From the sequence record MZ065353.1: a stretch of DNA of 64,000 bases. The stretch is one strand, 5' to 3'. The notes beneath the pieces are model-generated. The model made no database searches and was not told the origin of the DNA. It worked only from the letters and a program-made list of their open reading frames with translations. Positions 1 to 64,000 of the stretch are shown piece after piece. Made by a program: the position numbers and the translations under genes. Within the stretch, counting starts at the first letter, position 1. Each line of letters begins with the position of its first letter. Source of the stretch: Escherichia virus KFS-EC3.

Positions 1-1703
1 ATAAAATTCGTGGGTTTATCGATCTAGTTTTAAGTATGTCTTATTACGCTAAAATGCCTTTTTCTGGTGTAATGAGCCCTATTAAAACTTGGGATGCTAT
101 TATTTTTAACTCACTGAAAGGTGAACATAAGGTTATTCCTCAACAAGGTTCGCATGTTAAACAGAGTTTTCCAGGTGCATTTGTATTTGAACCTAAACCG
201 ATTGCTCGTCGATACATTATGAGTTTTGACTTGACGTCTCTGTATCCTAGCATTATTCGTCAGGTTAACATTAGTCCTGAGACTATTCGTGGGCAGTTTA
301 AAGTTCATCCAATTCATGAATATATCGCAGGAACAGCTCCTAAGCCAAGTGATGAATATTCTTGCTCTCCGAATGGATGGATGTATGATAAGCACCAAGA
401 AGGTATCATTCCAAAGGAAATCGCTAAAGTATTTTTCCAGCGTAAAGATTGGAAAAAGAAAATGTTCGCGGAAGAAATGAATGCCGAAGCTATTAAAAAG
501 ATTATTATGAAAGGTGCAGGGTCTTGCTCAACTAAACCAGAAGTTGAACGATATGTTAAGTTCAGTGATGATTTCTTAAACGAATTATCGAATTACACCG
601 AATCTGTTCTTAATAGTCTGATCGAAGAATGTGAAAAAGCAGCTACACTTGCTAACACAAATCAGCTGAACCGTAAAATTCTTATTAACAGTCTTTATGG
701 TGCTCTTGGTAATATTCATTTCCGTTACTATGATTTGCGAAATGCTACTGCTATCACAATTTTTGGTCAAGTTGGTATTCAGTGGATTGCTCGTAAAATT
801 AATGAATATCTGAATAAAGTATGTGGAACTGATGGTGAAGATTTCATCGCCGCGGGTGATACTGATTCGGTATATGTTTGTGTAGATAAAGTAATTGAAA
901 AAGTAGGTCTTGACCGCTTTAAAGAACAAAATGATTTAGTTGAATTCATGAATCAGTTTGGTAAGAAAAAGATGGAACCTATGATTGATGTTGCATATCG
1001 TGAGTTATGTGATTATATGAATAACCGCGAGCATCTGATGCATATGGACCGTGAAGCTATTTCTTGCCCTCCGCTTGGTTCAAAGGGTGTTGGTGGATTT
1101 TGGAAAGCGAAAAAACGTTATGCTCTGAACGTTTATGATATGGAAGATAAGCGATTTGCCGAACCGCATCTAAAAATCATGGGTATGGAAACTCAGCAGA
1201 GCTCAACACCAAAAGCAGTACAAGAAGCTCTCGAAGAAAGTATTCGTCGTATTCTTCAGGAAGGCGAAGAGTCTGTCCAAGAATACTACAAGAACTTTGA
1301 GAAAGAATATCGTCAACTTGACTATAAAGTTATTGCTGAAGTAAAAACTGCGAACGATATAGCGAAATATGATGATAAAGGTTGGCCAGGATTTAAATGT
1401 CCGTTCCATATTCGTGGTGTGCTAACTTATCGTCGAGCTGTTAGCGGTTTAGGTGTAGCTCCAATTTTGGATGGAAATAAGGTAATGGTTCTTCCATTAC
1501 GTGAAGGAAATCCATTTGGTGACAAGTGCATTGCTTGGCCATCGGGTACGGAACTTCCAAAAGAAATTCGTTCTGACGTACTGTCTTGGATTGACTACTC
1601 AACTTTGTTCCAAAAATCGTTTGTTAAACCGCTTGCGGGCATGTGTGAATCGGCAGGTATGGACTATGAGGAAAAAGCTTCGTTAGACTTCCTGTTTGGC
1701 TGA
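1..1703 (+). CDS. 43: DNA polymerase gp43, C-terminal portion (5' end lies upstream of window)
   Basis: Frame open to window edge; family-B polymerase motifs DLTSLYPSII and AAGDTDSVYV; ends SLDFLFG; synteny 43-imm-42. Confidence 0.95.
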   Translation, partial: KIRGFIDLVLSMSYYAKMPFSGVMSPIKTWDAIIFNSLKGEHKVIPQQGSHVKQSFPGAFVFEPKPIARRYIMSFDLTSLYPSIIRQVNISPETIRGQFKVHPIHEYIAGTAPKPSDEYSCSPNGWMYDKHQEGIIPKEIAKVFFQRKDWKKKMFAEEMNAEAIKKIIMKGAGSCSTKPEVERYVKFSDDFLNELSNYTESVLNSLIEECEKAATLANTNQLNRKILINSLYGALGNIHFRYYDLRNATAITIFGQVGIQWIARKINEYLNKVCGTDGEDFIAAGDTDSVYVCVDKVIEKVGLDRFKEQNDLVEFMNQFGKKKMEPMIDVAYRELCDYMNNREHLMHMDREAISCPPLGSKGVGGFWKAKKRYALNVYDMEDKRFAEPHLKIMGMETQQSSTPKAVQEALEESIRRILQEGEESVQEYYKNFEKEYRQLDYKVIAEVKTANDIAKYDDKGWPGFKCPFHIRGVLTYRRAVSGLGVAPILDGNKVMVLPLREGNPFGDKCIAWPSGTELPKEIRSDVLSWIDYSTLFQKSFVKPLAGMCESAGMDYEEKASLDFLFG

Positions 1704-1716
1704 TAGAATAAATCTA

Positions 1717-1737
1717 GGGACCTCCGGGTCCCTTTTT
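1717..1737 (+). terminator. Rho-independent terminator after gene 43
   Basis: Hairpin GGGACC-TCCG-GGTCCC followed by TTTTT. Confidence 0.65.
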
Positions 1738-1820
1738 CATACAAGTAATATAAATCTATACTTAGGAAAAATAGATGATTCTAGGTCCTATAAATTCATT
1801 AAAAATTTTTTCACAAAACT

Positions 1821-1850
1821 GTTTACATCCCTGTTCTTCCATGGTACTAT
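1821..1850 (+). promoter_or_regulatory. early (sigma70-type) promoter inside PeSL-like cassette
   Basis: TTTACA-N17-TACTAT; same cassette recurs at 29632, 30139, 33441, 50716. Confidence 0.5.
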
Positions 1851-1878
1851 ACAACTATCAACTACGGAGGAACACAAA

Positions 1879-2130
1879 ATGAAAAACATTCAAACTAATT
1901 TTATTCAAAATTTAAAAGTTGTTAATGCAGAAAAAGCTAATAAACTCTTTAAAGTTAAAGAATTCGAAAATGAAGGTAATACTTATGGTATTATAGAACA
2001 AAATGGAATGGTGACTGGATTAGAAATTTATAATGGCAAAGGAAAATTTCAGTCACAGCCAATTTCTGTTATGGGTGTAAGAAAAGGAATTAAAACTGAA
2101 GATGCTTTAAAATTATTTGTTAAGTTTTAA
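1879..2130 (+). CDS. hypothetical protein (83 aa), cassette cargo ORF
   Basis: ATG 7 nt after SD GGAGG in conserved leader; ORF-track frame 1696..2130 trimmed to this ATG. Confidence 0.5.
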   Translation: MKNIQTNFIQNLKVVNAEKANKLFKVKEFENEGNTYGIIEQNGMVTGLEIYNGKGKFQSQPISVMGVRKGIKTEDALKLFVKF

Positions 2131-2142
2131 GAGGAAATTATT

Positions 2143-2523
2143 ATGAAAATCGCTATTTTGGTTATTGCGTTGGGTCTTACTGGTTGTGTAGCTCAAGGAC
2201 CGGTAGTAAATCAATCTGATGTAGGAAAAATTGTAAACTGTTCAAGCAAATTTTATAATCCTAACGTCAAGTGTTATAAAGAAGCTCCAAAACAGACAGT
2301 AGAACAAATGCAGGCGAATTTTGACGAAGCTATTCGTCCAGACGAATCTGCTCAAGCATATCGTAATTCAGATGTAATTACACGTGAAGAAAAAATTGAA
2401 AACTACTGCGCCGAACTTTGGGCTAATTGGGCTAATAATTACCAATGGCGTACTGGTAAAAATGCTCCGATGGAGTATGTAGTGAATTCTTATAATTCAT
2501 GCGTAAAAAATTTGACTAAGTGA
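2143..2523 (+). CDS. predicted lipoprotein (126 aa), imm.1-like position
   Basis: SD GAGGAAATT; N-terminal signal peptide with lipobox LTGC. Confidence 0.6.
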   Translation: MKIAILVIALGLTGCVAQGPVVNQSDVGKIVNCSSKFYNPNVKCYKEAPKQTVEQMQANFDEAIRPDESAQAYRNSDVITREEKIENYCAELWANWANNYQWRTGKNAPMEYVVNSYNSCVKNLTK

Positions 2524-2530
2524 GGAAAAC

Positions 2531-2782
2531 ATGGAAACTTTAGTAGCAGGTTCAATTTTTATGGTTTTAGTTTCAGGCGTGTTGGCTATTATTATATACA
2601 TGCTTCCATGGTTCATCGCCTTGATGCGTGGGTCAAAATCGACAGTAGGAATCTTTTTCACGTCTTTACTGTTTAATTGGTCAATTATTGGTTGGTTTAT
2701 TACATTTATTTGGTCAATTGCGGGTGAAACTAAAAAATCCGCACAACCAAATCAAGTAATTATCATCAGAGAGAAGGAATGA
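2531..2782 (+). CDS. imm: superinfection immunity membrane protein Imm
   Basis: 83 aa, two hydrophobic helices, same length and position as T4 Imm. Confidence 0.85.
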   Translation: METLVAGSIFMVLVSGVLAIIIYMLPWFIALMRGSKSTVGIFFTSLLFNWSIIGWFITFIWSIAGETKKSAQPNQVIIIREKE

Positions 2783-2928
2783 AAAGCAAAATTTTAGCAG
2801 TATTGCTTTTAATCTTGATGATTATAATAAGTATATACTATAGCGTAACGGTTCCTTGTATGATTCCGACACTTATTATAGGTTGGGGTTTATTACTGTT
2901 ACAAGTTAAATATGAATGTATCAATTGA
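2779..2928 (+). CDS. small hydrophobic protein (49 aa)
   Basis: ATG overlaps imm stop (ATGA); single TM-like segment; below ORF-track size cutoff. Confidence 0.3.
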   Translation: MKSKILAVLLLILMIIISIYYSVTVPCMIPTLIIGWGLLLLQVKYECIN

Positions 2929-2935
2929 GGTTTAA

Positions 2936-3676
2936 ATGATTAGTGACTCTATGACAGTTGAAGAAATCCGTCTTCATTTGGGGCTTGCATTAAAGGAAAA
3001 AGATTTCGTAGTTGATAAAACTGGTGTTAAAACTATTGAAATTATTGGTGCATCATTTGTAGCAGATGAACCTTTTATTTTTGGCGCTCTTAATGATGAA
3101 TACATTCAACGTGAACTTGAATGGTATAAGTCTCAAAGTCTGTTTGTTAAAGATATTCCAGGTGAAACACCGAAGATTTGGCAGCAGGTAGCATCTTCTA
3201 AAGGCGAAATTAACTCGAATTATGGTTGGGCCATCTGGTCAGAAGATAACTATGCCCAGTATGATATGTGTTTAGCTGAACTTGGTCAAAATCCTGATTC
3301 TCGACGCGGTATCATGATTTATACTCGTCCATCCATGCAATTTGACTACAATAAAGATGGTATGTCAGATTTCATGTGTACGAATACAGTACAGTACCTG
3401 ATTCGTGATAAGAAAGTCAATGCGGTTGTTAGCATGAGAAGCAATGATTGCTGGGCAGGCTATCGTAATGATTATGCTTGGCAAAAATACGTACTAGATA
3501 AATTAGTATCTGATTTGAATGCAGGCGACCCATCGCGGCAATATAAAGCAGGTTCTATTATATGGAACGTTGGAAGTCTTCATGTGTACGAAAATCAGTT
3601 TTATTTAGTTGACCATTGGTGGAACACCGGTGAGACTCATATTGCTAAAAAGGATTATACTGGAAAATGGAAGTAA
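2936..3676 (+). CDS. 42: dCMP hydroxymethylase
   Basis: 246 aa, near-identical to T4 gp42 as recalled (MISDSMTVEEIRLHLG...). Confidence 0.95.
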   Translation: MISDSMTVEEIRLHLGLALKEKDFVVDKTGVKTIEIIGASFVADEPFIFGALNDEYIQRELEWYKSQSLFVKDIPGETPKIWQQVASSKGEINSNYGWAIWSEDNYAQYDMCLAELGQNPDSRRGIMIYTRPSMQFDYNKDGMSDFMCTNTVQYLIRDKKVNAVVSMRSNDCWAGYRNDYAWQKYVLDKLVSDLNAGDPSRQYKAGSIIWNVGSLHVYENQFYLVDHWWNTGETHIAKKDYTGKWK

Positions 3677-4308
3677 ATGTGCCACATGTTTATAAGTATA
3701 AACATCCTAAAACTAAAAAGTGGTATATAGGAAGTCATGATGGTCACAACCCGAATTATGATGGTTCGGGTGTAGTTTGGCAACATGCTAAAAAGAAATA
3801 TGGAATAAAATCCTTTAATAAAGAAATATTATATGAAGGACCAATGTTTAGACAGGTTGAAGAAATTATTTTAACTTGTTTAGATGCTGCTAATTGTCCG
3901 GATTCATATAATTTAAAGAATGAAGCATGGGGAGGAAGTTTTCCAGGCAAATTAAATGGAATGTACGGTAAAAAACTATCTCCAGAAGAAAGATATAAGT
4001 GCGGAAATGCCTTTCGTGGAATCAAGCGTCCTGATCATTCTAAAAGAATGAAAGGCGAAGGTAATCCAATGTATGGTAAAAATGAGCAGGCATATGGAAT
4101 TATAAATCGAGCCAAGGAAAATTCTGGTAAAACTTATGAAGAAATTTTTGGCGTAGAAAAAGCTAAAATAATTAAAGAAACGATGTCTAAAAATCGTAAA
4201 GGAAAACCTCATAATTTGATAGAAAAAATATGTCCGCATTGCGGACTAAAAGGACGTGGGCCAAATATGACAAGATACCATTTTGACAAATGTAAGGCAC
4301 TTAAATGA
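3667..4308 (+). CDS. GIY-YIG homing endonuclease-like protein (Seg-type) with NUMOD3-like repeats
   Basis: VYKYKHPKTKKWYIGSH...YDGSG motif; repeated G-K/R-x-S/N modules; C-terminal CPHC...C; overlaps 42 stop and downstream start. Confidence 0.75.
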   Translation: MEVNVPHVYKYKHPKTKKWYIGSHDGHNPNYDGSGVVWQHAKKKYGIKSFNKEILYEGPMFRQVEEIILTCLDAANCPDSYNLKNEAWGGSFPGKLNGMYGKKLSPEERYKCGNAFRGIKRPDHSKRMKGEGNPMYGKNEQAYGIINRAKENSGKTYEEIFGVEKAKIIKETMSKNRKGKPHNLIEKICPHCGLKGRGPNMTRYHFDKCKALK

Positions 4309-5147
4309 TTCAATTCGTAATTCCAAGCTATCAACGCGTAGGGGCAGTTTCTGCCCTTGATATGTTTCCGACTGATTATGAACCTCATATTGTAGTACGT
4401 GAACACGAAGAAAAAGCTTATTATGACGCTTACGGGTCTAGGGCTAAAATTATAACTATTCCTGATGATGTCAATGGAATTGCTGGTACTCGTAAAGCAA
4501 TTACTGATATGTATGCAGGTCAACGAATTTGGATGATTGATGATGATACTACTATTCGTATGAGTTCAATGCGAAAGAAAGATGATCGTCGCTGCGTAGA
4601 TAAAATTAATCAGTTAACTCGTGAACAGTTCTATGAATTGATTCAATACGTTGAAGATGCCATGGATTGCGGGTATTATCATGGTCATGCTCGTTTACCA
4701 ATTTTTAAAATTACTTCATCTTGGGGTAATTATCGTGAAAATTCATATGGATTCACGAATACTTGGTATGACCTCGGGAAACTTACAACAGAACAAATTG
4801 GGTATGGAAAAATTGATTTATGCGAAGATATGTATGCATTTCTCAATTTAATTAATCAAGGTTATCCGCATTTGGCCTTGTTCAAATATCTGGTTGTATC
4901 CGGAAAAGCGCAAGCTCCTGGTGGATGTAGTTCAATTCGTAGTAATTCAAAACATAATAGAGCTCTTGAGCAAATCAATAGAGAGTTTCCAGAGCAAGCT
5001 CGTTGGAAAACTTCTAATATTGAAAAACGAAAATCATTAGGTGAAGAAGACGAGCCATTAAAGGTTCTTCGCATGTGTGTTTCGCGCAAAGAAAAATCAG
5101 AAGCGTTTCATAAGTTTAATGCTATTCATCCAATAGCAGTTGATTAA
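4305..5147 (+). CDS. GT-A fold glycosyltransferase, probable DNA (glucosyl-)HMC glucosyltransferase
   Basis: 280 aa; VIPSYQR N-terminus and DxD motif IWMIDDDTTI; occupies T4 beta-gt locus between 42 and uvsX. Confidence 0.6.
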   Translation: MIQFVIPSYQRVGAVSALDMFPTDYEPHIVVREHEEKAYYDAYGSRAKIITIPDDVNGIAGTRKAITDMYAGQRIWMIDDDTTIRMSSMRKKDDRRCVDKINQLTREQFYELIQYVEDAMDCGYYHGHARLPIFKITSSWGNYRENSYGFTNTWYDLGKLTTEQIGYGKIDLCEDMYAFLNLINQGYPHLALFKYLVVSGKAQAPGGCSSIRSNSKHNRALEQINREFPEQARWKTSNIEKRKSLGEEDEPLKVLRMCVSRKEKSEAFHKFNAIHPIAVD

Positions 5148-5224
5148 TGCCTAAATTTATTGTGTTATAATTACTCTATCTTTAACCAGTGAGGAAAATA
5201 TAATGATGCCTATGGAAAAAATGA

Positions 5225-6406
5225 ATGTCTATTGCAGATTTAAAATCCCGTTTGATTAAAGCTTCCACTTCTAAAATGACTGCTGAACTGACTACATCTA
5301 AATTCTTTAATGAAAAGGATGTAATCCGTACAAAAATTCCAATGCTCAATATCGCTATTTCCGGCGCGATTGATGGTGGTATGCAGTCTGGTTTAACCAT
5401 TTTTGCAGGTCCTTCTAAACACTTTAAATCAAATATGTCTTTGACTATGGTTGCGGCGTATTTGAACAAATATCCTGATGCGGTTTGTTTATTCTATGAT
5501 AGCGAATTTGGTATTACTCCAGCTTATTTGCGATCCATGGGAGTTGACCCGGAACGTGTAATTCATACACCAATCCAGTCAGTTGAACAACTGAAAATTG
5601 ATATGGTGAATCAGCTTGAAGCTATTGAGCGCGGTGAAAAAGTTATTGTATTCATCGACTCAATCGGTAATATGGCTTCTAAGAAAGAAACGGAAGATGC
5701 CTTGAATGAAAAATCTGTGGCAGATATGACTCGTGCTAAATCACTGAAGTCATTATTCCGTATTGTTACTCCTTATTTTAGTATTAAAAACATTCCGTGC
5801 GTTGCGGTTAACCATACAATTGAAACAATTGAAATGTTTAGTAAAACCGTGATGACAGGTGGTACAGGCGTAATGTATTCGGCTGATACTGTATTCATTA
5901 TCGGTAAGCGCCAGATTAAAGATGGTTCTGATCTTCAGGGGTATCAATTTGTTCTAAATGTAGAAAAATCTCGTACCGTCAAAGAAAAAAGTAAATTCTT
6001 TATTGATGTTAAATTTGACGGTGGTATCGATCCTTATTCTGGATTGTTAGATATGGCTCTTGAATTAGGATTTGTGGTAAAACCTAAAAATGGCTGGTAT
6101 GCTCGTGAATTTCTTGATGAAGAAACCGGCGAGATGATTCGCGAAGAAAAATCTTGGCGTGCAAAAGATACCAACTGCACTACATTCTGGGGTCCTTTAT
6201 TTAAGCATCAGCCATTCCGAGATGCTATTAAACGCGCTTATCAGTTAGGTGCTATTGATAGTAATGAAATTGTTGAAGCTGAAGTTGATGAATTGATTAA
6301 CTCAAAGGTTGAAAAATTTAAATCTCCAGAAAGTAAAAGTAAATCAGCAGCTGATTTAGAAACTGACCTAGATCAGTTAAGTGATATGGAAGAATTTAAT
6401 GAATAA
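5225..6406 (+). CDS. uvsX: recombinase UvsX (RecA-like)
   Basis: 393 aa; Walker A GPSKHFKS; near-identical to T4 UvsX as recalled. Confidence 0.95.
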   Translation: MSIADLKSRLIKASTSKMTAELTTSKFFNEKDVIRTKIPMLNIAISGAIDGGMQSGLTIFAGPSKHFKSNMSLTMVAAYLNKYPDAVCLFYDSEFGITPAYLRSMGVDPERVIHTPIQSVEQLKIDMVNQLEAIERGEKVIVFIDSIGNMASKKETEDALNEKSVADMTRAKSLKSLFRIVTPYFSIKNIPCVAVNHTIETIEMFSKTVMTGGTGVMYSADTVFIIGKRQIKDGSDLQGYQFVLNVEKSRTVKEKSKFFIDVKFDGGIDPYSGLLDMALELGFVVKPKNGWYAREFLDEETGEMIREEKSWRAKDTNCTTFWGPLFKHQPFRDAIKRAYQLGAIDSNEIVEAEVDELINSKVEKFKSPESKSKSAADLETDLDQLSDMEEFNE

Positions 6407-6743
6407 AGATGATTTAGATTTAGATCTAGAAATTATCGATGAATCCCCCTCTTCGGAGGGGGAAGAAGAAAGAAAAGAACGTCTTTTTAATGAATCTCTT
6501 AAGATAATTAAATCTGCTATGGAAAATGTTATCCAGGAGATTGTCATTAAACTAGAAGACGGTTCTACACACATTGTGTATGTGACAAAATTAGATTGGG
6601 TTGATGGAAAAGTCGTAATGGACTTTGCTGTTCTTGACCAAGAAAGAAAAGCTGAGTTAGCTCCTCATGTAGAAAAATGTATTACAATGCAACTACAAGA
6701 TGCGTTTAATAAAAGGTCAAAGAAAAAATTTAAATTCTTTTAA
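6399..6743 (+). CDS. 40: head vertex assembly chaperone gp40
   Basis: 114 aa from ATG overlapping uvsX stop; position between uvsX and 41. Confidence 0.75.
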   Translation: MNKDDLDLDLEIIDESPSSEGEEERKERLFNESLKIIKSAMENVIQEIVIKLEDGSTHIVYVTKLDWVDGKVVMDFAVLDQERKAELAPHVEKCITMQLQDAFNKRSKKKFKFF

Positions 6744-6752
6744 GGAGTAAGT

Positions 6753-8180
6753 GTGGTAGAAATTATTCTTTCTCATCTCATATTTGATCAAGCTTATTTT
6801 TCAAAAGTTTGGCCATATATGGATTCAGAATATTTTGAAAGTGGTCCAGCTAAAAATACATTCAAATTAATTAAATCTCATGTTAATGAGTACCATAGCG
6901 TTCCATCTATTAATGCGTTAAATGTTGCATTAGAAAATAGTTCATTTACTGAAACAGAATATTCTGGTGTAAAAACACTTATTTCAAAACTGGCCGATTC
7001 TCCGGAAGACCATAGCTGGTTAGTAAAAGAAACAGAAAAATATGTTCAGCAAAGGGCGATGTTTAACGCCACATCTAAAATAATTGAAATTCAAACTAAT
7101 GCTGAGCTTCCTCCGGAAAAACGAAATAAGAAAATGCCAGATGTAGGTGCTATTCCTGACATCATGCGCCAAGCATTATCAATTTCATTTGATAGCTACG
7201 TTGGTCATGATTGGATGGATGACTACGAAGCACGTTGGCTATCTTATATGAATAAAGCTCGTAAGGTTCCATTTAAACTCAAAATTCTAAATAAAATTAC
7301 TAAAGGCGGAGCTGAGACTGGAACACTGAACGTTTTAATGGCTGGTGTTAACGTTGGTAAGTCATTAGGATTGTGTTCATTGGCAGCAGATTATTTGCAG
7401 CTCGGACACAATGTTCTTTACATTTCCATGGAAATGGCAGAAGAAGTCTGTGCTAAACGTATTGATGCTAATATGCTTGACGTTTCTCTTGATGACATTG
7501 ATGATGGGCATATTTCTTACGCTGAATATAAAGGAAAAATGGAAAAATGGCGTGAGAAATCTACTCTTGGACGTTTAATCGTTAAACAGTATCCTACTGG
7601 TGGAGCAGACGCTAATACATTTCGATCGCTTTTAAACGAATTAAAGCTCAAGAAGAATTTTGTTCCAACAATCATTATTGTTGACTATCTAGGTATTTGT
7701 AAATCTTGTCGCATCAGAGTTTATTCAGAAAATAGTTACACAACTGTTAAAGCTATCGCAGAGGAATTGCGTGCTCTGGCTGTTGAAACCGAAACTGTTC
7801 TTTGGACTGCAGCACAGGTTGGTAAACAAGCTTGGGATTCTTCTGATGTTAACATGAGCGATATTGCAGAATCTGCCGGTCTTCCAGCAACAGCCGATTT
7901 TATGCTTGCGGTCATTGAAACCGAGGAGTTAGCAGCTGCTGAACAACAACTCATTAAGCAAATCAAATCACGATACGGTGATAAGAATAAATGGAATAAG
8001 TTTTTGATGGGTGTTCAAAAAGGAAATCAGAAATGGGTAGAAATTGAACAAGATTCTACTCCAACTGAAGTGAACGAAGTAGCAGGTTCACAGCAGATTC
8101 AGGCTGAACAGAATCGCTATCAAAGAAACGAATCCGCTCGAGCTCAGTTAGATGCTTTGGCAAATGAATTAAAATTTTAG
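6753..8180 (+). CDS. 41: replicative DNA helicase gp41 (DnaB family)
   Basis: 475 aa; GTG start; Walker A GVNVGKS. Confidence 0.95.
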   Translation: MVEIILSHLIFDQAYFSKVWPYMDSEYFESGPAKNTFKLIKSHVNEYHSVPSINALNVALENSSFTETEYSGVKTLISKLADSPEDHSWLVKETEKYVQQRAMFNATSKIIEIQTNAELPPEKRNKKMPDVGAIPDIMRQALSISFDSYVGHDWMDDYEARWLSYMNKARKVPFKLKILNKITKGGAETGTLNVLMAGVNVGKSLGLCSLAADYLQLGHNVLYISMEMAEEVCAKRIDANMLDVSLDDIDDGHISYAEYKGKMEKWREKSTLGRLIVKQYPTGGADANTFRSLLNELKLKKNFVPTIIIVDYLGICKSCRIRVYSENSYTTVKAIAEELRALAVETETVLWTAAQVGKQAWDSSDVNMSDIAESAGLPATADFMLAVIETEELAAAEQQLIKQIKSRYGDKNKWNKFLMGVQKGNQKWVEIEQDSTPTEVNEVAGSQQIQAEQNRYQRNESARAQLDALANELKF

Positions 8181-8209
8181 TTTACAAGCCGACAAGACTA
8201 TGGTATAGT
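8180..8209 (+). promoter_or_regulatory. early promoter upstream of dmd
   Basis: TTTACA-N17-TATAGT right after 41 stop; inverted repeat CAAGACTA/TAGTCTTG brackets the -10. Confidence 0.5.
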
Positions 8210-8238
8210 AGTCTTGTTGGTTAAATGAGGAGATTTTT

Positions 8239-8421
8239 ATGGAATTGGTAAAGGTAGTTTTTATGGGGTGGTTTAAGAATGAAAGCATGTTTACTAAAGA
8301 AATCACAATGATGAAAGATGACGTTCAATGGGCTACTACTCAATATGCTGAAGTTAATAAAGCGCTAGTTAAAGCTTTCATTGATGACAAGAAAGTATGC
8401 GAAGTGGATTGCCGAGGATAA
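8239..8421 (+). CDS. dmd: Dmd, antitoxin against RnlA/LsoA
   Basis: 60 aa, matches T4 Dmd (gene 61.5) as recalled; adjacent to 41. Confidence 0.85.
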   Translation: MELVKVVFMGWFKNESMFTKEITMMKDDVQWATTQYAEVNKALVKAFIDDKKVCEVDCRG

Positions 8422-8422
8422 T

Positions 8423-8680
8423 ATGCATATTGTTTTATTTAAACCTACTCCGTATAACGTCAGGAAAAATACTCAATTCAAAGCACTTATCGCAGATACG
8501 TGGGAATTGGTATTAGATATTCCAGCAGAAGAAAGCCCTCCATTTGGTCGAGTGGAATTTATTAAGTTTGCTGTGCGCCCTACAAAGCGGCAGATTCGCC
8601 AATGCAAAAGATACTTTCGTAAAATCGTCAAGTTAGAGAAACAGTTTGTAACATGTGATTATACAGAAGTTTTAAAATAG
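8423..8680 (+). CDS. hypothetical protein, T4 61.4-like (85 aa)
   Basis: ATG after SD GAGGATAAT, 2 nt past dmd stop; position matches T4 61.4. Confidence 0.55.
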   Translation: MHIVLFKPTPYNVRKNTQFKALIADTWELVLDIPAEESPPFGRVEFIKFAVRPTKRQIRQCKRYFRKIVKLEKQFVTCDYTEVLK

Positions 8681-8682
8681 TA

Positions 8683-8712
8683 GTTTACAAGCTGATAGAG
8701 TTGTGTTATAGT
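8683..8712 (+). promoter_or_regulatory. early promoter
   Basis: TAG-TTTACA-N17-TATAGT; inverted repeat GCTGATAGAG/TCTATCAGC around -10. Confidence 0.5.
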
Positions 8713-8743
8713 AATTCTATCAGCTAATCGCGGAGAAAAGAAA

Positions 8744-8998
8744 ATGATGCTAGTTAATAGAGAATATCAGTTTAAATCAGAAGAAGATTTGGAAAAATTC
8801 GCGAGTGGTTGTGAACTGAATAGACGCACAGCTAAAGTCATAGGATTAAAACCCTTTACAGTTCTAGATTGTGAAGTTTCTAAATTCCGCAGAGGGTGTT
8901 CTATTAGCGGTCATGCTCTTGTTGATGGGAACACATTTTTCTTTGTTTTTAGCGTCAGAGAACTTTTATTGATTAACGAACTTGAGGAAATAAAATAG
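8744..8998 (+). CDS. hypothetical protein (84 aa)
   Basis: ORF with SD GGAGAAAAG and its own early promoter. Confidence 0.5.
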   Translation: MMLVNREYQFKSEEDLEKFASGCELNRRTAKVIGLKPFTVLDCEVSKFRRGCSISGHALVDGNTFFFVFSVRELLLINELEEIK

Positions 8999-9062
8999 TT
9001 TACTTTTGTTTTAAACATGTTATTATAGACCTATCAAAACAAACGAGTAAATGGAGAACAAA

Positions 9063-9245
9063 ATGTCTAAAGTATCAGGTTATCAATTATTAACACAAGA
9101 ACAACGCTCAGAGATGGATTCTTTACAAGAACGGTGTCAGCATAGAAATAACGCACTTGATTCATTTTTATTAGTTGAATATGAAAACTTGTGCTCTAGA
9201 CTTGAAAAAGAATATGTTCATCAACATGAAGGAGGAGAAGAATGA
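9063..9245 (+). CDS. hypothetical protein (60 aa)
   Basis: ATG after SD GGAG (alternative ATG at 9051); preceded by early promoter near 8998-9027. Confidence 0.45.
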   Translation: MSKVSGYQLLTQEQRSEMDSLQERCQHRNNALDSFLLVEYENLCSRLEKEYVHQHEGGEE

Positions 9246-9348
9246 AACTGAAATCACCAATTATTGCAATTTGTCTGTTTGCTTCTACTAGTGTTTACTT
9301 TTGTTGAAAATTGAGATACTATAAACATAAACTACTGAGGAGATTATC

Positions 9349-9642
9349 ATGAAAAAATTTATCTTTGCTGCAATTTTTGCTTTATCTTCTTGCGCTGCTC
9401 AGCCTGCTATGGCAGGTTATGATAAAGACTTGTGTGAATGGTCTATGACTGCAGATCAGACTGAAGTTGAAACTCAAATTGAAGCAGATATTATGAATAT
9501 CGTTGAGCGTGATCGTCCTGAAATGAAAGCTGAAGTGCAAAAACAGCTTAAGTCTGGTGGTGTAATGCAGTATAATTATGTTCTATATTGCGATAAAAAC
9601 TTTAATAATAAAAATATCGTCGCTGAAGTGGTAGGTGAATAA
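9349..9642 (+). CDS. sp: spackle periplasmic protein Sp
   Basis: 97 aa with cleavable signal peptide, same length as T4 Sp (61.3); SD GGAGATTATC. Confidence 0.8.
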   Translation: MKKFIFAAIFALSSCAAQPAMAGYDKDLCEWSMTADQTEVETQIEADIMNIVERDRPEMKAEVQKQLKSGGVMQYNYVLYCDKNFNNKNIVAEVVGE

Positions 9643-10268
9643 TGCTTTACCAAATGCACAAGTGCAAAGATACATACAAATATAAAGGTGCCCAGTGTTA
9701 TATCATTAATCGTGAAAACGCGGGTCCAGGTCATTCGCATCAATCACGGTTTGTATTCGTTAAAAACAATGAAATTATAGCAGTTGCTAATTACATGCTT
9801 GTGACTAATGACGTTAATCCGGTGCCTTTTACATATTATAATCTAATGGACTTGGCGTACGATTATAATTGGTTTAATCATGATAATTTGGCTCATATTG
9901 AAGGCGTAGGATTTGACATCTCTTATTCTAGTTACTCGTTATGTCCTATGAGCAGAGCTCATAAAGAGCCTGAATATTTTTCATTTCGTCGGCGTGTAGA
10001 CTTTAAACGCAGCACAGAGTATGTCGGTGGAATCTTTGTTAAAGATAATCGAATTACTCGCATTATTTATCCTTTGGGCTGTGGTCAAAAAGATATTGAT
10101 GTTGATTTAGACTTTACTGAAAACATCATTAATCATATTGCTTCTGTGTATTTTGATATTGATCACAAAATTGTAATATGTGGATATGAATTACCATCAG
10201 AAAAACAGTCTAAAGTGAATGTTTCTATTGATGACCAAATTTTTAATGCTTTTATGAATAGAGGTTAA
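9642..10268 (+). CDS. hypothetical protein, T4 61.2-like (208 aa)
   Basis: ORF start overlaps sp stop; position between sp and 61. Confidence 0.6.
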   Translation: MLYQMHKCKDTYKYKGAQCYIINRENAGPGHSHQSRFVFVKNNEIIAVANYMLVTNDVNPVPFTYYNLMDLAYDYNWFNHDNLAHIEGVGFDISYSSYSLCPMSRAHKEPEYFSFRRRVDFKRSTEYVGGIFVKDNRITRIIYPLGCGQKDIDVDLDFTENIINHIASVYFDIDHKIVICGYELPSEKQSKVNVSIDDQIFNAFMNRG

Positions 10269-10269
10269 T

Positions 10270-10434
10270 ATGAAAACATATAAAGAATTTATCAAAGAAG
10301 ATATGGTAGCTGGAGATTCAGGTGGTAATCCTGAAAATATCTCCACTGGAACAACATCAGGCGCTGTAGTAAATAAAGGTCCTGAACAGATTCCTAAAAA
10401 GAAAAAAGAGGAATCTAAAGAAAAAGAAGAGTAA
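10270..10434 (+). CDS. hypothetical small protein, T4 61.1-like (54 aa)
   Basis: Uninterrupted ORF filling the gap between 61.2-like and 61; below ORF-track cutoff. Confidence 0.4.
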   Translation: MKTYKEFIKEDMVAGDSGGNPENISTGTTSGAVVNKGPEQIPKKKKEESKEKEE

Positions 10435-10436
10435 AA

Positions 10437-11465
10437 ATGTCATCAATACCTTGGATTGATAATGAGTTTGCATATCGTGCATTAGCTCATTTACCTAAAT
10501 TCACACAAGTAAATAATAGTTCAACTTTTAAATTGCGGTTTAGATGCCCTGTTTGTGGAGATTCAAAAACCGACCAAAATAAAGCCCGTGGATGGTATTA
10601 TGGCGATAATAATGAAGGAAATATTCATTGTTATAACTGCAACTATCATGCACCAATCGGAATATATTTAAAGGAGTTTGAACCCGATTTATATCGTGAG
10701 TATATCTTTGAAATAAGAAAAGAAAAAGGTAAAAGTCGTCCAGTAGAAAAACCTAAAGAACTTCCTAAACAACCTGAGAAGAAAATAATTAAATCTCTTC
10801 CGTCATGCATTAGATTAGATAAATTGGCGGAAGACCATCCAATTATAAAATATGTAAAAGCTCGCTGTATTCCAAAGGATAAATGGAAATATCTTTGGTT
10901 TACAACCGAATGGCCTAAATTAGTTAATAGCATAGCACCAGGAACATACAAAAAGGAAATACCTGAGCCTCGTCTTGTTATTCCAATTTATAATGCTAAT
11001 GGAAAAGCTGAGTCTTTTCAAGGACGTGCATTAAAGAAAGATGCTCCTCAAAAATATATCACCATCAAAGCTTATCCTGAAGCAACAAAAATCTATGGCG
11101 TTGAACGAGTTAAAGATGGTGATGTATATGTTCTAGAAGGACCTATAGATTCACTTTTTATTGAAAATGGTATAGCTATTACAGGTGGTCAATTAGACCT
11201 AGAAATTGTTCCATTTAAAGATAGACGTGTGTGGGTTTTAGATAATGAACCTCGTCATCCTGACACTATTAAACGAATGACTAAATTAGTTGATGCAGGA
11301 GAAAGGGTTATGTTTTGGGACAAATCTCCCTGGAAATCAAAAGATGTTAATGATATGATTAGAAAGGAAGGTGCAACCCCTGAACAAATTATGGAATATA
11401 TGAAAAATAATATTGCCCAGGGGTTGATGGCTAAAATGCGGCTATCTAAATATGCTAAGATTTAA
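10437..11465 (+). CDS. 61: DNA primase gp61
   Basis: 342 aa; Zn-ribbon CPVCGDS...CYNC; matches T4 gp61 length. Confidence 0.95.
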   Translation: MSSIPWIDNEFAYRALAHLPKFTQVNNSSTFKLRFRCPVCGDSKTDQNKARGWYYGDNNEGNIHCYNCNYHAPIGIYLKEFEPDLYREYIFEIRKEKGKSRPVEKPKELPKQPEKKIIKSLPSCIRLDKLAEDHPIIKYVKARCIPKDKWKYLWFTTEWPKLVNSIAPGTYKKEIPEPRLVIPIYNANGKAESFQGRALKKDAPQKYITIKAYPEATKIYGVERVKDGDVYVLEGPIDSLFIENGIAITGGQLDLEIVPFKDRRVWVLDNEPRHPDTIKRMTKLVDAGERVMFWDKSPWKSKDVNDMIRKEGATPEQIMEYMKNNIAQGLMAKMRLSKYAKI

Positions 11466-11662
11466 ATTAACCCAACTAAAGCAAATGCTAAATCTACGAA
11501 TGTATCAAGAGTAATTACTGGAATATTAACACCATGAGCAATAGCAATTGGTGATAAAACAAAATTCCAAAGTAAAATTCCTACCATAGCAGAAATAGTA
11601 AAAGCTATACGTTTTTTATTACCTTTTATGGCATTAACAAGTGCCATTAATTTTTGTACCAT
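11462..11662 (-). CDS. small hydrophobic protein (66 aa), opposite strand
   Basis: SD GGAGG 4 nt before ATG; two TM-like segments; lies between 61 and 56. Confidence 0.4.
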   Translation of the reverse strand: MVQKLMALVNAIKGNKKRIAFTISAMVGILLWNFVLSPIAIAHGVNIPVITLDTFVDLAFALVGLI

Positions 11663-11673
11663 ATGTCCTCCTT

Positions 11674-11699
11674 ATTGCTTTATATATTTATTGTATAAT
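11674..11699 (+). promoter_or_regulatory. middle-mode promoter (MotA box) for gene 56
   Basis: ATTGCTTTA MotA-box-like motif, 11 nt spacer, TATAAT. Confidence 0.45.
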
Positions 11700-11733
11700 T
11701 AATCTACTAACCCATGAATTGAAAGGAAAAATA

Positions 11734-12252
11734 ATGGCTTACTTTAATGAATGTTCGCAACTGATCGAAGGCGCTGATAAAGCTCAAAATGAATACTGGG
11801 ATATTCTCGGTGACGAAAAAGACCCACTGCAAGTTATGCTTGATATGCAGAAATCTTTGCAGGTTCGTTTAGCTAAAGATAAACCTGAATATAACCGTCA
11901 TCCTGATGATTTGGCTACTGCAGGCGAAGTTGTCGATTGGCTGCGTAATCAGAAAGATTACATTGATGATGAATTCCGTGAACTTCTGACTTCTCTTGGT
12001 GGTATGAGCAATGGTGAAAAAGATGCATCTGCTGTATGGAAGCCTTGGAAGTCGCAGCATGGTGAACGTCGTGAAACTCTAATTACTGATTTGTCACCAC
12101 AAGACCAATTGGAAATTAAATTCGAAATGATTGATATTCTTCATTTCGTTCTGAACATGTTCCAAGGTCTCGGTCTTACGGCTGAAGAAATCTTTAAACT
12201 TTATTATCTGAAAAATGCTGAAAACTTCGCTCGTCAAGACCGAGGTTATTAA
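11734..12252 (+). CDS. 56: dCTPase/dUTPase gp56
   Basis: 171 aa from ATG after SD GGAAAAATA; matches T4 gp56 as recalled. Confidence 0.9.
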   Translation: MAYFNECSQLIEGADKAQNEYWDILGDEKDPLQVMLDMQKSLQVRLAKDKPEYNRHPDDLATAGEVVDWLRNQKDYIDDEFRELLTSLGGMSNGEKDASAVWKPWKSQHGERRETLITDLSPQDQLEIKFEMIDILHFVLNMFQGLGLTAEEIFKLYYLKNAENFARQDRGY

Positions 12253-12452
12253 TGGCTCGTTTAAATAAACGCCAGCTTAAGAAAGCCCACAAGAAACGTA
12301 TTGACCAGCTATTTAAAAATTATGACAAGGAGCTCGTATGTGAGCTCTTATCTAATCAGCTCCACAAAGCTTACACAATTAAAACTGGACATATACAATT
12401 AGGTAAGGTGCATGAAGAAGCCTTAAAATTAATTATAGAGCATTCAAAATGA
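12252..12452 (+). CDS. hypothetical basic protein (66 aa)
   Basis: ORF with overlapping stop/start (TAATG) after gene 56. Confidence 0.45.
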   Translation: MARLNKRQLKKAHKKRIDQLFKNYDKELVCELLSNQLHKAYTIKTGHIQLGKVHEEALKLIIEHSK

Positions 12453-12658
12453 AATTTGATTTTTATGCATGGCAAAAAGCCGGGAGACCGGCTAGTCGAG
12501 CATTTGGTTCTGATGGATATAATATTAGAGCTCATTGGAAGTTTAATGCTCCAGACGATTATTCTCCGGTAGTTATTAACGGTGATGTTGTTATATTAAC
12601 TAAAATTGGATATTTTAGCGTTCCACGAGAATTTATTATAAATAATCATGTAATTTAA
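12449..12658 (+). CDS. hypothetical protein (69 aa)
   Basis: ORF overlapping previous stop (ATGA). Confidence 0.45.
   Translation: MKFDFYAWQKAGRPASRAFGSDGYNIRAHWKFNAPDDYSPVVINGDVVILTKIGYFSVPREFIINNHVI
12637..12644 (+). promoter_or_regulatory. late promoter (TATAAATA) for soc
   Basis: Exact T4 late-promoter -10 octamer about 30 nt upstream of soc. Confidence 0.5.
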
Positions 12659-12674
12659 ATAAAAGGAGAATTAC

Positions 12675-12920
12675 ATGGCTAGTACTCGCGGTTATGTTAA
12701 TATCAAAACGTTTGAGCAGAAATTAGATGGAAATAAGAAAATTGAAGGAAAGGAAATTTCTGTAGCTTTCCCTCTTTATTCTGACGTTCACAAAATTTCT
12801 GGCTCTCATTACCAGACATTCCCTTCAGAAAAAGCAGCATATTCTACAGTATATGAAGAAAATCAACGTACTGAATGGATTACTGCAAACGAAGATTTGT
12901 GGAAAGTAACTGGTGAATAA
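12675..12920 (+). CDS. soc: small outer capsid protein Soc
   Basis: 81 aa, near-identical to T4 Soc as recalled; SD AAGGAGAATT. Confidence 0.9.
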   Translation: MASTRGYVNIKTFEQKLDGNKKIEGKEISVAFPLYSDVHKISGSHYQTFPSEKAAYSTVYEENQRTEWITANEDLWKVTGE

Positions 12921-12926
12921 TTTCAA

Positions 12927-12950
12927 GGACTCCTCCGGGAGTCCTTTTTT
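12927..12950 (+). terminator. Rho-independent terminator after soc
   Basis: Hairpin GGACTCC-TCCG-GGAGTCC followed by TTTTTT. Confidence 0.7.
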
Positions 12951-12960
12951 CATTTTACCG

Positions 12961-12990
12961 GTTTACTTTCTAAAATGAGTATGGTATAAT
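12961..12990 (+). promoter_or_regulatory. early promoter
   Basis: TTTACT-N17-TATAAT. Confidence 0.5.
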
Positions 12991-13016
12991 AGAATTATCT
13001 TATAGAGGAGAGCACT

Positions 13017-13223
13017 ATGTTAAATCGCTGGATTAAACCAAATGAAGATTTAGATATTATCATTTCACGGCATGTAATGAAGAAATATGAACTACAGCCA
13101 TGGTCTACAGAAGTTGTTGTGCATTCATTTATGATGTACGCAGATGGTTCTGTCGAATTTAATGCAGAGATTCGATATGATTATGGCGAGAAGCAAGTCG
13201 AATTCAAGAGAGGCTTTTTGTAA
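13017..13223 (+). CDS. hypothetical protein (68 aa)
   Basis: ORF with SD AGAGGAGAG. Confidence 0.45.
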   Translation: MLNRWIKPNEDLDIIISRHVMKKYELQPWSTEVVVHSFMMYADGSVEFNAEIRYDYGEKQVEFKRGFL

Positions 13224-13564
13224 TGTTTATCTTTAATTGGTTTAAAAGCTTCTTTACGGATTTTTTCTCTACGACTCCCGGAGAAGGTGTAGTTCCTATT
13301 TCAAATGACTACCTTCCTTTAACTGTAGTTGAATATGTTTATATGGGAGATGGAACAGTAGAAGCAGTTACTATGACTTATGAAGAAGCCCAAGAATATT
13401 ATAAAAATCCTTGGCGCTGGTCAACACCTACTACATCATCTAATACGCAGAATACGCAGTCTAGTTCTGATTCATATGATACTAATGTTCCTGTTCATGT
13501 ATGGACGGGCGATTCGTGTGGAAGTTCTTGTGATTCTAGTTGTTCATCTACATCTTGTGATTGA
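13223..13564 (+). CDS. hypothetical protein (113 aa) with Ser/Cys-rich C-terminus
   Basis: ORF start overlaps previous stop; C-terminal [18 protein letters not shown]. Confidence 0.4.
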
Positions 13565-13572
13565 GGAAAATT

Positions 13573-14058
13573 ATGGAAGCGATTTTGTTTGAAATGTATA
13601 TTAGCAGTAATAGTATGTCGTTTGCTAAAGACGTTCCAATTACCGTAGCAGTAATGATTGATAAGGGTTATTGTGACCCAATGTATCTCGTAGAAAATTT
13701 TGTTTCAATGCCAGTTCCAGAAGATGCTGAAATAAAACTTAAAAAGATCGGAATTATTGAAACTGTACCAAATATTCCATTTAGAGCAATTGAAGCATTT
13801 ACTAAATCCGAATACATTAATGTTAGCGCAGAACAATATAATGATAAACCTTTATCTTTCTATTCGTATGATTCAGTATATAGCTGGAAAATAGATAAAG
13901 GAAATAAATTTATAATTGTGAGTGAAGATGCTTTATCATACTTTATTTCTTCTGTATGGAATAGTTTACATCCAAATTTGCTAAAAATTCATGAATTTGA
14001 TGATGCTCCTACTGTTGTTTTAGGTAAAACAAATGAAAGTTCTGAAGAAAATGTTTGA
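13573..14058 (+). CDS. hypothetical protein (161 aa), possibly Mrh-like by position and length
   Basis: ATG after SD GAGGAAAATT; between soc and modB. Confidence 0.45.
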
Positions 14059-14236
14059 ATGGTTCAATAGACCAAACTCAATGTACATTGACGATGGTTG
14101 GGTTGAACAAGCAAATAAAGAAATGCAGAACGAATCAGAAGAATGGATGAAATCAATGATTAGTGCTGAGAAAGAAAAGAAATTAGAACGCTCAGCGCTT
14201 AAATTGATGAGAGACATCTATGGGGATAAATCATGA
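14033..14236 (+). CDS. hypothetical protein (61-67 aa)
   Basis: ORF overlapping previous gene end; alternative ATG at 14051. Confidence 0.35.
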
Positions 14237-14397
14237 ACAGAGATATGACGCTAGAAGAGGCCAAGGCTAAAGCAAATGAAGCATTGGATTTGCTTCTTAA
14301 AATTGGCAGTAAAATGATGGAAGAAAATGAGAAATATATCCAGGAAAACAAAATTCCTGACGGCCCATTAGTAGGCAAGAGGAAATCACATGATTGA
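14233..14397 (+). CDS. hypothetical small protein (54 aa)
   Basis: ATGA overlap with previous stop; below ORF-track cutoff. Confidence 0.3.
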
Positions 14398-14860
14398 AGT
14401 AGCAAAACATTATTCAATAGAATTTATGTCCAAAGAAGGTAAATCAGTAAATACACTTGATAAAAAGTGCTCATTAATTATTCCTTTAGCAGAAAATCCG
14501 GATCTTTTAATTAAAGATATAAAAGAAAGAAAATATCCAGAAAATGTTATTCTAATTATAAAGCATACTGAAGATATTTTGCAGAATACTGATTCACCAT
14601 TTTCTTCTTCTGAAGCTTTAACTATTAAAGGCTATAAAAGAGCTCATGAATATGGTCTTTTTGACCTGTTTGAAGACGATAAAGTTAAATTAGTTAGTCA
14701 ACCTTCTAAAAGTAAAACATTCATTATTGAAGATATTAAAGATATAAATGCATTCGTTAAGATGGTCTGGGCTCATTTTGATGTTGGACTACGCTGGAGA
14801 ATGTCCGAAGAAGAAAGAAAGATTATTGAAGCTAATCGTCAATTTGGTTTTTATCGCTAG
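14390..14860 (+). CDS. hypothetical protein (156 aa)
   Basis: ORF with SD AAGAGGAAATC. Confidence 0.5.
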
Positions 14861-14868
14861 GAATTAAT

Positions 14869-15051
14869 ATGGATTTATTTGAGATGTTAGAAGATAATCA
14901 TTCTACGAATATCCAGAATGATTCTAGTGATTATAAGAAAGAGTACCGTATAGTATTACAGAATTATGGAATTGAAGCCCCAGATGCTCTTCTAGAAGAA
15001 CTAGCTTCATACCATCTTGACCCTCCGCCCTGGGCTCCCTGGGCAAAATAA
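14869..15051 (+). CDS. hypothetical protein (60 aa)
   Basis: ORF directly following previous gene. Confidence 0.4.
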   Translation: MDLFEMLEDNHSTNIQNDSSDYKKEYRIVLQNYGIEAPDALLEELASYHLDPPPWAPWAK

Positions 15052-15118
15052 TTCAAAAAGTTGTTTACTTTCCTTCCTAACAATGATATGATAGCTTCTG
15101 AAGTATATGGAGGCTATC

Positions 15119-15742
15119 ATGATTATTAATCTTGCAGATGTTGAACAGTTATCTATAAAAGCTGAAAGCGTTGATTTTCAATATGATATGTATAAAAAAG
15201 TCTGTGAAAAATTTACTGACTTTGAGCAGTCAGTTCTTTGGCAATGTATGGAAGCCAAAAAGAATGAAGCTCTTCATCGGCAGTTGAATAAAATCATTAA
15301 AAAGCATTTAACTGAATCACCTTATCAGTTATATCGTGGTATATCAAAATCGACAAAAGAACTCATTAAAGATTTACAAGTTGGAGAAGTGTTTTCAACG
15401 AACAGAGTAGATTCATTTACTACTAGTTTGCATACAGCGTGTTCTTTTTCTTATGCTGAATATTTCACTGAAATAATATTTCGCTTAAAAACTGATAAAG
15501 CTTTTAATTACTCTGACCATATCAGCGATATTATACTTTCTTCTCCTAATACTGAGTTTAAGTATACATATGAAGATACTGATGGATTAGATTCAGAACG
15601 TACTGATAACTTAATGATGATTGTGCGTGAACAAGAATGGATGATTCCAATTGGAAAGTATAAAATAACTTCTATTTCAAAAGAAAAATTACACGATTCG
15701 TTTGGAACATTTAAAGTGTATGATATTGAGGTAGTTGAATGA
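15119..15742 (+). CDS. modB: ADP-ribosyltransferase ModB
   Basis: 207 aa from ATG after SD GGAGG; R (LYRG), S-T-N (FSTN) and E-x-E (EQEWMIP) motifs. Confidence 0.8.
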   Translation: MIINLADVEQLSIKAESVDFQYDMYKKVCEKFTDFEQSVLWQCMEAKKNEALHRQLNKIIKKHLTESPYQLYRGISKSTKELIKDLQVGEVFSTNRVDSFTTSLHTACSFSYAEYFTEIIFRLKTDKAFNYSDHISDIILSSPNTEFKYTYEDTDGLDSERTDNLMMIVREQEWMIPIGKYKITSISKEKLHDSFGTFKVYDIEVVE

Positions 15743-16341
15743 AATATTCAGCAATGCAATTAAAAGATTTTAAAATCAAATCAATGGATGCATCTGTGCG
15801 TGCTTCTATTCGTGAAGAATTACTTTCTGAAGGATTTAATTTATCCGAAATTGAACTTTTAATTCATTGTATTACTAATAAGCCAGACGATCATTCTTGG
15901 TTAAATGAAATAATCAAATCTCGTTTGGTTCCAAACGATAAACCTCTTTGGAGAGGTGTTCCAGTTGAGACTAAACAGGTGTTAAATCAAGGAATTGATA
16001 TTATTACATTTGATAAAGTAGTATCAGCTTCATATGATAAAAATATAGCTCTGCATTTTGCTTCTGGATTAGAATACAACACGCAAGTTATTTTTGAATT
16101 CAAAGCTCCTATGGTGTTTAATTTCCAGGAGTATGCTATAAAAGCTTTACGCTGTAAAGAATATAGCCCAAGTTTTAAATTTCCGGATAGCCACCGTTAT
16201 CGTAATATGGAATTAGTTTCAGATGAACAAGAAGTAATGATACCAGCTGGAAGTGTATTTAGAATTGCGGATAGATATGAGTATAAAAAGTATTCAACAT
16301 ACACTATCTATACTCTTGATTTTGAAGGATTTAATCTATAA
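15739..16341 (+). CDS. modA: ADP-ribosyltransferase ModA
   Basis: 200 aa; LWRG, S-x-S and EQEVMIP motifs; tandem with modB as in T4. Confidence 0.8.
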   Translation: MKYSAMQLKDFKIKSMDASVRASIREELLSEGFNLSEIELLIHCITNKPDDHSWLNEIIKSRLVPNDKPLWRGVPVETKQVLNQGIDIITFDKVVSASYDKNIALHFASGLEYNTQVIFEFKAPMVFNFQEYAIKALRCKEYSPSFKFPDSHRYRNMELVSDEQEVMIPAGSVFRIADRYEYKKYSTYTIYTLDFEGFNL

Positions 16342-16397
16342 TGGAAGGACTTAGATTCATTATACCATGAAAGTTTTAAAGCATTTTTCATAAAGTT

Positions 16398-16427
16398 GTT
16401 TACAAGCTGAAGTAAAAATGTTATAGT
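16398..16427 (+). promoter_or_regulatory. early promoter upstream of srd-like gene
   Basis: TTTACA-N17-TATAGT. Confidence 0.5.
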
Positions 16428-16457
16428 ATAAGTAGTTAACCCGTCCGTGAGAAAAAT

Positions 16458-17204
16458 ATGAAACTGTCTAAAAATCAAATTCGTAAAATTACACGTCGTT
16501 TAGAGCATACTCAGGCATCTGCCAAAAGACGTTCTAAAGATTTTAACTTAGACTTCAATTACATTAAGAACATTTTAGATCAGAAAGTTTGCGCTTACTC
16601 GGGAGAACCTTTTGATAATCGTATTGAAGGAGAGAAATTATCATTAGAACGTTTTGATAATAACGTTGGATACATTAAAGGGAATGTTATTGCAGTAAAG
16701 AAAAAGTACAATACATTTCGTTCTGATTATACTTTAGAAGAGTTGATTGAAAAGCGTGATTTGTTTGCTTTACGAATTGGTCGTTCATCTGCGAAAAAAG
16801 TTCATAAACTAAATTTAGATGAAAAGAAATGGGCTAAAATCAAAAAGACTTATAATCAAATTAAAGCTATACAGAAAAAACGCGAAAACCGAATTGAGCA
16901 CATTTCTCAGCTTTCTAAATCAAAACAAACTTCTGACGTTAAGCTAACGATTATAGCACTTAAAGCTCGTATTGATGGTTCTCGTATAGCAGAAGGCGCT
17001 GAAGTTGTTAAATTGAACGTTCTTCTTAAAGGCTCGGATTGGAAAACTGTGAAAAAGTTGTCAGAAGCAGAAATGCAATATGATATGTGTGATAAAATTA
17101 TTCAAGGTGTAGAGCGGTATCAAAACTTGTCTTTTATTGATAAACTTAAACTGAAAAGAGGATACCCGCTAAATTGTTCAATTTTTAAACTTATCCGAGG
17201 ATAA
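16458..17204 (+). CDS. srd: Srd-like protein (248 aa)
   Basis: Basic protein of expected size between modA and dda; no motif verified. Confidence 0.55.
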   Translation: MKLSKNQIRKITRRLEHTQASAKRRSKDFNLDFNYIKNILDQKVCAYSGEPFDNRIEGEKLSLERFDNNVGYIKGNVIAVKKKYNTFRSDYTLEELIEKRDLFALRIGRSSAKKVHKLNLDEKKWAKIKKTYNQIKAIQKKRENRIEHISQLSKSKQTSDVKLTIIALKARIDGSRIAEGAEVVKLNVLLKGSDWKTVKKLSEAEMQYDMCDKIIQGVERYQNLSFIDKLKLKRGYPLNCSIFKLIRG

Positions 17205-17205
17205 T

Positions 17206-17517
17206 ATGTTTTATGTATATGCGATAGTGTATAGAGATAAAGATGGATTTGCGGTGCCTGTTCCTCTTGATGAACATCGTCCTGCTGTATTTTTTGAAAG
17301 GGAGATTGCCGATAAAGTTTTTACAACTCTTAAAGAGCAGTATCGACTAGCTTTAGGTATGGGAATTCCGAGATTAGTTGAGACTCCACGCAAGTTTTGG
17401 TTTAATAAAATAGAAGTTAAACATGTTAAGCCTGATGTAGACACACAAAGATTATATCGGCGAATTTTAGATACTGGGCGTATTGTTAGTATACCAATTG
17501 CAGGGAATTTACGATGA
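17206..17517 (+). CDS. hypothetical protein (103 aa), dda.1-like position
   Basis: ORF with SD GAGGATAAT. Confidence 0.5.
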   Translation: MFYVYAIVYRDKDGFAVPVPLDEHRPAVFFEREIADKVFTTLKEQYRLALGMGIPRLVETPRKFWFNKIEVKHVKPDVDTQRLYRRILDTGRIVSIPIAGNLR

Positions 17518-18833
17518 CATTTGATGATTTGACAGAAGGCCAGAAAAATGCCTTTAACATCGTTATGAGGGCTATTAAAGAAAAGAAACATCATGTAACT
17601 ATTAATGGACCTGCTGGTACTGGTAAGACTACTCTTACTAAGTTCATCATTGAAGCCTTAATATCTACAGGCGAAACTGGCATTATTTTAGCAGCTCCTA
17701 CTCATGCAGCTAAAAAGATTCTTTCAAAACTGTCAGGGAAAGAAGCGAGTACTATTCACAGTATTCTTAAAATTAACCCAGTAACATACGAAGAAAACGT
17801 TCTTTTTGAGCAAAAAGAAGTACCGGATTTGGCTAAATGCAGGGTATTAATCTGCGACGAAGTGTCAATGTATGATAGAAAGCTATTTAAAATTTTGCTT
17901 TCAACTATCCCGCCATGGTGTACTATAATTGGAATAGGAGATAATAAGCAAATTAGACCTGTTGACCCAGGAGAAAACACTGCTTATATCAGTCCGTTCT
18001 TTACGCACAAAGACTTTTATCAGTGTGAACTCACTGAAGTTAAACGCAGTAATGCTCCTATTATTGATGTAGCTACTGATGTTCGCAACGGTAAGTGGAT
18101 TTATGATAAAGTTGTTGACGGGCATGGAGTACGTGGATTTACTGGTGATACCGCTTTACGCGATTTTATGGTAAATTATTTTTCAATTGTAAAATCACTA
18201 GATGATTTGTTTGAAAATCGCGTAATGGCATTTACGAATAAATCTGTTGATAAGTTAAATAGCATTATTCGCAAAAAGATTTTTGAAACTGATAAAGATT
18301 TTATCGTTGGTGAAATTATTGTAATGCAGGAACCATTAATTAAAACATATAAAATTGATGGAAAGCCTGTGTCAGAAATTATTTTTAATAACGGACAATT
18401 AGTTCGTATTATAGAAGCAGAGTATACATCAACATTTGTTAAAGCTCGTGGTGTTTCTGGAGAATATCTAATTCGTCATTGGGATTTAACAGTAGAAACT
18501 TACGGCGATGATGAATATTATCGTGAAAAGATTAAAATAATTTCATCTGATGAAGAGCTGTATAAGTTTAACTTATTTTTAGGTAAAACGGCAGAAACTT
18601 ATAAAAATTGGAATAAAGGTGGAAAAGCTCCATGGAGTGATTTTTGGGATGCTAAATCACAGTTTAGTAAAGTGAAAGCACTTCCTGCATCAACATTCCA
18701 TAAAGCACAGGGTATGTCTGTAGACCGTGCTTTTATCTATACGCCTTGTATCCATTATGCAGATGCTGAACTAGCTCAGCAGCTTCTTTATGTTGGTGTC
18801 ACTCGTGGTCGTTATGATGTGTTTTATGTGTGA
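17514..18833 (+). CDS. dda: DNA helicase Dda (SF1B)
   Basis: 439 aa; Walker A GPAGTGKT; matches T4 Dda length. Confidence 0.95.
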   Translation: MTFDDLTEGQKNAFNIVMRAIKEKKHHVTINGPAGTGKTTLTKFIIEALISTGETGIILAAPTHAAKKILSKLSGKEASTIHSILKINPVTYEENVLFEQKEVPDLAKCRVLICDEVSMYDRKLFKILLSTIPPWCTIIGIGDNKQIRPVDPGENTAYISPFFTHKDFYQCELTEVKRSNAPIIDVATDVRNGKWIYDKVVDGHGVRGFTGDTALRDFMVNYFSIVKSLDDLFENRVMAFTNKSVDKLNSIIRKKIFETDKDFIVGEIIVMQEPLIKTYKIDGKPVSEIIFNNGQLVRIIEAEYTSTFVKARGVSGEYLIRHWDLTVETYGDDEYYREKIKIISSDEELYKFNLFLGKTAETYKNWNKGGKAPWSDFWDAKSQFSKVKALPASTFHKAQGMSVDRAFIYTPCIHYADAELAQQLLYVGVTRGRYDVFYV

Positions 18834-18839
18834 GGATAT

Positions 18840-19100
18840 ATGATTAACATCAATTCAAAATATTTAAATCGTCTAATAGATGGTATAAAGAAGCATACTG
18901 ATAAGCAAGATAATCTCAGTGTTATGGTAACAGGAGCTGAGCTCCTTTATAAGCTTAATCTTATAAGTGATACTATACTGGCAATTAAACGAATTGAAAA
19001 ACAATCATATCATAGTAATACAGATACGGTAATTACATTAGATGAAAGTGTCTGTAAGCTGCTAATTAAATTTGAGGAAGCTATTCGTGGAAATAACTAA
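18840..19100 (+). CDS. hypothetical protein (86 aa), paralog 1 of 3
   Basis: ORF with SD GAGGATAT. Confidence 0.45.
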   Translation: MININSKYLNRLIDGIKKHTDKQDNLSVMVTGAELLYKLNLISDTILAIKRIEKQSYHSNTDTVITLDESVCKLLIKFEEAIRGNN

Positions 19101-19332
19101 AGACCAGTTTTATCTACTTCAAGATAAAGTGAGCGAAATTTATGAAATAGCTTATAGTAAAAATCGCAAAAACGTGAAAATTGAATCGGGAAAGTTAATG
19201 CTTCAATTGGAAGAAATTGAACGAGATTTGATTGCATTAGAATTCTTTTGTGGTGAAGTGAAAACTGTTACAATCAGTGATTATGTTTTAGGCGAAATTA
19301 GCCATCTTTATAAGGCGGTTATTAATGATTGA
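19072..19332 (+). CDS. hypothetical protein (about 81-86 aa), paralog 2 of 3
   Basis: Non-ATG start (TTG 19072 or GTG 19087); C-terminal DYVLGEISHLYKAV. Confidence 0.4.
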   Translation: MRKLFVEITKDQFYLLQDKVSEIYEIAYSKNRKNVKIESGKLMLQLEEIERDLIALEFFCGEVKTVTISDYVLGEISHLYKAVIND

Positions 19333-19567
19333 ATTAAGTTTGCATCAGTTTAAATCTCTTATGGCAAATGTTAAAGCTGTCATTCAAGAAAATTCAGGAC
19401 CTGATAATGTTACTATTCGCGAAAAAGCTTTAAAGATAGTATACAGTCTTGAAGAGATACAAAAAGATATTGAATCTATGGCAAAATTTATTGATGAGCC
19501 CATTAATAAAGTTTATATCCAAGATTATACTGTAGGTCAAATTCGCGATTTAGCGAGGAAAATTTAA
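19325..19567 (+). CDS. hypothetical protein (80 aa), paralog 3 of 3
   Basis: C-terminal DYTVGQIRDLARKI resembles previous ORF. Confidence 0.45.
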   Translation: MIELSLHQFKSLMANVKAVIQENSGPDNVTIREKALKIVYSLEEIQKDIESMAKFIDEPINKVYIQDYTVGQIRDLARKI

Positions 19568-20250
19568 TGTTTGATTTTATTATAGATTTTGAAACAATGG
19601 GAAGCGGTGAAAAAGCAGCTGTTATTGACTTAGCTGTTATTGCCTTTGACCCTAACCCAGAAGTAGTTGAATCCTTTGATGAATTAGTTTCACGCGGCAT
19701 TAAAATCAAGTTTGATTTAAAAAGCCAAAAAGGACATCGTCTTTTTACTAAAAGCACTATCGAATGGTGGAAAAATCAGTCTCCTGAAGCTCGAAAAAAT
19801 ATTGCGCCATCAGATGAAGATGTAAGCACTATCGATGGTATTGCAAAATTTAATGATTACATCAATGCACATAACATCGATCCTTGGAAATCTCAAGGCT
19901 GGTGCCGTGGAATGTCGTTTGATTTTCCAATTTTAGTCGATCTCATTCGCGATATTCAGCGTCTTAACGGCGTTTCTGAGAATGAACTTGACACATTTAA
20001 GTTAGAACCATGTAAATTCTGGAATCAACGTGATATTCGTACTAGAATTGAAGCACTTTTGCTTGTTCGTGATATGACCACGTGTCCTCTTCCAAAGGGA
20101 ACTTTAGATGGATTCGTTGCACATGATTCTATTCATGACTGTGCGAAAGACATCCTGATGATGAAGTATGCTTTGCGATATGCTATGGGTCTTGAAGATG
20201 CTCCGTCAGAGGAAGATTGCGATCCTCTATCCCTTCCAACAAAACGATAA
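19567..20250 (+). CDS. dexA: exonuclease A DexA
   Basis: 227 aa; DEDD-like N-terminus FDFIIDFETMG; matches T4 DexA length. Confidence 0.9.
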   Translation: MFDFIIDFETMGSGEKAAVIDLAVIAFDPNPEVVESFDELVSRGIKIKFDLKSQKGHRLFTKSTIEWWKNQSPEARKNIAPSDEDVSTIDGIAKFNDYINAHNIDPWKSQGWCRGMSFDFPILVDLIRDIQRLNGVSENELDTFKLEPCKFWNQRDIRTRIEALLLVRDMTTCPLPKGTLDGFVAHDSIHDCAKDILMMKYALRYAMGLEDAPSEEDCDPLSLPTKR

Positions 20251-20408
20251 AAAGTTGTTTACTTCCTCGGTTAGTTATGGTATTATAACACCATAGCTAC
20301 TGAGGATAATAAAATGAAAATTTATCGTGTTGAACTTCTGAACGTTGTTCATGCAGGTGATTTTAGCGTAGTACCTCGTAGTGCAGTGGTAGCTATTTTA
20401 AATTAATA

Positions 20409-20438
20409 GTTTACAAACTCTTGGGACCAGAGTATAAT
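20409..20438 (+). promoter_or_regulatory. early promoter upstream of motB
   Basis: TAG-TTTACA-N17-TATAAT; inverted repeat GGACC/GGTCC around -10. Confidence 0.5.
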
Positions 20439-20482
20439 GGTCCTGTGGAGTATAAAATCTTTTTAACAAGTGAGAGATAACT

Positions 20483-20971
20483 ATGATTATTAATATTGGT
20501 GAAATTGCTCGTGTATCTGATAAATCACGTTCTAAAGCAGCAGGAAAATTGGTCGAAATTGTAAGCATTCAGCTTAAACATGGTGTTAAAGATGAAGATT
20601 CTGAAGTAAAAGTGCGTATCATTCCTAAAGATGGAAAGTCTAAACCTCAGTTTGGCTATGTTCGTGCGAAATTTCTTGAGTCTGCGTTTTTGAAAGCTGT
20701 TCCTGCTAAAGGAATTGAAACGATTGATACTTCGCATGTAGGTGTAGACTTTAAGTGGAAACTCGGTCAGGCTATTAAGTTCATTGCTCCTTGTGAATTT
20801 AAATTTATCAAAGATGATGGTGTGGCTGTTTATACTCGTGCTATGTGCGCATACATTACCGATCAGTGGGTAGAAGACGGTGTTAAGCTGTATAATGTGG
20901 TATTTTTAGGAACATACAAAGTCATTCCTGAAAGCTGGATTAAACACTATAGCAAAGCTCTCTATGCATAA
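20483..20971 (+). CDS. motB: MotB-like protein
   Basis: 162 aa, same length and position as T4 MotB. Confidence 0.7.
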   Translation: MIINIGEIARVSDKSRSKAAGKLVEIVSIQLKHGVKDEDSEVKVRIIPKDGKSKPQFGYVRAKFLESAFLKAVPAKGIETIDTSHVGVDFKWKLGQAIKFIAPCEFKFIKDDGVAVYTRAMCAYITDQWVEDGVKLYNVVFLGTYKVIPESWIKHYSKALYA

Positions 20972-20987
20972 AGTTTAAGGAATTATT

Positions 20988-21407
20988 ATGAATATTGTAA
21001 ATCTCTCTACTGGTGATTACGTATATGTATCCGTTGCTTCTCGTTCTAAAGTTGCAGGAAAGCTGGTTGAAGTTCTTTCTATAAGTGATCCAGTTTTTGG
21101 TCGTAACGAGGTTAAAGTTCGTGACGCTGATGGTAACATTGGTTATGTCTCAAGCCAATTCATTGAGCCAGAAGAAAGCGCATTTAAATGGAAACTTTGT
21201 TCTTCAGTTTTAGTTGTAAAAGACCATAAATTCACAATTGCGGCGGCAACAGATGGAACTCCGTGGACAACGAATCAAGTCGCTGGTTTTATTTCGGACC
21301 GTTGGGTAGAAGATGGCGTCAAGCTCTACAATATTGTTTTTGCAGGCCAGTTCATGGTAGTTCCTGAATTCCAAATTAAAAAATGGTGCGAAGCAGCTTT
21401 AGCATAA
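20988..21407 (+). CDS. MotB paralog (139 aa)
   Basis: Shares SRSKxAGKLVExxSI and WVEDGVKLYNxVF blocks with the upstream MotB-like ORF. Confidence 0.6.
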   Translation: MNIVNLSTGDYVYVSVASRSKVAGKLVEVLSISDPVFGRNEVKVRDADGNIGYVSSQFIEPEESAFKWKLCSSVLVVKDHKFTIAAATDGTPWTTNQVAGFISDRWVEDGVKLYNIVFAGQFMVVPEFQIKKWCEAALA

Positions 21408-21514
21408 ATTTGCATAAAGTTTAAAATTTTTTCATAAAACTATATACATCAGTAGTTGATTATGGTACTATATCAATATCAACTACTGATACAGAAAACA
21501 ACTTGGAGAATAAA

Positions 21515-21784
21515 ATGGAAAACTTAATTATCATCGAACAATCTTTCAACGATTATGGTATGGCTTATGGTTATCGTGCGATAATGGAAGATTCTCGTGG
21601 ATGTGTTATCGATATTGCTGAATGTAAAGATTTACTGCAGCTTTTGAAGATTGTTCGTAAAAATTGGGATTGTGAAAACATTAAAGTTCGTGTTGTAACG
21701 GAAGAAGAAACTGTTTTTCATGATGTAAAATTTGCCAAAGGTGCTGCTACTCTTCTGAAACGCATTGCTCCACTGTTCAATTAA
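21515..21784 (+). CDS. hypothetical protein (89 aa)
   Basis: ATG after SD GGAGAATAAA; preceded by degenerate cassette promoter. Confidence 0.45.
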   Translation: MENLIIIEQSFNDYGMAYGYRAIMEDSRGCVIDIAECKDLLQLLKIVRKNWDCENIKVRVVTEEETVFHDVKFAKGAATLLKRIAPLFN

Positions 21785-21797
21785 TGAGGAAATTGTA

Positions 21798-22013
21798 ATG
21801 AAACGTAAAATTGTTCAGAACTGCACTAATGACGAATTTGAAGATGTATTATTCGATCCAGATTTGGTAGTAGTTCAAAAGGAACATACTGTTAAGTTTA
21901 CTCACTTGACTTCGGTTTATGTGTATGAGAAAGTCGGCGATAAACAGCCAATTTACGGTGTATTTCGTGAAATTACTGAAGATGGCACAACTTACTGGAA
22001 GGAAATTTATTAA
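21798..22013 (+). CDS. hypothetical protein (71 aa)
   Basis: ATG after SD GAGGAAATTGTA. Confidence 0.4.
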
Positions 22014-22432
22014 TGGCTATTAAATTTGAAGTTAATAAATGGTATCAATTTAAAAATAAACAGGCTCAAGAAAATTTTATTAAAGACCATACTGATAACG
22101 GAATCTATGCACGACGTTTAGGTATGGAACCTTTTAAAATTTTAGATGTGGACTATTACGGGCGTCCTACTAAAATTGTGACATCTACTGGCACAGTTGG
22201 ATATGCAACACATGGTGATATCCTTGACGAAAACTTTATCTGGCTTTCTACTAACGAAGCTGGGTTCTTTGATGAAGTGGAAAATCCATACCAGGCATCT
22301 GAAGAACAAGAGCAGGAAGAGCAAGAACAAATAGAAGATTTCACAGAATTCCCAGTCATGAAAGTTACTATTGAAAATAATGAACAGGCATGGTCCTTGT
22401 ATCAGATGTTGAAAGCACACTTTAAGGAATAA
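22013..22432 (+). CDS. hypothetical protein (139 aa) with acidic EQ-repeat tract
   Basis: ORF start overlaps previous stop; [10 protein letters not shown] stretch. Confidence 0.5.
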
Positions 22433-22434
22433 TT

Positions 22435-22611
22435 ATGCCAATGTATGATTATAAATGCCAATCCGAAGATTGCGGGCATGAATATGAAAAAATTAAAAAG
22501 ATTTCTGAACGAGAAAATGATGTTTGCCCTAAATGTCATCGTTTGTCTACTCGTCGGCCTTCTGCTCCTAAGCATGTAAATGGTGGTTTTTACGACTTAC
22601 TTAAAGGGTAA
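22435..22611 (+). CDS. small zinc-ribbon protein (58 aa)
   Basis: SD AAGGA; MPMYDYKCQSEDCGHEY...CPKCHRL with two CxxC pairs; below ORF-track cutoff. Confidence 0.5.
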   Translation: MPMYDYKCQSEDCGHEYEKIKKISERENDVCPKCHRLSTRRPSAPKHVNGGFYDLLKG

Positions 22612-22613
22612 TT

Positions 22614-22985
22614 ATGTTTAAAATCGGTAAGAAATATCGTATTCGCGAAGGTGAAGAACAGAAATATCTACTTTCTGCTAGTAATAGGAATAGTTCTATT
22701 AATGCCGTAATATCTACAAGCGAATTTATCGTTGAAGATATGAAAGGTCATAATGTTACAATGATTAGTACAGCATCTGGAAATGATGGAAAAATTCTTC
22801 ATAGTTGTCAGAGTAATGTTCTAATTTATGATGAAGAATTTGACTTCTTCAAAGAAGTTTCCGAAGATTTTAATTTTGAATGTACTATCACTATGAAATC
22901 TGGCGACCCTCTTTCTTTTACAGTTAAAGATGAAAGAAGTCGCTTGAGAATTATTAGTCTCCTTCAAGCCATTAAATTTGAGTGA
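22614..22985 (+). CDS. hypothetical protein (123 aa)
   Basis: ORF immediately after the zinc-ribbon ORF. Confidence 0.5.
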   Translation: MFKIGKKYRIREGEEQKYLLSASNRNSSINAVISTSEFIVEDMKGHNVTMISTASGNDGKILHSCQSNVLIYDEEFDFFKEVSEDFNFECTITMKSGDPLSFTVKDERSRLRIISLLQAIKFE

Positions 22986-22989
22986 AATT

Positions 22990-23250
22990 ATGAAATATGT
23001 TAATCGTTCTATCGCGGCATTAGTATTAGCAGTATCTTTAGTAGGATGTACTGATGCTGATAATGCAACCAAAGTTTTGTCTTCAAGTGGTTTTACTAAT
23101 ATTGAAATCACTGGATATAATTGGTTCGGTTGCTCTGAAAATGATTTCCAGCATACTGGATTTCGTGCTATTGGACCTACCGGGCAGAAAGTAGAAGGAA
23201 CCGTATGTTCTGGTCTATTCTTCAAGGATTCGACTATCCGTTTTAAATAA
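22990..23250 (+). CDS. predicted lipoprotein (86 aa)
   Basis: ATG-initiated signal peptide with lipobox LVGC. Confidence 0.5.
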   Translation: MKYVNRSIAALVLAVSLVGCTDADNATKVLSSSGFTNIEITGYNWFGCSENDFQHTGFRAIGPTGQKVEGTVCSGLFFKDSTIRFK

Positions 23251-23251
23251 A

Positions 23252-23268
23252 AGGCCTTCGGGCCTTTA
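23252..23268 (+). terminator. terminator-like hairpin
   Basis: AGGCC-TTCG-GGCCT hairpin with short T-run. Confidence 0.45.
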
Positions 23269-23319
23269 GCTTTATGATTACCGGAGTATAATATTCCCGA
23301 AACCAAACGAGGATAAGTG

Positions 23320-25137
23320 ATGATTAAGAATGAAATTAAAATTCTGAGCGATATTGAACATATCAAAAAGCGTAGCGGCATGTACATTGGTTCTTCTGCT
23401 AATGAAATGCATGAGCGCTTTCTGTTTGGTAAATGGGAAAGTGTTCAGTATGTACCTGGTCTTGTTAAGCTTATTGATGAAATTATCGATAACTCAGTAG
23501 ATGAAGGTATTCGTACTAAGTTTAAATTCGCGAATAAAATTAATGTTACTATTAAAAACAATCAAGTAACAGTTGAAGATAACGGTCGTGGTATTCCACA
23601 AGCGATGGTTAAAACACCTACTGGTGAAGAAATTCCTGGTCCTGTTGCTGCCTGGACTATTCCAAAAGCAGGTGGTAACTTTGGTGATGATAAAGAACGC
23701 GTCACTGGCGGTATGAATGGTGTTGGTTCTAGTTTAACTAACATTTTTTCTGTGATGTTTGTTGGTGAAACTGGCGACGGTCAAAATAATATTGTAGTTC
23801 GTTGTTCAAATGGCATGGAAAATAAATCATGGGAAACTATTCCTGGAAAATGGAAAGGAACTCGTGTTACTTTCATTCCTGATTTTATGTCATTTGAAAC
23901 TAATGAGCTATCTCAAGTTTATCTTGACATTACACTGGATCGTCTCCAGACACTTGCAGTAGTTTATCCTGATATTCAATTTACCTTTAACGGTAAAAAG
24001 GTTCAGGGTAATTTTAAGAAATATGCACGCCAATATGATGAGCATGCTATCGTTCAAGAACAGGAAAACTGTTCTATTGCGGTCGGTCGTTCACCCGACG
24101 GTTTTCGTCAATTAACATACGTTAATAACATTCATACTAAGAATGGTGGCCATCACATTGACTGTGTTATGGATGATATTTGTGAAGACCTTATTCCACA
24201 AATCAAACGTAAATTTAAAATTGACGTAACTAAAGCACGTGTTAAAGAATGTTTGACTATCGTTATGTTTGTTCGTGATATGAAAAACATGCGATTTGAT
24301 TCTCAGACTAAAGAGCGTTTGACTTCTCCATTTGGTGAAATTCGTAGTCATATTCAGCTTGATGCTAAAAAGATTTCACGTGCTATTTTAAATAATGAAG
24401 CAATTTTAATGCCAATTATTGAAGCTGCTTTGGCTCGTAAATTGGCGGCAGAAAAAGCAGCAGAAACTAAAGCAGCTAAAAAGGCTTCTAAAGCTAAGGT
24501 TCATAAACATATTAAAGCGAATCTTTGTGGTAAAGATGCTGACACGACTCTTTTCTTGACTGAGGGTGATTCTGCTATCGGATATCTTATTGATGTTCGT
24601 GATAAAGAACTTCATGGTGGTTATCCATTACGTGGTAAAGTTCTCAACAGTTGGGGTATGTCATATGCTGATATGCTTAAAAATAAAGAACTGTTTGATA
24701 TTTGCGCAATCACTGGATTAGTTCTTGGTGAAAAGGCTGAAAACTTAAATTATCATAATATTGCCATTATGACTGACGCTGACCATGATGGTCTAGGAAG
24801 CATTTATCCTTCTCTGCTCGGATTTTTTAGTAATTGGCCAGAACTGTTTGAACAAGGAAGAATTCGCTTTGTCAAAACTCCTGTAATCATCGCTCAGGTC
24901 GGTAAAAAACAAGAATGGTTTTATACAGTCGCTGAATATGAGAGTGCCAAAGATGCTCTACCTAAACATAGCATCCGTTATATTAAAGGACTTGGCTCTT
25001 TGGAAAAATCTGAATATCGTGAGATGATTCAAAATCCAGTATATGATGTTGTTAAACTTCCTGAGAACTGGAAAGAGCTTTTTGAAATGCTCATGGGAGA
25101 TAATGCTGACCTTCGTAAAGAATGGATGAGCCAATAG
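23320..25137 (+). CDS. 39: DNA topoisomerase II large subunit (GyrB-like), unsplit gp39 (39+60 equivalent)
   Basis: 605 aa continuous ORF with ATPase and Toprim regions; no gene 60 split. Confidence 0.9.
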   Translation: MIKNEIKILSDIEHIKKRSGMYIGSSANEMHERFLFGKWESVQYVPGLVKLIDEIIDNSVDEGIRTKFKFANKINVTIKNNQVTVEDNGRGIPQAMVKTPTGEEIPGPVAAWTIPKAGGNFGDDKERVTGGMNGVGSSLTNIFSVMFVGETGDGQNNIVVRCSNGMENKSWETIPGKWKGTRVTFIPDFMSFETNELSQVYLDITLDRLQTLAVVYPDIQFTFNGKKVQGNFKKYARQYDEHAIVQEQENCSIAVGRSPDGFRQLTYVNNIHTKNGGHHIDCVMDDICEDLIPQIKRKFKIDVTKARVKECLTIVMFVRDMKNMRFDSQTKERLTSPFGEIRSHIQLDAKKISRAILNNEAILMPIIEAALARKLAAEKAAETKAAKKASKAKVHKHIKANLCGKDADTTLFLTEGDSAIGYLIDVRDKELHGGYPLRGKVLNSWGMSYADMLKNKELFDICAITGLVLGEKAENLNYHNIAIMTDADHDGLGSIYPSLLGFFSNWPELFEQGRIRFVKTPVIIAQVGKKQEWFYTVAEYESAKDALPKHSIRYIKGLGSLEKSEYREMIQNPVYDVVKLPENWKELFEMLMGDNADLRKEWMSQ

Positions 25138-25166
25138 TTTACTTTACCACAAGGATGTGGTATAAT
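25137..25166 (+). promoter_or_regulatory. early promoter
   Basis: TAG-TTTACT-N17-TATAAT; inverted repeat CCACA/TGTGG. Confidence 0.5.
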
Positions 25167-25191
25167 TAATTGGGCAAATGAGGATATTGAA

Positions 25192-25395
25192 ATGAAATCA
25201 TATAAAGTAAATTTAGAACTTTTTGATAAAGCAGTTCATCGAGAATATAGAATCATTCAACGCTTTTTCGATATGGGAGAAGCCGAAGAGTTTAAAAACC
25301 GCTTTAAGGATATTAGAGATAAAATTCAATCCGACACCGCAACTAAAGATGAACTACTAGAAGTTGCTGAAGTTATTAAACGCAATATGAATTAA
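25192..25395 (+). CDS. hypothetical protein (67 aa)
   Basis: ORF with SD GAGGATATTGAA. Confidence 0.5.
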
Positions 25396-25405
25396 TGAGG
25401 AAATT

Positions 25406-27583
25406 ATGATTATCACCACTGAAAAAGAAACAATTCTTGGTAATGGTTCTAAATCAAAAGCATTTAGCATCACAGCGTCTCCTAAAGTATTTAAAATTCT
25501 ATCATCTGATTTGTATACAAACAAGATTCGCGCAGTAGTTCGTGAATTGATTACTAATATGATTGATGCCCATGCTCTTAATGGAAATCCTGAAAAATTT
25601 ATCATACAAGTTCCAGGACGATTAGATCCGCGATTTGTTTGCCGAGATTTTGGTCCAGGTATGAGCGATTTTGATATTCAGGGTGATGATAATTCTCCTG
25701 GGTTGTATAATTCATACTTTAGTTCATCTAAGGCTGAATCTAACGATTTCATTGGTGGATTTGGTTTAGGTTCTAAATCTCCGTTTAGTTATACTGATAC
25801 GTTCAGTATTACTTCGTACCATAAAGGTGAAATTCGCGGTTATGTAGCTTATATGGATGGTGATGGTCCACAGATTAAACCTACATTCGTAAAAGAAATG
25901 GGTCCAGACGATAAAACTGGTATTGAAATCGTAGTTCCAGTTGAAGAAAAAGACTTTAGAAATTTTGCTTATGAAGTTTCTTATATCATGCGACCATTCA
26001 AAGATTTGGCTATCATTAATGGTCTTGACCGTGAAATTGATTATTTTCCGGATTTTGATGATTATTATGGCGTAAATCCAGAAAGATACTGGCCAGATCG
26101 TGGTGGATTGTATGCTATCTATGGTGGTATTGTTTATCCTATTGATGGTGTTATTAGAGACCGTAACTGGTTAAGCATTCGCAATGAAGTGAATTATATT
26201 AAGTTTCCAATGGGTTCGTTGGATATTGCTCCATCGCGTGAAGCGCTTTCATTAGATGATCGTACTCGTAAAAATATTATTGAGCGTGTTAAAGAACTCA
26301 GTGAGCAGGCATTTAATGAAGATGTAAAACGATTTAAAGAATCTACATCTCCTCGTCATACATACCGTGAATTGATGAAGATGGGATATTCTGCTCGAGA
26401 TTATATGATTAGTAATTCGGTCAAATTCACGACTAAAAATCTGTCATATAAGAAGATGCAGAGCATGTTTGAACCTGACAGTAAGTTATGTAATGCAGGA
26501 GTTGTGTATGAAGTAAATCTTGACCCTCGACTGAAACGCATTAAGCAAAGCCATGAAACTTCAGCCGTTGCATCAAGTTATCGTCTGTTTGGTATTAATG
26601 CAACAAAAATTAATATCGTTATTGATAATATTAAAAATCGTGTTAATATTGTCCGTGGATTAGCCCATGCGTTAGATGATAAAGAATTTAATAACACTTT
26701 AAATATTCACCATAATGAACGTCTTCTGTTTATTAATCCAGAAGTAGAATCGCAAATTGATTTACTTCCTGATATTATAGCAATGTTTGAAAGTGATGAA
26801 GTTAACATTCATTATTTGTCAGAAATTGAAGCTTTAGTTAAAAGCTATATTCCGAAGGTAGTTAAAAGTAAAGCTCCTCGTCCTAAAGCTGCCACAGCAT
26901 TTAAGTTTGAAATTAAAGATGGACGGTGGGAAAAAGAGGAGTTATTTACTCTCACATCAGAAGCAGATGAAATTACTGGTTATGTAGCATACATGCATCG
27001 CTCTGACATTTTCTCTATGGATGGTACTACATCTCTTTGTAATCCATCTACGAGTATTTTGATTCGTATGGCTAATCTTATTGGCATTAATGAATTTTAT
27101 GTTATTCGTCCGCTTTTACAGAAAAAGGTAAAAGAACTCGGTCAGTGCCAATGTATTTTTGAAACTCTGCGTGATTTATATGTAGATGCTTTTGATGATG
27201 TAGATTATGATAAGTATGTAGGATATTCAAGTTCAGCTCAACGATATATTGATAAAATTATTAAGTATCCTGAACTAGATTTTATGATGAAGTACTTCAG
27301 TATAGATGATGTTTCTGAAGAATATACTCGCCTTGGTAATATGGTTAGTTCATTGCGAGGTGTATATTTCAACGGTGGAAAAGATACCATCGGTCATGAT
27401 ATTTGGACAGTAACTAATCTCTTTGATGAATTGTCACGTAATGCTTCAAAAAACAGTGATAAAATGGTTGCTGAGTTTACCAAGAAATTCCGTATTGTTT
27501 CTGACTTCATCGGATATCGCAGCTCTTTAAGTGATGATGAAGTTTCCCAAATCGCTAAAACTATGAAGGCCCTTGCGGCCTAA
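25406..27583 (+). CDS. rIIA: rIIA membrane-associated protein
   Basis: 725 aa, matches T4 rIIA length; synteny with rIIB. Confidence 0.95.
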
Positions 27584-27594
27584 TAAGGAAAATT

Positions 27595-28533
27595 ATGTAC
27601 AATATTAAATGCCTGACCAAAAACGAACAAGCTGAAATTGTTAAATTGTATTCAAGCGGTAATTATACTCAGCAGGAATTGGCTGATTGGCAAGGTGTAT
27701 CGGTTGACACAATCCGCCGTGTTTTGAAAAATGCCGAAGAAGCTGGTCGTTCTAAAGTTACTATTAGTGGTGACATTACAGTTAAAGTTAAGAGCGATGC
27801 AGTTATTGCTCCAGTTGCTAAATCTGACATTATTTGGAATGCATCTAAAAAATTCATTTCAATTACTGTTGATGGTGTAACTTATAACGCAACTCCTAAT
27901 ACTCATTCAAACTTCCAGGAAATTCTTAATCTGCTTGTTGCAGATAAACTGGAAGAAGCAGCACAAAAAATTAATGTTCGCCGTGCTGTTGAAAAATATA
28001 TTTCCGGCGATGTTCGAATTGAAGGTGGAAGTTTGTTCTATCAAAATATCGAATTGCGATCTGGTTTAGTTGATCGTATTCTTGATTCGATGGAAAAAGG
28101 TGAAAATTTTGAATTTTATTTTCCGTTCTTGGAAAATCTGTTGGAAAACCCAAGCCAAAAAGCGGTGTCTCGACTCTTTGATTTCTTGGTAGCAAATGAT
28201 ATTGAAATTACAGAAGATGGCCACTTCTATGCTTGGAAAGTAGTTCGCAGTAATTACTTCGACTGCCATTCAAATACTTTTGATAACAGTCCGGGTAAAG
28301 TAGTTAAAATGCCACGTACTCGCGTGAATGACGACGATACACAAACTTGTTCTCGTGGTTTGCATGTGTGTTCTAAATCTTATATTCGTCACTTTGGTAG
28401 TTCAACTAGTCGAGTCGTAAAAGTTAAAGTACACCCTCGCGATGTAGTATCAATTCCAATTGATTACAATGATGCTAAAATGCGTACCTGCCAATACGAA
28501 GTAGTTGAAGACGTTACTGAACAATTCAAATAA
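27595..28533 (+). CDS. rIIB: rIIB protein
   Basis: 312 aa, matches T4 rIIB length. Confidence 0.95.
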   Translation: MYNIKCLTKNEQAEIVKLYSSGNYTQQELADWQGVSVDTIRRVLKNAEEAGRSKVTISGDITVKVKSDAVIAPVAKSDIIWNASKKFISITVDGVTYNATPNTHSNFQEILNLLVADKLEEAAQKINVRRAVEKYISGDVRIEGGSLFYQNIELRSGLVDRILDSMEKGENFEFYFPFLENLLENPSQKAVSRLFDFLVANDIEITEDGHFYAWKVVRSNYFDCHSNTFDNSPGKVVKMPRTRVNDDDTQTCSRGLHVCSKSYIRHFGSSTSRVVKVKVHPRDVVSIPIDYNDAKMRTCQYEVVEDVTEQFK

Positions 28534-28564
28534 GGGCTTCGGCCCTTAACTATAAAGGAAAATT

Positions 28565-28759
28565 ATGTTAGGTTATCAAGCACGAGTAAAAGAAGAATAC
28601 GATCAGCTAATGCTCAAAATTAATGCGTTGAGCAAATTTTTAGAAAGCACAAAGTTTTTAACAGTTAATGAAGTTGAACAAGAATTACTGCTTTCACAGT
28701 TTATCTCAATGAAATCTTATGCTGACTGCTTAGAGAAAAGAATTGCGCAATTCAAATAA
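28565..28759 (+). CDS. hypothetical protein (64 aa) flanked by duplicated hairpin segment
   Basis: ORF with SD AAGGAAAATT; about 45-bp imperfect direct repeat on both sides. Confidence 0.45.
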   Translation: MLGYQARVKEEYDQLMLKINALSKFLESTKFLTVNEVEQELLLSQFISMKSYADCLEKRIAQFK

Positions 28760-28762
28760 TTA

Positions 28763-28785
28763 AAGGGCTTCGGCCCTTTTGTTTT
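28763..28785 (+). terminator. Rho-independent terminator
   Basis: AAAGGGC-TTCG-GCCCTTT hairpin plus TGTTTT; second copy of hairpin at 28532-28547. Confidence 0.55.
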
Positions 28786-28795
28786 AAGGGAAATT

Positions 28796-29125
28796 ATGAT
28801 TTATTATATGAATATCAGTGATTCCGATATAAAAGAGATTAATCTACACGGAAATCATCACGCTAACATCGTGTACTGTAACAAATTTGAGTTTGGTCAT
28901 GAAAATTTAGGATTTCTTTATTGCAATGATGTTATAGTCATGGATAAAAAGAAACTCGATGAACTTGATCGTGAATCTTTAGATGAAAATGATCGAATTT
29001 ATTATGGTACTCTTAAAGTATATAACGCTTATCTCAGTGGTAAAAAGGAAAGTCTAAATGCAGAAAACGAATCCGGGTTTACAGAGACTGTTTCAGATTC
29101 CGACATTTACCCTATCGAACAATGA
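28796..29125 (+). CDS. hypothetical protein (109 aa)
   Basis: ORF with SD AAGGGAAATT. Confidence 0.45.
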   Translation: MIYYMNISDSDIKEINLHGNHHANIVYCNKFEFGHENLGFLYCNDVIVMDKKKLDELDRESLDENDRIYYGTLKVYNAYLSGKKESLNAENESGFTETVSDSDIYPIEQ

Positions 29126-29615
29126 TTTGACTGGTGAAATGAAGATCAAAATTGCTGATACTGCAAGATACTCTTTAAAACAAAATCCAAACCAAGATAA
29201 AGCAGAAGTCATCGAAAGATGCCGTATCGCTGTGTATGCAGAGTTTTTTGTAGCAGATTGGCTGAGCGGATATGTTAACAAAGGTCAAGAGGATGTTAAT
29301 GACCCGTATACATACGCATGGGATGTATTGGCACATCCAAGATACTGTGGGCTTCGAGTAGAAGTCAAGACACATCAAACTGACTCACGCTGGATTTCTG
29401 TAACAACAGGATGCAGCGGAGAGTATCCATACGGTTCTGGAATAAATCTAGGGCCCATTCTGAATCATCAAGTCGCAGACTGTATAATTATATTCAACAC
29501 TAAAGAAATTCATCCAGGTGTCATCCAGTACACTCCGAAGTTCATTGGTGACAGAGAAGACCTTCGTAAGGTTGTAAGAAAAAGTAACTACAACGGATGG
29601 TATCTTTCCATTTAA
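29058..29615 (+). CDS. denB: endonuclease IV DenB
   Basis: 185 aa, same length and position as T4 DenB. Confidence 0.85.
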   Translation: MQKTNPGLQRLFQIPTFTLSNNDLTGEMKIKIADTARYSLKQNPNQDKAEVIERCRIAVYAEFFVADWLSGYVNKGQEDVNDPYTYAWDVLAHPRYCGLRVEVKTHQTDSRWISVTTGCSGEYPYGSGINLGPILNHQVADCIIIFNTKEIHPGVIQYTPKFIGDREDLRKVVRKSNYNGWYLSI

Positions 29616-29631
29616 AAATTTTCACAAAACG

Positions 29632-29661
29632 GTTTACATACCACAAGGACTGTGGTATTAT
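29632..29661 (+). promoter_or_regulatory. early promoter inside PeSL-like cassette
   Basis: TTTACA-N17-TATTAT followed by conserved leader ACAACTATCAACTACGGAGGAACAGAAA. Confidence 0.5.
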
Positions 29662-29689
29662 ACAACTATCAACTACGGAGGAACAGAAA

Positions 29690-29953
29690 ATGAAATTTAA
29701 GTTCTTTTACGTTAAACATAAAATTACCGGTGAATTTATTGCATTTACGACTTCAACTACAGATGAAGGAGATATTTTTACTGCAGTATTTTTATCAAAA
29801 TGGGAATCAGATCAACCTTACTTATCATCACGTGAAGATCTTCAACAATTAGTTAATGGAGAATATAATGATTCATGGTCATATTTAGTCCATGATTGTG
29901 TTAAAAAGGCAATAAAACAAAAACGCTTGGAAATCGTTGAGATTGAACTATGA
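29690..29953 (+). CDS. hypothetical protein (87 aa), cassette cargo ORF
   Basis: ATG 7 nt after leader SD GGAGG. Confidence 0.5.
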   Translation: MKFKFFYVKHKITGEFIAFTTSTTDEGDIFTAVFLSKWESDQPYLSSREDLQQLVNGEYNDSWSYLVHDCVKKAIKQKRLEIVEIEL

Positions 29954-30138
29954 GTTCATTATGGTGGTGTTTCGTTTGGTTAATTAGTATTCCTTTAATT
30001 TGTTTAGCATTTACTTTTGTGATGAGGTTATTATGAAAATTTTGAATTCTGTACTTATTGCTTGTGCGTGGTGGGTTGTGCAAGTTTCAGCGGTAGTAGT
30101 TGGTATTCACATTTATTACGAATATTTTTAAAAAAGTT

Positions 30139-30168
30139 GTTTACAAGACTGTTCCTCTGTGGTACTAT
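30139..30168 (+). promoter_or_regulatory. early promoter inside PeSL-like cassette
   Basis: TTTACA-N17-TACTAT plus identical leader. Confidence 0.5.
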
Positions 30169-30196
30169 ACAACTATCAACTACGGAGGAACAGAAA

Positions 30197-30310
30197 ATGA
30201 AAAAGATTGTTAAAGCTATATGGAATGTAATTATAATTTTAGTTGTTTTGAGTATATTCCCAATTGTTTTAATGATTGATGTATTAAACGCTTACTTTGG
30301 ATTTATGTGA
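30197..30310 (+). CDS. small hydrophobic peptide (37 aa), cassette cargo ORF
   Basis: ATG after leader SD; single TM-like segment. Confidence 0.35.
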   Translation: MKKIVKAIWNVIIILVVLSIFPIVLMIDVLNAYFGFM

Positions 30311-30317
30311 GGAAAAT

Positions 30318-30515
30318 ATGAAGCGTAAACGTAGTGCTTTTACATTTATTGAATGGTTTTTCGATAATATTTTTCCGGCTTTATTCATTTTCATGCTGAT
30401 TTTCGCCTTAGGTTCAGTTGTAGTTGGAATTTATTTAATGGCGGTTGTCGGAATGGATATTCACCAAAACGGTTTAAAATCTGTAGTTGAAACAATTTGG
30501 AATGGTGTAAAATGA
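30318..30515 (+). CDS. small membrane protein (65 aa)
   Basis: ATG after SD GAGGAAAAT; two hydrophobic segments. Confidence 0.4.
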   Translation: MKRKRSAFTFIEWFFDNIFPALFIFMLIFALGSVVVGIYLMAVVGMDIHQNGLKSVVETIWNGVK

Positions 30516-30630
30516 TGAATTTGTTGAGTGGTTGGTTTTATATTCTTATGTTTTACATTGGTGCAAATTTCCCGTATTGGATGGGATGGTCAACAACTGC
30601 ATTTGGATTTTATACTCCTTGAGGTGAATT

Positions 30631-30846
30631 ATGAAAATCTTTAAAGATGTAAAAGTTGGTGAAATTTTTTGCTTGGATAGCGGTGATCAGTTAATTCGCA
30701 TTTCACCTCTTAAGAGTACCAGCGAGAAAATGACAGTTAACGCTACTTTAGTAAATAACAGTAATGAACGTTTCTGTATTGAAAATGATACTGAAACTTA
30801 TACCGTAGAAGAGTTCTGGGAATTGAGCGTCGACTGCGACGATTAA
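30631..30846 (+). CDS. hypothetical protein (71 aa)
   Basis: ORF with SD GAGGTGAATT. Confidence 0.45.
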   Translation: MKIFKDVKVGEIFCLDSGDQLIRISPLKSTSEKMTVNATLVNNSNERFCIENDTETYTVEEFWELSVDCDD

Positions 30847-30906
30847 TTTATCGGCCGTGTGTATTCATGCGGCCTTGGAGTAGAAAATAATTTAGAGGAA
30901 ATTAAT

Positions 30907-31362
30907 ATGAAATACATGACTTCTAGTGATTTACGTGATGCAGGCGCTACTATTATTGGTACAATCAAGAATGGCGAATGGTTTTTGGGAACTCCGCATA
31001 AAGACATTTTATCTAAACCTGGATTTTACTTTTTAGTGAGTAAATTCGGTGGTCCATTTGGTTGTCCATGCGTATCTGCACGATTTTATGTAGGTAATCA
31101 GCGTTCTAAGCAAGGATTCAGCGCAGTTCTAAGTCATATTCGTCAACGTCGGTCTCAGCTTGCGCGTACTATTGCAAATAACAATGTTCCATACGCAGTA
31201 TTTTATCTGCCTGCTTCTAAGATGAAACCTCTGACGACTGGATTCGGAAAAGGTCAGTTAGCTTTAGCGTTTACTCGTAATCATCATTCTGAGTATCAAA
31301 CGCTTGAAGAAATGAACCGTATGTTGGCTGATAACTTTAAATTTGTTTTGCAGGCATACTAA
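30907..31362 (+). CDS. ndd: nucleoid disruption protein Ndd
   Basis: 151 aa from internal ATG after SD GAGGAAATTAAT; matches T4 Ndd as recalled. Confidence 0.85.
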
Positions 31363-31535
31363 TGAAAGCTCTATTTGTAATGGGTTACCTATTAGTTTTA
31401 GCCTTATTCACATTGACTGGAATCTTTACGGCTTTAGGTCTACCTCTTAATGATAATGTGGCTGTCGTGATGTGTGTAGGTGGCGGATTTATCTGTTTTG
31501 AACGTTTATGCAAAATGTGTGGTGTGTATGAGTAA
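31362..31535 (+). CDS. small membrane protein (57 aa)
   Basis: ATGA overlap with ndd stop; two TM-like segments. Confidence 0.35.
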
Positions 31536-31608
31536 TTTCCATAACGAACATGTGATGCAGTTCTATCGTAACAATCTTAAAACCAAAGGCGTCTTCGGAC
31601 GCCAGTGA
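31528..31608 (+). CDS. stp: Stp peptide (26 aa)
   Basis: [26 protein letters not shown] matches the T4 Stp peptide as recalled. Confidence 0.8.
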
Positions 31609-31615
31609 GGAAAAT

Positions 31616-31774
31616 ATGAATATCGCAAAATTATTAGGAGTTATTTCATTTATTTGTTGGATAGTAGCATGTGTTTTAACTATCTGTATCGATGCTAGCA
31701 GTGTGTTTTCACAAGCTTTAGCCCAGGGTATGTGTGCATATTTAACATTTGTGTTGTTATCTACTAATGATTAA
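31616..31774 (+). CDS. small membrane protein (52 aa), ac-like position
   Basis: SD GAGGAAAATAT; hydrophobic; T4 ac sits near here. Confidence 0.4.
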   Translation: MNIAKLLGVISFICWIVACVLTICIDASSVFSQALAQGMCAYLTFVLLSTND

Positions 31775-31907
31775 GAAAATCTTGGGCTATTCATTAGCCC
31801 TTGCTGCTTTATTGGTAGCACTATATTATGGAGTAATGTTCGGATTAATTCAAGTCGTGCTTTTCATTTCTGATGTTATTATGGCACTACATTCACTAGT
31901 ATGGTAA
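31767..31907 (+). CDS. small membrane protein (46 aa)
   Basis: Hydrophobic ORF ending 4 nt before gene 52. Confidence 0.35.
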   Translation: MIKKILGYSLALAALLVALYYGVMFGLIQVVLFISDVIMALHSLVW

Positions 31908-31911
31908 ATTT

Positions 31912-33240
31912 ATGCAACTGAATAATCGCGATTTAAAAAGTATCATTGATAATGAAGCATTGGCTTATGCTATGTACACGGTTGAAAATCGTGCTATCCC
32001 AAATATGATTGATGGATTTAAGCCAGTTCAACGATTTGTTATTGCTCGAGCTCTTGATTTGGCACGAGGAAATAAAGATAAGTTTCACAAACTCGCTTCT
32101 ATTGCAGGTGGTGTAGCAGACCTTGGATATCATCATGGTGAAAACTCTGCACAAGACGCAGGTGCTTTGATGGCTAATACTTGGAATAATAACTTTCCTC
32201 TGTTAGATGGTCAAGGAAACTTTGGTTCTCGTACCGTTCAAAAAGCAGCGGCAAGTCGTTATATTTTTGCTCGTGTAAGTAAAAATTTCTATAACGTATA
32301 TAAAGATACTGAATATGCTCCGGTACATCAAGATAAAGAACACATTCCGCCTGCTTTCTATTTGCCTATTATTCCTACTGTTCTTCTTAACGGTGTTTCC
32401 GGTATTGCAACTGGTTATGCAACTTACATTCTTCCTCATAGTGTTTCTTCTGTCAAGAAAGCTGTATTACAAGCTCTTCAAGGAAAGAAAGTAACTAAAC
32501 CGAAGGTAGAATTCCCAGAATTTCGCGGTGAAGTCGTTGAAATTGACGGTCAATATGAAATTCGTGGAACATATAAGTTTACTTCACGAACTCAAATGCA
32601 TATCACTGAGATTCCATATAAGTATGATCGTGAAACTTATGTGAGTAAAATCTTAGACCCGCTTGAAGATAAAGGCTTCATTACGTGGGATGATGCTTGT
32701 GGCGAGCATGGTTTTGGCTTCAAGATTAAATTCCGCAAAGAATATTCTTTGAGCGATAATGAAGAAGAACGTCATGCAAAAATTATGAAAGACTTCGGGT
32801 TGATTGAGCGTCGTTCTCAGAATATTACGGTTATTAATGAGAAAGGAAAACTACAAGTTTACGATAACGTAGTTGATTTAATTAAAGACTTTGTTGAAGT
32901 TCGTAAAACTTATGTCCAAAAACGAATTGATAATAAAATTAAAGAAACTGAGTCAGCTTTTCGTTTAGCTTTTGCCAAGGCACATTTCATTAAGAAAGTA
33001 ATTTCAGGTGAAATTGTTGTGCAGGGTAAAACTCGCAAAGAACTGACCGAAGAACTTTCTAAAATTGATATGTATTCTTCTTATGTTGATAAACTAGTTG
33101 GAATGAATATTTTTCATATGACTTCAGATGAAGCAAAGAAACTTGCTGAAGAAGCTAAAGCCAAAAAAGAAGAAAACGAATATTGGAAAACTACCGATGT
33201 AGTTACAGAATACACCAAAGATTTAGAGGAAATCAAATGA
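31912..33240 (+). CDS. 52: DNA topoisomerase II medium subunit gp52 (GyrA-like)
   Basis: 442 aa; matches T4 gp52 length. Confidence 0.95.
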   Translation: MQLNNRDLKSIIDNEALAYAMYTVENRAIPNMIDGFKPVQRFVIARALDLARGNKDKFHKLASIAGGVADLGYHHGENSAQDAGALMANTWNNNFPLLDGQGNFGSRTVQKAAASRYIFARVSKNFYNVYKDTEYAPVHQDKEHIPPAFYLPIIPTVLLNGVSGIATGYATYILPHSVSSVKKAVLQALQGKKVTKPKVEFPEFRGEVVEIDGQYEIRGTYKFTSRTQMHITEIPYKYDRETYVSKILDPLEDKGFITWDDACGEHGFGFKIKFRKEYSLSDNEEERHAKIMKDFGLIERRSQNITVINEKGKLQVYDNVVDLIKDFVEVRKTYVQKRIDNKIKETESAFRLAFAKAHFIKKVISGEIVVQGKTRKELTEELSKIDMYSSYVDKLVGMNIFHMTSDEAKKLAEEAKAKKEENEYWKTTDVVTEYTKDLEEIK

Positions 33241-33386
33241 GTCCATTCATAGGTATTACAAGCGCTGCATTAGTATCTGGTGGCATTTTGCTGGCGGGTT
33301 TAGGCGTTGTTCCAGCCGTAGCAGGAGGTCTTCTTGCGTTCGGAATTCAACGTGTTATCATGACAGTTATCACAGTCATGCAGTAA
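33237..33386 (+). CDS. small Gly/Ala-rich membrane peptide (49 aa)
   Basis: ATGA overlap with 52 stop; GxxxG-type repeats. Confidence 0.4.
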   Translation: MSPFIGITSAALVSGGILLAGLGVVPAVAGGLLAFGIQRVIMTVITVMQ

Positions 33387-33391
33387 TCTTA

Positions 33392-33416
33392 GGGGAGCCT
33401 CGGCTCCCCTTTTTTA
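33392..33416 (+). terminator. Rho-independent terminator
   Basis: GGGGAGC-CTCG-GCTCCCC hairpin followed by TTTTTT. Confidence 0.7.
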
Positions 33417-33440
33417 TTTCAAAAATTTTTTCACAAAACG

Positions 33441-33470
33441 GTTTACAACCAAAGCATTCCATGGTACTAT
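33441..33470 (+). promoter_or_regulatory. early promoter (PeSL-like cassette, variant leader) upstream of motA
   Basis: TTTACA-N17-TACTAT; leader ACAACTATCAACTACTGATACAG. Confidence 0.5.
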
Positions 33471-33511
33471 ACAACTATCAACTACTGATACAGAATTACG
33501 GAGATTAGAAA

Positions 33512-34147
33512 ATGTCTAAAGTAACTTACATCATCAAAGCTTCTAACGATGTTCTGAATGAAAAAACTGCCGCAATTTTAATTACCATTGCTAAGAAAGA
33601 TTTCATTACAGCTGCAGAAGTTCGTGAGGTGCATCCAGATTTAGGTAACGCAGTAGTTAATAGTAATATTGGGGTATTGATTAAAAAAGGCCTGGTGGAG
33701 AAATCTGGTGATGGATTAATCATTACAGGCGAAGCTCAGGATATTATTTCAAATGCGGCAACTTTATATGCACAGGAAAATGCTCCTGAACTACTGAAAA
33801 AACGAGCAACTCGTAAAGCTCGTGAGATTACTTCCGATATGGAAGAAGATAAAGACTTCATGTTAAAACTTTTAGATGAAAATGGATTTGTTCTTAAAAA
33901 GGTTGAAACTTATCGCAGTAACTATCTCGCTATTTTAGAAAAACGCACTCATGGAATTCGTAATTTTGAAATTAACAACAATGGAAATATGCGAATTTTT
34001 GGATACAAAATGATGGAACATCATATTCAGAAATTTACTGACATCGGTATGTCATGCAAAATCGCTAAAAATGGTAATGTGTATCTTGACATTAAACGCT
34101 CAGCAGAAAACATTGAAGCTGTAATCACTGTAGCATCTGAACTGTGA
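33512..34147 (+). CDS. motA: middle transcription activator MotA
   Basis: 211 aa, matches T4 MotA length. Confidence 0.9.
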   Translation: MSKVTYIIKASNDVLNEKTAAILITIAKKDFITAAEVREVHPDLGNAVVNSNIGVLIKKGLVEKSGDGLIITGEAQDIISNAATLYAQENAPELLKKRATRKAREITSDMEEDKDFMLKLLDENGFVLKKVETYRSNYLAILEKRTHGIRNFEINNNGNMRIFGYKMMEHHIQKFTDIGMSCKIAKNGNVYLDIKRSAENIEAVITVASEL

Positions 34148-34157
34148 GGAATAAATA

Positions 34158-34487
34158 ATGAACAAGTTAGAAATTGTTAATGAACTTCGTCGTTGTGCAG
34201 AACCTACTCAAGAGGGTTGGGACATCTGGTACCACGGGGCTTATCTTGGAACTATCGTAAAGATTAAGACTGGTAAATACATGATTATTCGTGAAAATAA
34301 AGATGCTCCAGTAGGTATTCGCAATAATTTCATGACAGCGATAAGTTCCTTTACGGATTCAGCTTACGAAATTTACCTTGCTGATTATAAAGAATTCCAG
34401 GAATCTCAACCAGTTATTCGCTCAATTGGTGTTAACAAAGCTCAACAGAAAACTTTGTGGCAGCGTATTAAAGGATGGTTTAAATGA
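34158..34487 (+). CDS. hypothetical protein (109 aa)
   Basis: ORF with SD GAGGAATAAATA. Confidence 0.5.
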
Positions 34488-34945
34488 ACCCATTTATTAA
34501 TCGTTTAAAAATGCTGAATGTGCCTTTATCTCGTGAAACTCCAGAAAGTCTTGTTGAAAAATTTAAAGCACATGGTTATAAATGCACAGAAGAAGATATT
34601 CTTGCAGAAGTTCCTGAAATCTGTTGGCAGACCGCATACTGGGACGAAAACCAAAAGTATCAACGACGAATTGTTTGCGCAGCAAATCGTTTTAAATTAA
34701 AAGATGGACGAACTCTTGTTATTCCAGGTGCTCGTCATTATTCTAAAGATATGGCAGAAGTTTTAGATGTAGTTAAACCTCAATTAGTTACTCAACAAGT
34801 TTGTGATGATGACCAAGGGTTTATTGACCAATATAGTAATTATTGGACCCGTGAAGAAGCAATGATTATTGCAACTTACGCTGGACAAGTACGTATCGAA
34901 CGCGGCGGTAGTGAAAAAGAACTTTACTCTGAGGACCTTTACTAA
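34484..34945 (+). CDS. hypothetical protein (153 aa)
   Basis: ORF with overlapping stop/start. Confidence 0.5.
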
Positions 34946-35241
34946 TGAATATTAAAAAGTTTCAAATTGATGGAATTACGAATCAAATCCAGGCACTGGA
35001 ATATGCCAATAAAATGATGTCAACTAATTGGGGAATTTATGCCAATGAACCGGGATTTAAGTTCTGTGATATGGAATTCACTAAAAAGCTCGTAGGAAAA
35101 GATTATGTATGTCCATTTAGTTCTATAATAAATGACATGCTAAAACCTGCTTTGCGCGATCTTTATATTGCGATGAACGAAGAAATGATAAAAGAACTAA
35201 AACGTCAACTGAAGGTGATTCAATTTGGCCAGGGAAATTAA
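34945..35241 (+). CDS. hypothetical protein (98 aa)
   Basis: ORF with overlapping stop/start. Confidence 0.5.
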   Translation: MNIKKFQIDGITNQIQALEYANKMMSTNWGIYANEPGFKFCDMEFTKKLVGKDYVCPFSSIINDMLKPALRDLYIAMNEEMIKELKRQLKVIQFGQGN

Positions 35242-35525
35242 TTCAAAATCCGATTATTTTAATTCTCTCAACGATAAAGATAAAATCTAATACGGCATTT
35301 TATTGTTGAAATGGGATATATTGATACGCATGATTTAAGAGAACATATATTTGAATGTGGTGTAGCTAAAAAGTTTTCATTCACATGCAAATGTTTAAGA
35401 GAGGTAATTCAGCACTATGAACAATTTAGTCGCAAAGCATAACTTTAATAAAGCTTCTGTTCATAAAGATAAGAAGAAAGCGTTTAAAGAATCCAATCGC
35501 AAACAGAAACATAAGGGGAAGGTCT

Positions 35526-35804
35526 ATGATTATTAATTCTCAGTCTGTGGTTCAATACACAATCAAAATTGATATTCTAGAAAAGCTATATAAGTTTCTA
35601 CCAAATTTATACCACTCGATTGTTAATGAATTAGTTGAAGAACTACATCTCGAGAATAATGATTTCTTGGTTGGAACTTATAAAGACCTCTCAAAAGCAG
35701 GATATTTTTACGTAATTCCAGCTCCAGGAAAAAGTATTGATGATGTATTAAAAACTATAATGATTTATGTTCTTGATTATGAAATTGAAGATTATTTCGA
35801 ATGA
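35526..35804 (+). CDS. arn: anti-restriction nuclease Arn (McrBC inhibitor)
   Basis: 92 aa acidic protein, same length and position as T4 Arn. Confidence 0.75.
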   Translation: MIINSQSVVQYTIKIDILEKLYKFLPNLYHSIVNELVEELHLENNDFLVGTYKDLSKAGYFYVIPAPGKSIDDVLKTIMIYVLDYEIEDYFE

Positions 35805-35965
35805 GTCATAATCTTGAAAAAGTAATCGAGCATAATGTAGCTCAGGAACGTAAGTCGTTCAAGGAATTCGTAGAAAAAATTTTTGAAGAAAATACCACAG
35901 ACCAGTTTACAAATCAAGCGTCTGATGATATTATAATAAAGTCAACTAATTGAGTGGTATAGTTA

Positions 35966-36238
35966 ATGAATAAAAATATTGATACAGTTCGTGAAATTAT
36001 TACTGTTGCGTCTATTTTGATTAAATTTTCCCGAGAAGATATTGTTGAGAATCGTGCTAATTTTATTGCATTTCTGAATGAGATTGGAGTAACGCATGAA
36101 GGTAGAAAGTTGAATCAGAATTCATTCCGTAAAATTGTTTCTGAATTAACTCAAGAAGATAAGAAAACCCTCATCGACGAATTCAACGAGGGTTTTGAGG
36201 GTGTATATCGATATCTAGAGATGTATACGAACAAATAA
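35966..36238 (+). CDS. asiA: anti-sigma70 factor AsiA
   Basis: 90 aa, matches T4 AsiA as recalled. Confidence 0.9.
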   Translation: MNKNIDTVREIITVASILIKFSREDIVENRANFIAFLNEIGVTHEGRKLNQNSFRKIVSELTQEDKKTLIDEFNEGFEGVYRYLEMYTNK

Positions 36239-36895
36239 TTATTTAGCCCTTCCTAATATTCTGGCCGCCTGAGCACATATTGATTCAAGGCGGTCATTAC
36301 TTATATGATCATTTCTATACCAGTACATGGTTATTGTTCCAGCATAGATATTATCCAAATTGAAATATGGACAACTGTACATGTAATTTATTTCGGGAGT
36401 AGGCTTTTTAGTCGGTAAAAAAGCAAATTTTGAGTTGGAATAATAATGACGTCCATTTAAATGAACTGCATATTCATCCATAGTTTTATCAACAGGATAT
36501 CCTCCAAGTGATTTTTCACTTATTGTTGAAGGTAATTTTCCTTCATATGCTATAATATCAACAAAATAGTTTAAGTTTTTAGGGCGGAAAGAATACACCG
36601 CACTAAAGTCTGCCTCAGATGATATATGAACTATCTGGAGTTGTTCCAGGGCGACAGATTCAAAGCGTGCATTTCTTTCCTTTTCAATAATTTCACTGTA
36701 TGTTTCATACTTTGATTGCTTATAGTACTCAAAGAAACTATCTCCCCTATACCAAACAATCGCCATTATAAACAAAAGAATTACGACAGCTACCCGGGAA
36801 GCAAGAACTTTCCCGGTAGCGTTATCTTTGAACAAGCGATCTAGAACACCAAACAGAATATCAGAGGGCGAAAATGATATTCTAGGTGCTGCCAT
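36239..36895 (-). CDS. t: holin T
   Basis: 218 aa, single N-terminal TM segment; matches T4 T as recalled. Confidence 0.9.
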   Translation of the reverse strand: MAAPRISFSPSDILFGVLDRLFKDNATGKVLASRVAVVILLFIMAIVWYRGDSFFEYYKQSKYETYSEIIEKERNARFESVALEQLQIVHISSEADFSAVYSFRPKNLNYFVDIIAYEGKLPSTISEKSLGGYPVDKTMDEYAVHLNGRHYYSNSKFAFLPTKKPTPEINYMYSCPYFNLDNIYAGTITMYWYRNDHISNDRLESICAQAARILGRAK

Positions 36896-36926
36896 AGACC
36901 CTCCTTTTAAGGATATTTATTCAAAA

Positions 36927-37712
36927 TTATACTCTTGCACCATATATTGTACCAACTTTAGTCCAAGTTGGAGCATTACCAGTAACAGCTTTACCTGCTG
37001 CGCCGCCGTTATATTCTGATCCTTGACCGCGAATATTACATTTACCTCCTGCAGCTCCGGCATCACCACCATTCCCGCCATTATAGATACCGTTGACAGA
37101 CCCTTTACCGGGTGCAGAAATAGTACCAGCGGTAGCACCTTGTTCCATATTAGCAGAACCACCAGCAGCGCCAAATGGACGACCGCCTCCTCCGCCAAAA
37201 GTCAATTTCATTTGTGAAAAAGGAGAGTAGTATCCGCCGCCGCCACCGCCACCGCCTCCTGCGATAACACCATTGTTGTTAATACGTAATCTAGTTCCAA
37301 TTCCGTTATTTATTGCAGTTCCTCCTGCTCCACCGGCAGAGTTATTTCCACCATTCCCGCCGCGACCCCAAACATGCACACCTGAATTGATATTAAGTGT
37401 CACATACGCATTAGTTAACGAGCTAGGAAAATCTAAGCATGGAACACCAGTAGATTGAGAAACAATATTTCCTGTAATAGTAATAACAACAGGAGTGCTT
37501 CCTTGGGCTTTTATCCAATTTATTAGTGTGTCTTTATTATAAGAATTGCTAGCACCAATGCTGTAATATACTTCTTTAGATTGTCCGGCCATTGAGCTCA
37601 TCCAACCAGGAACTGAAACACGAACTGCTTTCATTGCAGCATCCATCCAACGTTGTCCAGTTTCATTCACGGCAGATTCACCAATCCAGCCAGGAACACC
37701 TACAATTGCCAT
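36927..37712 (-). CDS. 38: long tail fibre tip adhesin gp38 (T2/T6 type)
   Basis: 261 aa; conserved N-terminus MAIVGVPGWIG; poly-Gly motifs GGGGGGGGGYYSP. Confidence 0.8.
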   Translation of the reverse strand: MAIVGVPGWIGESAVNETGQRWMDAAMKAVRVSVPGWMSSMAGQSKEVYYSIGASNSYNKDTLINWIKAQGSTPVVITITGNIVSQSTGVPCLDFPSSLTNAYVTLNINSGVHVWGRGGNGGNNSAGGAGGTAINNGIGTRLRINNNGVIAGGGGGGGGGYYSPFSQMKLTFGGGGGRPFGAAGGSANMEQGATAGTISAPGKGSVNGIYNGGNGGDAGAAGGKCNIRGQGSEYNGGAAGKAVTGNAPTWTKVGTIYGARV

Positions 37713-37742
37713 TAAAAATCCTTAGAGGGCCGAAGCCCTCTT

Positions 37743-40700
37743 TTACATAAGTTTAGATTCAAGTTCTTTTACACGAGAAGAAAGTGTTTTCACAGCTTCA
37801 ACCAGAAGAGCAATCTGGGCTTGAGAAGAAACAGTGAGTATTTTATTACCCTTGCTGTCTTCTGTTTCATGGACAGCTTCTGGTAAAACGTCTTGCAACG
37901 TTTGAGCTATAATACCCGCTTCGGTTTGAACAGGTTCACCGCCTATATATTCAGCTTTGTCATAGATTAAACCATCAAGTTGCTCAACCCTTTCGAGCGC
38001 ATTTTTAATAGGTTTAAAATTAGATTTCAAGCGAACATCAGAACGAATATAAACGTTAGGAGCATTGACGTTTTTCTCGGAATAAACTTCACTTGAGGTG
38101 AATCTAACAACTTTAACGTTGTTCGCCCACGCTTCTAAAAGCCCATCGCCTACTTGTCTAAAACCAGTATCACTATCACCAATTGCAATGGAGTTACCAC
38201 CCCAACCATTTGTTGTATTAATACCAAAAGAGTTAGTCTGTGTTATACCCGAAAGAACAGCAGAGTTAAATGAACATTGGTTACTACCGCCCGGTGAACG
38301 CTGGAAATAAACCAAATAATTTGATTCATCGGCAATTTCAATACGGTTGCCACGTGTGGCATCTCCAGCATGGAATATACTCATGTTTCTTGGATTAGCG
38401 CCAGACTTATTAAAGTGAATATAACCGTTGTTTTTGAGGGCAATATCGTTATAGAACTCTGATATCCCAGAAACACTCATCGAGTTTGAAATAGTTACTT
38501 TACCTGAAGCGATATTGATAGAAAAAGGTCTCAAGCTATTATAAGAACCCGAGGCTTTAGTTTTATCAGTATCGGTATTTTTATCTGTTAATAATATGTG
38601 GAACGTAGTACCATCATTATAAAACAGAGCAGCTGCAGAGCCGCTTTCGTCACCGTTAGATTTGTGACGATATCCTATAGTAGTATTTGCCACAAAAGTT
38701 GCATTTGTAGAAATATTAGAACTACCCGCGTCAAAAACGCCTGAGCTATTATTAAGAAGTTTAAAAACACGACCTTTAACAATATCTACAGGAAGCTCTG
38801 CTACTGGTGATTGCGTAGGCCCATATAATCCATGAACTACCACAGAAGCATTTTCTGAAGTGCTATATTCTATGGTAAGTCTATTTAAATAAGTGCCGCA
38901 ACTAATATAAACATCATACTCATCTCCTGAGGTATTAATATACGCAATATCTTTAATAGCATCTGTTTCACGTTGCCATAAAACACCGTTAATTCCTTTA
39001 GGCGTATTATTACCAGAACGTAATACAATTTCATTAATTGTTGCTTGTTTGAAAATACCAACGTTAAAACCGGAACCGCCTGTTATTTTAAATTGGACTG
39101 TAGCTACACCTTGAGGCATAGTTACTGTTGCCAATTTATACCAACCGCTTACAGAAGAATAGTTAATCCAGCCGGTAGTTACTTTACGGTTTAAAGTCGT
39201 ATCTAAGTTAGAAAAATTACCAGAACCACCGGTAATATTACCAGTTCTATCAAATCTGACTTTGCCTGCTATTAAATCGCGAGGTGAAATAAAATCACCG
39301 TTTTTAATAAATTCCCATCCAAAATCTGCTGTTTGTGGTCCTGAAGAACCGTTATCTCCGCCACCATGATAATGAACCCTGAAGTTACCATTATTAATTA
39401 AAGTTCCTAATGAATAGCAACCATTACCTTGGACATAACGTTGCTTCAAAATAGGAACATAAGTGCTTGTATCGGTTCTATCTATATTCATGTAGAACGG
39501 AGCACGAACGTTTTCATTATTTTGTGAAGCGAACGAACCTGCACCAGCAGGGCGAACAGCATCAGTACATTCTGCATCAATGTACGCAGCCTGACCTAAC
39601 TGCATACGGTAATTAGGAGAAATACGACTATGACTAGTAACAACAACAAGTTTATTATCGTTGTCTACAGTAATCATATTGCCGCCTCTGCCGTCATCGC
39701 CTAACGTGACAGAATGACGCATTTGTACCATACCATTATTAAGGCTGATACTTAGTGGGCGGAGATTACTTATTCCACCACTTTCACCGGCATCTTTAGG
39801 AGTCGGGATAATATGTAATGATGCTTCTGAACGACGGAAAATAGCACCATATTCAGCATTCCAAATTCTTAATGCATCTGCTGTTCCACCAAATTTAGCT
39901 TGTCCATTTACAGATAATCCATTATTTGCAACTAAACTGGATTCAGTAACAATAGAACCAGATGATGTAATACCGCCAGAAGTTAATAATGCTCCGGCAA
40001 CTCTAAATTGAATTGGTCCGACAGTCGAACCTGTTGCTGGAGCTACACGCTGTGCATAAAAATAATATCCCTGCCCGTCAGCCACTTCAAAAACTGTTTC
40101 ACGAGCACGATCGCCAGATGCGTTAAATGAATTACCCCACGCTTTAATAGATACATAACTTTTGTTCTGACCTGCGCGAGTACCACCAGCCCACAGTATA
40201 GTTTTAGTGCCATCTGCTGATGTAGGAGCGTCAAGTTGAATACCGTCAGGTCTAGCACCAGTAAGAACTAATCCGTTATCAAATTTAATTCTTTGTATTG
40301 AAGATACTGTTCCATTAGCATAAAACTGTACGTTATTAGAGCCAGTTACCAATTTCAAAATACCAGGGTTAATTTCCATACCTTCCTGTGTATTAATGTT
40401 GGTTTGGCCTTTACCGCGGAAATAATGGGAAAATTTACCGCCAGAATTATATCCAATGTGGGTTTGACCATCACCTGCATTGTTTGTATCAGCTTGGGTT
40501 TGAACCGATAAAAGCGCGGCGTTGGTTCCAGGCATTGTCCAGGTTCCGCCTTGGTCTTCTGAGCGTCCAAATAATGCTTTACGAGTACTACGGAAACTAT
40601 CCGGGGTAATAGATGCAACGGAATTCCAATTACCTACTAAATCATAAACGCCTTGCTTAATATATTTTAAACCGGTTGCAGCATCACCCAAAGCAATATA

Positions 40701-41639
40701 TCTTTCTCCCATTGGAGTAGGAGAGCCATAATTGTTAGTATTTTCATCAGTGGTAATTGTGCCAATAGCAAGCGAACGACGTAATACCATTGCGCCATCA
40801 TTACGAAGACCCATTAATTTAGTAGTAAGCGAGTTTCCGGTCCACCAAGAAATTTCATCATTCTTACCGGTTTGAGCTGAAGCGATTTCATGGTAAATAG
40901 TTCCACCTGATTTAGCTCGAACTTTACGAAGATAGTTTATACCATTTTCTTCGCCTGTTCCAGGATAAACATATTGAACTAATGATTGCGAATCATATTG
41001 TCCGAATGCTTTTGTATCTAAAATAATATTTTTAGTATTAATTTGAGGTGAAGTAATATTTCCAATAGCTGCAATATTTCCAGATGTAGTTATACTACCT
41101 CCTGATACTGCTAAACCTCCTGTATCAACAACAAATCCACCGTCACGTCGAAACGTCCAATATTTCGAATCGCCAGATTCATTAATATAATGAATCTTCA
41201 ACGAACCTTCAGAAACTAAAGTACCTAATGAAAAAGTTCCATCTTTAAAGCGCTGCTTAATTATAGGATTATATTCAGATGTGGAAAGAGCTGAGCTCAA
41301 ATCTACAAAAATTGGGGCTTTTGCAGCATGTTGACCAGCCCAAGCCCCACTTCCAGTAGTACGATAATTAAACTCAATATATCCACCGCTTGCTACAATT
41401 TGCGGACCAATTAAATTAAATTTTCCAGTCTGTGTATAATCACCGGTTTGAGTGATATTTCCACTGATATTACCGCCAGCAGAAATGCTTAAATCAATGA
41501 TATTTCCTGAATCATCTTTAGTAAAAATTGTTCTATCTTTTAAGTTTATAGCCAATTCACCTTCGGCTAATACTGAAGCAGCAGGACGTGCACCTGCGGT
41601 TTTGCTTCTTTTAAATTGTATTTGTTTTAAAGTAGCCAT
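37743..41639 (-). CDS. 37: long tail fibre distal subunit gp37 with C-terminal chaperone-like domain
   Basis: 1298 aa; N-terminus [13 protein letters not shown]; C-terminal ...[11 protein letters not shown]...ELESKLM. Confidence 0.85.
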
Positions 41640-41647
41640 AAGTCCTC

Positions 41648-42313
41648 TTAATAATAGCCGAAATCTTGAACAGAATCCTTAATTACGATTTGGTCAAATC
41701 GCGGAACGTGTGAAGGTTGAGACGCAGGATTCTGCGAGAAAAAGTTTGGTGCGGTTAAGTTTCCTGTCATAGTGTCACCAGATCGTAACACTCTAGAGTT
41801 TGCATTTGCCGTAACAGTATTTATTGCTCCATCAACATAGTCCTTTCTAGTAAGGTCATTTGCTGCTATAGGAGCGGCCGCATCACTTCTTACTTGACCA
41901 GTCGCCGACACAACACCTTTTGTGCTAATATCACCATTACGTGTGTTAATTACCACAGTTCGAGCTGCTGAACCCTGTGATGATTTAAAACCAATACCAT
42001 ACCATGAAACAATATCAATATTTGCTGTAGCAAAAGTAGCTGCATCGCCATTACCTGGATAAATACCGCACGGGTTTGTATTGTTTACAGCATATGGTAC
42101 TTGAACACCAGCATTAAATGTTACCTTTGACGCAAAAGTACCACCATTAGCTTTAGAAACGAAATCGTTATCAACAGCTTGTGGTTTATTATATTCTGAA
42201 TATATTTTAAATGATTTATAGAGTACATCGTCACCGGCTGGATTCAATGGAAAATTTCCTTGATGCCAAATGACAGAGCCTCCAGTTGTTGAACCTACTT
42301 TTAAATCAGCCAT
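41648..42313 (-). CDS. 36: long tail fibre hinge protein gp36
   Basis: 221 aa; synteny 34-35-36-37. Confidence 0.85.
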
Positions 42314-42336
42314 TGTATGCCCCTTTATTTTAATAG

Positions 42337-42344
42337 TATTTATA
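42337..42344 (-). promoter_or_regulatory. late promoter (TATAAATA) for genes 36-37-38
   Basis: Exact late octamer on minus strand about 24 nt upstream of gene 36 start. Confidence 0.45.
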
Positions 42345-42347
42345 AAG

Positions 42348-42370
42348 AAAAAGGGAACCCGAAGGCTCCC
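42348..42370 (-). terminator. Rho-independent terminator after gene 35
   Basis: Minus-strand hairpin GGGAGCC-TTCG-GGTTCCC followed by TTTTT. Confidence 0.55.
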
Positions 42371-42375
42371 TCAAT

Positions 42376-43491
42376 TTATACTTCTCTAAATTCTTGTCCA
42401 AACACTTTACCAGTTTTAGACGATGCTTGCGTAGGAAGTACCATTATATCCGGAGGTGAAGCAGATTCACAGATATAATTAACACGAATACCATTGACGC
42501 CAAATTCAGCAGGTTTCGAAATACCTCCATTTCTTGACACTTCAGAAAAGCTTAAACTTCTCATGCCACCTTGACCAGCTTGTGCTGTTCTTTGCGCATA
42601 TATCGTAAATCCGACAGCGTTTTCTGGAACAACTACATAATCTTCCTTTAATTCCCAAGACCCAGCTTGCCCGGTAAACTCAGCTTGTGTCGAGGAAATA
42701 TATCCATTCGATGCATTATAAAAACGGATAGATATATTTGTAGTTCCAAGCGCAAGTAAATCGGCATCAGCATATAACTGTGCTTTAAGATAAAGAACAT
42801 CACCAGGGATTAAATTATAGTCAGATAATTTACTTATCGCAGCTGAAGTTGGTAGACGTGCAATTTCGTTATTAGTTCCACCAACCGCTGACATAAATTG
42901 CTCAACGCTTTCATACGTTCTTCTTGGAAACCCGGTAGCTCCAACGTCTTCTAAACTGTCAAATACAACATCTAAAATAGTTTGATAGTCATCTGTGCTT
43001 TTTCTATTACTTAGTTTAACATGCTCTAATGCAATAGCTCTTTTAGAAGAAGTGTAAAAAGCAGCGTATGATACGTCAAATCTTGACAATATAGAATCAG
43101 ACGGAAAAGCAGACGTTCCTGCGGCTCTTAGCCAAGATACTACTTCAGGAGGAAAATTAACCTTTCCGCTAGTTAATATAGCAACAAGTCTGTTATTCGT
43201 CAAAGAATTCATGAAACTAACAAAAGCAGCCGATGTAGTATCATTTGAAGCCGAAAAAGCATATGACTTACTATCAACTAATGCTCCGGTGGAAGGGTCA
43301 AAAACTCTTAAATGAAGTCCTGTGTTAAATGTTTGACTTCCAACAGGATTATCCTGAAATTTAACGTATGGTCCTGCCGTAGAAAGCGGGCAAGAACCCG
43401 CTATACTTATTTTATATCTTACTGAATTACTTTCCGATAAAAATGGCGTTTGGACATATCCTTGTCCAAACTCTGCCATAAATTTTTCCAT
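42376..43491 (-). CDS. 35: long tail fibre hinge connector gp35
   Basis: 371 aa; synteny. Confidence 0.85.
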   Translation of the reverse strand: MEKFMAEFGQGYVQTPFLSESNSVRYKISIAGSCPLSTAGPYVKFQDNPVGSQTFNTGLHLRVFDPSTGALVDSKSYAFSASNDTTSAAFVSFMNSLTNNRLVAILTSGKVNFPPEVVSWLRAAGTSAFPSDSILSRFDVSYAAFYTSSKRAIALEHVKLSNRKSTDDYQTILDVVFDSLEDVGATGFPRRTYESVEQFMSAVGGTNNEIARLPTSAAISKLSDYNLIPGDVLYLKAQLYADADLLALGTTNISIRFYNASNGYISSTQAEFTGQAGSWELKEDYVVVPENAVGFTIYAQRTAQAGQGGMRSLSFSEVSRNGGISKPAEFGVNGIRVNYICESASPPDIMVLPTQASSKTGKVFGQEFREV

Positions 43492-43499
43492 AATACCTC

Positions 43500-46400
43500 T
43501 TATTCAACCCATTCAAATTTAACCGTTTTATTCACTGGGTCAGGAATAATGCGAACATTACCAATTCGTAAGAAATCACGAATAGTAAGATTCCCCATTG
43601 TAGCATTATCAGATGGTAAAGCACCAATATCAGATGGTTGTGGAGGGTTACCTCCATCAAATACCTGAACAAAACTTGACCAAGAGTTTTTGGTTTTCTG
43701 CCATGTACGCGTCCAACGAGTGGTGCGTGCTTCTGGAGTCGTTGGATAAGTAATCCAATCTTGGTAAAGCGAATCAAGTGTGTTACCAAACTGAGTCAAT
43801 GTACCAGGAGATTTAACTTCTTCGCCACGTTCTAAGTACGGAAGCCCAGTCACTTCATTAGTTTTTTCAACCATTTTAAAATAACCTGGAAACTGGTTAT
43901 AAGTAGCTGAATCATTAATATCGATTGACCAGAATCCTACAGTATCAGATGTTGGCGCACGGGTATATAAGTCAGATGTTTTAGTGCCCTGAGAACGAAT
44001 TCTCGAGTTAACAGTTAAACCACCTGAATTTATAGTAGCACCTTTGGCAATGATTAAGCTTTCACCAATCGTTACTTGACCAGATACATTATTAATAGCT
44101 AAAGGACGTAATCCATTAAATCCGCCAGTCTGATCACCCGATGCAGTAAGCATAAAATAGGTGTTAGCAGCATCATTGCGAATAAAGAATCCATAGTCGC
44201 CATTTATTGCTCTAAAAGCATTTGCAGACTTGCTGATGAATTCACCCTGCGCGGTCACCGAACGACCGAATGTTGCAACGCCATTCACATTCATTAACCC
44301 GGAAGCATTAATATTTATCGGCATTACAGTACCATTAATGCTAAACGCTATATTACCATCTTTATTGCGTTGAGAATAAAAGTGATTAGACGTTTCATCA
44401 CCAACTTCAAATACAGTAGAACGTGTTGTATCTGAACCGCCACCAAACTGATTTCCCCAAACTCTGATAGTCATCGTCTGCACTGGGTTAGTTCCAGTTT
44501 GAGGTCCTTTCTCAAAAATCAGACGAGTTGCCGTTCCAGTATTAGAAATAGTTAATGTGCTGTTTGCCGAAACTGATCCGCCAAACGTAGCAGTACTAGA
44601 TGATACAAGAGGGGCACTCAGATTCGTTTGTTGGGTTAAGGTTAGTGAACCATTAACCGTCTGTGCAATATCCCTACGAATGAATTGAGATGAATCTAGA
44701 CCATCTAATAAATTTGTATCAGCAGCTTTTGCTTTTAACGGCAAATAATTTGCTAATACACGGTTTAATTCATATGGCGATACTGCATAGCTATTTTTCT
44801 CGTATAGCTCTAAGTCCTGCGTAGAACCAGCTGTATCATTACCAACGAATGTAATTGAACCAGATGAAGTTTTAACAAAGCCTCTTATCGCAGTAGTAGC
44901 TGCCCAAGTAGGTTCACTCTGTACAATCCATTTTAAATTTTTTGGAGATACAGCAGTATTTGCTGACGTTCCAGTTACAGTTTCAGACTGAGTTGCAACT
45001 TTAATAACACCTTCCTGCGATTCGGTAGATTTAGTACCTAAAAGCTTTTTAGGAGTTATTAAAACATTATCCAATGTTCCTGCAGCAGCTTCAACCTGTG
45101 TAGCTACACGAAGTGTACCACGTTGTGTCTCATTTGCTTCAAGAATATTAAGGGTATAATGGTCCCAGAGAGTTCCTGATTCAACTAATCCAGATAGAGC
45201 AACAACAGAAGTACGATCAGTACTATTAAATCTAGTTTTAATTTTTAATGGTGTAGAGATACGAGTATCGTCGACGCCTGCGTCGAATTCAACTTGTGTA
45301 GCAATTTCAGCTATACCACTTAAACTTTCAGTTGCTTTACGGTCATTTAAAGTTTTAGGAGTGACTGCACGAGTATAATCAGTTCCTGTATTAACTTCAC
45401 TTTGTGTAGCAATTTCAATTAAACCAATTCTTCCATCAGTTGATGTCTTTTTATGTAACGTTTCTGGCGTTACAACCGCATTTGCCCATCCTTCTTGACT
45501 CTGCCCAGCAATTACTTCACTTTCAACTGCTAAAATTACTGCACCTTGTTGTGTTGGAGTAGCTTTATACTGATCCAGAGCTTTAGGCGAAACAACTAAA
45601 TTATTAGTGTTTTTATTATAAACGTTTGTACCATTTAATTCACGACTAGAAGCTGGAGTAGCTCCTGCGGTAGATACAAAGGTTACAATACCTGATAATG
45701 ATTCAGAACCCTGACGAGCTTGAAGCTTTTTAGGAGTGATGATTGTAGTATCATCAGTACCTGCATTAGTTTCCTGTTGCGTAGCAATTTCGGCAACACC
45801 TCTACGAGTTTCTGTAGCAGTTCTTTCATTCAGCTTTTTAGGAGTGATGATAATATCATCAGCAAAAGAGAATGTAGTATCCTGGTTTACTTGAGCAGTA
45901 GTTGCTATTCTTGCGATACCTCTGCGGGTTTCTGTAGCAGTACGATTAGCTAATGTTTCTGGAGTAATTGCTAATTCTTTTTGAGGTGAATTTTCTAAAT
46001 CAGCATTTGCTTGAGCCTGTGTAGCTAAAGCAATTACACCTAATCTTGCTCTAGTAGAATCATTTAAAGAATCTACTCTTTCAACTGTTGGAACGTTTTG
46101 CTGTACAACCCAGTATTTTCCATCAGAATCTTCTATATAAGCAAGTTGTAAAACTGGAACATAATTAGTTTCACCGTTAAAAACTAATTCTTGGACAGTT
46201 ACCCATTTAGTTTCAGGCGGATATTCTGAACGTTTTGGGAATTGCAATAATTGAACTGAAGAAGCAATTTTATCTTCTGGAGCAGCTTTAATTTTAACTG
46301 TTTGTCCTTTTCTCATGTAATTCATGGAAATTTTAACAGTATCACCAACAGAAATATTAGTTGGAAGCTGAAGCTCAATCGTTTGAGTTGTTCCATTATT

Positions 46401-47369
46401 CGCACCAAATACCATAACTTCTTCGTTTGGACGAATGTTTGAATTAGTCGTTATGATGCGTAAACGTGCTTTACTGTCCCCGTCAAACAATCTCCATAAT
46501 TTCTCATTATCATCAAACATCAAGAAACCGTCAATCGATGTACGGCCTTCAATGGAATGAGTTCCATCTTCTTGTACTGATGTCGTTTCATCATATGTCG
46601 TAACAATTGTATGATAAAGAGGGTTTAATTTATCCAAATCGACGAAATTAATAATATCGCCGTGATTAGCAAATCTCGGAAGTTTAATATTTATCGGTGC
46701 AGCAGAAGTAAATCTACGTACGATAAAGTCGTTGGATTGCGCTTGATAAGTATTCGCTGGTGTTACAACTACAGCTTCTCTACTATAATCAGCAATATAC
46801 ATTTGCCACAGACGATTACTAAAAATTAAAACTATCTGTGATTTTGGATGAGTCATTAGTACTGATCGTACTTGCTGACCTCTAAAATTTACAATGCTTT
46901 GTACTGGAGCTACAATTAAAACTTGATTAACGCCAGGTTTTCCTCCAATATCTTGGAGAACGATAGTATCACCGTCAATTGGTGAAGACGGTAAAGTAAA
47001 TGTAATATCATTACCAGCTGCAGTATTAACAGAAATTGCTTCACCGGATTTTAACTGATAAGAACCAGATGAAACTGTAGTCCAGTTAGCATCAGTACGT
47101 AATGCTCTCCAACGTGCGCTATTAAAAGCTCCTGCTGGTTTTGAAATATCATTTATAGCAGCCCAAAAGCGGTTATCATAAATGATTACAAAATCTTTTA
47201 AATATCCACGAGTTGGATCATATTGTTGAACTGTATTTTCTTGAATTAAGTAATCAACGTTAACACCGTCAGTTCCTACGGTACGATTAGCTAAAGCTAC
47301 GTTGATTATTTTATCGCCACCTGCGTCCAGACCATCTTCTGCTCTGAACTTTCTTTTAATCTCGGCCAT
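43500..47369 (-). CDS. 34: long tail fibre proximal subunit gp34
   Basis: 1289 aa; N-terminus MAEIKRKFRAEDGLDAGGDKIINVALA; repeated ETRRG...ATQ motifs. Confidence 0.9.
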   Translation of the reverse strand: MAEIKRKFRAEDGLDAGGDKIINVALANRTVGTDGVNVDYLIQENTVQQYDPTRGYLKDFVIIYDNRFWAAINDISKPAGAFNSARWRALRTDANWTTVSSGSYQLKSGEAISVNTAAGNDITFTLPSSPIDGDTIVLQDIGGKPGVNQVLIVAPVQSIVNFRGQQVRSVLMTHPKSQIVLIFSNRLWQMYIADYSREAVVVTPANTYQAQSNDFIVRRFTSAAPINIKLPRFANHGDIINFVDLDKLNPLYHTIVTTYDETTSVQEDGTHSIEGRTSIDGFLMFDDNEKLWRLFDGDSKARLRIITTNSNIRPNEEVMVFGANNGTTQTIELQLPTNISVGDTVKISMNYMRKGQTVKIKAAPEDKIASSVQLLQFPKRSEYPPETKWVTVQELVFNGETNYVPVLQLAYIEDSDGKYWVVQQNVPTVERVDSLNDSTRARLGVIALATQAQANADLENSPQKELAITPETLANRTATETRRGIARIATTAQVNQDTTFSFADDIIITPKKLNERTATETRRGVAEIATQQETNAGTDDTTIITPKKLQARQGSESLSGIVTFVSTAGATPASSRELNGTNVYNKNTNNLVVSPKALDQYKATPTQQGAVILAVESEVIAGQSQEGWANAVVTPETLHKKTSTDGRIGLIEIATQSEVNTGTDYTRAVTPKTLNDRKATESLSGIAEIATQVEFDAGVDDTRISTPLKIKTRFNSTDRTSVVALSGLVESGTLWDHYTLNILEANETQRGTLRVATQVEAAAGTLDNVLITPKKLLGTKSTESQEGVIKVATQSETVTGTSANTAVSPKNLKWIVQSEPTWAATTAIRGFVKTSSGSITFVGNDTAGSTQDLELYEKNSYAVSPYELNRVLANYLPLKAKAADTNLLDGLDSSQFIRRDIAQTVNGSLTLTQQTNLSAPLVSSSTATFGGSVSANSTLTISNTGTATRLIFEKGPQTGTNPVQTMTIRVWGNQFGGGSDTTRSTVFEVGDETSNHFYSQRNKDGNIAFSINGTVMPININASGLMNVNGVATFGRSVTAQGEFISKSANAFRAINGDYGFFIRNDAANTYFMLTASGDQTGGFNGLRPLAINNVSGQVTIGESLIIAKGATINSGGLTVNSRIRSQGTKTSDLYTRAPTSDTVGFWSIDINDSATYNQFPGYFKMVEKTNEVTGLPYLERGEEVKSPGTLTQFGNTLDSLYQDWITYPTTPEARTTRWTRTWQKTKNSWSSFVQVFDGGNPPQPSDIGALPSDNATMGNLTIRDFLRIGNVRIIPDPVNKTVKFEWVE

Positions 47370-47403
47370 TCTCCCGGGCTCCTATTGTGTTTTCAATAAT
47401 AAG

Positions 47404-47411
47404 TATTTATA
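47404..47411 (-). promoter_or_regulatory. late promoter (TATAAATA) for gene 34
   Basis: Exact late octamer on minus strand about 35 nt upstream of gene 34 ATG. Confidence 0.5.
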
Positions 47412-47414
47412 CTT

Positions 47415-47444
47415 GTTTACTTTAAGATTCGGATGGTATATAAT
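47415..47444 (+). promoter_or_regulatory. early promoter for rnh
   Basis: TTTACT-N17-TATAAT, divergent from gene 34. Confidence 0.5.
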
Positions 47445-47473
47445 AGAAATCTCACTAATTGAACGAGGTTCAT

Positions 47474-48391
47474 ATGGATTTAGAAATGATGCTGGATGAA
47501 GATTACAAAGAAGGAATCTGCTTAATTGACTTTAGTCAAATTGCACTTTCAACTGCTTTAGTAAACTTTCCAGATAAAGAAAAAATTAATTTATCAATGG
47601 TTCGTCATTTGATATTGAACTCAATTAAGTTTAATGTCAAAAAAGCAAAAGCTCTTGGATACACTAAAATTGTACTGTGTATTGATAACGCGAAATCTGG
47701 ATACTGGCGTCGTGATTTCGCTTATTATTATAAGAAAAACCGTGGAAAAGCACGAGAAGAATCTACTTGGGACTGGGAAGGTTATTTTGAATCCAGTCAT
47801 AAAGTTATAGATGAATTGAAAGCTTATATGCCATACATCGTTATGGATATTGATAAGTATGAAGCAGATGACCATATTGCTGTTCTTGTTAAAAAGTTCT
47901 CTTTAGAAGGACATAAGATTTTAATCATTTCATCGGATGGTGACTTTACTCAACTTCATAAATATCCAAATGTTAAGCAATGGTCACCGATGCACAAGAA
48001 ATGGGTTAAAATTAAAAGCGGTTCTGCTGAAATTGACTGTATGACTAAAATCCTTAAAGGTGACAAAAAGGATAACGTTGCTTCAGTTAAAGTACGATCT
48101 GACTTTTGGTTTACCAGAGTTGAAGGTGAACGAACTCCTTCAATGAAAACCTCTATTGTTGAAGCTATTGCTAATGACCGCGAGCAAGCTAAGGTGCTTC
48201 TCACTGAATCTGAATATAATCGTTATAAAGAAAATTTAGTTCTAATTGATTTTGATTATATTCCTGATAATATTGCTTCAAACATTGTGAATTACTATAA
48301 TTCATATAAATTACCACCGCGTGGCAAAATTTATTCATATTTTGTAAAAGCGGGTCTTTCTAAATTAACTAATAGCATTAATGAATTTTGA
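47474..48391 (+). CDS. rnh: RNase H (5'-3' exonuclease, FEN family)
   Basis: 305 aa from ATG giving MDLEMMLDEDYKEG; matches T4 RNase H. Confidence 0.9.
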   Translation: MDLEMMLDEDYKEGICLIDFSQIALSTALVNFPDKEKINLSMVRHLILNSIKFNVKKAKALGYTKIVLCIDNAKSGYWRRDFAYYYKKNRGKAREESTWDWEGYFESSHKVIDELKAYMPYIVMDIDKYEADDHIAVLVKKFSLEGHKILIISSDGDFTQLHKYPNVKQWSPMHKKWVKIKSGSAEIDCMTKILKGDKKDNVASVKVRSDFWFTRVEGERTPSMKTSIVEAIANDREQAKVLLTESEYNRYKENLVLIDFDYIPDNIASNIVNYYNSYKLPPRGKIYSYFVKAGLSKLTNSINEF

Positions 48392-48399
48392 GGTGAATA

Positions 48400-48669
48400 A
48401 TGGCTAAAAAAGAAATGGTTGAATTTGATGAAGCTATCCATGGCGAAGACTTGGCTAAATTTATTAAAGAAGCATCTGATCATAAACTGAAAATTTCTGG
48501 TTATAATGAATTGATTAAAGATATTCGAATTCGTGCCAAAGATGAACTTGGCGTTGATGGTAAGATGTTTAATCGTCTGTTAGCTTTGTATCATAAAGAT
48601 AACCGTGATGTGTTTGAAGCTGAAACTGAAGAGGTAGTTGAACTTTATGACACAGTTTTCTCTAAATGA
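48400..48669 (+). CDS. dsbA: double-stranded DNA binding protein DsbA
   Basis: 89 aa; position and length as T4 DsbA. Confidence 0.85.
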   Translation: MAKKEMVEFDEAIHGEDLAKFIKEASDHKLKISGYNELIKDIRIRAKDELGVDGKMFNRLLALYHKDNRDVFEAETEEVVELYDTVFSK

Positions 48670-48985
48670 TATTCGTCCGGTCGATGAGACCGGTCTTTCA
48701 GAAAAAGAACTTTCAATTAAGAAAGAAAAGGATGAAATTGCAAAGCTTCTTGACCGCCAAGAAAATGGATTTATTATTGAAAAAATGGTAGAAGAGTTTG
48801 GAATGAGTTATCTTGAAGCAACTACTGCGTTTTTGGAAGAAAATTCAATTCCTGAAACTCAATTTGCTAAATTTATTCCTTCAGGTATAATTGAAAAAAT
48901 TCAGTCAGAAGCTATCGACGAAAATCTTTTACGTCCTTCTGTTGTTCGTTGTGAAAAAACTAATACATTAGATTTTCTACTATGA
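48647..48985 (+). CDS. 33: late transcription co-activator gp33
   Basis: 112 aa from ATG at 48647; overlaps dsbA end. Confidence 0.8.
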   Translation: MTQFSLNDIRPVDETGLSEKELSIKKEKDEIAKLLDRQENGFIIEKMVEEFGMSYLEATTAFLEENSIPETQFAKFIPSGIIEKIQSEAIDENLLRPSVVRCEKTNTLDFLL

Positions 48986-49635
48986 TTAAACTCCGCATGC
49001 CTGCTGGTGGTGAAAGATACATTGATGGTAAATCAGTTTATAAATTATACTTAATGATAAAACAGCATATGAATGGAAAGTATGATGTAATTAAGTATAA
49101 TTGGTGCATGCGGGTGTCTGATGCCGCTTATCAAAAGCGAAGGGATAAGTATTTTTTCCAGAAGTTATCAGAAAAATATAAATTAAAGGAACTTGCTTTA
49201 ATCTTTATAAGCAATCTGGTTGCTAACCAAGATGCTTGGATTGGTGACATCTCTGACGCTGATGCACTTGTGTTTTATCGTGAATATATCGGACGCTTAA
49301 AGCAAATTAAATTTAAGTTTGAAGAAGATATTCGCAACATTTATTATTTTAGTAAAAAAGTTGAAGTTTCTGCTTTTAAAGAAATCTTTGAGTATAATCC
49401 AAAAGTCCAATCAAGTTATATTTTTAAACTTCTTCAGTCGAATATAATTTCTTTTGAAACATTCATTTTGCTTGATTCGTTTTTAAATATAATTGATAAA
49501 CATGATGAACAAACCGATAATTTGGTTTGGAATAATTATTCTATAAAGTTAAAGGCTTATAGAAAAATTTTAAATATTGATTCACAGAAAGCTAAAAGTG
49601 TTTTTATTGAAACTGTGAAATCTTGTAAGTATTAA
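48982..49635 (+). CDS. 59: helicase loader gp59
   Basis: 217 aa; matches T4 gp59 length and position. Confidence 0.9.
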   Translation: MIKLRMPAGGERYIDGKSVYKLYLMIKQHMNGKYDVIKYNWCMRVSDAAYQKRRDKYFFQKLSEKYKLKELALIFISNLVANQDAWIGDISDADALVFYREYIGRLKQIKFKFEEDIRNIYYFSKKVEVSAFKEIFEYNPKVQSSYIFKLLQSNIISFETFILLDSFLNIIDKHDEQTDNLVWNNYSIKLKAYRKILNIDSQKAKSVFIETVKSCKY

Positions 49636-49735
49636 TTGCTTATTATAAATAAATTATAATTATCTCATTGACCAGCTATGAGGTCATACATCGTCATAGC
49701 ACCAACTGTTAAATTAAATTAAAAAGGAAATAAAA
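49636..49735 (+). promoter_or_regulatory. gene 32 translational operator / 5' leader
   Basis: AU-rich tract TTAAATTAAATTAAAAAGGAAATAAAAATG after a structured segment, as in T4 gp32 autoregulatory site. Confidence 0.55.
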
Positions 49736-50644
49736 ATGTTTAAACGTAAATCTACTGCTGAACTCGCTGCGCAAATGGCTAAACTGGCTGGAAATAAAGG
49801 TGGTTTTTCTTCTGAAGATAAAGGCGAGTGGAAACTGAAACTCGATAATGCGGGTAACGGTCAAGCAGTAATTCGTTTTCTTCCGTCTAAAAATGATGAA
49901 CAAGCACCATTCGCAATTCTTGTAAATCACGGTTTCAAGAAAAATGGTAAATGGTATATTGAAAATTGTTCATCTACCCACGGTGATTACGATTCTTGCC
50001 CAGTATGTCAGTACATCAGTAAAAATGATCTGTACAATACCGATAATAAAGAATACGGTCTTGTTAAACGTAAAACTTCTTACTGGGCTAATATTCTTGT
50101 TGTAAAAGACCCGGCTGCTCCAGAAAATGAAGGTAAAGTATTTAAATATCGTTTCGGTAAAAAAATCTGGGATAAAATCAATGCAATGATTGCAGTTGAT
50201 GTTGAAATGGGTGAAACTCCGGTTGATGTAACTTGTCCGTGGGAAGGTGCTAACTTTGTATTGAAAGTTAAACAAGTTTCTGGTTTTAGTAACTACGACG
50301 AATCTAAATTCTTGAATCAATCTGCGATTCCAAACATTGATGATGAATCTTTCCAGAAAGAACTGTTCGAACAAATGGTTGATCTTTCTGAAATGACTTC
50401 TAAAGATAAATTCAAATCGTTTGAAGAACTGAATACTAAATTCAGTCAAGTTATGGGAACTGCTGTTATGGGTGGTGCCGCGGCAACTGCCGCTAAGAAA
50501 GCTGATAAAGTTGCTGATGATTTGGATGCATTCAATGTTGATGACTTCAATACAAAAACTGAAGATGATTTTATGAGCTCAAGCTCTGGCAGTTCATCTA
50601 GTGCTGATGACACGGACCTGGATGACCTTTTGAATGACCTTTAA
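49736..50644 (+). CDS. 32: single-stranded DNA binding protein gp32
   Basis: 302 aa; Zn-binding C/H cluster [14 protein letters not shown]; acidic C-terminal tail. Confidence 0.95.
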
Positions 50645-50666
50645 TAAATTATATTACTAATTAATT

Positions 50667-50691
50667 GGGGACCCTAGAGGTCCCCTTTTTT
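50667..50691 (+). terminator. Rho-independent terminator after gene 32
   Basis: GGGGACC-CTAGA-GGTCCCC hairpin followed by TTTTTT. Confidence 0.7.
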
Positions 50692-50715
50692 ATTTCAAAA
50701 TTTTTTCACAAAACG

Positions 50716-50745
50716 GTTTACAAGCATAAAGCTTTATGGTACTAT
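50716..50745 (+). promoter_or_regulatory. early promoter (PeSL-like cassette)
   Basis: TTTACA-N17-TACTAT plus conserved ACAACTATC leader start. Confidence 0.5.
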
Positions 50746-50788
50746 ACAACTATCGGCAATACTGCTGATGATTAAAGAGGAAAATAAT

Positions 50789-51016
50789 ATGGCTAAAGTT
50801 GATATTGACATCGTTGATTTTGAATATATTGAAGAAATTATTCGTAATCGTTATCCTGAACTTAGTATCACAAGCGTGCAAGATTCTAAGTTTTGGAGTA
50901 TTCAAATCGTTATTGAAGGTCCTCTTGAAGACCTCACCCGCTTTATGGCTAATGAGTATTGTGACGGCATGGATTCTGAAGACGCAGAATTTTACATGGG
51001 ATTGATTGAACAATAA
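50789..51016 (+). CDS. hypothetical acidic protein (75 aa)
   Basis: ATG after SD AAAGAGGAAAATAAT. Confidence 0.5.
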
Positions 51017-51060
51017 TTATCAAGGGGCTATTACAGCCCCGTTAAAATGAGGAAAACGTA

Positions 51061-51426
51061 ATGTATAATGGCAAAAAGTATGAGCTTGTTCCAAGACTTA
51101 TTGATACATTTATTAGTTATCGCCCACGTTCTAATTCATCAATAGTTAAAATTATTCAAGAAAATGGCGGATGGTTTGAAGTTAAAGAATCTTTCTTTGC
51201 TGACGGATTTAAAGTAATAAAACACATTGAATGCGCAAATGGAAAGCATTTTTACTTTAACGTCTGCGAAGATGAATTTCATTGTTTTCGTGAGTATAAA
51301 GAACCGACTTCCGAAGAAGATGAAGTCGAAGACAAGGTTTCTGGCGTAACAAAAATTCACTGCATTGTAGACGAAAATAACGTCGACGAAATCATTGAAC
51401 TTTTGCGAAAAACTTTCAAAAAGTAG
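51061..51426 (+). CDS. hypothetical protein (121 aa)
   Basis: ORF with SD GAGGAAAACGTA. Confidence 0.5.
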   Translation: MYNGKKYELVPRLIDTFISYRPRSNSSIVKIIQENGGWFEVKESFFADGFKVIKHIECANGKHFYFNVCEDEFHCFREYKEPTSEEDEVEDKVSGVTKIHCIVDENNVDEIIELLRKTFKK

Positions 51427-51455
51427 TTTACAGTAGGGTAGTAGTGTGATACTAT
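51426..51455 (+). promoter_or_regulatory. early promoter
   Basis: TAG-TTTACA-N17-TACTAT with imperfect inverted repeat AGGGTAGTAG/CTATTACCCT. Confidence 0.45.
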
Positions 51456-51564
51456 TACCCTATCAAAACTAATGGAGAAAAGAAAATGTTCGCACCTTAT
51501 ATTATGGCAGCAGTTATGTTAGTTTGCTTATACCTTTTGATTAAAGCTTGCTAAGGAGAATAAA

Positions 51565-51807
51565 ATGAGATTACAACGCCAGAGCATCAAAGATTCAGAA
51601 GTTAAAGGTAAATGGTATTTTAATATCATCGGTAAAGATTCTGAACTTGTTGAAAAAGCTGAACATCTTTTACGTGACATGGGGTGGGAAGATGAATGTG
51701 ATGGATGCCCTCTTTATGAGGATGGAGAAAGCGCAGGATTCTGGATTTACCATTCTGACGTTGAACAGTTTAAAGCTGATTGGAAAATTGTGAAAAAGTC
51801 TGTCTGA
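51565..51807 (+). CDS. hypothetical protein (80 aa)
   Basis: ORF with SD AAGGAGAATAAA. Confidence 0.5.
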   Translation: MRLQRQSIKDSEVKGKWYFNIIGKDSELVEKAEHLLRDMGWEDECDGCPLYEDGESAGFWIYHSDVEQFKADWKIVKKSV

Positions 51808-51816
51808 GGAAATATA

Positions 51817-52625
<809 letters not shown>

Positions 52626-52644
52626 AATAACACTGGCTGAAAAT

Positions 52645-52992
52645 ATGAATTTTAATTATTACCCTATTCTATTAGAAAAAGACGCGAAACAACCAAAATG
52701 GCAGGGTCCTCAGTTTATTAAAGGCGTCTATCAATTAGTAGTTCCTAAAGACAAAATTTATAGCAGTTGTTTCACTGAATCCGCTTGTAGTATTTTTGGT
52801 AATAGTTCTCCGTATTGGAATTTTGATATAAAACTTGACAGAAATATCGATATTTGGTTGAAAGCTATGGATATCGGCAATATCACGTTTGATGAGAATA
52901 ATTATCATATTATTGGTCGCTTTTCCAAGCGTGGTAAAGAATTATATTTTACGCCTGAAATTGAAAGAAAATTTGATGCTAAACCGTATTAA
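52645..52992 (+). CDS. hypothetical protein (115 aa) inserted between frd and td
   Basis: Uninterrupted ORF; frd and td abut in T4 as recalled. Confidence 0.45.
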   Translation: MNFNYYPILLEKDAKQPKWQGPQFIKGVYQLVVPKDKIYSSCFTESACSIFGNSSPYWNFDIKLDRNIDIWLKAMDIGNITFDENNYHIIGRFSKRGKELYFTPEIERKFDAKPY

Positions 52993-53036
52993 TTATTAGC
53001 TTCATAAAATGTATTATAATTTATATAAGGTACTAA

Positions 53037-53897
53037 ATGAAACAATACCAAGATTTAATTAAAGACATTTTTGAAAATGGCTATGAAACCGATGACCGAA
53101 CGGGCACAGGAACAATTGCTTTGTTCGGTACTAAATTACGCTGGGATTTAACTAAAGGTTTTCCTGCAGTAACAACTAAGAAGCTCGCCTGGAATGCATG
53201 TATTTCTGAGTTACTATGGTTTCTGTCAGGAAGTACTAACGTAAATGATTTACGTCAACGTACTCATGGATCTTTAATTGCAGGAAAAACAATTTGGGAT
53301 GAAAACTACGAAAACCAGGCCAAAGACTTAGGTTATCATAGCGGTGAACTTGGTCCAATTTACGGAAAACAGTGGCGTGATTTTGGTGGTGTAGACCAAA
53401 TTGTAGAAGTTGTTAATCGTATTAAAACATTTCCCAATGATAGACGTCAAATTGTGTCGGCATGGAATCCAGCTGAACTCAAGCAGATGGCATTACCTCC
53501 TTGTCATATGTTCTATCAGTTTAATGTGCGTAACGGATATCTCGATCTCCAATGGTATCAACGTTCGGTAGATGTTTTCCTCGGTCTTCCATTTAACATC
53601 GCGAGTTATGCTGCTCTTTTACATATTGTTGCTGACATGTGTGAACTAGTTCCGGGCGATTTGGTATTCTCGGGTGGTAATACACACATTTATTCTAATC
53701 ATATTGAGCAATGCAAAGAGATATTAAATAGAACTCCTATGGATCTATGCAAACTCAGTATTAATTGGCCTAATGGATTCAGTCAATGCGATACTGAAAC
53801 TCAGATGTATTGGTTAACTGAATATATGACAGCACGGGATTTCGTTCTCAAAGATTATCAGTCCCACGGTGTCCTGAAAGGAAAGATGGCGGTGTAA
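53037..53897 (+). CDS. td: thymidylate synthase, uninterrupted (no intron)
   Basis: 286 aa continuous; active-site region PPCH. Confidence 0.95.
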   Translation: MKQYQDLIKDIFENGYETDDRTGTGTIALFGTKLRWDLTKGFPAVTTKKLAWNACISELLWFLSGSTNVNDLRQRTHGSLIAGKTIWDENYENQAKDLGYHSGELGPIYGKQWRDFGGVDQIVEVVNRIKTFPNDRRQIVSAWNPAELKQMALPPCHMFYQFNVRNGYLDLQWYQRSVDVFLGLPFNIASYAALLHIVADMCELVPGDLVFSGGNTHIYSNHIEQCKEILNRTPMDLCKLSINWPNGFSQCDTETQMYWLTEYMTARDFVLKDYQSHGVLKGKMAV

Positions 53898-53920
53898 TTT
53901 TAATTTAATTGAGAGGATAT

Positions 53921-54184
53921 ATGATTTTACGATTTAAGGATACTTCTGGTGTCGTTCTTTTTACACTTCCTAATCCAAGCGAGTTAGAAGTTCCAGGACC
54001 AGAACAACCTATTATCATTTATGGTAAAAAATATTATACTCATAAAATGACTCGTGAGTATTTTGATAATAAAATTTCTACAGTTAAAACTTCTTCTGAT
54101 TGTTATTATGATATTACTGTTTTAACGGAAAAACAATATGACGAATTATTCCAGCGTGGGCCGTCTATGCCGAGTAGTGAATAA
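53921..54184 (+). CDS. hypothetical protein (87 aa)
   Basis: ATG after SD GAGAGGATAT. Confidence 0.45.
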
Positions 54185-54464
54185 ATATAAATCCGACTTT
54201 GATGTTAATATTCACCGTGGTACATTTTGGGGAAATTACGTCGGTAAAGATGCTGGCAGCCGGGAGGCTGCCATTGAATTATTCAAAAAAGATTTTATAC
54301 GTCGAATTAAATCCGGAGAAATAACTAAAGCACATTTAGAGCCTTTACGTGGAATGAGGCTAGGATGCACATGTAAACCAAAGCCGTGTCATGGTGATAT
54401 AATAGCTCATATAGTTAACCGATTGTTTAAAGACGATTTTCAAGTTGAGGACTTATGCAATTAA
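54138..54464 (+). CDS. hypothetical protein (108 aa) with CxC...CH motif
   Basis: ORF overlapping neighbours; [13 protein letters not shown] motif. Confidence 0.4.
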
Positions 54465-56719
54465 TTAATGTTATCAAAAGTAGTGGTGTTTCTCAGAGCT
54501 TTGACCCGCAAAAAATTATTAAAGTTTTATCTTGGGCAGCTGAAGGAACATCTGTAGATCCTTATGAATTATATGAAAATATTAAATCATATCTCCGTGA
54601 TGGAATGACCACTGATGACATTCAAACCATTGTAATTAAGGCTGCTGCGAATTCTATTTCAGTTGAAGAGCCTGATTATCAATATGTAGCTGCACGGTGT
54701 TTAATGTTCGCTCTTCGTAAGCATGTTTACGGGCAGTATGAGCCCCGTTCATTTATTGACCATATTTCTTACTGTGTAAATGAAGGTAAATATGACCCTG
54801 AATTGTTGTCAAAATATTCTGCTGAAGAAATTACATTTTTAGAATCAAAAATTAAGCATGAGCGGGATATGGAATTTACTTATTCCGGGGCGATGCAATT
54901 AAAAGAAAAATATCTAGTTAAAGATAAAACCACTGGTCAAATTTATGAAACTCCACAGTTTGCATTTATGACTATTGGAATGGCATTGCATCAAGATGAA
55001 CCTGTTGATAGATTAAAACACGTTATTCGTTTTTATGAAGCAGTATCTACTCGACAGATTTCATTGCCAACTCCTATTATGGCTGGCTGTCGTACTCCGA
55101 CTCGACAGTTTAGTTCATGCGTTGTTATTGAGGCAGGTGATTCGCTGAAGTCTATCAATAAGGCTTCCGCTTCAATTGTTGAATATATCTCCAAACGCGC
55201 TGGAATTGGTATTAACGTTGGTATGATTCGTGCCGAAGGTTCTAAGATTGGCACAGGTGAAGTACGCCATACTGGTGTTATTCCTTTCTGGAAACATTTT
55301 CAGACTGCTGTTAAATCATGCTCACAGGGTGGAATTCGTGGCGGCGCTGCTACTGCTTATTATCCTATTTGGCATTTGGAAGTTGAAAATCTTCTCGTTT
55401 TGAAAAATAACAAAGGTGTAGAAGAAAACCGTATCCGTCATATGGATTATGGCGTTCAACTGAATGACCTAATGATGGAACGATTCGGAAAGAATGATTA
55501 CATTACTTTGTTCAGTCCGCATGAAATGGGTGGCGAACTTTATTATTCTTATTTTAAAGACCAAGACCGTTTCCGTGAATTGTACGAAGCCGCAGAAAAA
55601 GACCCTAATATTCGTAAAAAGCGTATTAAAGCCCGTGAACTGTTTGAATTGCTCATGACTGAACGCTCAGGAACAGCAAGGATTTATGTACAGTTCATAG
55701 ATAATACGAATAACTATACTCCGTTTATTCGTGAAAAGGCACCTATTCGTCAGAGTAACTTGTGTTGTGAAATTGCTATTCCAACAAATGATGTGAATAG
55801 TCCTGATGCTGAAATTGGATTGTGTACGTTATCTGCATTTGTGTTAGATAACTTTGACTGGCAAGACCAAGATAAAATTAATGAATTGGCAGAAGTCCAA
55901 GTTCGTGCTCTTGATAATCTTTTGGACTACCAAGGATATCCAGTTCCTGAAGCAGAAAAAGCTAAAAAGCGTCGAAACCTTGGTGTAGGTGTTACTAACT
56001 ATGCAGCTTGGCTGGCAAGTAATTTTGCTTCTTATGAAGATGCTAACGATTTAACACATGAACTATTTGAGAGATTACAGTATGGACTCATTAAAGCATC
56101 CATTAAGCTCGCCAAAGAAAAAGGACCTTGCGAATATTATTCAGACACTCGTTGGTCTCGAGGCGAATTACCTATCGACTGGTACAATAAAAAGATTGAC
56201 CAAATCGCAGCTCCAAAATACGTTTGTGACTGGTCGTCGCTGCGGGAAGACCTTAAGCTCTTTGGCATCCGTAATAGCACATTATCAGCACTTATGCCAT
56301 GTGAGTCATCTTCCCAAGTTTCTAACAGTACAAACGGTATCGAGCCTCCACGTGGACCAGTCTCTGTTAAAGAATCAAAAGAGGGCTCCTTTAATCAAGT
56401 CGTGCCCAATATTGAGCATAACATAGACCTGTATGATTATACGTGGAAATTAGCTAAGAAAGGTAATAAACCTTATCTTACGCAAGTAGCTATTATGCTG
56501 AAATGGGTATGTCAATCAGCTTCAGCGAATACATATTATGACCCGCAGATTTTTCCAAAAGGAAAGGTTCCAATGTCAATAATGATTGATGACCTTTTGT
56601 ATTTTTGGTATTTTGGCGGAAAAAATTTCTATTATCATAATACCCGTGATGGTTCTGGTACTGATGATTATGAAATAGAAACTCCAAAAGCTGAAGATTG
56701 TTCATCCTGTAAATTATGA
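54455..56719 (+). CDS. nrdA: ribonucleotide reductase class Ia alpha subunit
   Basis: 754 aa; matches T4 NrdA length. Confidence 0.95.
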   Translation: MQLINVIKSSGVSQSFDPQKIIKVLSWAAEGTSVDPYELYENIKSYLRDGMTTDDIQTIVIKAAANSISVEEPDYQYVAARCLMFALRKHVYGQYEPRSFIDHISYCVNEGKYDPELLSKYSAEEITFLESKIKHERDMEFTYSGAMQLKEKYLVKDKTTGQIYETPQFAFMTIGMALHQDEPVDRLKHVIRFYEAVSTRQISLPTPIMAGCRTPTRQFSSCVVIEAGDSLKSINKASASIVEYISKRAGIGINVGMIRAEGSKIGTGEVRHTGVIPFWKHFQTAVKSCSQGGIRGGAATAYYPIWHLEVENLLVLKNNKGVEENRIRHMDYGVQLNDLMMERFGKNDYITLFSPHEMGGELYYSYFKDQDRFRELYEAAEKDPNIRKKRIKARELFELLMTERSGTARIYVQFIDNTNNYTPFIREKAPIRQSNLCCEIAIPTNDVNSPDAEIGLCTLSAFVLDNFDWQDQDKINELAEVQVRALDNLLDYQGYPVPEAEKAKKRRNLGVGVTNYAAWLASNFASYEDANDLTHELFERLQYGLIKASIKLAKEKGPCEYYSDTRWSRGELPIDWYNKKIDQIAAPKYVCDWSSLREDLKLFGIRNSTLSALMPCESSSQVSNSTNGIEPPRGPVSVKESKEGSFNQVVPNIEHNIDLYDYTWKLAKKGNKPYLTQVAIMLKWVCQSASANTYYDPQIFPKGKVPMSIMIDDLLYFWYFGGKNFYYHNTRDGSGTDDYEIETPKAEDCSSCKL

Positions 56720-56770
56720 TATAATTTGACTCACGGACGAGTCACTATCTATTAACTAAGCGGAAAATTT

Positions 56771-57949
56771 ATGAGCACAGTTTTTAATACAAATCCAGTT
56801 GATGTTTTAAAAGAACCTATGTTCTTCGGTTCAGGTCTTGGTATTGCGCGTTATGATATTCAACGTCATAAAGTTTTTGAAGATTTAACCGAAAAGCAAT
56901 TGTCATTTTTCTGGCGTCCTGAAGAAGTAAACTTGATGATGGATGCTGCACAATTTAACAAGCTTCCTCAGTATCAGCAAGATATTTTTACTAATAACCT
57001 GAAGTATCAATCACTTCTAGATAGCATTCAGGGTCGTGCACCTTCTGCTGTACTTATGTCATTAATTTCAGACCCAAGCCTTGATACATGGGTTGCTACA
57101 TGGACTTTTAGTGAAACTATTCACAGCCGTTCATATACTCATATTATGCGGAATCTTTATACTGATCCGTCAAAAGTATTTGATGAGATTGTATTAGATA
57201 AAGCTATAATGAAACGTGCTGAATCTATTGGTCGTTATTATGATGATGTTATTAAGAAAACTAGATATTGGCAGAATGCTAAAGCTGATATTGAGTACCA
57301 AAAAGAAATTAACGCAGACGAAGATGATATTAAAGATGCCATAGAGCATGAAATGTATTGGAAACGTGAACTAATGCGCTCTCTTTACCTCTGCCTGCAC
57401 GTAATCAACGCACTGGAAGCTATTCGTTTTTACGTATCTTTCGCATGTACCTTTAACTTCCATAAAAACATGGAAATCATGGAAGGTAATGCCAAGATTA
57501 TGAAGTTCATTGCACGTGATGAACAGCTTCACCTTAAAGGCACCCAATATATTATTCGTCAACTTCAACTTGGCACTGATGGTGATGAATGGGTTAAAAT
57601 CGCCCAAGAGTGTGAACAAGAAGCAGTTGATATTTTCATGGAAGTTAACCGTCAAGAAAAAGACTGGGCAGTTCATTTATTTAAAGATGGCGATGTTCCT
57701 GGATTAAATACAAATAGCATGTGGAGCTTTATTGATTACTTAACTGTATCTCGTATGAAACAGTGCGGTCTTCCATGCCCAATTACCGATGCTCCGGTTA
57801 AACATCCGTATCCTTGGATTCGTGAATATCTTAATTCTGATAATGTTCAATCCGCGCCGCAAGAAGTAGAACTGTCATCTTATCTTGTAGCACAGATTGA
57901 TAATGATGTTGATGATAAAGTTATGATGAGTTTTAAAAAATATTTTTAA
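56771..57949 (+). CDS. nrdB: ribonucleotide reductase beta subunit, uninterrupted (no intron)
   Basis: 392 aa continuous ORF with di-iron ligand regions. Confidence 0.95.
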   Translation: MSTVFNTNPVDVLKEPMFFGSGLGIARYDIQRHKVFEDLTEKQLSFFWRPEEVNLMMDAAQFNKLPQYQQDIFTNNLKYQSLLDSIQGRAPSAVLMSLISDPSLDTWVATWTFSETIHSRSYTHIMRNLYTDPSKVFDEIVLDKAIMKRAESIGRYYDDVIKKTRYWQNAKADIEYQKEINADEDDIKDAIEHEMYWKRELMRSLYLCLHVINALEAIRFYVSFACTFNFHKNMEIMEGNAKIMKFIARDEQLHLKGTQYIIRQLQLGTDGDEWVKIAQECEQEAVDIFMEVNRQEKDWAVHLFKDGDVPGLNTNSMWSFIDYLTVSRMKQCGLPCPITDAPVKHPYPWIREYLNSDNVQSAPQEVELSSYLVAQIDNDVDDKVMMSFKKYF

Positions 57950-57954
57950 GGAGT

Positions 57955-57975
57955 GGGCCGCAAGGCCCATTTTAT
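57955..57975 (+). terminator. terminator-like hairpin after nrdB
   Basis: GGGCC-GCAA-GGCCC hairpin followed by ATTTTATTA. Confidence 0.45.
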
Positions 57976-57976
57976 T

Positions 57977-59564
<1,588 letters not shown>

Positions 59565-59568
59565 GCTG

Positions 59569-59598
59569 TTTACAAGTCCCTCGTGTTGTGTTATAGTA
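59569..59598 (+). promoter_or_regulatory. early promoter upstream of alc
   Basis: TTTACA-N17-TATAGT right after rnlA stop. Confidence 0.45.
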
Positions 59599-59628
59599 AT
59601 CTTACTGATATAACATGAGGACTTTATG

Positions 59629-60132
59629 ATGGATTTGCAGCTTATTACTACTGAGATGGTCGTTGAAGCATACGGTGATACTACAGATGGGATTTCTGTA
59701 TTTAAAGGAAATCGTCGAGTTGGATATATCACCGATCTTAAGAAAGATTTAGCTAAACAAGTCAAGCGGAAAACGACCATTAAAGAATATCGAAATCGTC
59801 GTCTTGAGCAAGCTCGTGATATGCTTCCTGATGCGGTTGAGGAGATGAAAGTCTTTTTAGAAAATCAGCTTGCGAAATATGATTGTGATGTGTTCATTAA
59901 TCAGACTCAACCTAATGTTCATATTAACAACTGTAAATGCTATATCATCGTTAATCCTTTAACTGGAAAACATCGTCTTGGAATTAGTAATCCAAATCGT
60001 AGCGCATCGGATATGGCAGAAGATGTTGAGGCATGCTTTAAAATTTCTAAATCTCCTGCTGAACATCATATTTTAATTAACGGTCTTTCTCAAGACGATA
60101 TTATAGAGGTTATTAAAACTTTATGCAATTAA
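59629..60132 (+). CDS. alc: Alc-like protein
   Basis: 167 aa; position between rnlA and pseT as in T4. Confidence 0.65.
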   Translation: MDLQLITTEMVVEAYGDTTDGISVFKGNRRVGYITDLKKDLAKQVKRKTTIKEYRNRRLEQARDMLPDAVEEMKVFLENQLAKYDCDVFINQTQPNVHINNCKCYIIVNPLTGKHRLGISNPNRSASDMAEDVEACFKISKSPAEHHILINGLSQDDIIEVIKTLCN

Positions 60133-60476
60133 GTAATACGACAGCAGGCTTGCTATTAATTGTAATTGCATTGGGCGGAACTTCTTTAATTTTAAAAAAT
60201 AAAATTGAAAGATTAGAAACGTCTGTTGTAGAAATTACAAAAACGGCCAATGAAAACGCTTTAGCATTAAATAATTTGCGAATTCAGTATAATTATATTG
60301 ATGCGATGAATAATAAAAATCGTGAGGCAATTGCTGCTATTGAGCGTGAAAATGAAAAACTGCGCAAAGACGCAAAGAAGGCGGATGTGGTGGCTCATAA
60401 GCCAGGATTGGTTGAAAAACAAATCAACAACTCCTTCAACAAGTTTGCAGAAGACATCCAGGACCTTTCTAAATGA
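60123..60476 (+). CDS. hypothetical protein (117 aa), N-terminal TM segment and coiled-coil
   Basis: ORF overlapping alc stop. Confidence 0.45.
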   Translation: MQLSNTTAGLLLIVIALGGTSLILKNKIERLETSVVEITKTANENALALNNLRIQYNYIDAMNNKNREAIAAIERENEKLRKDAKKADVVAHKPGLVEKQINNSFNKFAEDIQDLSK

Positions 60477-60772
60477 TTAAACTATCAGCAGTAATATTAT
60501 CTATTGGTCTTCTAGTTGGTTGTTCGACAAAGCCTCTAGAAGTAAAGAAAGAAACAGTTCATCCTAATTGGCCAGTACAAATAAAGTCATATGATGAAGC
60601 TAAACTATCCTGGCAAGTTAAAGTTATTGATGGTAAAGCTTGGGTCGGTATGCCATTCGAAGATTCCCAGGAATTTCGTATTTGGCTTAATGATGTAAAA
60701 CGATATGTACATGATCAGAAAACTATGATATGTTATTATCGCCAAGAGTTAAAAGAGGATAAATGCAAATGA
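60473..60772 (+). CDS. predicted lipoprotein (99 aa)
   Basis: Signal peptide with lipobox LVGC. Confidence 0.5.
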   Translation: MIKLSAVILSIGLLVGCSTKPLEVKKETVHPNWPVQIKSYDEAKLSWQVKVIDGKAWVGMPFEDSQEFRIWLNDVKRYVHDQKTMICYYRQELKEDKCK

Positions 60773-60993
60773 TTTCATGGCATCAATTTGAACATCTCAA
60801 AGGATTGATTTATGAATCCGAGATGGCTGCAATGATTTACGGACGCCAGATTCAGCGGTTAGAATCTTTACCTCCAACTAATGATGTTTTATTAGCTCAA
60901 TCACGTGCTAATCTTAAAAATGAATACCAAAATAAGTGGGGTAAAGCATCTAAAGACTTGCATGATTATATTCAATCATTGGTTGAGAAATAA
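60763..60993 (+). CDS. hypothetical protein (76 aa)
   Basis: ORF with overlapping start. Confidence 0.45.
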   Translation: MQMISWHQFEHLKGLIYESEMAAMIYGRQIQRLESLPPTNDVLLAQSRANLKNEYQNKWGKASKDLHDYIQSLVEK

Positions 60994-60996
60994 TAA

Positions 60997-62221
<1,225 letters not shown>

Positions 62222-62222
<1 letters not shown>

Positions 62223-62419
62223 TGGCGTGGCATCATGAAACTTGGTCTATTGTTATTGTAAATAGTGGTTTAGTTGGTACTAGTAATGGGCAATTTTGTG
62301 TATTCACTAGTGAAATCAGAGCTTGGGAGGAATGTCTTAAATTAAGAGAAAAGAATCCTGATGTTGAACTAACAGTAAAGAAAACTAAACTACCTTTACC
62401 ATGGAAAACTTATGAATAA
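62222..62419 (+). CDS. hypothetical protein (65 aa)
   Basis: ATG overlapping pseT stop (TAATG). Confidence 0.4.
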
Positions 62420-62612
62420 CATAGAAAAGATTTATCGACTTTGTGATAGAATTGAAAAAGAAAAGAAATATCTATTTTGTTTATGGCCTATTGTTGATGG
62501 AAGAGTAGGCTTAGATGTTCTTGATTATGAAACAGAAGACAAAGTAGATGGTTCAACTTTTGATAATGCGTTGGATGTTATTGATTGGCTTGAAGAAAAT
62601 TATGTGAGGTAA
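62412..62612 (+). CDS. hypothetical protein (66 aa)
   Basis: ORF with overlapping start. Confidence 0.45.
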   Translation: MNNIEKIYRLCDRIEKEKKYLFCLWPIVDGRVGLDVLDYETEDKVDGSTFDNALDVIDWLEENYVR

Positions 62613-62614
62613 AT

Positions 62615-62890
62615 ATGTTTCCAACTTACTCTAAAATCGTAGAAGTAGTGTTTAGCCAAATTATCGCTAATAATATGTTTGAAAAGCTTGATAACGCAGC
62701 TGAGCTTCGAATTCATGCTCAAGTGACTCATGTATTGAACACTTTGCTTCCAGACCAGGTGGATTCTATTGCCATTACGCTGTATCCAAGTTCAGCACAT
62801 ATCATTGTCGTATTTGGTCTTGATGCTGAGCTAGTCATCAAAGGCGATATTCGTTTTGAATCGCAGACATCAGAATTCAAAGCAATTTAA
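62615..62890 (+). CDS. hypothetical protein (91 aa)
   Basis: ORF with SD GAGGTAAAT. Confidence 0.45.
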   Translation: MFPTYSKIVEVVFSQIIANNMFEKLDNAAELRIHAQVTHVLNTLLPDQVDSIAITLYPSSAHIIVVFGLDAELVIKGDIRFESQTSEFKAI

Positions 62891-62892
62891 TA

Positions 62893-62922
62893 GTTTACTT
62901 TACGGTAGAGTTGTGATATTAT
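62893..62922 (+). promoter_or_regulatory. early promoter
   Basis: TAG-TTTACT-N17-TATTAT; perfect inverted repeat GGTAGAG/CTCTACC around -10. Confidence 0.5.
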
Positions 62923-62952
62923 AGCTCTACCAAAATAAATGAGGAAATTGAA

Positions 62953-63480
62953 ATGAGCGAATGGTTTGAAGAAGATAAGGTTTATCGCTTTAAAGCTGGA
63001 TATAAAGATATTTTTAATGAAACTTGTGGGGCTAATAAACGAATTGCTCAGTTTATTGGGGAAAATTCATTTAAAGTAAAAATAGATCCTGCGAAAAATG
63101 TTATTAGCATTAAACGCGAAATTGACGATTGCTGGTATAAAGCTGTTGATGTAATGGGCGAATCCTATAAAGTTAGCCCGTTATTTTCAATTGCTTATAT
63201 GTTAGAATATTCTTTTTTCGAAGAAGTTCAAAAAGATGATTCTGTCAGTAAATTTGAAATTAAAACTGATAAAGAAATTAAGTGGAAAGTAGTAGGTATT
63301 ACTGGTTGTATGTTTTATATCTATGCTCAAACTGATACGAAGGAAGAAGCTAAAAAGAAAGCTCTAGAATATCTTGAAGAGTATGAAGAAGGCCCGGTAA
63401 TGATTACCCAAGATGCCGAATTAGTTTCTGTCAAATTAGTTAAAAACGTTGAAAGTAAGGAGCTAGGATCAACATGCTAA
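62953..63480 (+). CDS. hypothetical protein (175 aa)
   Basis: ORF with SD GAGGAAATTGAA. Confidence 0.5.
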   Translation: MSEWFEEDKVYRFKAGYKDIFNETCGANKRIAQFIGENSFKVKIDPAKNVISIKREIDDCWYKAVDVMGESYKVSPLFSIAYMLEYSFFEEVQKDDSVSKFEIKTDKEIKWKVVGITGCMFYIYAQTDTKEEAKKKALEYLEEYEEGPVMITQDAELVSVKLVKNVESKELGSTC

Positions 63481-63710
63481 GCGAAAAACCAATTATTGTT
63501 AAAGAATTCCAAGAAAAAGTTAAACTATTTGCTCAGGAATTGGTAAATAAGGTTTCTGAACGATTTCCAGAAACATCGGTTCGTGTTATTACCGAAACTC
63601 CTCGTTCAGTATTAGTAATTGTGAATCCAGGTGATGGTGATCAAATAACACATCTCAAATTGGATTTTGATGGATTAGTTGAAGCACAAAGGGTGTATGG
63701 CGTACTATGA
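63474..63710 (+). CDS. hypothetical protein (78 aa)
   Basis: ORF overlapping previous stop. Confidence 0.45.
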   Translation: MLSEKPIIVKEFQEKVKLFAQELVNKVSERFPETSVRVITETPRSVLVIVNPGDGDQITHLKLDFDGLVEAQRVYGVL

Positions 63711-64000
63711 TGAATTTAACTGATATAATTGATAATTGTCTTGAAAATGATACTGGCGATCATAGAGCGCTTGACTCTGAAACAGCACAGTTCATTAGAA
63801 TAACTTTAATGAATGATACTCTAGTGAATAGTATTCATCCTTCTGTGTATGATGCTATTATTGTGACGAAGTATCCGGTTGAGCTTCACAAAAAGATGGC
63901 TGGTGCAATTTTTATTGATAAGAAAAACCGCTTTAAAGATGGGCAGAATATAATTAGTTCTGTTATTAAAAGTATAACTAAACTTCGTCACGAAATTTAT
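63707..64000 (+). CDS. hypothetical protein, N-terminal 98 codons (3' end beyond window)
   Basis: ATGA overlap with previous stop; frame open to window end. Confidence 0.4.
   Translation, partial: MMNLTDIIDNCLENDTGDHRALDSETAQFIRITLMNDTLVNSIHPSVYDAIIVTKYPVELHKKMAGAIFIDKKNRFKDGQNIISSVIKSITKLRHEIY

Follow-up and report, generated by a model that had tools for sequence, protein, structure and literature searches.

The rIIB gene of Escherichia virus KFS-EC3 (MZ065353.1) is followed by an ORF of 64 codons that lies between two similar segments containing a stop codon, a UUCG-loop hairpin, and the translation initiation site of the next gene. The first-pass annotation described these segments as an imperfect direct repeat of about 45 bp and read them as the footprint of a cassette inserted or duplicated by recombination at a terminator hairpin. 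The locus raises the question of whether the repeat records the arrival of the small ORF or has another origin, and it was analyzed in a window of 64,000 nucleotides (the whole stretch of DNA under study) and in related phage genomes. Coordinates are collected in Table 1.

Table 1. Features of the rIIB-denB.1 region, with positions counted from the first nucleotide of the window.
Feature	Positions	Strand	Description
rIIA/rIIB junction module	27567..27597	+	Hairpin AGGCC-CTTGC-GGCCT, closing on the T of the rIIA stop (27581-27583)
rIIB CDS	27595..28533	+	312 aa, ends ...TEQFK-TAA; rIIB in homologous records; N-terminal HTH Pfam matches
Repeat copy 1	28522..28567	+	Last three codons and stop of rIIB CAATTCAAATAA, hairpin, SD AAGGA 28555-28559, denB.1 ATG 28565-28567
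Hairpin 1	28531..28548	+	TAAGGGC-UUCG-GCCCUUA, 7-bp stem, loop 28538-28541
denB.1 CDS	28565..28759	+	64 aa; PF21825 (crAss001_48-related), phrog_774
Repeat copy 2	28748..28798	+	Last three codons and stop of denB.1 CAATTCAAATAA, TT spacer, hairpin, U-tract
Hairpin 2 and U-tract	28762..28785	+	AAAGGGC-UUCG-GCCCUUU then UGUUUU, loop 28769-28772
Repeat copy 2, 3' part		+	SD AAGGG 28786-28790, ATG of the 109-aa ORF 28796-28798
109-aa ORF	28796..29125	+	DUF7418, phrog_2237; overlaps start of denB (29058-29615)

Composition of the repeated segments

The final 12 nt were identical in rIIB (CAA TTC AAA TAA) and the 64-aa ORF, bearing out the shared QFK-stop ending reported in the first-pass annotation. 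This 12-mer, CAATTCAAATAA, had exactly two copies in 64 kb (28522-28533 and 28748-28759) against an expectation of 0.06, and at least two copies were reached in 0/100 shuffles. The only two occurrences of AAGGGCTTCGGCCCTT likewise lay around the 64-aa ORF, and GGGCTTCGGCCC was found at 28534 and 28765 plus one minus-strand copy at 37727 (0.00 expected in the 64-kb window). A repeat search returned an ungapped 45-nt repeat of 78% identity (28532-28576 and 28763-28807), with the exact 12-mer in addition. Gapped local alignment of 70-nt modules scored 29 for copy 1 against copy 2, compared with a maximum of 19 for all other pairs among the eight UUCG hairpins of the window (stem of at least 6 bp) and 7.9 ± 2.0 for copy 1 against random 70-mers of the window. 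The imperfect direct repeat of the first-pass annotation was thus recovered, and it exceeded chance. Copy 2 carries an extra 5-nt spacer (TTAAA) from the stop codon to the hairpin, and the 3' flanks are unlike (TTAACTATAA in copy 1 and TTTTGTTTT in copy 2). The perfect 12-mer identity is peculiar to KFS-EC3 and a few other phages; the majority of other Tequatrovirus sequences have TTT in one 12-mer and TTC in the other, a single synonymous difference.

The repeat ends 3' with a Shine-Dalgarno (SD) sequence and start codon, AAGGAAAATTATG in copy 1 and AAGGGAAATTATG in copy 2. The general form of this part, AAGGRAAATTATG, had seven matches with at most one mismatch in the window vs. 0.68 expected, including one at the rIIA/rIIB junction where a GC hairpin is followed by AAGGAAAATTATG (27585-27597), the same initiation region as before denB.1. 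Both copies do share the SD-ATG part, as first noted, but AAGGRAAATTATG is a common translation-initiation consensus and therefore gives no evidence of duplication. The same grammar recurred at the rIIA/rIIB junction, in the gap between genes 37 and 38 (37724-37741, minus strand; genes identified by size), and at 31588. The segments bracketing the 64-aa ORF are copies of a standard T-even intercistronic module composed of a stop codon, a C(UUCG)G hairpin, and the initiation consensus. The GC hairpin of the rIIA/rIIB junction also appeared in the terminator scan as a minus-strand image.

Form and conservation of the hairpins

Each segment folded as a 7-bp stem capped by a UUCG loop (minimum free energy -10.9 kcal/mol for hairpin 1 and -11.4 kcal/mol for hairpin 2). 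The folding z-scores were unremarkable (-1.2 and -0.4) because the hairpin makes up only 18 nt of the 65-69-nt segments. Hairpin 1 has the rIIB stop codon at the foot of its 5' arm and no U-tract on its 3' side, and hairpin 2 looks like an intrinsic terminator, i.e., a GC-rich stem and then a U-tract. A plus-strand terminator scan called hairpin 2 (28762-28779 plus TGTTTTAAGG) and did not call hairpin 1. Independent annotators marked hairpin 1 as a putative terminator in MK327944 and hairpin 2 as a terminator in MK327944, Merlin, and Moon. The placement of the repeat at terminator-type UUCG hairpins in both copies, as originally proposed, was consistent with these results. An Rfam search of 28300-29000 (E ≤ 1) gave two chance-level matches far under the gathering scores, and a literature search on transcript ends near rIIB-denB found no Term-seq data for T4.

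Hairpin 1 was identified in six lineages (Tequatro-, Dhaka-, Gapriver-, Kanagawa-, and Winklervirus and Klebsiella phage Biddle) with stems of GGGC, GGAGGC, GGGGC, GGGGA, and GGAGAC, and hairpin 2 in Tequatro-, Moon-, and Winklervirus with stems of GGGC, GCCC, and GGCC. The T-run after hairpin 2 was present in Moonvirus and absent in Winklervirus. In an alignment of 15 pooled hairpins, 91.4% of the cells were paired and 6/7 pairs varied on both sides, a covariation reached in 0/500 shuffles, and slid controls were 27-69% paired. The loop was UUCG in 13/15 aligned hairpins, with UUUG (L015) and CUUG (Biddle) in the others; both copies present C-UUCG-G on the plus (coding) strand, and the loop was always on the coding strand across genera. 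Conservation of structure is thereby shown: from genus to genus, the hairpins lie on the sense (mRNA) strand and the changes in their stems are compensatory. We infer that both are old and predate Tequatrovirus.

Both are classic T4 intercistronic C(UUCG)G hairpins, a class first discovered in T4 mRNA (Tuerk et al., 1988, as reported in PMC4371310). The two hairpins here have the UUCG loop, C-G closing pair, short GC stem, sense-strand orientation, intercistronic position, and extraordinary stability for their size of that class, and do not depart from it in any essential. New relative to this class are that two members form a longer direct repeat reaching into the flanking coding ends and that covariation of both hairpins is shown across genera. 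From their form and conservation, the hairpins would act at the RNA level, with hairpin 2 as a putative partial intrinsic terminator and both as candidate barriers to 3' exonucleases that would define and stabilize the upstream message. They may also serve as folding insulators keeping the next SD free. Compared with Rho-independent terminators, hairpin 2 has the GC-rich stem followed by UUUUGUUUU, whereas hairpin 1 has no U-tract; because the genes around both hairpins are tightly packed in one polycistronic block, termination should be partial at most.

Age and distribution of denB.1

The 64-aa ORF was 90-93% identical at the nucleotide level to the annotated denB.1 of T4, ime09, and others, the gene carrying this name in T4, ime09, and JS98. 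Its product matched PF21825 over residues 4-61 (69.5 bits; gathering threshold 24.8) and phrog_774 (E = 6.5e-23), and gave no match to NCBIfam and no relative among PDB sequences (best E = 0.32). The AlphaFold model (pLDDT 95.8) is an antiparallel two-helix hairpin, and DenB.1, an uncharacterized protein, is accordingly predicted to be a helical hairpin. Foldseek comparison of the model with the PDB gave generic helical hairpins only (E > 0.6), from which no functional inference was drawn. A single paper mentioning denB.1 was found, a genome announcement.

The gene occurred in all of ~500 Tequatrovirus genomes, and the order rIIB-denB.1-DUF7418 ORF-denB was common to these and to six further Tevenvirinae lineages. 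The position was the same, with divergent flanks, in Dhaka-, Gapriver-, Kanagawa-, Winkler-, and Moonvirus and in a Klebsiella T4-like phage. Universal presence with divergent flanks, the pattern that the first-pass annotation had named as speaking against its own reading, was thus what the genomes displayed. No second or relocated denB.1 was seen in T-even genomes, each record having it in one place. Protein-pattern searches and an exact DNA-pattern search of IMG/VR and metagenomes gave a small sample (8, 5, and 6 loci), all of the typical Tequatrovirus/Moonvirus type. In the T-even rIIA-rIIB-denB.1-DUF7418-denB block, denB.1 is a small early gene that is old and conserved. Family members were also found in N4-like Klebsiella phages, crAss-like Bacteroides phages, and a Sinorhizobium phage. 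A tblastn match under an annotated 678-aa "RIIB" in the N4-like Klebsiella phage OY978778 prompted the idea that denB.1 is a detached rIIB domain; this fission was dropped, as the annotated range translates to stop-ridden nonsense and the record annotation is mis-registered. In OY978778 and PP848842, the family is represented by a free-standing 67-70-aa ORF beside the virion RNA polymerase region.

The first-pass annotation also advised searching related phages for rIIB followed directly by the downstream ORF, and one genus has this arrangement. RB69 and 153/156 Mosigvirus records have rIIB, a single hairpin, a T-run, an SD, and the DUF7418 ORF without denB.1; orthologs of the DUF7418 ORF are 3' of denB.1 in other genera and directly 3' of rIIB in RB69. 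No Mosigvirus was among the tblastn matches of two different DenB.1 queries. Simple NJ trees of single proteins with midpoint rooting, one of rIIB and one of DenB, placed Mosigvirus inside the denB.1-bearing clade, and the absence is therefore best read as a deletion rather than a pre-insertion state. It looks like a deletion between the two modules: the direct repeats would be substrates of the T4 recombination system, and exchange between them would give the Mosigvirus arrangement as the expected product. Assignment of the RB69 hairpin to one copy by flank similarity had an ambiguous outcome. Among the closest relatives, its 3' flank matched copy 2 at 19/25 and copy 1 at 12-15/25 positions, yet it was equally close to hairpin-1 flanks of distant genera (Winklervirus, 19/25), so that the crossover point cannot be placed. 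A synthetic deleted junction (3' end of rIIB, one hairpin, and ORF109) was compared with 50,697 phage records, and the predicted deletion was found in 0 of ~508 Tequatrovirus records; every top match was split in two parts ~228 nt apart, with denB.1 present in all. The repeat is consequently not demonstrably recombinogenic today.

Origin of the repeat and related systems

The sequence repeat extending into the last codons was confined to Tequatrovirus. Outside this genus, denB.1 ends in ...F-stop in five lineages and the Gaprivervirus rIIB ends in EQF-stop, and in Tequatrovirus both genes have an extra AAA codon ahead of TAA. In phage EPIMAM01, copy 2 has the copy-1 form (TTT codon, spacer absent), giving 26 identical nt. 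The restriction of the repeat to Tequatrovirus suggests short-patch recombination or gene conversion between the modules, a reading supported by the EPIMAM01-type variant. In the Tequatrovirus lineage, exchange between the hairpin modules would have homogenized the stem and the last codons until both genes ended in QFK-TAA, leaving a direct repeat of ~45-50 bp at a spacing of 231 bp. The homogenized stretch is short and is interrupted in copy 2 by the variable spacer. The Tequatrovirus-specific event is the homogenization of two pre-existing hairpin modules and not acquisition of the ORF, and the repeats are probably ordinary T-even gene punctuation partly homogenized by recombination. The whole account, comprising an old denB.1, punctuation hairpins, homogenization in Tequatrovirus, and a deletion between modules in Mosigvirus, is held here with moderate confidence.

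Pure functional convergence, by which the modules are alike through constraint, the copies did not recombine, and the Mosigvirus deletion is unrelated, appears rather unlikely even though part of the similarity could arise in this way. The SD-ATG consensus is common to rIIB itself and four other near-matches, and the gap between genes 37 and 38 independently has the same 12-nt stem-loop. Gapriver- and Dhakavirus show that "QF" belongs natively to rIIB, as a C-terminal F does to the denB.1 family, N4-like phages included. Native QF and F, together with the small number of GC-rich 4-mers such as GGGC, mean that the identity is possibly in part coincidence and functional constraint. The 3' flanks of the two copies are not orthologous to each other, each having its ortholog in the corresponding flank of other genera, and Winklervirus has both hairpins without the sequence repeat. 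Against convergence, the two copies score 10 points over all other hairpin modules, an identical extra AAA codon was gained by both genes only in Tequatrovirus, and copy 2 of EPIMAM01-type phages received the synonymous TTT together with loss of the spacer, a joint change that argues for a conversion tract rather than point mutation.

Insertion of denB.1 as a cassette at the rIIB terminator hairpin, or its duplication across it, with the repeat as footprint, is improbable. The direct repeat does enclose exactly one promoter-less ORF, a whole genus (Mosigvirus) has an "empty site" with a single hairpin, and the T-rich hairpin-1 3' flanks of distant genera resemble the hairpin-2 flanks as though from an ancient duplication. 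DenB.1-family ORFs in unrelated phage groups also imply horizontal movement of the gene at some time. These observations are opposed by the constant position in seven Tevenvirinae lineages with divergent flanks, by the nesting of the empty-site genus within denB.1-bearing genera, by a repeat restricted to Tequatrovirus around a much older ORF, and by the single location of denB.1 in T-even genomes. The old position, the nested empty site, and the younger repeat exclude a recent insertion; of the original proposal, the repeat at terminator-type hairpins and the suggested check for an empty arrangement are borne out, and only an insertion in a deep Tevenvirinae ancestor, at the root of the subfamily, may have occurred. 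A further, improbable reading is that the hairpin modules double as crossover sites, denB.1 plus one hairpin looping out as a 231-bp circle able to re-enter similar hairpins. If true, it would amount to PeSL-like or integron-like shuffling with terminator hairpins as att-like sites, possibly involving a structure- or GGGC-specific phage nuclease, and would explain both the precise loss in Mosigvirus and denB.1-family genes in N4-like and crAss-like phages.

Translational recoding or coupling is highly improbable as the reason for the arrangement. By this explanation, ribosomes would hop from AAA at 28528-28530 to the in-frame AAA at 28559-28561 to give a rIIB-DenB.1 fusion, or would terminate and reinitiate with stop and start brought close to each other by the hairpin. 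AAA-TAA does lie at the hairpin base with an AAA three nt before the denB.1 ATG in the denB.1 frame, typical Tequatrovirus sequences have the same arrangement, and a UUCG hairpin whose 5' arm contains a stop codon resembles the take-off site of T4 gene 60. The AAA, however, belongs to the generic initiation consensus and is out of frame at copy 2; the Dhakavirus rIIB stop lies 9-10 nt ahead of the hairpin after a last codon of TAC or CGT with no matching landing codon, and rIIB and denB.1 overlap without a hairpin in Moonvirus. A gene 60-type bypass and reinitiation were both rejected, the arrangement being absent in Dhaka-, Gapriver-, Kanagawa-, and Moonvirus and hence not conserved.

The favored account, homogenized punctuation modules with a deletion in Mosigvirus, places the locus close to the promoter-early stem-loops (PeSLs; Arbiol et al., 2010, PMC2839356; Comeau et al., 2014, PMC4122927). 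Repeated stem-loop cassettes of this kind mediate ORF deletion and insertion in T4-type phages (PMC2839356, PMC4122927). Both systems have a repeated composite module (a stem-loop, which in PeSLs acts as a terminator, with SD and ATG) flanking small non-essential ORFs in hyperplastic regions, and the PST/T4 example (ndd.4/ndd.5) comes from the same D region, a few genes further downstream. Exchange between neighboring PeSL copies forms mini-circles and deletes or inserts the enclosed ORF; loss of the ORF is here proposed from the Mosigvirus arrangement. A stem-loop is present in both copies here, with a U-tract in copy 2 only. Unlike PeSLs, which have a sigma-70-like or T4 early promoter (-35, N17, -10) between stem-loop and SD, the module has no promoter, a scan of the plus strand between hairpin and ATG giving no promoter-like site in either copy; with only 6-8 nt from hairpin to SD (6 nt in copy 1 and 6 nt after the stem in copy 2) and no promoter, the enclosed ORF does not form a transcription unit of its own. 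The repeat further differs in continuing upstream into the stop codon and last codons, and the ORF in being invariant within a genus (~500 Tequatrovirus genomes) and absent in Mosigvirus. GGGC/GCCC motifs occur at T4 deletion endpoints (Mosig, Colowick and Pietz, 1998, as cited in PMC2839356), for which, according to that citation, a hypothetical sequence-specific protein was proposed. Exact inverted repeats of GGGC...GCCC make up the stems here, and they bound the apparent deletion in one genus; the cited cases are laboratory deletions in the 56-dda region, whereas the deletion here is deduced from genomes.

Current understanding is not overturned by these findings. They extend the PeSL idea to promoter-less modules, tie it to the GGGC/GCCC motifs at T4 deletion endpoints, and add covariation support for two specific C(UUCG)G hairpins in seven Tevenvirinae lineages. 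DenB.1 emerges as a stable partner of the rII-denB block that is dispensable in the RB69 group. A pair of conserved RNA hairpins that punctuate an early operon also serve as short direct repeats, and the arrangement in one genus is exactly the product expected from exchange between them, providing a clean, datable example of T-even phages losing, and perhaps gaining, small accessory genes.

Locus and conservation of denB.1

The repeat lay in the rII-D region of a T-even phage of the genus Tequatrovirus. A 1.5-kb query around it matched 511 phage records (~93-94% identity), nearly all Escherichia, Shigella, or Yersinia Tequatrovirus, and homologous records name the 64-aa ORF denB.1 (T4 NP_049888, ime09, and JS98). 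Its product belonged to Pfam PF21825 (crAss001_48-related; 69.5 bits vs. cutoff 24.8) and phrog_774, and is predicted with high confidence (pLDDT 95.8) to form an antiparallel two-helix hairpin, for which structure and PDB sequence searches found no informative structural or PDB relative. Gene 39 of the window fused the T4 gp39 and gp60 parts, without the T4 mobA insertion or gene 60 bypass element.

Features of the window around the repeat (ORFs in ORF-list order) and related hairpins
Feature	Position	Strand	Description
UUCG hairpin before gene 39	23250-23267		AAAGGCC-TTCG-GGCCTTT, then ...GGAGTATAAT; PeSL-like
gene 39, fused	23317-25137		606 aa, single ORF; first listed
67-aa ORF			between gene 39 and rIIA
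rIIA	25406-27583
rIIA/rIIB junction	27567-27597		GC hairpin AGGCC-CTTGC-GGCCT, then AAGGAAAATTATG as at denB.1
rIIB	27595-28533
Copy 1 (hairpin 1)	28522-28567 (28531-28548)		rIIB end/denB.1 start
denB.1	28565-28759		64-aa ORF
Copy 2 (hairpin 2 + U-tract)	28748-28798 (28762-28785)		denB.1 end/DUF7418 ORF start
DUF7418 ORF	28796-29125		109 aa
denB	29058-29615
Small D-region ORFs			followed by gene 52
gene 52	at 31912
Third exact GGGCTTCGGCCC hairpin	37724-37741	minus	AGAGGGC-TTCG-GCCCTCT, then AAGGATTTTTAATG
UUCG hairpin	42351-42372	minus	GAGGGAGCC-TTCG-GGTTCCCTT, then TTTCTTTATAAATA

denB.1 is not variable: the 195-nt ORF was found full length at 88-93% identity in 496 records and the protein at ≥80% identity in 496 records, while a synthetic junction without denB.1 gave two-piece alignments only and retrieved no ORF-less junction. 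The order rIIB-denB.1-DUF7418 ORF-denB also held in six lineages outside Tequatrovirus, namely Dhakavirus (JS98, Bp7, and 04086), Gaprivervirus (P479 and TH57), Kanagawavirus (PEi20), Winklervirus (Vettismorki), Moonvirus (Merlin, Moon, and CF1), and the Klebsiella T4-like phage Biddle. The first-pass annotation had suggested a cassette inserted or duplicated by recombination; a recent insertion is refuted on that annotation's own terms by an ORF universally present with divergent flanks.

In Escherichia phage 04086 (98-1264), rIIB encoded 388 aa compared to 312-324 aa in relatives and ended ...DQFKSDLR; it is thus extended, internally or at the C-terminus, relative to JS98 and Bp7. A DenB.1-like domain within RIIB of Klebsiella phage vB_Kpn_K60PH164C1 (OY978778.1) was rejected, as the annotated "RIIB lysis inhibitor" translates stop-ridden; the CDS coordinates of this record do not match open reading frames and its annotation seems to be out of register with the sequence, giving a false impression of such a domain. 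The DUF7418 ORF was intact between denB.1 and denB in the window and cut in T4 (minus strand 3160-3240) to a short in-frame remnant (ATGATTTATATGAATATCGGTGATTCCGACATAAAGGAAAGTTTAAATG...) by a deletion joining two short AAAAG(A/G) repeats (window ~28833 and ~29043). A query with its first 195 nt was ≥80% covered in only 94/508 Tequatrovirus records and, from coverage alone, the deleted form may be the commoner one.

The repeat and its hairpins

Window pattern counts and alignment upheld a repeated module, with 12-mer and hairpin pairs bracketing the 64-aa ORF. The 12-mer CAATTCAAATAA occurred exactly twice in the window (0.06 expected by chance) as the final 12 nt of rIIB and denB.1, so that the identical last codons and stop reported earlier for both genes were confirmed. 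GGGCTTCGGCCC directly followed each 12-mer and had one further site (0.00 expected). The repeat search returned a 45-nt repeat of 78% identity plus the exact 12-mer, with a 5-nt spacer offsetting the second copy. The local alignment score was 29 for the 70-nt modules of copies 1 and 2 and ≤19 for every other pairing of the window's eight UUCG hairpins that have stems ≥6 bp, against a background of 7.9 ± 2.0 for random 70-mers. When folded, both copies form 7-bp stems capped by C(UUCG)G, with the rIIB stop codon at the base of the 5' arm in copy 1. The repeat is real and non-random, and its components were already known.

The resemblance is in part generic. The initiation region AAGGRAAATTATG is likewise found ahead of rIIB itself (27585-27597) and occurred seven times in the window with ≤1 mismatch (0.68 expected). 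The rIIA/rIIB hairpin encodes the last rIIA residues and closes on the T of the rIIA stop codon; because this junction has both elements, three operon junctions in a row combine a stop-codon hairpin with an identical initiation region. The order stop, CUUCGG hairpin, ribosome-binding site (SD), and ATG recurred at 31588 and between genes 37 and 38, where the third GGGCTTCGGCCC hairpin separates a 1298-aa ORF from a 261-aa glycine-rich ORF that by size and composition resemble the gene for the long tail fibre (gene 37) and an adhesin of the gene 38 type, a locus known to undergo modular exchange. The 23250-23267 and 42351-42372 hairpins were both long and upstream of promoter-like sequences, TATAAATA within TTTCTTTATAAATA being late-promoter-like.

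A UUCG-type hairpin occupied the rIIB/denB.1 spacer in six lineages with differing yet complementary stems: Tequatrovirus (AAGGGC/GCCCTT), Dhakavirus (GGAGGC/GCCTCC), Gapriver- and Kanagawavirus (GGGGC/GCCCC), Biddle (GGGGA-CTTG-TCCCC), and Winklervirus (AAGGAGAC/GTCTCCTT); Moonvirus had none there, its rIIB and denB.1 overlapping. The denB.1/next-ORF spacer held a hairpin in three genera (Tequatrovirus, AAAGGGC/GCCCTTT + TGTTTT; Moonvirus, AAAGCCC/GGGCTTT + TTCTTT; Winklervirus, AAGGCC/GGCCTT), replaced in the remaining lineages by a 0-8 nt junction. In a pool of 15 different hairpins, 91.4% of cells were paired and both sides changed in 6/7 pairs, a covariation reached by 0/500 shuffles (slid controls, 27-69% paired). 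Both hairpins are old and conserved as structures, and the sequence repeat is lineage-specific because Winklervirus has both hairpins without it. In the Tequatrovirus contigs L015 and L018 (IMG/VR), hairpin 1 had a UUUG rather than UUCG loop and another 3' flank (TTATCACATTAAGG or TTATCGCATTAAGG), so that this genus is polymorphic for the upstream module.

The UUCG loop was on the coding strand in every case, which points to a role in RNA. As RNA elements, the modules are ordinary members of the C(UUCG)G hairpin class first found in T4 mRNA (PMC4371310). The region matched no Rfam family. Of the two supposed terminator hairpins, the terminator scan supported the intrinsic-terminator form for hairpin 2 but not hairpin 1; independent annotators labeled both putative terminators (MK327944; also Merlin and Moon).

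Likeness of the copies and the Mosigvirus junction

Four points suggest exchange between copies 1 and 2: the two are more alike than other hairpin modules are; an extra AAA stands before TAA in both Tequatrovirus genes, compared with DenB.1 C-termini ...RIA(K/R)F, ...RIQRF, ...RINRF, and ...RILRF plus stop among Kanagawavirus, Biddle, Moonvirus, and N4-like phages and a Gaprivervirus rIIB ending ...TEQF-stop; copy 2 has a GGGC stem like that of copy 1, with GCCC or GGCC in the copy-2 orthologues; and EPIMAM01 copy 2, without spacer and with the copy-1-typical TTT codon, gives 26 identical nt, a form that from span length appears in at least three other phages. Short-patch recombination between two old hairpin modules would then have homogenized them locally in Tequatrovirus, which we regard as the probable course. 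Constraint plus coincidence is a rather unlikely source of the likeness, even though the homogenized stretch is short, copy 2 is interrupted by a variable spacer (TTAAA, TTAAG, AATAAG, AATAA, AAGA, ATAA, or none), each 3' flank is orthologous to its own counterpart in other genera, and most Tequatrovirus sequences show a single synonymous difference between the 12-mers.

The proposed comparison with relatives lacking the ORF was borne out in the Mosigvirus RB69, where rIIB (...ELFAE-TAA) is followed by a single hairpin, TAATT-GGGGAC-TTCG-GTCCCC-TTTTTTCTTTAGGGGTAATT-ATG, the DUF7418 orthologue ORF272c, and denB, with denB.1 absent. The 613-nt RB69 junction aligned in one piece in 153/156 Mosigvirus records, and no Mosigvirus was among 666 (Tequatrovirus query) and 692 (Dhakavirus query, E ≤ 1) tblastn matches. 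Neighbor-joining trees of rIIB and of DenB placed RB69 among Tequatro-, Dhaka-, Gapriver-, or Moonvirus, inside the denB.1-bearing set, so that a single loss explains the pattern more parsimoniously than multiple gains. The RB69 architecture of stop, one hairpin, T-run, SD, and ATG is the expected remnant of an exchange between the two modules. The RB69 3' flank matched copy 2 of its nearest relatives at 19/25 and copy 1 at 12-15/25 positions; as it matches the Winklervirus copy-1 flank equally well, the crossover is not placeable from the flanks.

Relation to known recombination cassettes

The closest described system is the promoter-early stem-loop (PeSL) cassette of T4-type phages, a repeated module of stem-loop, promoter, SD, and ATG that flanks small ORFs in hyperplastic regions and recombines to give ORF deletion or insertion and mini-circles (Arbiol et al., 2010; Comeau et al., 2014; PMC2839356, PMC4122927). 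About half of 13 T4 deletions studied by Mosig involved GGGC, at times paired with GCCC (cited in PMC2839356), the exact stem of the window hairpins. In contrast to PeSLs, the window modules lack the defining internal promoter because the hairpin-SD gap is only ~6 nt, and by analogy they may at best be PeSL-like as recombination substrates, not family members. That such promoter-less hairpin-bounded cassettes move as mini-circles seems very doubtful. The cassette insertion first proposed thus gives way to an old gene between two old hairpins, probably homogenized locally, and deleted in one genus.

What the first reader, a model, noticed from the sequence alone, without database searches (positions are those of the whole stretch)
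29616..30196. Family of near-identical terminator/early-promoter/leader cassettes (PeSL-like) scattered through the window
A roughly 60-80 nt element recurs with near identity: AAAATTTTTTCACAAAAC-GGTTTACA-N17-TACTAT-ACAACTATCAACTACGGAGGAACAGAAA-ATG. Copies lie at about 1805-1878, 29619-29689 and 30127-30196. Variants with a different leader (ACAACTATCAACTACTGATACAG or ACAACTATCGGCAAT) lie at 33420-33511 and 50697-50788, and a degenerate copy at 21427-21514. Each has a sigma70-type -35/-10, a conserved transcribed leader with its own Shine-Dalgarno, and usually follows a strong terminator hairpin. Identity extends well beyond what promoter function needs, which argues for recent spread by recombination. 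This matches the promoter-early stem-loop (PeSL) elements reported to drive modular gene shuffling in T4-type phages, and they mark the plasticity hot-spots of this genome.
Basis: partly seen in the sequence, partly recalled or inferred. Interest (0 to 1): 0.6.

Follow-up and report, generated by a model that had tools for sequence, protein, structure and literature searches.

The report
Repeated T4-type early promoter cassettes
The repeated 85-base element is a sub-family of the strong early promoters of a T4-like phage, with start site and ribosome-binding leader attached; such promoter cassettes (PeSLs) are already published as likely gene-shuffling points, so the finding is real but not new.

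Summary
The window is a T4-like coliphage (Tequatrovirus) read along its early-transcribed strand. All six copies exist where stated and are far beyond chance.

They are mosaic, not near-identical: 58-78% overall, against 43-45% among other early promoters. The UP/-35 block and a 23-nt -10/start-site block are conserved. The 17-nt spacer is as variable as background, and the leader comes in four types.

All six sites are occupied by the same element in T4 itself (before imm.1, cef, ndd.6, ndd.4, motA, frd.3). The family is therefore old and syntenic, not recently spread.

What varies between relatives is the spacer, the leader and the first ORF downstream, with homology breaking exactly at the 3' edge of the conserved core at two sites.

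Hairpins that bracket the -10 box are significant in 11 of 20 early promoters. Upstream terminators occur at only 3 of 6 copies.

Comeau, Arbiol and Krisch (2014) already describe PeSLs in the T4/PST pair, including this ndd locus.

The "hot-spot" claim cannot be separated from the fact that indel ends fall in intergenic DNA (P = 0.31).

Verdict: already known, modest interest.

The parts
1794..1878 (+). Cassette copy 1, between gene 43 and an 83-aa ORF: UP 1794-1820, -35 GTTTACA 1821-1827, -10 TACTAT 1845-1850, core ACAACTATCAACTAC 1851-1865 (predicted +1 at A1857), leader GGAGGAACACAAA 1866-1878.
   Evidence: The orthologous T4 promoter lies upstream of imm.1. The spacer/SD hairpin has z = -3.25. 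A terminator-like hairpin lies at 1716-1733, 86 nt upstream.
1879..2130 (+). Variable cargo ORF of 83 aa (phrog_18567, unknown function). It is absent from T4 and RB7, and GiZh has an unrelated 78-aa ORF in its place.
   Evidence: tblastn finds it in only 37 phage records, including T2, RB27 and RB51. Alignment and chaining. PHROG assignment.
21415..21514 (+). Cassette copy 2, the degenerate copy upstream of an 89-aa ORF and cef: -35 ATATACA 21442-21448, -10 21466-21471, core ATCAATATCAACTAC 21472-21486, leader with GGAGAATAAAA 21487-21514.
   Evidence: A perfect 13-bp inverted repeat, ATCAGTAGTTGAT/ATCAACTACTGAT, brackets the -10 box (dG -20.1, z = -5.8). T4 orthologue. The GGAGAATAAAA in the leader equals the optimal RegB/S1 site (PMC1702504).
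21515..21784 (+). First ORF after copy 2 (89 aa, phrog_3720, unknown function). In T4 it is cut down by a 200-nt internal deletion.
   Evidence: (window-only segment 21522-21723).
29605..29689 (+). Cassette copy 3, directly after the denB stop codon: -35 29632-29638, -10 TATTAT 29656-29661, core 29662-29676 (predicted +1 at 29668), leader GGAGGAACAGAAA 29677-29689. The spacer holds the palindrome TACCACA-AGGAC-TGTGGTA.
   Evidence: T4 orthologue. Hairpin z = -1.7.
29690..29953 (+). Variable cargo ORF of 87 aa (phrog_2390, unknown function). It has two allele classes (>90% and about 52% aa identity), is replaced by an unrelated 68-aa ORF in RB32, and is reduced to its last 8 codons in T4.
30112..30196 (+). 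Cassette copy 4, upstream of the ndd.4 homologue (30197-30310): -35 30139-30145, -10 30163-30168, core 30169-30183 (predicted +1 at 30175), leader 30184-30196. It forms a 507-bp tandem pair with copy 3 (37 nt identical).
   Evidence: Spacer CTGTTCCTCTG pairs with SD CGGAGGAACAG (dG -23.2, z = -6.45), and the pairing is retained in 9 orthologous loci. T4 orthologue with a diverged core.
33391..33511 (+). Cassette copy 5, the motA promoter: terminator hairpin 33391-33410 plus T-run, UP 33414-33440, -35 33441-33447, -10 33465-33470, core 33471-33485, leader with GGAGATTAGAA 33486-33511. motA is 33512-34147.
   Evidence: The sequence is identical from -35 to ATG in T4, T4T, RB32, EL, ESh33, Lutter and two IMG/VR contigs. 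The motA SD is a known RegB cleavage site (PMC2988021).
50667..50788 (+). Cassette copy 6, the frd.3 promoter: gene 32 terminator hairpin 50667-50685 plus T-run, UP 50689-50715, -35 50716-50722, -10 50740-50745, core variant ACAACTATCGGCAAT 50746-50760, leader to 50788. The frd.3 ATG is at 50789 by the T4 annotation.
   Evidence: The spacer is AAGCATAAAGCTTTAT in the window and T4, but ATCCTTGTCCTTCCAT in EL, ESh33 and IMG/VR contigs, with identical flanks.
8638..9322 (+). T4, PhiZZ30 and GiZh have one promoter here and RB7 has two. The crossovers lie exactly in the -35 hexamer.
   Evidence: junction sequences. The 8683 promoter has a -10-bracketing hairpin, GCTGATAGA/TCTATCAGC (z = -4.6).

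Best explanation
These are immediate-early promoters of a T4-like phage, each fused to a short leader.

How transcription and translation work:
- Host sigma70 RNA polymerase binds an A/T-rich UP element (AAAAATTTTTTCACAAAAC), a -35 GTTTACA, and a TGn-extended -10 (TGGTACTAT) after a 17-nt spacer.
- It starts at the A of CTATCAAC, 7 nt after the -10 box.
- The 20-40 nt leader carries a strong Shine-Dalgarno sequence. In most copies this is also a RegB/S1 nuclease site (GGAG plus an A-rich tail), so expression would be a short burst.

The hairpin:
- In several copies the spacer is complementary to the start-site or SD region.
- An RNA that reads through from upstream can therefore fold a hairpin around the -10 region. 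An RNA started at the cassette's own promoter cannot.
- This probably insulates the cassette gene from upstream transcription.

The recombination role:
- The UP/-35 block and the 23-nt -10/core block recur in direct orientation at six or more conserved sites per genome.
- They, together with the SD-ATGAAA motif, can serve as short homologies for the phage's recombination system.
- Leaders and first ORFs are thereby exchanged, gained or lost between co-infecting relatives. This is the published PeSL model.

Shown here: the sequence anatomy, orthology with T4 promoters, the mosaicism and the breakpoint positions. Inferred: promoter activity, RegB cleavage, hairpin function and the recombination mechanism.
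For: Promoter anatomy.

Orthology: the same elements sit upstream of T4 imm.1, cef, ndd.6, ndd.4, motA and frd.3. The predicted +1 of the imm.1 copy is T4 position 27,044. That is the coordinate PMC6024815 gives as the start of the early-transcribed region there.

Family more alike than other early promoters: UP 0.69 against 0.37-0.41; core 0.84 against 0.34-0.41; spacer at background.

Distribution: the cassette is found in 661 phage records, with 4-7 places per Tequatrovirus genome.

Mosaicism among 57 core copies:
- the same spacer precedes three different leaders and ORFs;
- the same 87-aa ORF follows three different leaders;
- the frd.3 copy has two unrelated spacers between identical flanks.

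Breakpoints:
- Homology with T4, RB7, GiZh, RB32 and ESh33 ends at window 1865-1868 and 29674-29679, which is the last bases of the core.
- At 8683-9293, whole promoter+ORF units are present or absent, with crossovers in GTTTAC or GTTTACTTTTGTT.

Hairpins: 11 of 20 early promoters have z < -3. The stems persist in orthologues, and most one-sided changes keep G-U pairing.

RegB: the consensus is GGAGRAYARAA (PMC1702504). It is matched 11/11 by the cef copy, 10/11 by the motA copy (a known substrate, PMC2988021) and 8/11 by leader type 1.

Literature: PeSLs are defined in PMC2839356 and described for T4/PST, including the ndd locus, in PMC4122927.
Against: 1. No expression data exist for this phage.
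2. The link between breakpoints and promoters disappears when only intergenic DNA is allowed: 10 of 24 intergenic breakpoints lie near promoters against 35% expected (P = 0.31).
3. Right-hand breakpoints of the two family-copy replacements are not in a cassette. They lie at the next gene's RBS or at the ORF tail.
4. The two T4 deletions at these sites used 8-nt repeats at start codons (AAATGAAA, ATGAAAAT), not the core.
5. No record in a 30-row spread of 497 shows the precise deletion expected from recombination between the tandem copies 29632 and 30139.
6. Other early promoters share a weaker CTATCAA start-site motif, so part of the core identity is functional constraint.
7. No double-sided compensatory changes were seen in the strong hairpins.
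Confidence: 0.8

Rival explanations
1. Pure functional constraint. The copies are alike only because they are near-optimal solutions for a very strong early promoter, its start site and its ribosome-binding/RegB site. They play no special part in recombination, and the indels next to them simply reflect that gene-sized indels must end in intergenic DNA.
For: - The intergenic-only null is not rejected.
- T4 early promoters are known to share consensus beyond UP/-35/TGn/-10 (PMC2988021).
- Non-family promoters share CTATCAA at the start.
- The elements are syntenic with T4 at all six sites.
- The motA copy is invariant.
- The T4 deletions used start-codon microhomology.
Against: - Divergence begins within 1-3 nt of the same core edge at two sites and in five independent relatives.
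- Spacer, leader and ORF assort independently around identical blocks.
- At 8683-9293 the crossovers are exactly in the -35 hexamer.
- The 37-nt identity of the tandem pair, which includes the first two codons, exceeds that of their orthologues in phage Lutter.
Confidence: 0.15
2. An autonomous mobile element. On this view the cassette, or the cassette plus its ORF, moves by its own site-specific machinery, like an integron cassette or a homing element, and has recently spread through the genome.
For: The copies are repeated, directly oriented and next to small ORFs of unknown function. Arbiol et al. raise the possibility of a dedicated recombinase.
Against: - All six sites are already occupied in T4, so no recent spread is seen.
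- There are no terminal inverted repeats or target duplications.
- No integrase or endonuclease lies next to the copies in this window. T4's seg, mob and intron endonucleases are absent at the corresponding places.
- The cargo ORFs match only PHROGs of unknown function.
Confidence: 0.03
3. The conserved transcribed part is a structured cis-regulatory RNA, such as a riboswitch or a binding site for a small RNA or protein, and not merely a start site plus SD.
For: 15 nt downstream of the -10 box are identical in four copies. Hairpins that include this region are significant.
Against: - Only about 9 nt of the core are transcribed from the cassette's own promoter, and these are followed directly by the SD.
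- The hairpin's 5' arm lies upstream of +1.
- No Rfam family matches anywhere in the window.
- Leader types are interchangeable in front of the same ORF.
Confidence: 0.02

Closest known systems
PeSLs of the T4/PST pair (Comeau, Arbiol & Krisch 2014, PMC4122927)
   Same: Same phage group and same promoter consensus (TTTACW-N17-TAYWAT). Same composite layout: AT-rich upstream region, -35/-10, SD and start codon. Same locus: their Fig. 6A treats the ndd.4/.5 exchange between two such elements after denB.
   Different: That paper places the stem-loops just upstream of the promoter. In this window most significant stem-loops lie in the spacer or bracket the -10 box.
PeSLs of RB49/phi1 (Arbiol et al. 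2010, PMC2839356)
   Same: The concept and layout are the same. So are the stem-loop positions: between -35 and -10, or overlapping the -10 box, are their commonest classes. So is the association with differential ORFans and the tandem pairs that flank small ORFs.
   Different: The sequence family is different. Theirs has near-perfect TTGACA/TATAAT boxes and G-run/C-run stems. The authors themselves call the T-even elements analogues, not homologues. Mini-circles were shown only for RB49/phi1.
Bacteriophage T4 early promoters (Pe), reviewed by Hinton 2010 (PMC2988021)
   Same: The UP/-35/TGn/-10 'uber' promoter architecture. There is direct orthology with the T4 promoters upstream of imm.1, cef, ndd.6, ndd.4, motA and frd.3.
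   Different: None in kind. The six copies are the subset with an extended shared UP block and start-site core.
RegB/S1 cleavage sites in T4 early mRNA leaders (Durand et al. 2006, PMC1702504)
   Same: GGAG within the SD, followed by an A-rich tail. The cef copy carries the optimal GGAGAAUAAAA, and the motA SD is a known substrate.
   Different: Leader type 1 (GGAGGAACAGA) matches only 8 of 11 positions. The frd.3 leader has no GGAG. Cleavage has not been tested for this phage.
Botstein-Campbell linker sequences, morons and integron cassettes
   Same: Short conserved regulatory sequences between exchangeable gene modules. Each module carries its own promoter.
   Different: There is no dedicated recombinase or attachment site. 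The exchange is presumed to use general phage recombination on homologies of 6-37 nt.

Membership tests
T4-type early promoter (Pe) | -35 GTTTAC(A/T), a 17-nt spacer, and a TGn-extended -10 TA(C/T)(A/T)AT | tested here: met
   Five of six copies match with at most 1 mismatch. The 21442 copy has a weak -35, ATATACA.
T4-type early promoter (Pe) | A/T-rich UP element at about -40 to -60 | tested here: met
   AAAA(A)TTTTTTCACAAAAC is present in five copies, and TATTTTTAAAAAAGTT in the 30139 copy. UP-block identity is 0.69 within the family.
T4-type early promoter (Pe) | Intergenic position on the early-transcribed strand, directly upstream of an early gene, and orthologous to a T4 early promoter | tested here: met
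   Gene map. T4 orthologues at imm.1, cef, ndd.6, ndd.4, motA and frd.3. The predicted +1 of the imm.1 copy equals T4 map unit 27,044, the coordinate quoted in PMC6024815.
T4-type early promoter (Pe) | Active immediately after infection with unmodified host sigma70 polymerase | not testable with these tools
   Needs 5' end mapping or in vitro transcription.
PeSL (promoter-early stem-loop) | Composite element: upstream stop codon, AT-rich region, early promoter, then SD and start codon of the next gene | tested here: met
   For example, the denB stop codon at 29613-29615 is followed by the cassette at 29605-29689 and an ATG at 29690.
PeSL (promoter-early stem-loop) | A stem-loop within or next to the promoter | tested here: met
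   Hairpins bracket the -10 box at 1821 (z = -3.25), 21442 (z = -5.8) and 30139 (z = -6.45). Weaker palindromes lie inside the spacer at 29632 (z = -1.7) and 50716 (z = -2.0). The 33441 copy has none internally but has an adjacent upstream terminator.
PeSL (promoter-early stem-loop) | Several conserved copies per genome | tested here: met
   There are six copies in 64 kb and 4-7 places per Tequatrovirus record. Identity is block-wise, 58-78% overall.
PeSL (promoter-early stem-loop) | Adjacent to ORFs that are inserted, deleted or replaced between close relatives | tested here: inconclusive
   True at the 1821, 21442 and 29632 copies, and for the module between 29632 and 30139. Not true at motA. 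Ten of 28 indel events touch a promoter element against 2.75 under a uniform null, but the excess vanishes under an intergenic-only null (P = 0.31).
PeSL (promoter-early stem-loop) | Recombination between neighbouring copies gives deletions and mini-circles | not testable with these tools
   This is an experimental feature. As an indirect test, a synthetic junction of the tandem pair was searched against GenBank phages. All 29 full-length rows in a spread of 497 records still hold the intervening module. At 8683-9293, promoter-to-promoter deletions or insertions do exist.
PeSL, RB49/phi1 sequence type | Near-perfect TTGACA-N17-TATAAT with G-run/C-run stems | tested here: not met
   The boxes here are TTTACA and TACTAT, and the stems are mixed or AT-rich. 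The authors call the T-even elements analogues. The 2014 T4/PST consensus TTTACW-N17-TAYWAT is met.
RegB/S1 target site | Single-stranded GGAG followed by an A-rich tail (GGAGRAYARAA) | tested here: inconclusive
   Matches by inspection against PMC1702504: cef copy 11/11, motA copy 10/11, leader type 1 8/11, frd.3 leader no GGAG. Cleavage itself is not testable here.

The most novel reading that the evidence does not exclude
The hairpins that bracket the -10 box of about half the early promoters may form an origin-of-transcript switch.

In the 1821, 30139, 15063, 20257 and 59568 promoters the hairpin pairs the promoter spacer with the SD or RegB site. A message that reads through from an upstream promoter would fold the SD away. 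It would then be untranslated, protected from RegB, or attenuated. A message started at the cassette's own promoter lacks the 5' arm and stays open.

Each promoter+ORF unit would then be a self-insulated expression module. That insulation would be what makes promiscuous exchange of such units tolerable.

T4 is known to use this logic for late promoters inside hairpins (e, soc, 49). That comparison rests on my own knowledge. To my knowledge the logic has not been described for early promoters as a class.
Probability: 0.25. Interest if true: 0.45.

Novelty: already known. Interest (0 to 1): 0.22.

Why it matters
These cassettes drive the first minute of phage gene expression. They sit in front of the small, fast-changing accessory genes that are thought to tune T4-like phages to particular hosts.

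The published claim is that such cassettes are preferred crossover points. If so, they explain how T-even phages swap accessory genes without wrecking regulation, and they offer natural landing pads for engineering therapeutic phages.

This window adds clean examples: breakpoints at the core edge, and a three-state promoter+ORF 'accordion' at 8683-9293. It also adds a caution. The apparent hot-spot signal cannot yet be told apart from the constraint that viable indels end between genes.

Tried and rejected
1. I first read T4's short ORF after denB (MKIAEIEL) as an ectopic import of the imm.1 leader plus 12 nt of imm.1. I rejected this. The second allele class of the 87-aa ORF ends ...NEMKIAEIEL, so T4 carries an internal deletion between 8-nt repeats (AAATGAAA).

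2. I looked for a natural precise deletion between the tandem copies 29632 and 30139 using a synthetic junction query. None appeared in a spread sample of 497 records.

3. Breakpoint enrichment is significant against a uniform null but not against an intergenic-only null. I therefore do not claim hot-spots.

4. Covariation in the hairpins: only one-sided (G-U) changes were seen, with no double compensatory changes in the strong stems.

5. An Rfam scan of the whole window found no family.

6. No T4 genome-wide start-site dataset was found in the paper library. Miller et al. 2003 is not held.

7. PHROG searches of the cargo ORFs returned only families of unknown function.

8. In fact they are stored several per file.

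Full report
**Context**

The window is a T4-like coliphage (Tequatrovirus), read so that its + strand is the early-transcribed strand.
- Positions 28000-32000 match about 590 phage records, at 94.6% identity in the best full-length match. They cover rIIB, denB, ndd, ac and gene 52.
- No GenBank phage is a near-identical match. The best covers 95% of the first 25 kb at 96.6%.
- Comparison with the T4 annotation and the ORF list gives this map: gene 43 end (36-1703), imm.1 (2143), dexA (19567), gene 39 (23317), rIIA (25406), rIIB (27595), denB (29058-29615), gene 52 (31912), motA (33512), tail-fibre genes on the other strand (36239-47369), gene 32 (49736) and frd.3.

**Observation**

- The 28-nt core/leader occurs three times with at most 1 mismatch, against 0 expected.
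- The 18-nt core TATACAACTATCAACTAC occurs four times exactly and once with 3 mismatches, against 0.08 expected.
- The repeat finder returns one six-member family.
- Each copy has GTTTACA, 17 nt, then TA(C/T)TAT preceded by TGG. The exception is the cef copy, whose -35 is ATATACA.

'Near-identical' is too strong. Ungapped identity over 85 nt is 58-78% between copies, against 43-45% (maximum 62%) for other early promoters of the window. Identity by block:

| Block | Within family | Family-other / other-other |
|---|---|---|
| UP | 0.69 | 0.41 / 0.37 |
| TGn/-10 | 0.91 | 0.68 / 0.68 |
| 15 nt after the -10 box | 0.84 | 0.41 / 0.34 |
| Spacer | 0.33 | 0.29 / 0.32 |

The leader comes in four types:
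- GGAGGAACA(G/C)AAA, in three copies;
- TGATACAGAAAACAACTTGGAGAATAAA, in the cef copy;
- TGATACAGAATTACGGAGATTAGAAA, in the motA copy;
- GGCAATACTGCTGATGATTAAAGAGGAAAATAAT, in the frd.3 copy.

A strong upstream terminator lies directly before only two copies (33391-33410 and 50667-50685). A third lies 86 nt before the 1821 copy.

**The elements are old and syntenic**

T4 carries the same core at the orthologous places:
- upstream of imm.1 (27036-27053);
- upstream of motA (163629-163646);
- downstream of denB (167042-167059);
- a degenerate copy before cef (6586-6603);
- the frd.3 variant;
- a diverged copy before ndd.4.

The family is therefore not a recent spread. An 84-nt copy finds 661 phage records, with 4-7 places per Tequatrovirus genome.

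**What varies is what lies between and behind the conserved blocks**

Fifty-seven copies of the 17-nt core were collected from eight relatives and ten IMG/VR contigs. They show free assortment.
- The spacer AAGCATAAAGCTTTAT precedes three different leaders and ORFs.
- The frd.3 promoter has two unrelated spacers between identical flanks.
- The denB-site promoter drives either the 87-aa ORF behind three different leaders or an unrelated 68-aa ORF, as in RB32.
- The motA copy is identical from -35 to ATG in every phage examined.

At the gene 43/imm.1 site, homology with T4, RB7 and GiZh ends at 1865-1868. At the denB site, homology with T4, RB32 and ESh33 ends at 29674-29679. In both cases this is the last bases of the core.

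The cargo differs:
- The 83-aa ORF at 1879-2130 is found in only 37 phage records. It is replaced by a 78-aa ORF in GiZh and is absent in T4 and RB7.
- The 87-aa ORF at 29690-29953 has two allele classes, >90% and about 52% identity.

At 8683-9293 the window has three early promoters and two ORFs. RB7 has two promoters and one ORF. T4, PhiZZ30 and GiZh have a single promoter. The joints lie exactly in GTTTAC or GTTTACTTTTGTT.

**Cautions**

1. I first took T4's 8-codon ORF after denB for an import from the imm.1 cassette. One search shows it is the tail of the other ORF allele, left by an internal deletion between 8-nt repeats.
2. T4's imm.1 arrangement is likewise explained by a deletion between two ATGAAAAT start regions.
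3. The right-hand ends of the replacements are at the next RBS or the ORF tail, not in a cassette.
4. In the comparison with eight relatives, 10 of 28 indel events have an end within 20 nt of an early-promoter element. A uniform null expects 2.75 (no shuffle of 5000 reached 10). But 35% of intergenic bases lie that close to a promoter, and 10 of 24 intergenic breakpoints do, giving P = 0.31. The hot-spot claim is not separable from the rule that viable indels end between genes.
5. No record in a spread sample of 497 shows the precise deletion between the tandem copies.

**Stem-loops**

I folded the region from just after the -35 hexamer to about +27 for 20 early promoters. Eleven have z < -3 against dinucleotide shuffles; a twelfth, at 15063, has z = -2.7.
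- In most of these the hairpin brackets the -10 box, as at 8180, 8683, 20409, 21442, 51426 and 62893.
- In five the 3' arm is the SD: 1821, 30139, 15063, 20257 and 59568.
- The stems persist in orthologues. In the strong stems almost all changes are one-sided and keep a G-U pair. This hints at selection at the RNA level on the sense strand. The counts are small and no double compensatory change was seen.
- These positions match the commonest PeSL classes of Arbiol et al..

**Leader function**

The RegB/S1 site is GGAGRAYARAA, with GGAGAAUAAAA as the T4 optimum (PMC1702504).
- The cef copy carries that optimum.
- The motA SD is a known RegB target (PMC2988021).
- Leader type 1 matches 8 of 11 positions.
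- The frd.3 leader has no GGAG.

The predicted start is the A of CTATCAAC, 7 nt after the -10 box. In T4 that is position 27,044 for the imm.1 promoter, the coordinate that PMC6024815 gives for the start of the early-transcribed region there. No Rfam family matches the window.

**Known or new**

PeSLs were defined in RB49/phi1 (PMC2839356). They were extended to the T4/PST pair with the consensus TTTACW-N17-TAYWAT, using the ndd.4/.5 locus as the worked example (PMC4122927).

This window adds:
- the recognition that these six copies are a high-identity subset defined by a shared start-site core;
- exact breakpoint positions;
- evidence that the stem-loop component is mainly promoter-embedded;
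- a statistical caveat on the hot-spot claim.

Noticed in passing
window 8180, 8683, 15063, 20257, 20409, 21442, 30139, 51426, 59568, 62893 (each is the -35 start; the hairpin spans about +7 to +50 from there): About half of all early promoters in the window have a highly significant inverted repeat (z from -2.7 to -7.1) whose arms lie in the promoter spacer and in the first transcribed bases or the SD. The -10 box therefore sits in the loop. The stems are retained in related phages.
   Followed up: partly
window 8638-9322: A three-state 'accordion' of promoter+ORF units: three promoters and two ORFs in the window, two promoters in RB7, and one in T4, PhiZZ30 and GiZh. The crossovers lie exactly in the -35 hexamer GTTTAC (6-13 nt of shared sequence).
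   Followed up: yes
L006 (T4T) about 1888-1914; L005 (T4) about 25340-25420: T4 itself carries short remnants of the first ORF behind two of these promoters. One is MKIAEIEL, the last 8 codons of the 87-aa ORF. The other is a truncated version of the 89-aa ORF before cef, with a 200-nt internal deletion. Neither is annotated in AF158101.
   Followed up: partly
window 29690-29953: The 87-aa ORF after denB exists in about 640 phage records in two sharply separated allele classes (>90% and about 52% aa identity) at the same locus. More distant homologues occur in RB69- and JS98-type phages. Its function is unknown (phrog_2390).
   Followed up: partly
window 28532-28576 and 28763-28807: A second small repeat: the hairpin AAGGGCTTCGGCCCTT followed by an RBS and ATG occurs twice, 231 nt apart, flanking the denB.1 homologue (family D12). 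Both copies scan as bidirectional terminator-like sites.
   Followed up: no
window 23317-25137, 49636-49672, 52633-53586: This phage lacks T4's mobile insertions. Gene 39 is one 606-aa ORF, with no gene 60 split and no mobA. There is no segG between genes 59 and 32, no td intron or I-TevI, and no Rfam group I intron hit anywhere in the window.
   Followed up: partly
window 31606-31620: The relatives vB_Eco_EL and ESh33 have an extra 148 nt here and annotate two adjacent 'acridine resistance' ORFs. This points to a tandem duplication of ac that the window lacks.
   Followed up: no
whole window: No GenBank phage record is a close full-length match. The best covers 95% at 96.6% for bases 1-25000 and 94% at 93.0% for bases 27600-52599. 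The window is a new mosaic of known T-even segments.
   Followed up: partly

Follow-up and report, generated by a model that had tools for sequence, protein, structure and literature searches.

Early promoter cassettes and conserved small genes between denB and ndd of a Tequatrovirus

The stretch analysed here (the window) comprises 64,000 nucleotides of Escherichia virus KFS-EC3 (MZ065353.1), a Tequatrovirus. Annotation comparison places the small genes between denB and ndd in the same order as in T4: ndd.6, ndd.5, ndd.4, ndd.3/2a, ndd.2 and ndd.1. They are preceded by ORF87, a gene absent from T4. The interval is very probably part of the early-expressed, non-essential "region D" (rIIB to gene 52), with two sigma-70 cassettes driving its small genes. 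The genes are as follows.

29058..29615, + strand: denB (endonuclease IV), named from relatives' annotation at 96-98% identity; upstream edge of the interval.
29690..29953, + strand: ORF87, 87 aa, soluble and acidic, allele A; phrog_2390 (E=7e-42), PST ORF268 family.
29950..30036, + strand: ndd.6 homologue, 28 aa, a single hydrophobic helix; phrog_8851 (E=1e-16), KD 2.44; its ATG overlaps the ORF87 stop (ATGA).
30033..30131, + strand: ndd.5 homologue, 32 aa, hydrophobic; phrog_5011 (E=2e-25), KD 2.29; its ATG overlaps the ndd.6 stop (ATGA).
30197..30310, + strand: ndd.4 homologue, 37 aa, N-terminal KK..K and then one predicted TM helix; phrog_3098 (E=7e-21), KD 3.06.
30318..30515, + strand: ndd.3/ndd.2a, a single 65-aa gene; Pfam DUF7248 (E=4e-20), KRKR N-terminus, one long predicted TM segment, conserved C-terminal GLKSVVETIWNG.
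30512..30622, + strand: ndd.2 homologue, 36 aa, aromatic-rich, no charged residue; phrog_4135 (E=2e-24); its ATG overlaps the upstream stop.
30631..30846, + strand: ndd.1 homologue, 71 aa, acidic and soluble; phrog_2183 (E=2e-37).
30907..31362, + strand: ndd (nucleoid disruption protein), named from relatives' annotation at 91-94% identity; downstream edge of the interval.

The short ORFs listed in an earlier note on this DNA all exist, with the last of them moved by one base (30512-30622 rather than 30513-30623). The first ATG of ndd.2 is ATA in three relatives, so its start may instead be 30515. Family membership (PHROG E-values from 1e-16 to 3e-30) and T4 synteny agree for ndd.2 to ndd.6, and the ndd.1 to ndd.6 proteins are 89-100% identical to those of T4. 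The split of ndd.3 and ndd.2a occurs in the T4 reference record only, and resequenced T4 is annotated with an intact ORF; the two are one gene. Four of the five hydrophobic peptides (28-65 aa) are predicted to form a single transmembrane helix: the best 19-residue Kyte-Doolittle window reaches 2.3-3.1 in the 28-, 32-, 37- and 65-aa products. The earlier description of the short ORFs as hydrophobic stands; the 36-aa ndd.2 product is lower at 1.17, but it contains no charged residue.

ORF87 had been called soluble, in agreement with the composition of its product (GRAVY -0.37, pI 5.3). Homologues occur in 671 phage records, 113 of them at 90% identity or more and 550 below 60%. No Pfam match was found for it, and its best AF2 model (pLDDT 90.9) had no significant match in the PDB. 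The allele in this phage is A, which shares about 53% identity with PST ORF268, and ORF68/ORF269 is missing; in T4 both ORF87 and ORF68 are absent, apart from an 8-codon remnant.

The sequences upstream of ORF87 and of ndd.4 are built alike, and a related cassette lies elsewhere in the window.

29612..29661, + strand: early promoter P1, downstream of denB; A/T-rich UP-like tract, -35 GTTTAC (29632-29637), 17-bp spacer, TGG, -10 TATTAT (29656-29661).
29638..29658, + strand: 8-bp hairpin in the P1 spacer, arms ATACCACA and TGTGGTAT, clear of the SD; seen in RNA folds.
29650..29695, + strand: repeat copy 1; spacer end, -10, initial transcribed region, leader type I (ACGGAGGAACAGAAA), ATGAAA.
30120..30168, + strand: early promoter P2; A/T tract, -35 GTTTAC (30139-30144), 17-bp spacer, TGG, -10 TACTAT (30163-30168).
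30149..30193, + strand: 15-bp helix, an inverted repeat; spacer arm 30149-30163 (anti-SD) pairs with leader and SD (30179-30193).
30157..30202, + strand: repeat copy 2; leader type I, GGAGG, ATGAAA.
1799..1884, + strand: third cassette, downstream of gene 43; same UP tract, promoter, anti-SD spacer and leader I, with the 46-nt copy at 1839-1884.

The earlier note had reported two cassette copies about 500 bp apart, and this is borne out by a 46-nt direct repeat, identical at 45 of 46 positions and spaced 507 bp start to start. A search of the window with its 34-nt core returned those two copies and a third with one mismatch (1848-1881), against a chance expectation of 0.00 from 100 dinucleotide-preserving shuffles. 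Each copy takes in the 3' portion of a T4-type sigma-70 early promoter and the leader behind it, with GGAGG-N7-ATGAAA. The copies had also been said to launch the 87-aa ORF (29690-29953) and the 37-aa peptide (30197-30310); promoter, leader, SD and start codon are present in both cases. A consensus scan placed TTTACA-17-TATTAT at 29633-29661 for P1 (10/12) and TTTACA-17-TACTAT at 30140-30168 for P2 (9/12), each with TG before the -10. GTTTACA occurs at both and aligns with other early promoters of the window, and A+T is 77-87% in the 30 nt upstream. Both promoters are kept in all 14 genomes of our comparison panel, for which an IMG/VR search with DenB gave 8 loci and the rest were therefore taken from GenBank records.

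P1 and P2 thus each carry the -35, spacer, TGn, -10 and UP-like tract of a T4-type sigma-70 early promoter. T4 early (Pe) promoters are UP/-35/TGn/-10 promoters with additional consensus regions (Hinton 2010, PMC2988021). The likeness covers the UP element, -35, TGn, -10 and extra conserved positions, and the T4 orthologues are early. Nothing essential differs, except that identity here extends beyond the promoter consensus, through the leader to the second codon. There is nothing unusual about the two repeats, which are strong early promoters of a T4-like phage and of a type already published as PeSL cassettes.

From this layout, P1 would launch ORF87, ndd.6 and ndd.5, and P2 would launch ndd.4, ndd.3/2a, ndd.2 and ndd.1, probably continuing into ndd. 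ORF87, ndd.6 and ndd.5 follow one another with ATGA stop/start overlaps, which makes translational coupling of the two peptides probable. A scan of the + strand from 29616 to 30827 found no terminator-like site; the P1 and P2 units appear to be separated not by a terminator but by the anti-SD in the P2 spacer.

That anti-SD forms one arm of the 15-bp helix, whose 15-nt loop contains both the -10 and the predicted start site. The helix itself is worth about -22 kcal/mol. Its 101-nt context folds at -24.2 kcal/mol (z -4.0), and the promoter-to-ATG segment has a z of -6.2. In the in silico fold all four SD bases are paired, with partners upstream of the predicted start, and RNA beginning after the P2 -10 is unstructured (dG 0). 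Across the 14 genomes, 14 or 15 of the 15 pairs are kept and all four variable interior positions are wobble-compatible. No double compensatory change was seen among them, and both arms are doubly constrained (as promoter spacer with TGn, and as SD), so conservation alone is no proof of an RNA function. An Rfam scan of 28500-31500 returned no RNA family, only a single sub-threshold chance match. The spacer:SD pairing recurs at 1821 and 20257 of the window and upstream of nrdC.8 in other phages. It is not universal, since P1 here has the same leader without an anti-SD partner.

The folds suggest that read-through RNA from P1 would form the helix over the ndd.4 ribosome-binding site, while RNA from P2 would start inside the loop and carry a free, unstructured leader. 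We infer that the helix blocks ndd.4 translation on read-through RNA, and that ndd.4 is translated mainly from transcripts of its own promoter. Helices that mask ribosome-binding sites in long transcripts are known in T4 for e, soc, 49 and I-TevI (Uzan and Miller 2010, PMC3014915). There, as here, the SD lies in a helix whose 5' arm is upstream of an internal promoter, and only the shorter transcript has a free ribosome-binding site. In the T4 cases masking affects the early read-through RNA, and translation proceeds from RNA of a late promoter. Here P1 and P2 are both early-type sigma-70 promoters, so cassette 2 would work like this class without being a member of the early/late switch. A further difference is that the 5' arm is the promoter's own spacer, and the function here is predicted from folds.

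The authors of the PeSL concept read such stem-loops as terminators or attenuators (PMC2839356), and one PeSL stem-loop did lower downstream reporter expression in vivo (PMC2839356). The cassette-2 helix is strong, and on this view it would act as a transcriptional attenuator or terminator, or else as an mRNA-stabilising 3' hairpin for the upstream unit, rather than as a translational mask. We consider this unlikely. No U tract comes after the helix, the sequence there being AAAAUGAAAAAG, and the terminator scan did not flag it; the 3' arm coincides exactly with the SD region, and two other promoters of the window show the same pairing. On sequence, an intrinsic terminator is improbable for either stem-loop, in cassette 1 or cassette 2: neither stem has a U tract after it, and the terminator scan gave no hit at these sites.

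Returning to masking of the SD, we would tentatively extend it, at somewhat less than even confidence, to a subset of Tequatrovirus early cassettes. These would be self-insulating units, in which a spacer anti-SD silences the start codon on upstream RNA and translation proceeds only from the cassette's own promoter.

The candidates are the cassettes preceding ndd.4 and nrdC.8, the one that follows gene 43, and the one at 20257 of the window.

The leaders also differ in their relation to RegB. Leader II contains a perfect GGAGRAYARAA RegB site and leader I matches it at 8 of 11 positions. It is possible, judging from these matches, that a swap from leader II to leader I alters the speed of RegB shut-off of the gene.

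The cassettes belong to a dispersed family, which is the published PeSL family. The 64-nt cassette at 30139-30202 occurs at 1129 places in 504 phage records, and it is identical (63/63) to the cassette upstream of nrdC.8 in several phages. An extended module is common to five promoters of the window, and members of the family lie upstream of ndd.4 and nrdC.8, downstream of gene 43 and denB, and at motA. The third cassette drives an 83-aa ORF (1879-2130) that is missing in T4; there, the gene 43-imm.1 gap contains this promoter as well, but followed by leader II and then immediately by imm.1.

As in the PeSL descriptions (Arbiol et al. 2010, PMC2839356; PMC4122927), the cassettes here combine an A/T tract, a sigma-70-like promoter (TTTACW-N17-TAYWAT in PST/T4), a stem-loop, an SD and an ATG. 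PeSL stem-loops lie between -35 and -10 or overlap the -10; here the stem is in the spacer in cassette 1 and spans the -10 in cassettes 2 and 3. PeSLs are repeated round the genome beside ORFs that differ among close relatives, with exchanges between -10 and SD/ATG. Repetition and dispersal are evident here from the three cores in the window and the wide occurrence of the cassette in phage records. Indels adjoin cassette 1 (the ORF87/ORF68 slot) and cassette 3 (ORF83 relative to T4), and the flanks of cassette 2 are constant. Unlike in those papers, there are no intrinsic-terminator features here, and the 3' arm of the cassette-2 stem is the SD itself; translation and the ribosome are not mentioned in either (PMC2839356, PMC4122927).

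The close identity of the two cassettes is peculiar to this lineage. Leader I occurs at the P1 site in the window and in KMB26 only, other relatives having leader II or I'. The two cassettes share an exact run of up to 37 nt here, against no more than 9-12 nt in 10 of 13 relatives. Long identity is thus a lineage-specific state, derived by gene conversion, rather than a trace left by an insertion. Leaders and cores have been exchanged between loci in patches, leaving mosaics of leaders and spacers. The near-identity seen here would have arisen by patchy ectopic gene conversion in the shared -10-to-leader core.

The earlier note described the denB-ndd interval as hypervariable and its content as apparently cassette-delivered. 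Variability is real but narrow. In the panel it is confined to a single slot between the denB promoter and ndd.6, found in five states (empty, ORF87-A, ORF87-B, ORF68, and ORF68 with ORF87-B). The ndd.6-ndd.5 and ndd.4-ndd.2 modules are constant across the 14 genomes, and ndd.6 to ndd.2 are fixed in about 493 genomes. Delivery by cassettes has a precedent at this very locus, the ndd region of T4 and PST being a published example of PeSL shuffling (Comeau et al. 2014, PMC4122927, Fig. 6A legend), but the hydrophobic ORFs are constant and the readable indel junctions lie elsewhere. These are at 7-8-nt repeats around start codons (AAATGAAA) and not between the two cassettes, nor inside cassettes as in the PeSL papers. 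T4 lost its 87-aa gene by an exact 237-bp deletion between two AAATGAAA 8-mers.

A stronger version of cassette delivery would have the 507-bp ORF87-ndd.6-ndd.5 unit enter and leave as a mini-circle, by recombination between the 46-nt direct repeats that bracket it. Such circles, from crossovers between -10 and SD/ATG, have been shown in RB49/phi1 (PMC2839356), the T4/PST difference here has been ascribed to that mechanism (PMC4122927), and, compared with T4, the ORF immediately after cassette 1 and the one immediately after cassette 3 are both indels. PST keeps ndd.6 and ndd.5, however, which makes the published "exchange" look more like a plain indel. With a cut-off of 90% identity, ndd.6-ndd.5 is found in about 493 phage records and ndd.4-ndd.2 in about 492. 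The modules co-occur, and these counts, an indirect test, give no evident natural cassette-to-cassette deletion variant. Together with the derived, lineage-specific identity of the cassettes, the exact deletions between AAATGAAA 8-mers in the T4 and RB6/F25 forms (inside and at the start of ORF87-B), and the position of ORF68, which lies 8 nt from ORF87 and lacks its own cassette, this makes the circle improbable.

Instead, ORFs would enter and leave the slot after P1 via 7-8-nt homologies at translation starts. Loss of a slot gene by start-codon microhomology would preserve translational coupling to ndd.6. The two ORF87 alleles, A and B, are about 53% identical, with dS 0.82 against 0.32 in denB and dN/dS 0.48. 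On these values, positive selection in situ is a less likely source of the dimorphism than old alleles moved by recombination.

Comparative genomics of the interval had been proposed as a check, with lack of conservation pointing to non-coding spacer, and the small ORFs proved to be conserved in nearly all 14 genomes. They are intact in 13 or 14 of them, except that ndd.2 is intact in at least 10, a figure that rises to 13 with the second ATG as its start. In the close panel, pN/pS in frame is 0.22 for ndd.6 (1.0-2.0 out of frame), 0.11 for ndd.5, 0.11 for ndd.3/2a, 0.13 for ndd.2 and 0.10 for ndd.1 (a range of 0.10-0.22), against at least 0.8 in shifted frames. ndd.4 has a pN/pS of 0.54 and no frame contrast in the close panel, with its ORF intact in 14/14. 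Beside a distant DenB of 45% identity (locus L010), homologues of ndd.6, ndd.4, ndd.2 and ndd.3/2a are present, ndd.4 being 56% identical there. The small ORFs are real genes by these measures of sequence constraint, and purifying selection is clear for five of six.

In T4, transcripts of ndd.2 to ndd.6 are classed as early, and the Ndd.1 and Ndd proteins are found early (PMC9697503 Table S2). Ndd.2 to Ndd.6 were not detected in T4 proteomics (PMC9697503 Table S2), as expected for tiny hydrophobic peptides, though the result does not count in favour of their translation. The reading of the ORFs as fortuitous frames in an A/T-rich stretch of non-coding spacer is hardly credible and already contradicted by the conservation data: their very short length, the lack of detection by mass spectrometry in T4 and the substitution pattern of ndd.4 are outweighed by intact frames, in-frame selection in five of six, a PHROG family for every ORF, homologues beside the distant DenB, tight stop/start overlaps and SD sequences on most.

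In the literature on ndd.1 to ndd.6 we found no function for the products, and nothing relevant on anti-defence links of the region. The sa-delta-9 deletion, which spans region D, abolishes the stimulation of phospholipid synthesis after infection (PMC6071114). As five tiny hydrophobic ORFs in a conserved Tequatrovirus backbone, the peptides are reasonable candidates for the membrane/phospholipid phenotype of region-D deletions.

Taken as a whole, the outcome is known biology with small refinements. The promoters, the PeSL concept, the small ndd genes and the variability of the locus have all been published before, and the arrangement is shared by about 500 sequenced genomes. The cassette family evolves by ectopic gene conversion, and the spacer-to-SD helix in some cassettes suggests a simple, testable form of translational insulation. 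If self-insulation is true, it would replace, for these cassettes, the published terminator view of PeSL stem-loops. It would also account for the spread of a promoter-leader unit to new loci in the absence of terminators, with expression that is still independent of context.

The window is a segment of a Tequatrovirus genome in the orientation opposite to that of the T4 map. Megablast matched 29000-31400 to 534 phage records; coverage reaches 80% or more in 489 of them, for the most part at 90-95% identity. ORFs were named from the T4 annotation and tblastn, and each was assigned a PHROG family (E-values 1e-16 to 7e-42). The earlier note had listed six ORFs between denB and ndd. All are present, but the last had been placed one base off. 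The features are as follows, with in-frame pN/pS where calculated.

36-1703, gene 43 C-terminus
25406-27583, rIIA
27595-28533, rIIB
29058-29615, denB, pN/pS 0.04
29690-29953, ORF87 (87 aa; phrog_2390), without T4 counterpart; the PST equivalent is ORF268
29950-30036, ndd.6 homologue, pN/pS 0.22
30033-30131, ndd.5 homologue, pN/pS 0.11
30197-30310, ndd.4 homologue, pN/pS 0.54 at low diversity, with no contrast between frames
30318-30515, fused ndd.3 and ndd.2a (Pfam DUF7248), pN/pS 0.11
30512-30622, ndd.2 homologue, pN/pS 0.13
30631-30846, ndd.1 homologue, pN/pS 0.10
30907-31362, ndd, pN/pS 0.11
31912-33240, gene 52

The two cassette copies reported about 500 bp apart are borne out as 46-nt repeats (29650-29695 and 30157-30202; 45/46 identical, spacing 507 bp). 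A search with the 34-nt core found both copies and a third at 1848-1881, with a chance expectation of 0.00. Each copy takes in the 3′ part of what looks like a promoter, in which an A/T tract is followed by GTTTACA, 17 bp of spacer, TGG and either TATTAT or TACTAT. Beyond the -10 comes a leader of roughly 22 nt (ACAACTATCAACTACGGAGGAACAGAAA), which leads into ATGAAA. Judged by sequence, these putative promoters are of the T4 early type, which is built from UP, -35, TGn and -10 elements plus extra consensus regions (PMC2988021). An extended module, aaaattttttcacaaaacNGTTTACA...GGTACTATACAACTATC, is common to five window promoters, at 1821, 29632, 30139, 33441 (the motA promoter) and 50716. The third cassette, 3′ of gene 43 (window 1799-2130), drives an 83-aa ORF (phrog_18567) that T4 lacks.

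The small ORFs behave as genes. The comparison panel consisted of 14 genomes, namely the window, T4, Lutter, KMB26, ime09, F25, RB6, PST, JK23 and five IMG/VR contigs. Most small ORFs are uninterrupted in 13-14 of them, and pN/pS in shifted frames is about 0.8 or above. A distant T4-like contig whose DenB is only 45% identical (L010) holds protein-level homologues of ndd.4, ndd.6, ndd.2 and ndd.3/2a in its denB-ndd interval. The earlier note had held that ORFs unconserved even in the closest relatives would imply non-coding spacer; because the ORFs are conserved among these relatives, that reading is set aside. ndd.2 is intact in 10/14 genomes, or 13/14 if its second ATG is the start. Its first ATG reads ATA in three relatives (window 30512-30517, compared with JK23, ime09 and loci L003 and L006), so translation may in fact begin at the second, 30515. 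Codon 8 of JK23 ndd.2 is a stop. The ndd.2-ndd.6 transcripts of T4 are of the early class with their proteins undetected, and T4 ndd.1 and Ndd are early both as transcript and as protein (PMC9697503 Table S2).

Two annotations near these genes deserve comment. The T4 reference (NC_000866) splits one 65-aa gene into ndd.3 and ndd.2a (4049-4129 and 3933-4055) by a 1-nt difference at codon 2-3. The ORF is undivided in all 13 other genomes and annotated at its full 198 nt in resequenced T4 (MT984581; 731-928 of the fetched locus), so the split is probably a reference error or a strain mutation. A 109-aa DUF7418 ORF (window 28796-29125) is a second presence/absence polymorphism near denB. The window, Lutter, L003 and L006 carry it at full length, and so, probably, do ime09 and JK23, whose fetched loci end within its 5′ part; only short remnants are left in T4, PST, KMB26, RB6, F25 and loci L004, L005 and L007. 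It overlaps the first 68 nt of annotated denB (start 29058), so DenB probably starts at Met28 (29139), the annotated start in Lutter and ime09.

The interval had been described as hypervariable. One slot does vary, from the denB promoter to ndd.6, but the rest is constant within Tequatrovirus: the ndd.6-ndd.5 segment occurs in 493 records and ndd.4-ndd.2 in 492, and identity is 90% or higher in nearly all of them. The slot is empty in T4, holds ORF87 allele A in the window, KMB26 and Lutter, allele B (52-54% amino acid identity to A) in the five IMG/VR contigs, a second accessory ORF (ORF68) alone in RB6 and F25, and ORF68 plus ORF87-B in PST, ime09 and JK23. ORF87 homologues occur in 671 records, one per genome, 113 at 90% identity or more (A-like) and 550 below 60%. 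Protein identity between alleles A and B is about 53% and DNA identity 66%, whereas the flanking DNA is 93-96% identical; dS is 0.82 and dN 0.40 between the ORF87 alleles, against 0.32 and 0.016 for neighbouring denB. These values favour old alleles that recombination has moved around and that are less tightly constrained. Alleles and leaders co-occur in several combinations.

The T4 denB-ndd.6 gap, GGAGAATAAAATGAAAATCGCTGAGATTGAACTATGA, is exactly the product expected from deletion between two AAATGAAA 8-mers lying 237 bp apart in an allele-B genome, one where ORF87 begins, the second six codons ahead of its stop. RB6 and F25 carry the identical deletion in a background with ORF68. What remains, a mini-ORF of 8 codons (MKIAEIEL), has a Shine-Dalgarno sequence (SD) of its own and a stop that overlaps the ndd.6 ATG as before. 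Since the tail residues E84, E86 and L87 are invariant among ORF87 homologues down to 44% identity, the tail is part of ORF87, and it is T4 that has undergone deletion. ORF68 lies 8 nt from ORF87 without its own cassette, and TAAAATG is common to its junctions.

The promoter 3′ of denB is constant in 14/14 genomes, followed by leader I (ACGGAGGAACAGAAAATG) in the window and KMB26, leader I′ in Lutter and L006, or leader II (TGATACGGATTTGGAGAATAAAATG) in the remaining ten. Leaders I and II likewise alternate 3′ of gene 43: leader I precedes the 83-aa ORF in the window, and T4 has the same promoter, including a spacer of anti-SD sequence, with leader II adjoining imm.1. After the -10, the ndd.4 cassette reads TATTACCCTATC in most genomes and TATACAACTATC in the window, Lutter and L006. 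Cassettes 1 and 2 share an uninterrupted match of at most 37 nt in the window, against 30 in KMB26, 20 in Lutter, 16 in L006 and 9-12 in the ten remaining genomes. Cassette 2 of the window (64 nt), found at 1129 places across 504 records, agrees at 63/63 positions with the cassette that precedes nrdC.8 in PP01, ime09 and other phages. These run lengths and the nrdC.8 identity show the window's two copies to be derived, the outcome of patchy ectopic conversion in the shared -10-to-leader core. The proposal of cassette-delivered content is right about the repeats, but their near-identity arose by conversion and the slot indels whose junctions can be read fall at short repeats. The same cassette precedes an nrdC.8-like gene in two 142-148 kb records, PV654520 ("Pseudomonas phage vB_PSGBLB0006") and PQ510734 (phage A6-6). 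Both look like Tequatrovirus sequence, and the Pseudomonas host label is doubtful.

The strong RegB site consensus is GGAGRAYARAA (PMC3014915). Leader II (GGAGAATAAAA; T4 leaders in L001 and L019) matches all 11 nt, and leader I of the three window cassettes matches 8/11; it is speculation that leader type affects RegB sensitivity. The motA leader (promoter and leader, window 33441-33517) matches 10/11.

The cassettes combine an A/T tract, a strong sigma-70 promoter, a stem-loop, an SD and an ATG, the arrangement that Arbiol et al. 2010 (PMC2839356) and Comeau et al. 2014 (PMC4122927) named the promoter-early stem-loop (PeSL) cassette of T4-type phages. Crossovers of PeSL mini-circles map to the same -10-to-leader zone (PMC2839356). 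For PST/T4, Comeau et al. 2014 gives the PeSL consensus TTTACW-N17-TAYWAT, and it offers the denB-ndd region as an example, with T4 ndd.4/.5 exchanged for PST ORF268/269. PST (NC_027404, reverse strand, between ORF268 and Ndd.4) keeps ndd.6 and ndd.5 intact though unannotated, so the exchange, as presented there, appears to be a plain insertion or deletion and looks like an annotation effect.

The PeSL papers take the stems as attenuators and never mention translation. Neither cassette has a U tract 3′ of its stem, and a terminator scan of 29616-30827 found no terminator-like site on the + strand. Cassette 1 has an 8-bp hairpin within the spacer, clear of the SD. The cassette 2 spacer (30149-30163) and the leader with its SD (30179-30193) pair to form a 15-bp helix, whose loop holds the -10 and the predicted start site. 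Folding of the surrounding 101 nt gives -24.2 kcal/mol (z -4.0), and RNA starting past the -10 has a dG of 0. In 14/14 genomes 14-15 of the 15 pairs are kept. Four variable interior positions show only Watson-Crick/G-U changes, and no double compensatory change occurs among the 14 genomes. All 4 SD bases pair with partners 5′ of the start at three of 15 early-promoter-like window sites (1821, 20257, 30139), and three more (20409, 51426, 62893) have strong stems across the -10 with the SD free. At 20257-20319 the spacer pairs with the downstream gene's SD (dG -23.7, z -5.6). The ndd promoter of L010 (3095-3170) carries a stem across its -10 (GAGGAC...GTCCTC), which suggests that promoter-embedded stems are widespread outside Tequatrovirus. 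Ribosome-binding sites are masked in the long T4 transcripts of e, soc, 49 and I-TevI (PMC3014915), and by analogy we infer that such masking may operate here, between two early promoters.

Region D, from rIIB to 52, is dispensable under laboratory conditions. Deletion sa-delta-9 takes out 52.1, ac, stp, ndd, ndd.1-6 and denB and abolishes the post-infection stimulation of phospholipid synthesis (PMC6071114, PMC12115623). Four of the five small products called hydrophobic reach a 19-residue Kyte-Doolittle maximum of 2.3-3.1; the fifth reaches 1.17 and has no charged residue. Our best guess is that the five peptides enter the inner membrane early and aid envelope or lipid remodelling, or exclusion. 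ORF87 is acidic and, as had been proposed, soluble by its sequence properties; family, fold and literature searches gave no lead to its role.

Overall, the observation in the earlier note was confirmed and its interpretation was right in part only. T4 early promoters, PeSL cassettes and the ndd.1-6 genes are already known biology. The refinements are modest and testable: coding constraint on the mini-genes, deletion at microhomology, conversion mosaics and a helix between promoter spacer and SD.
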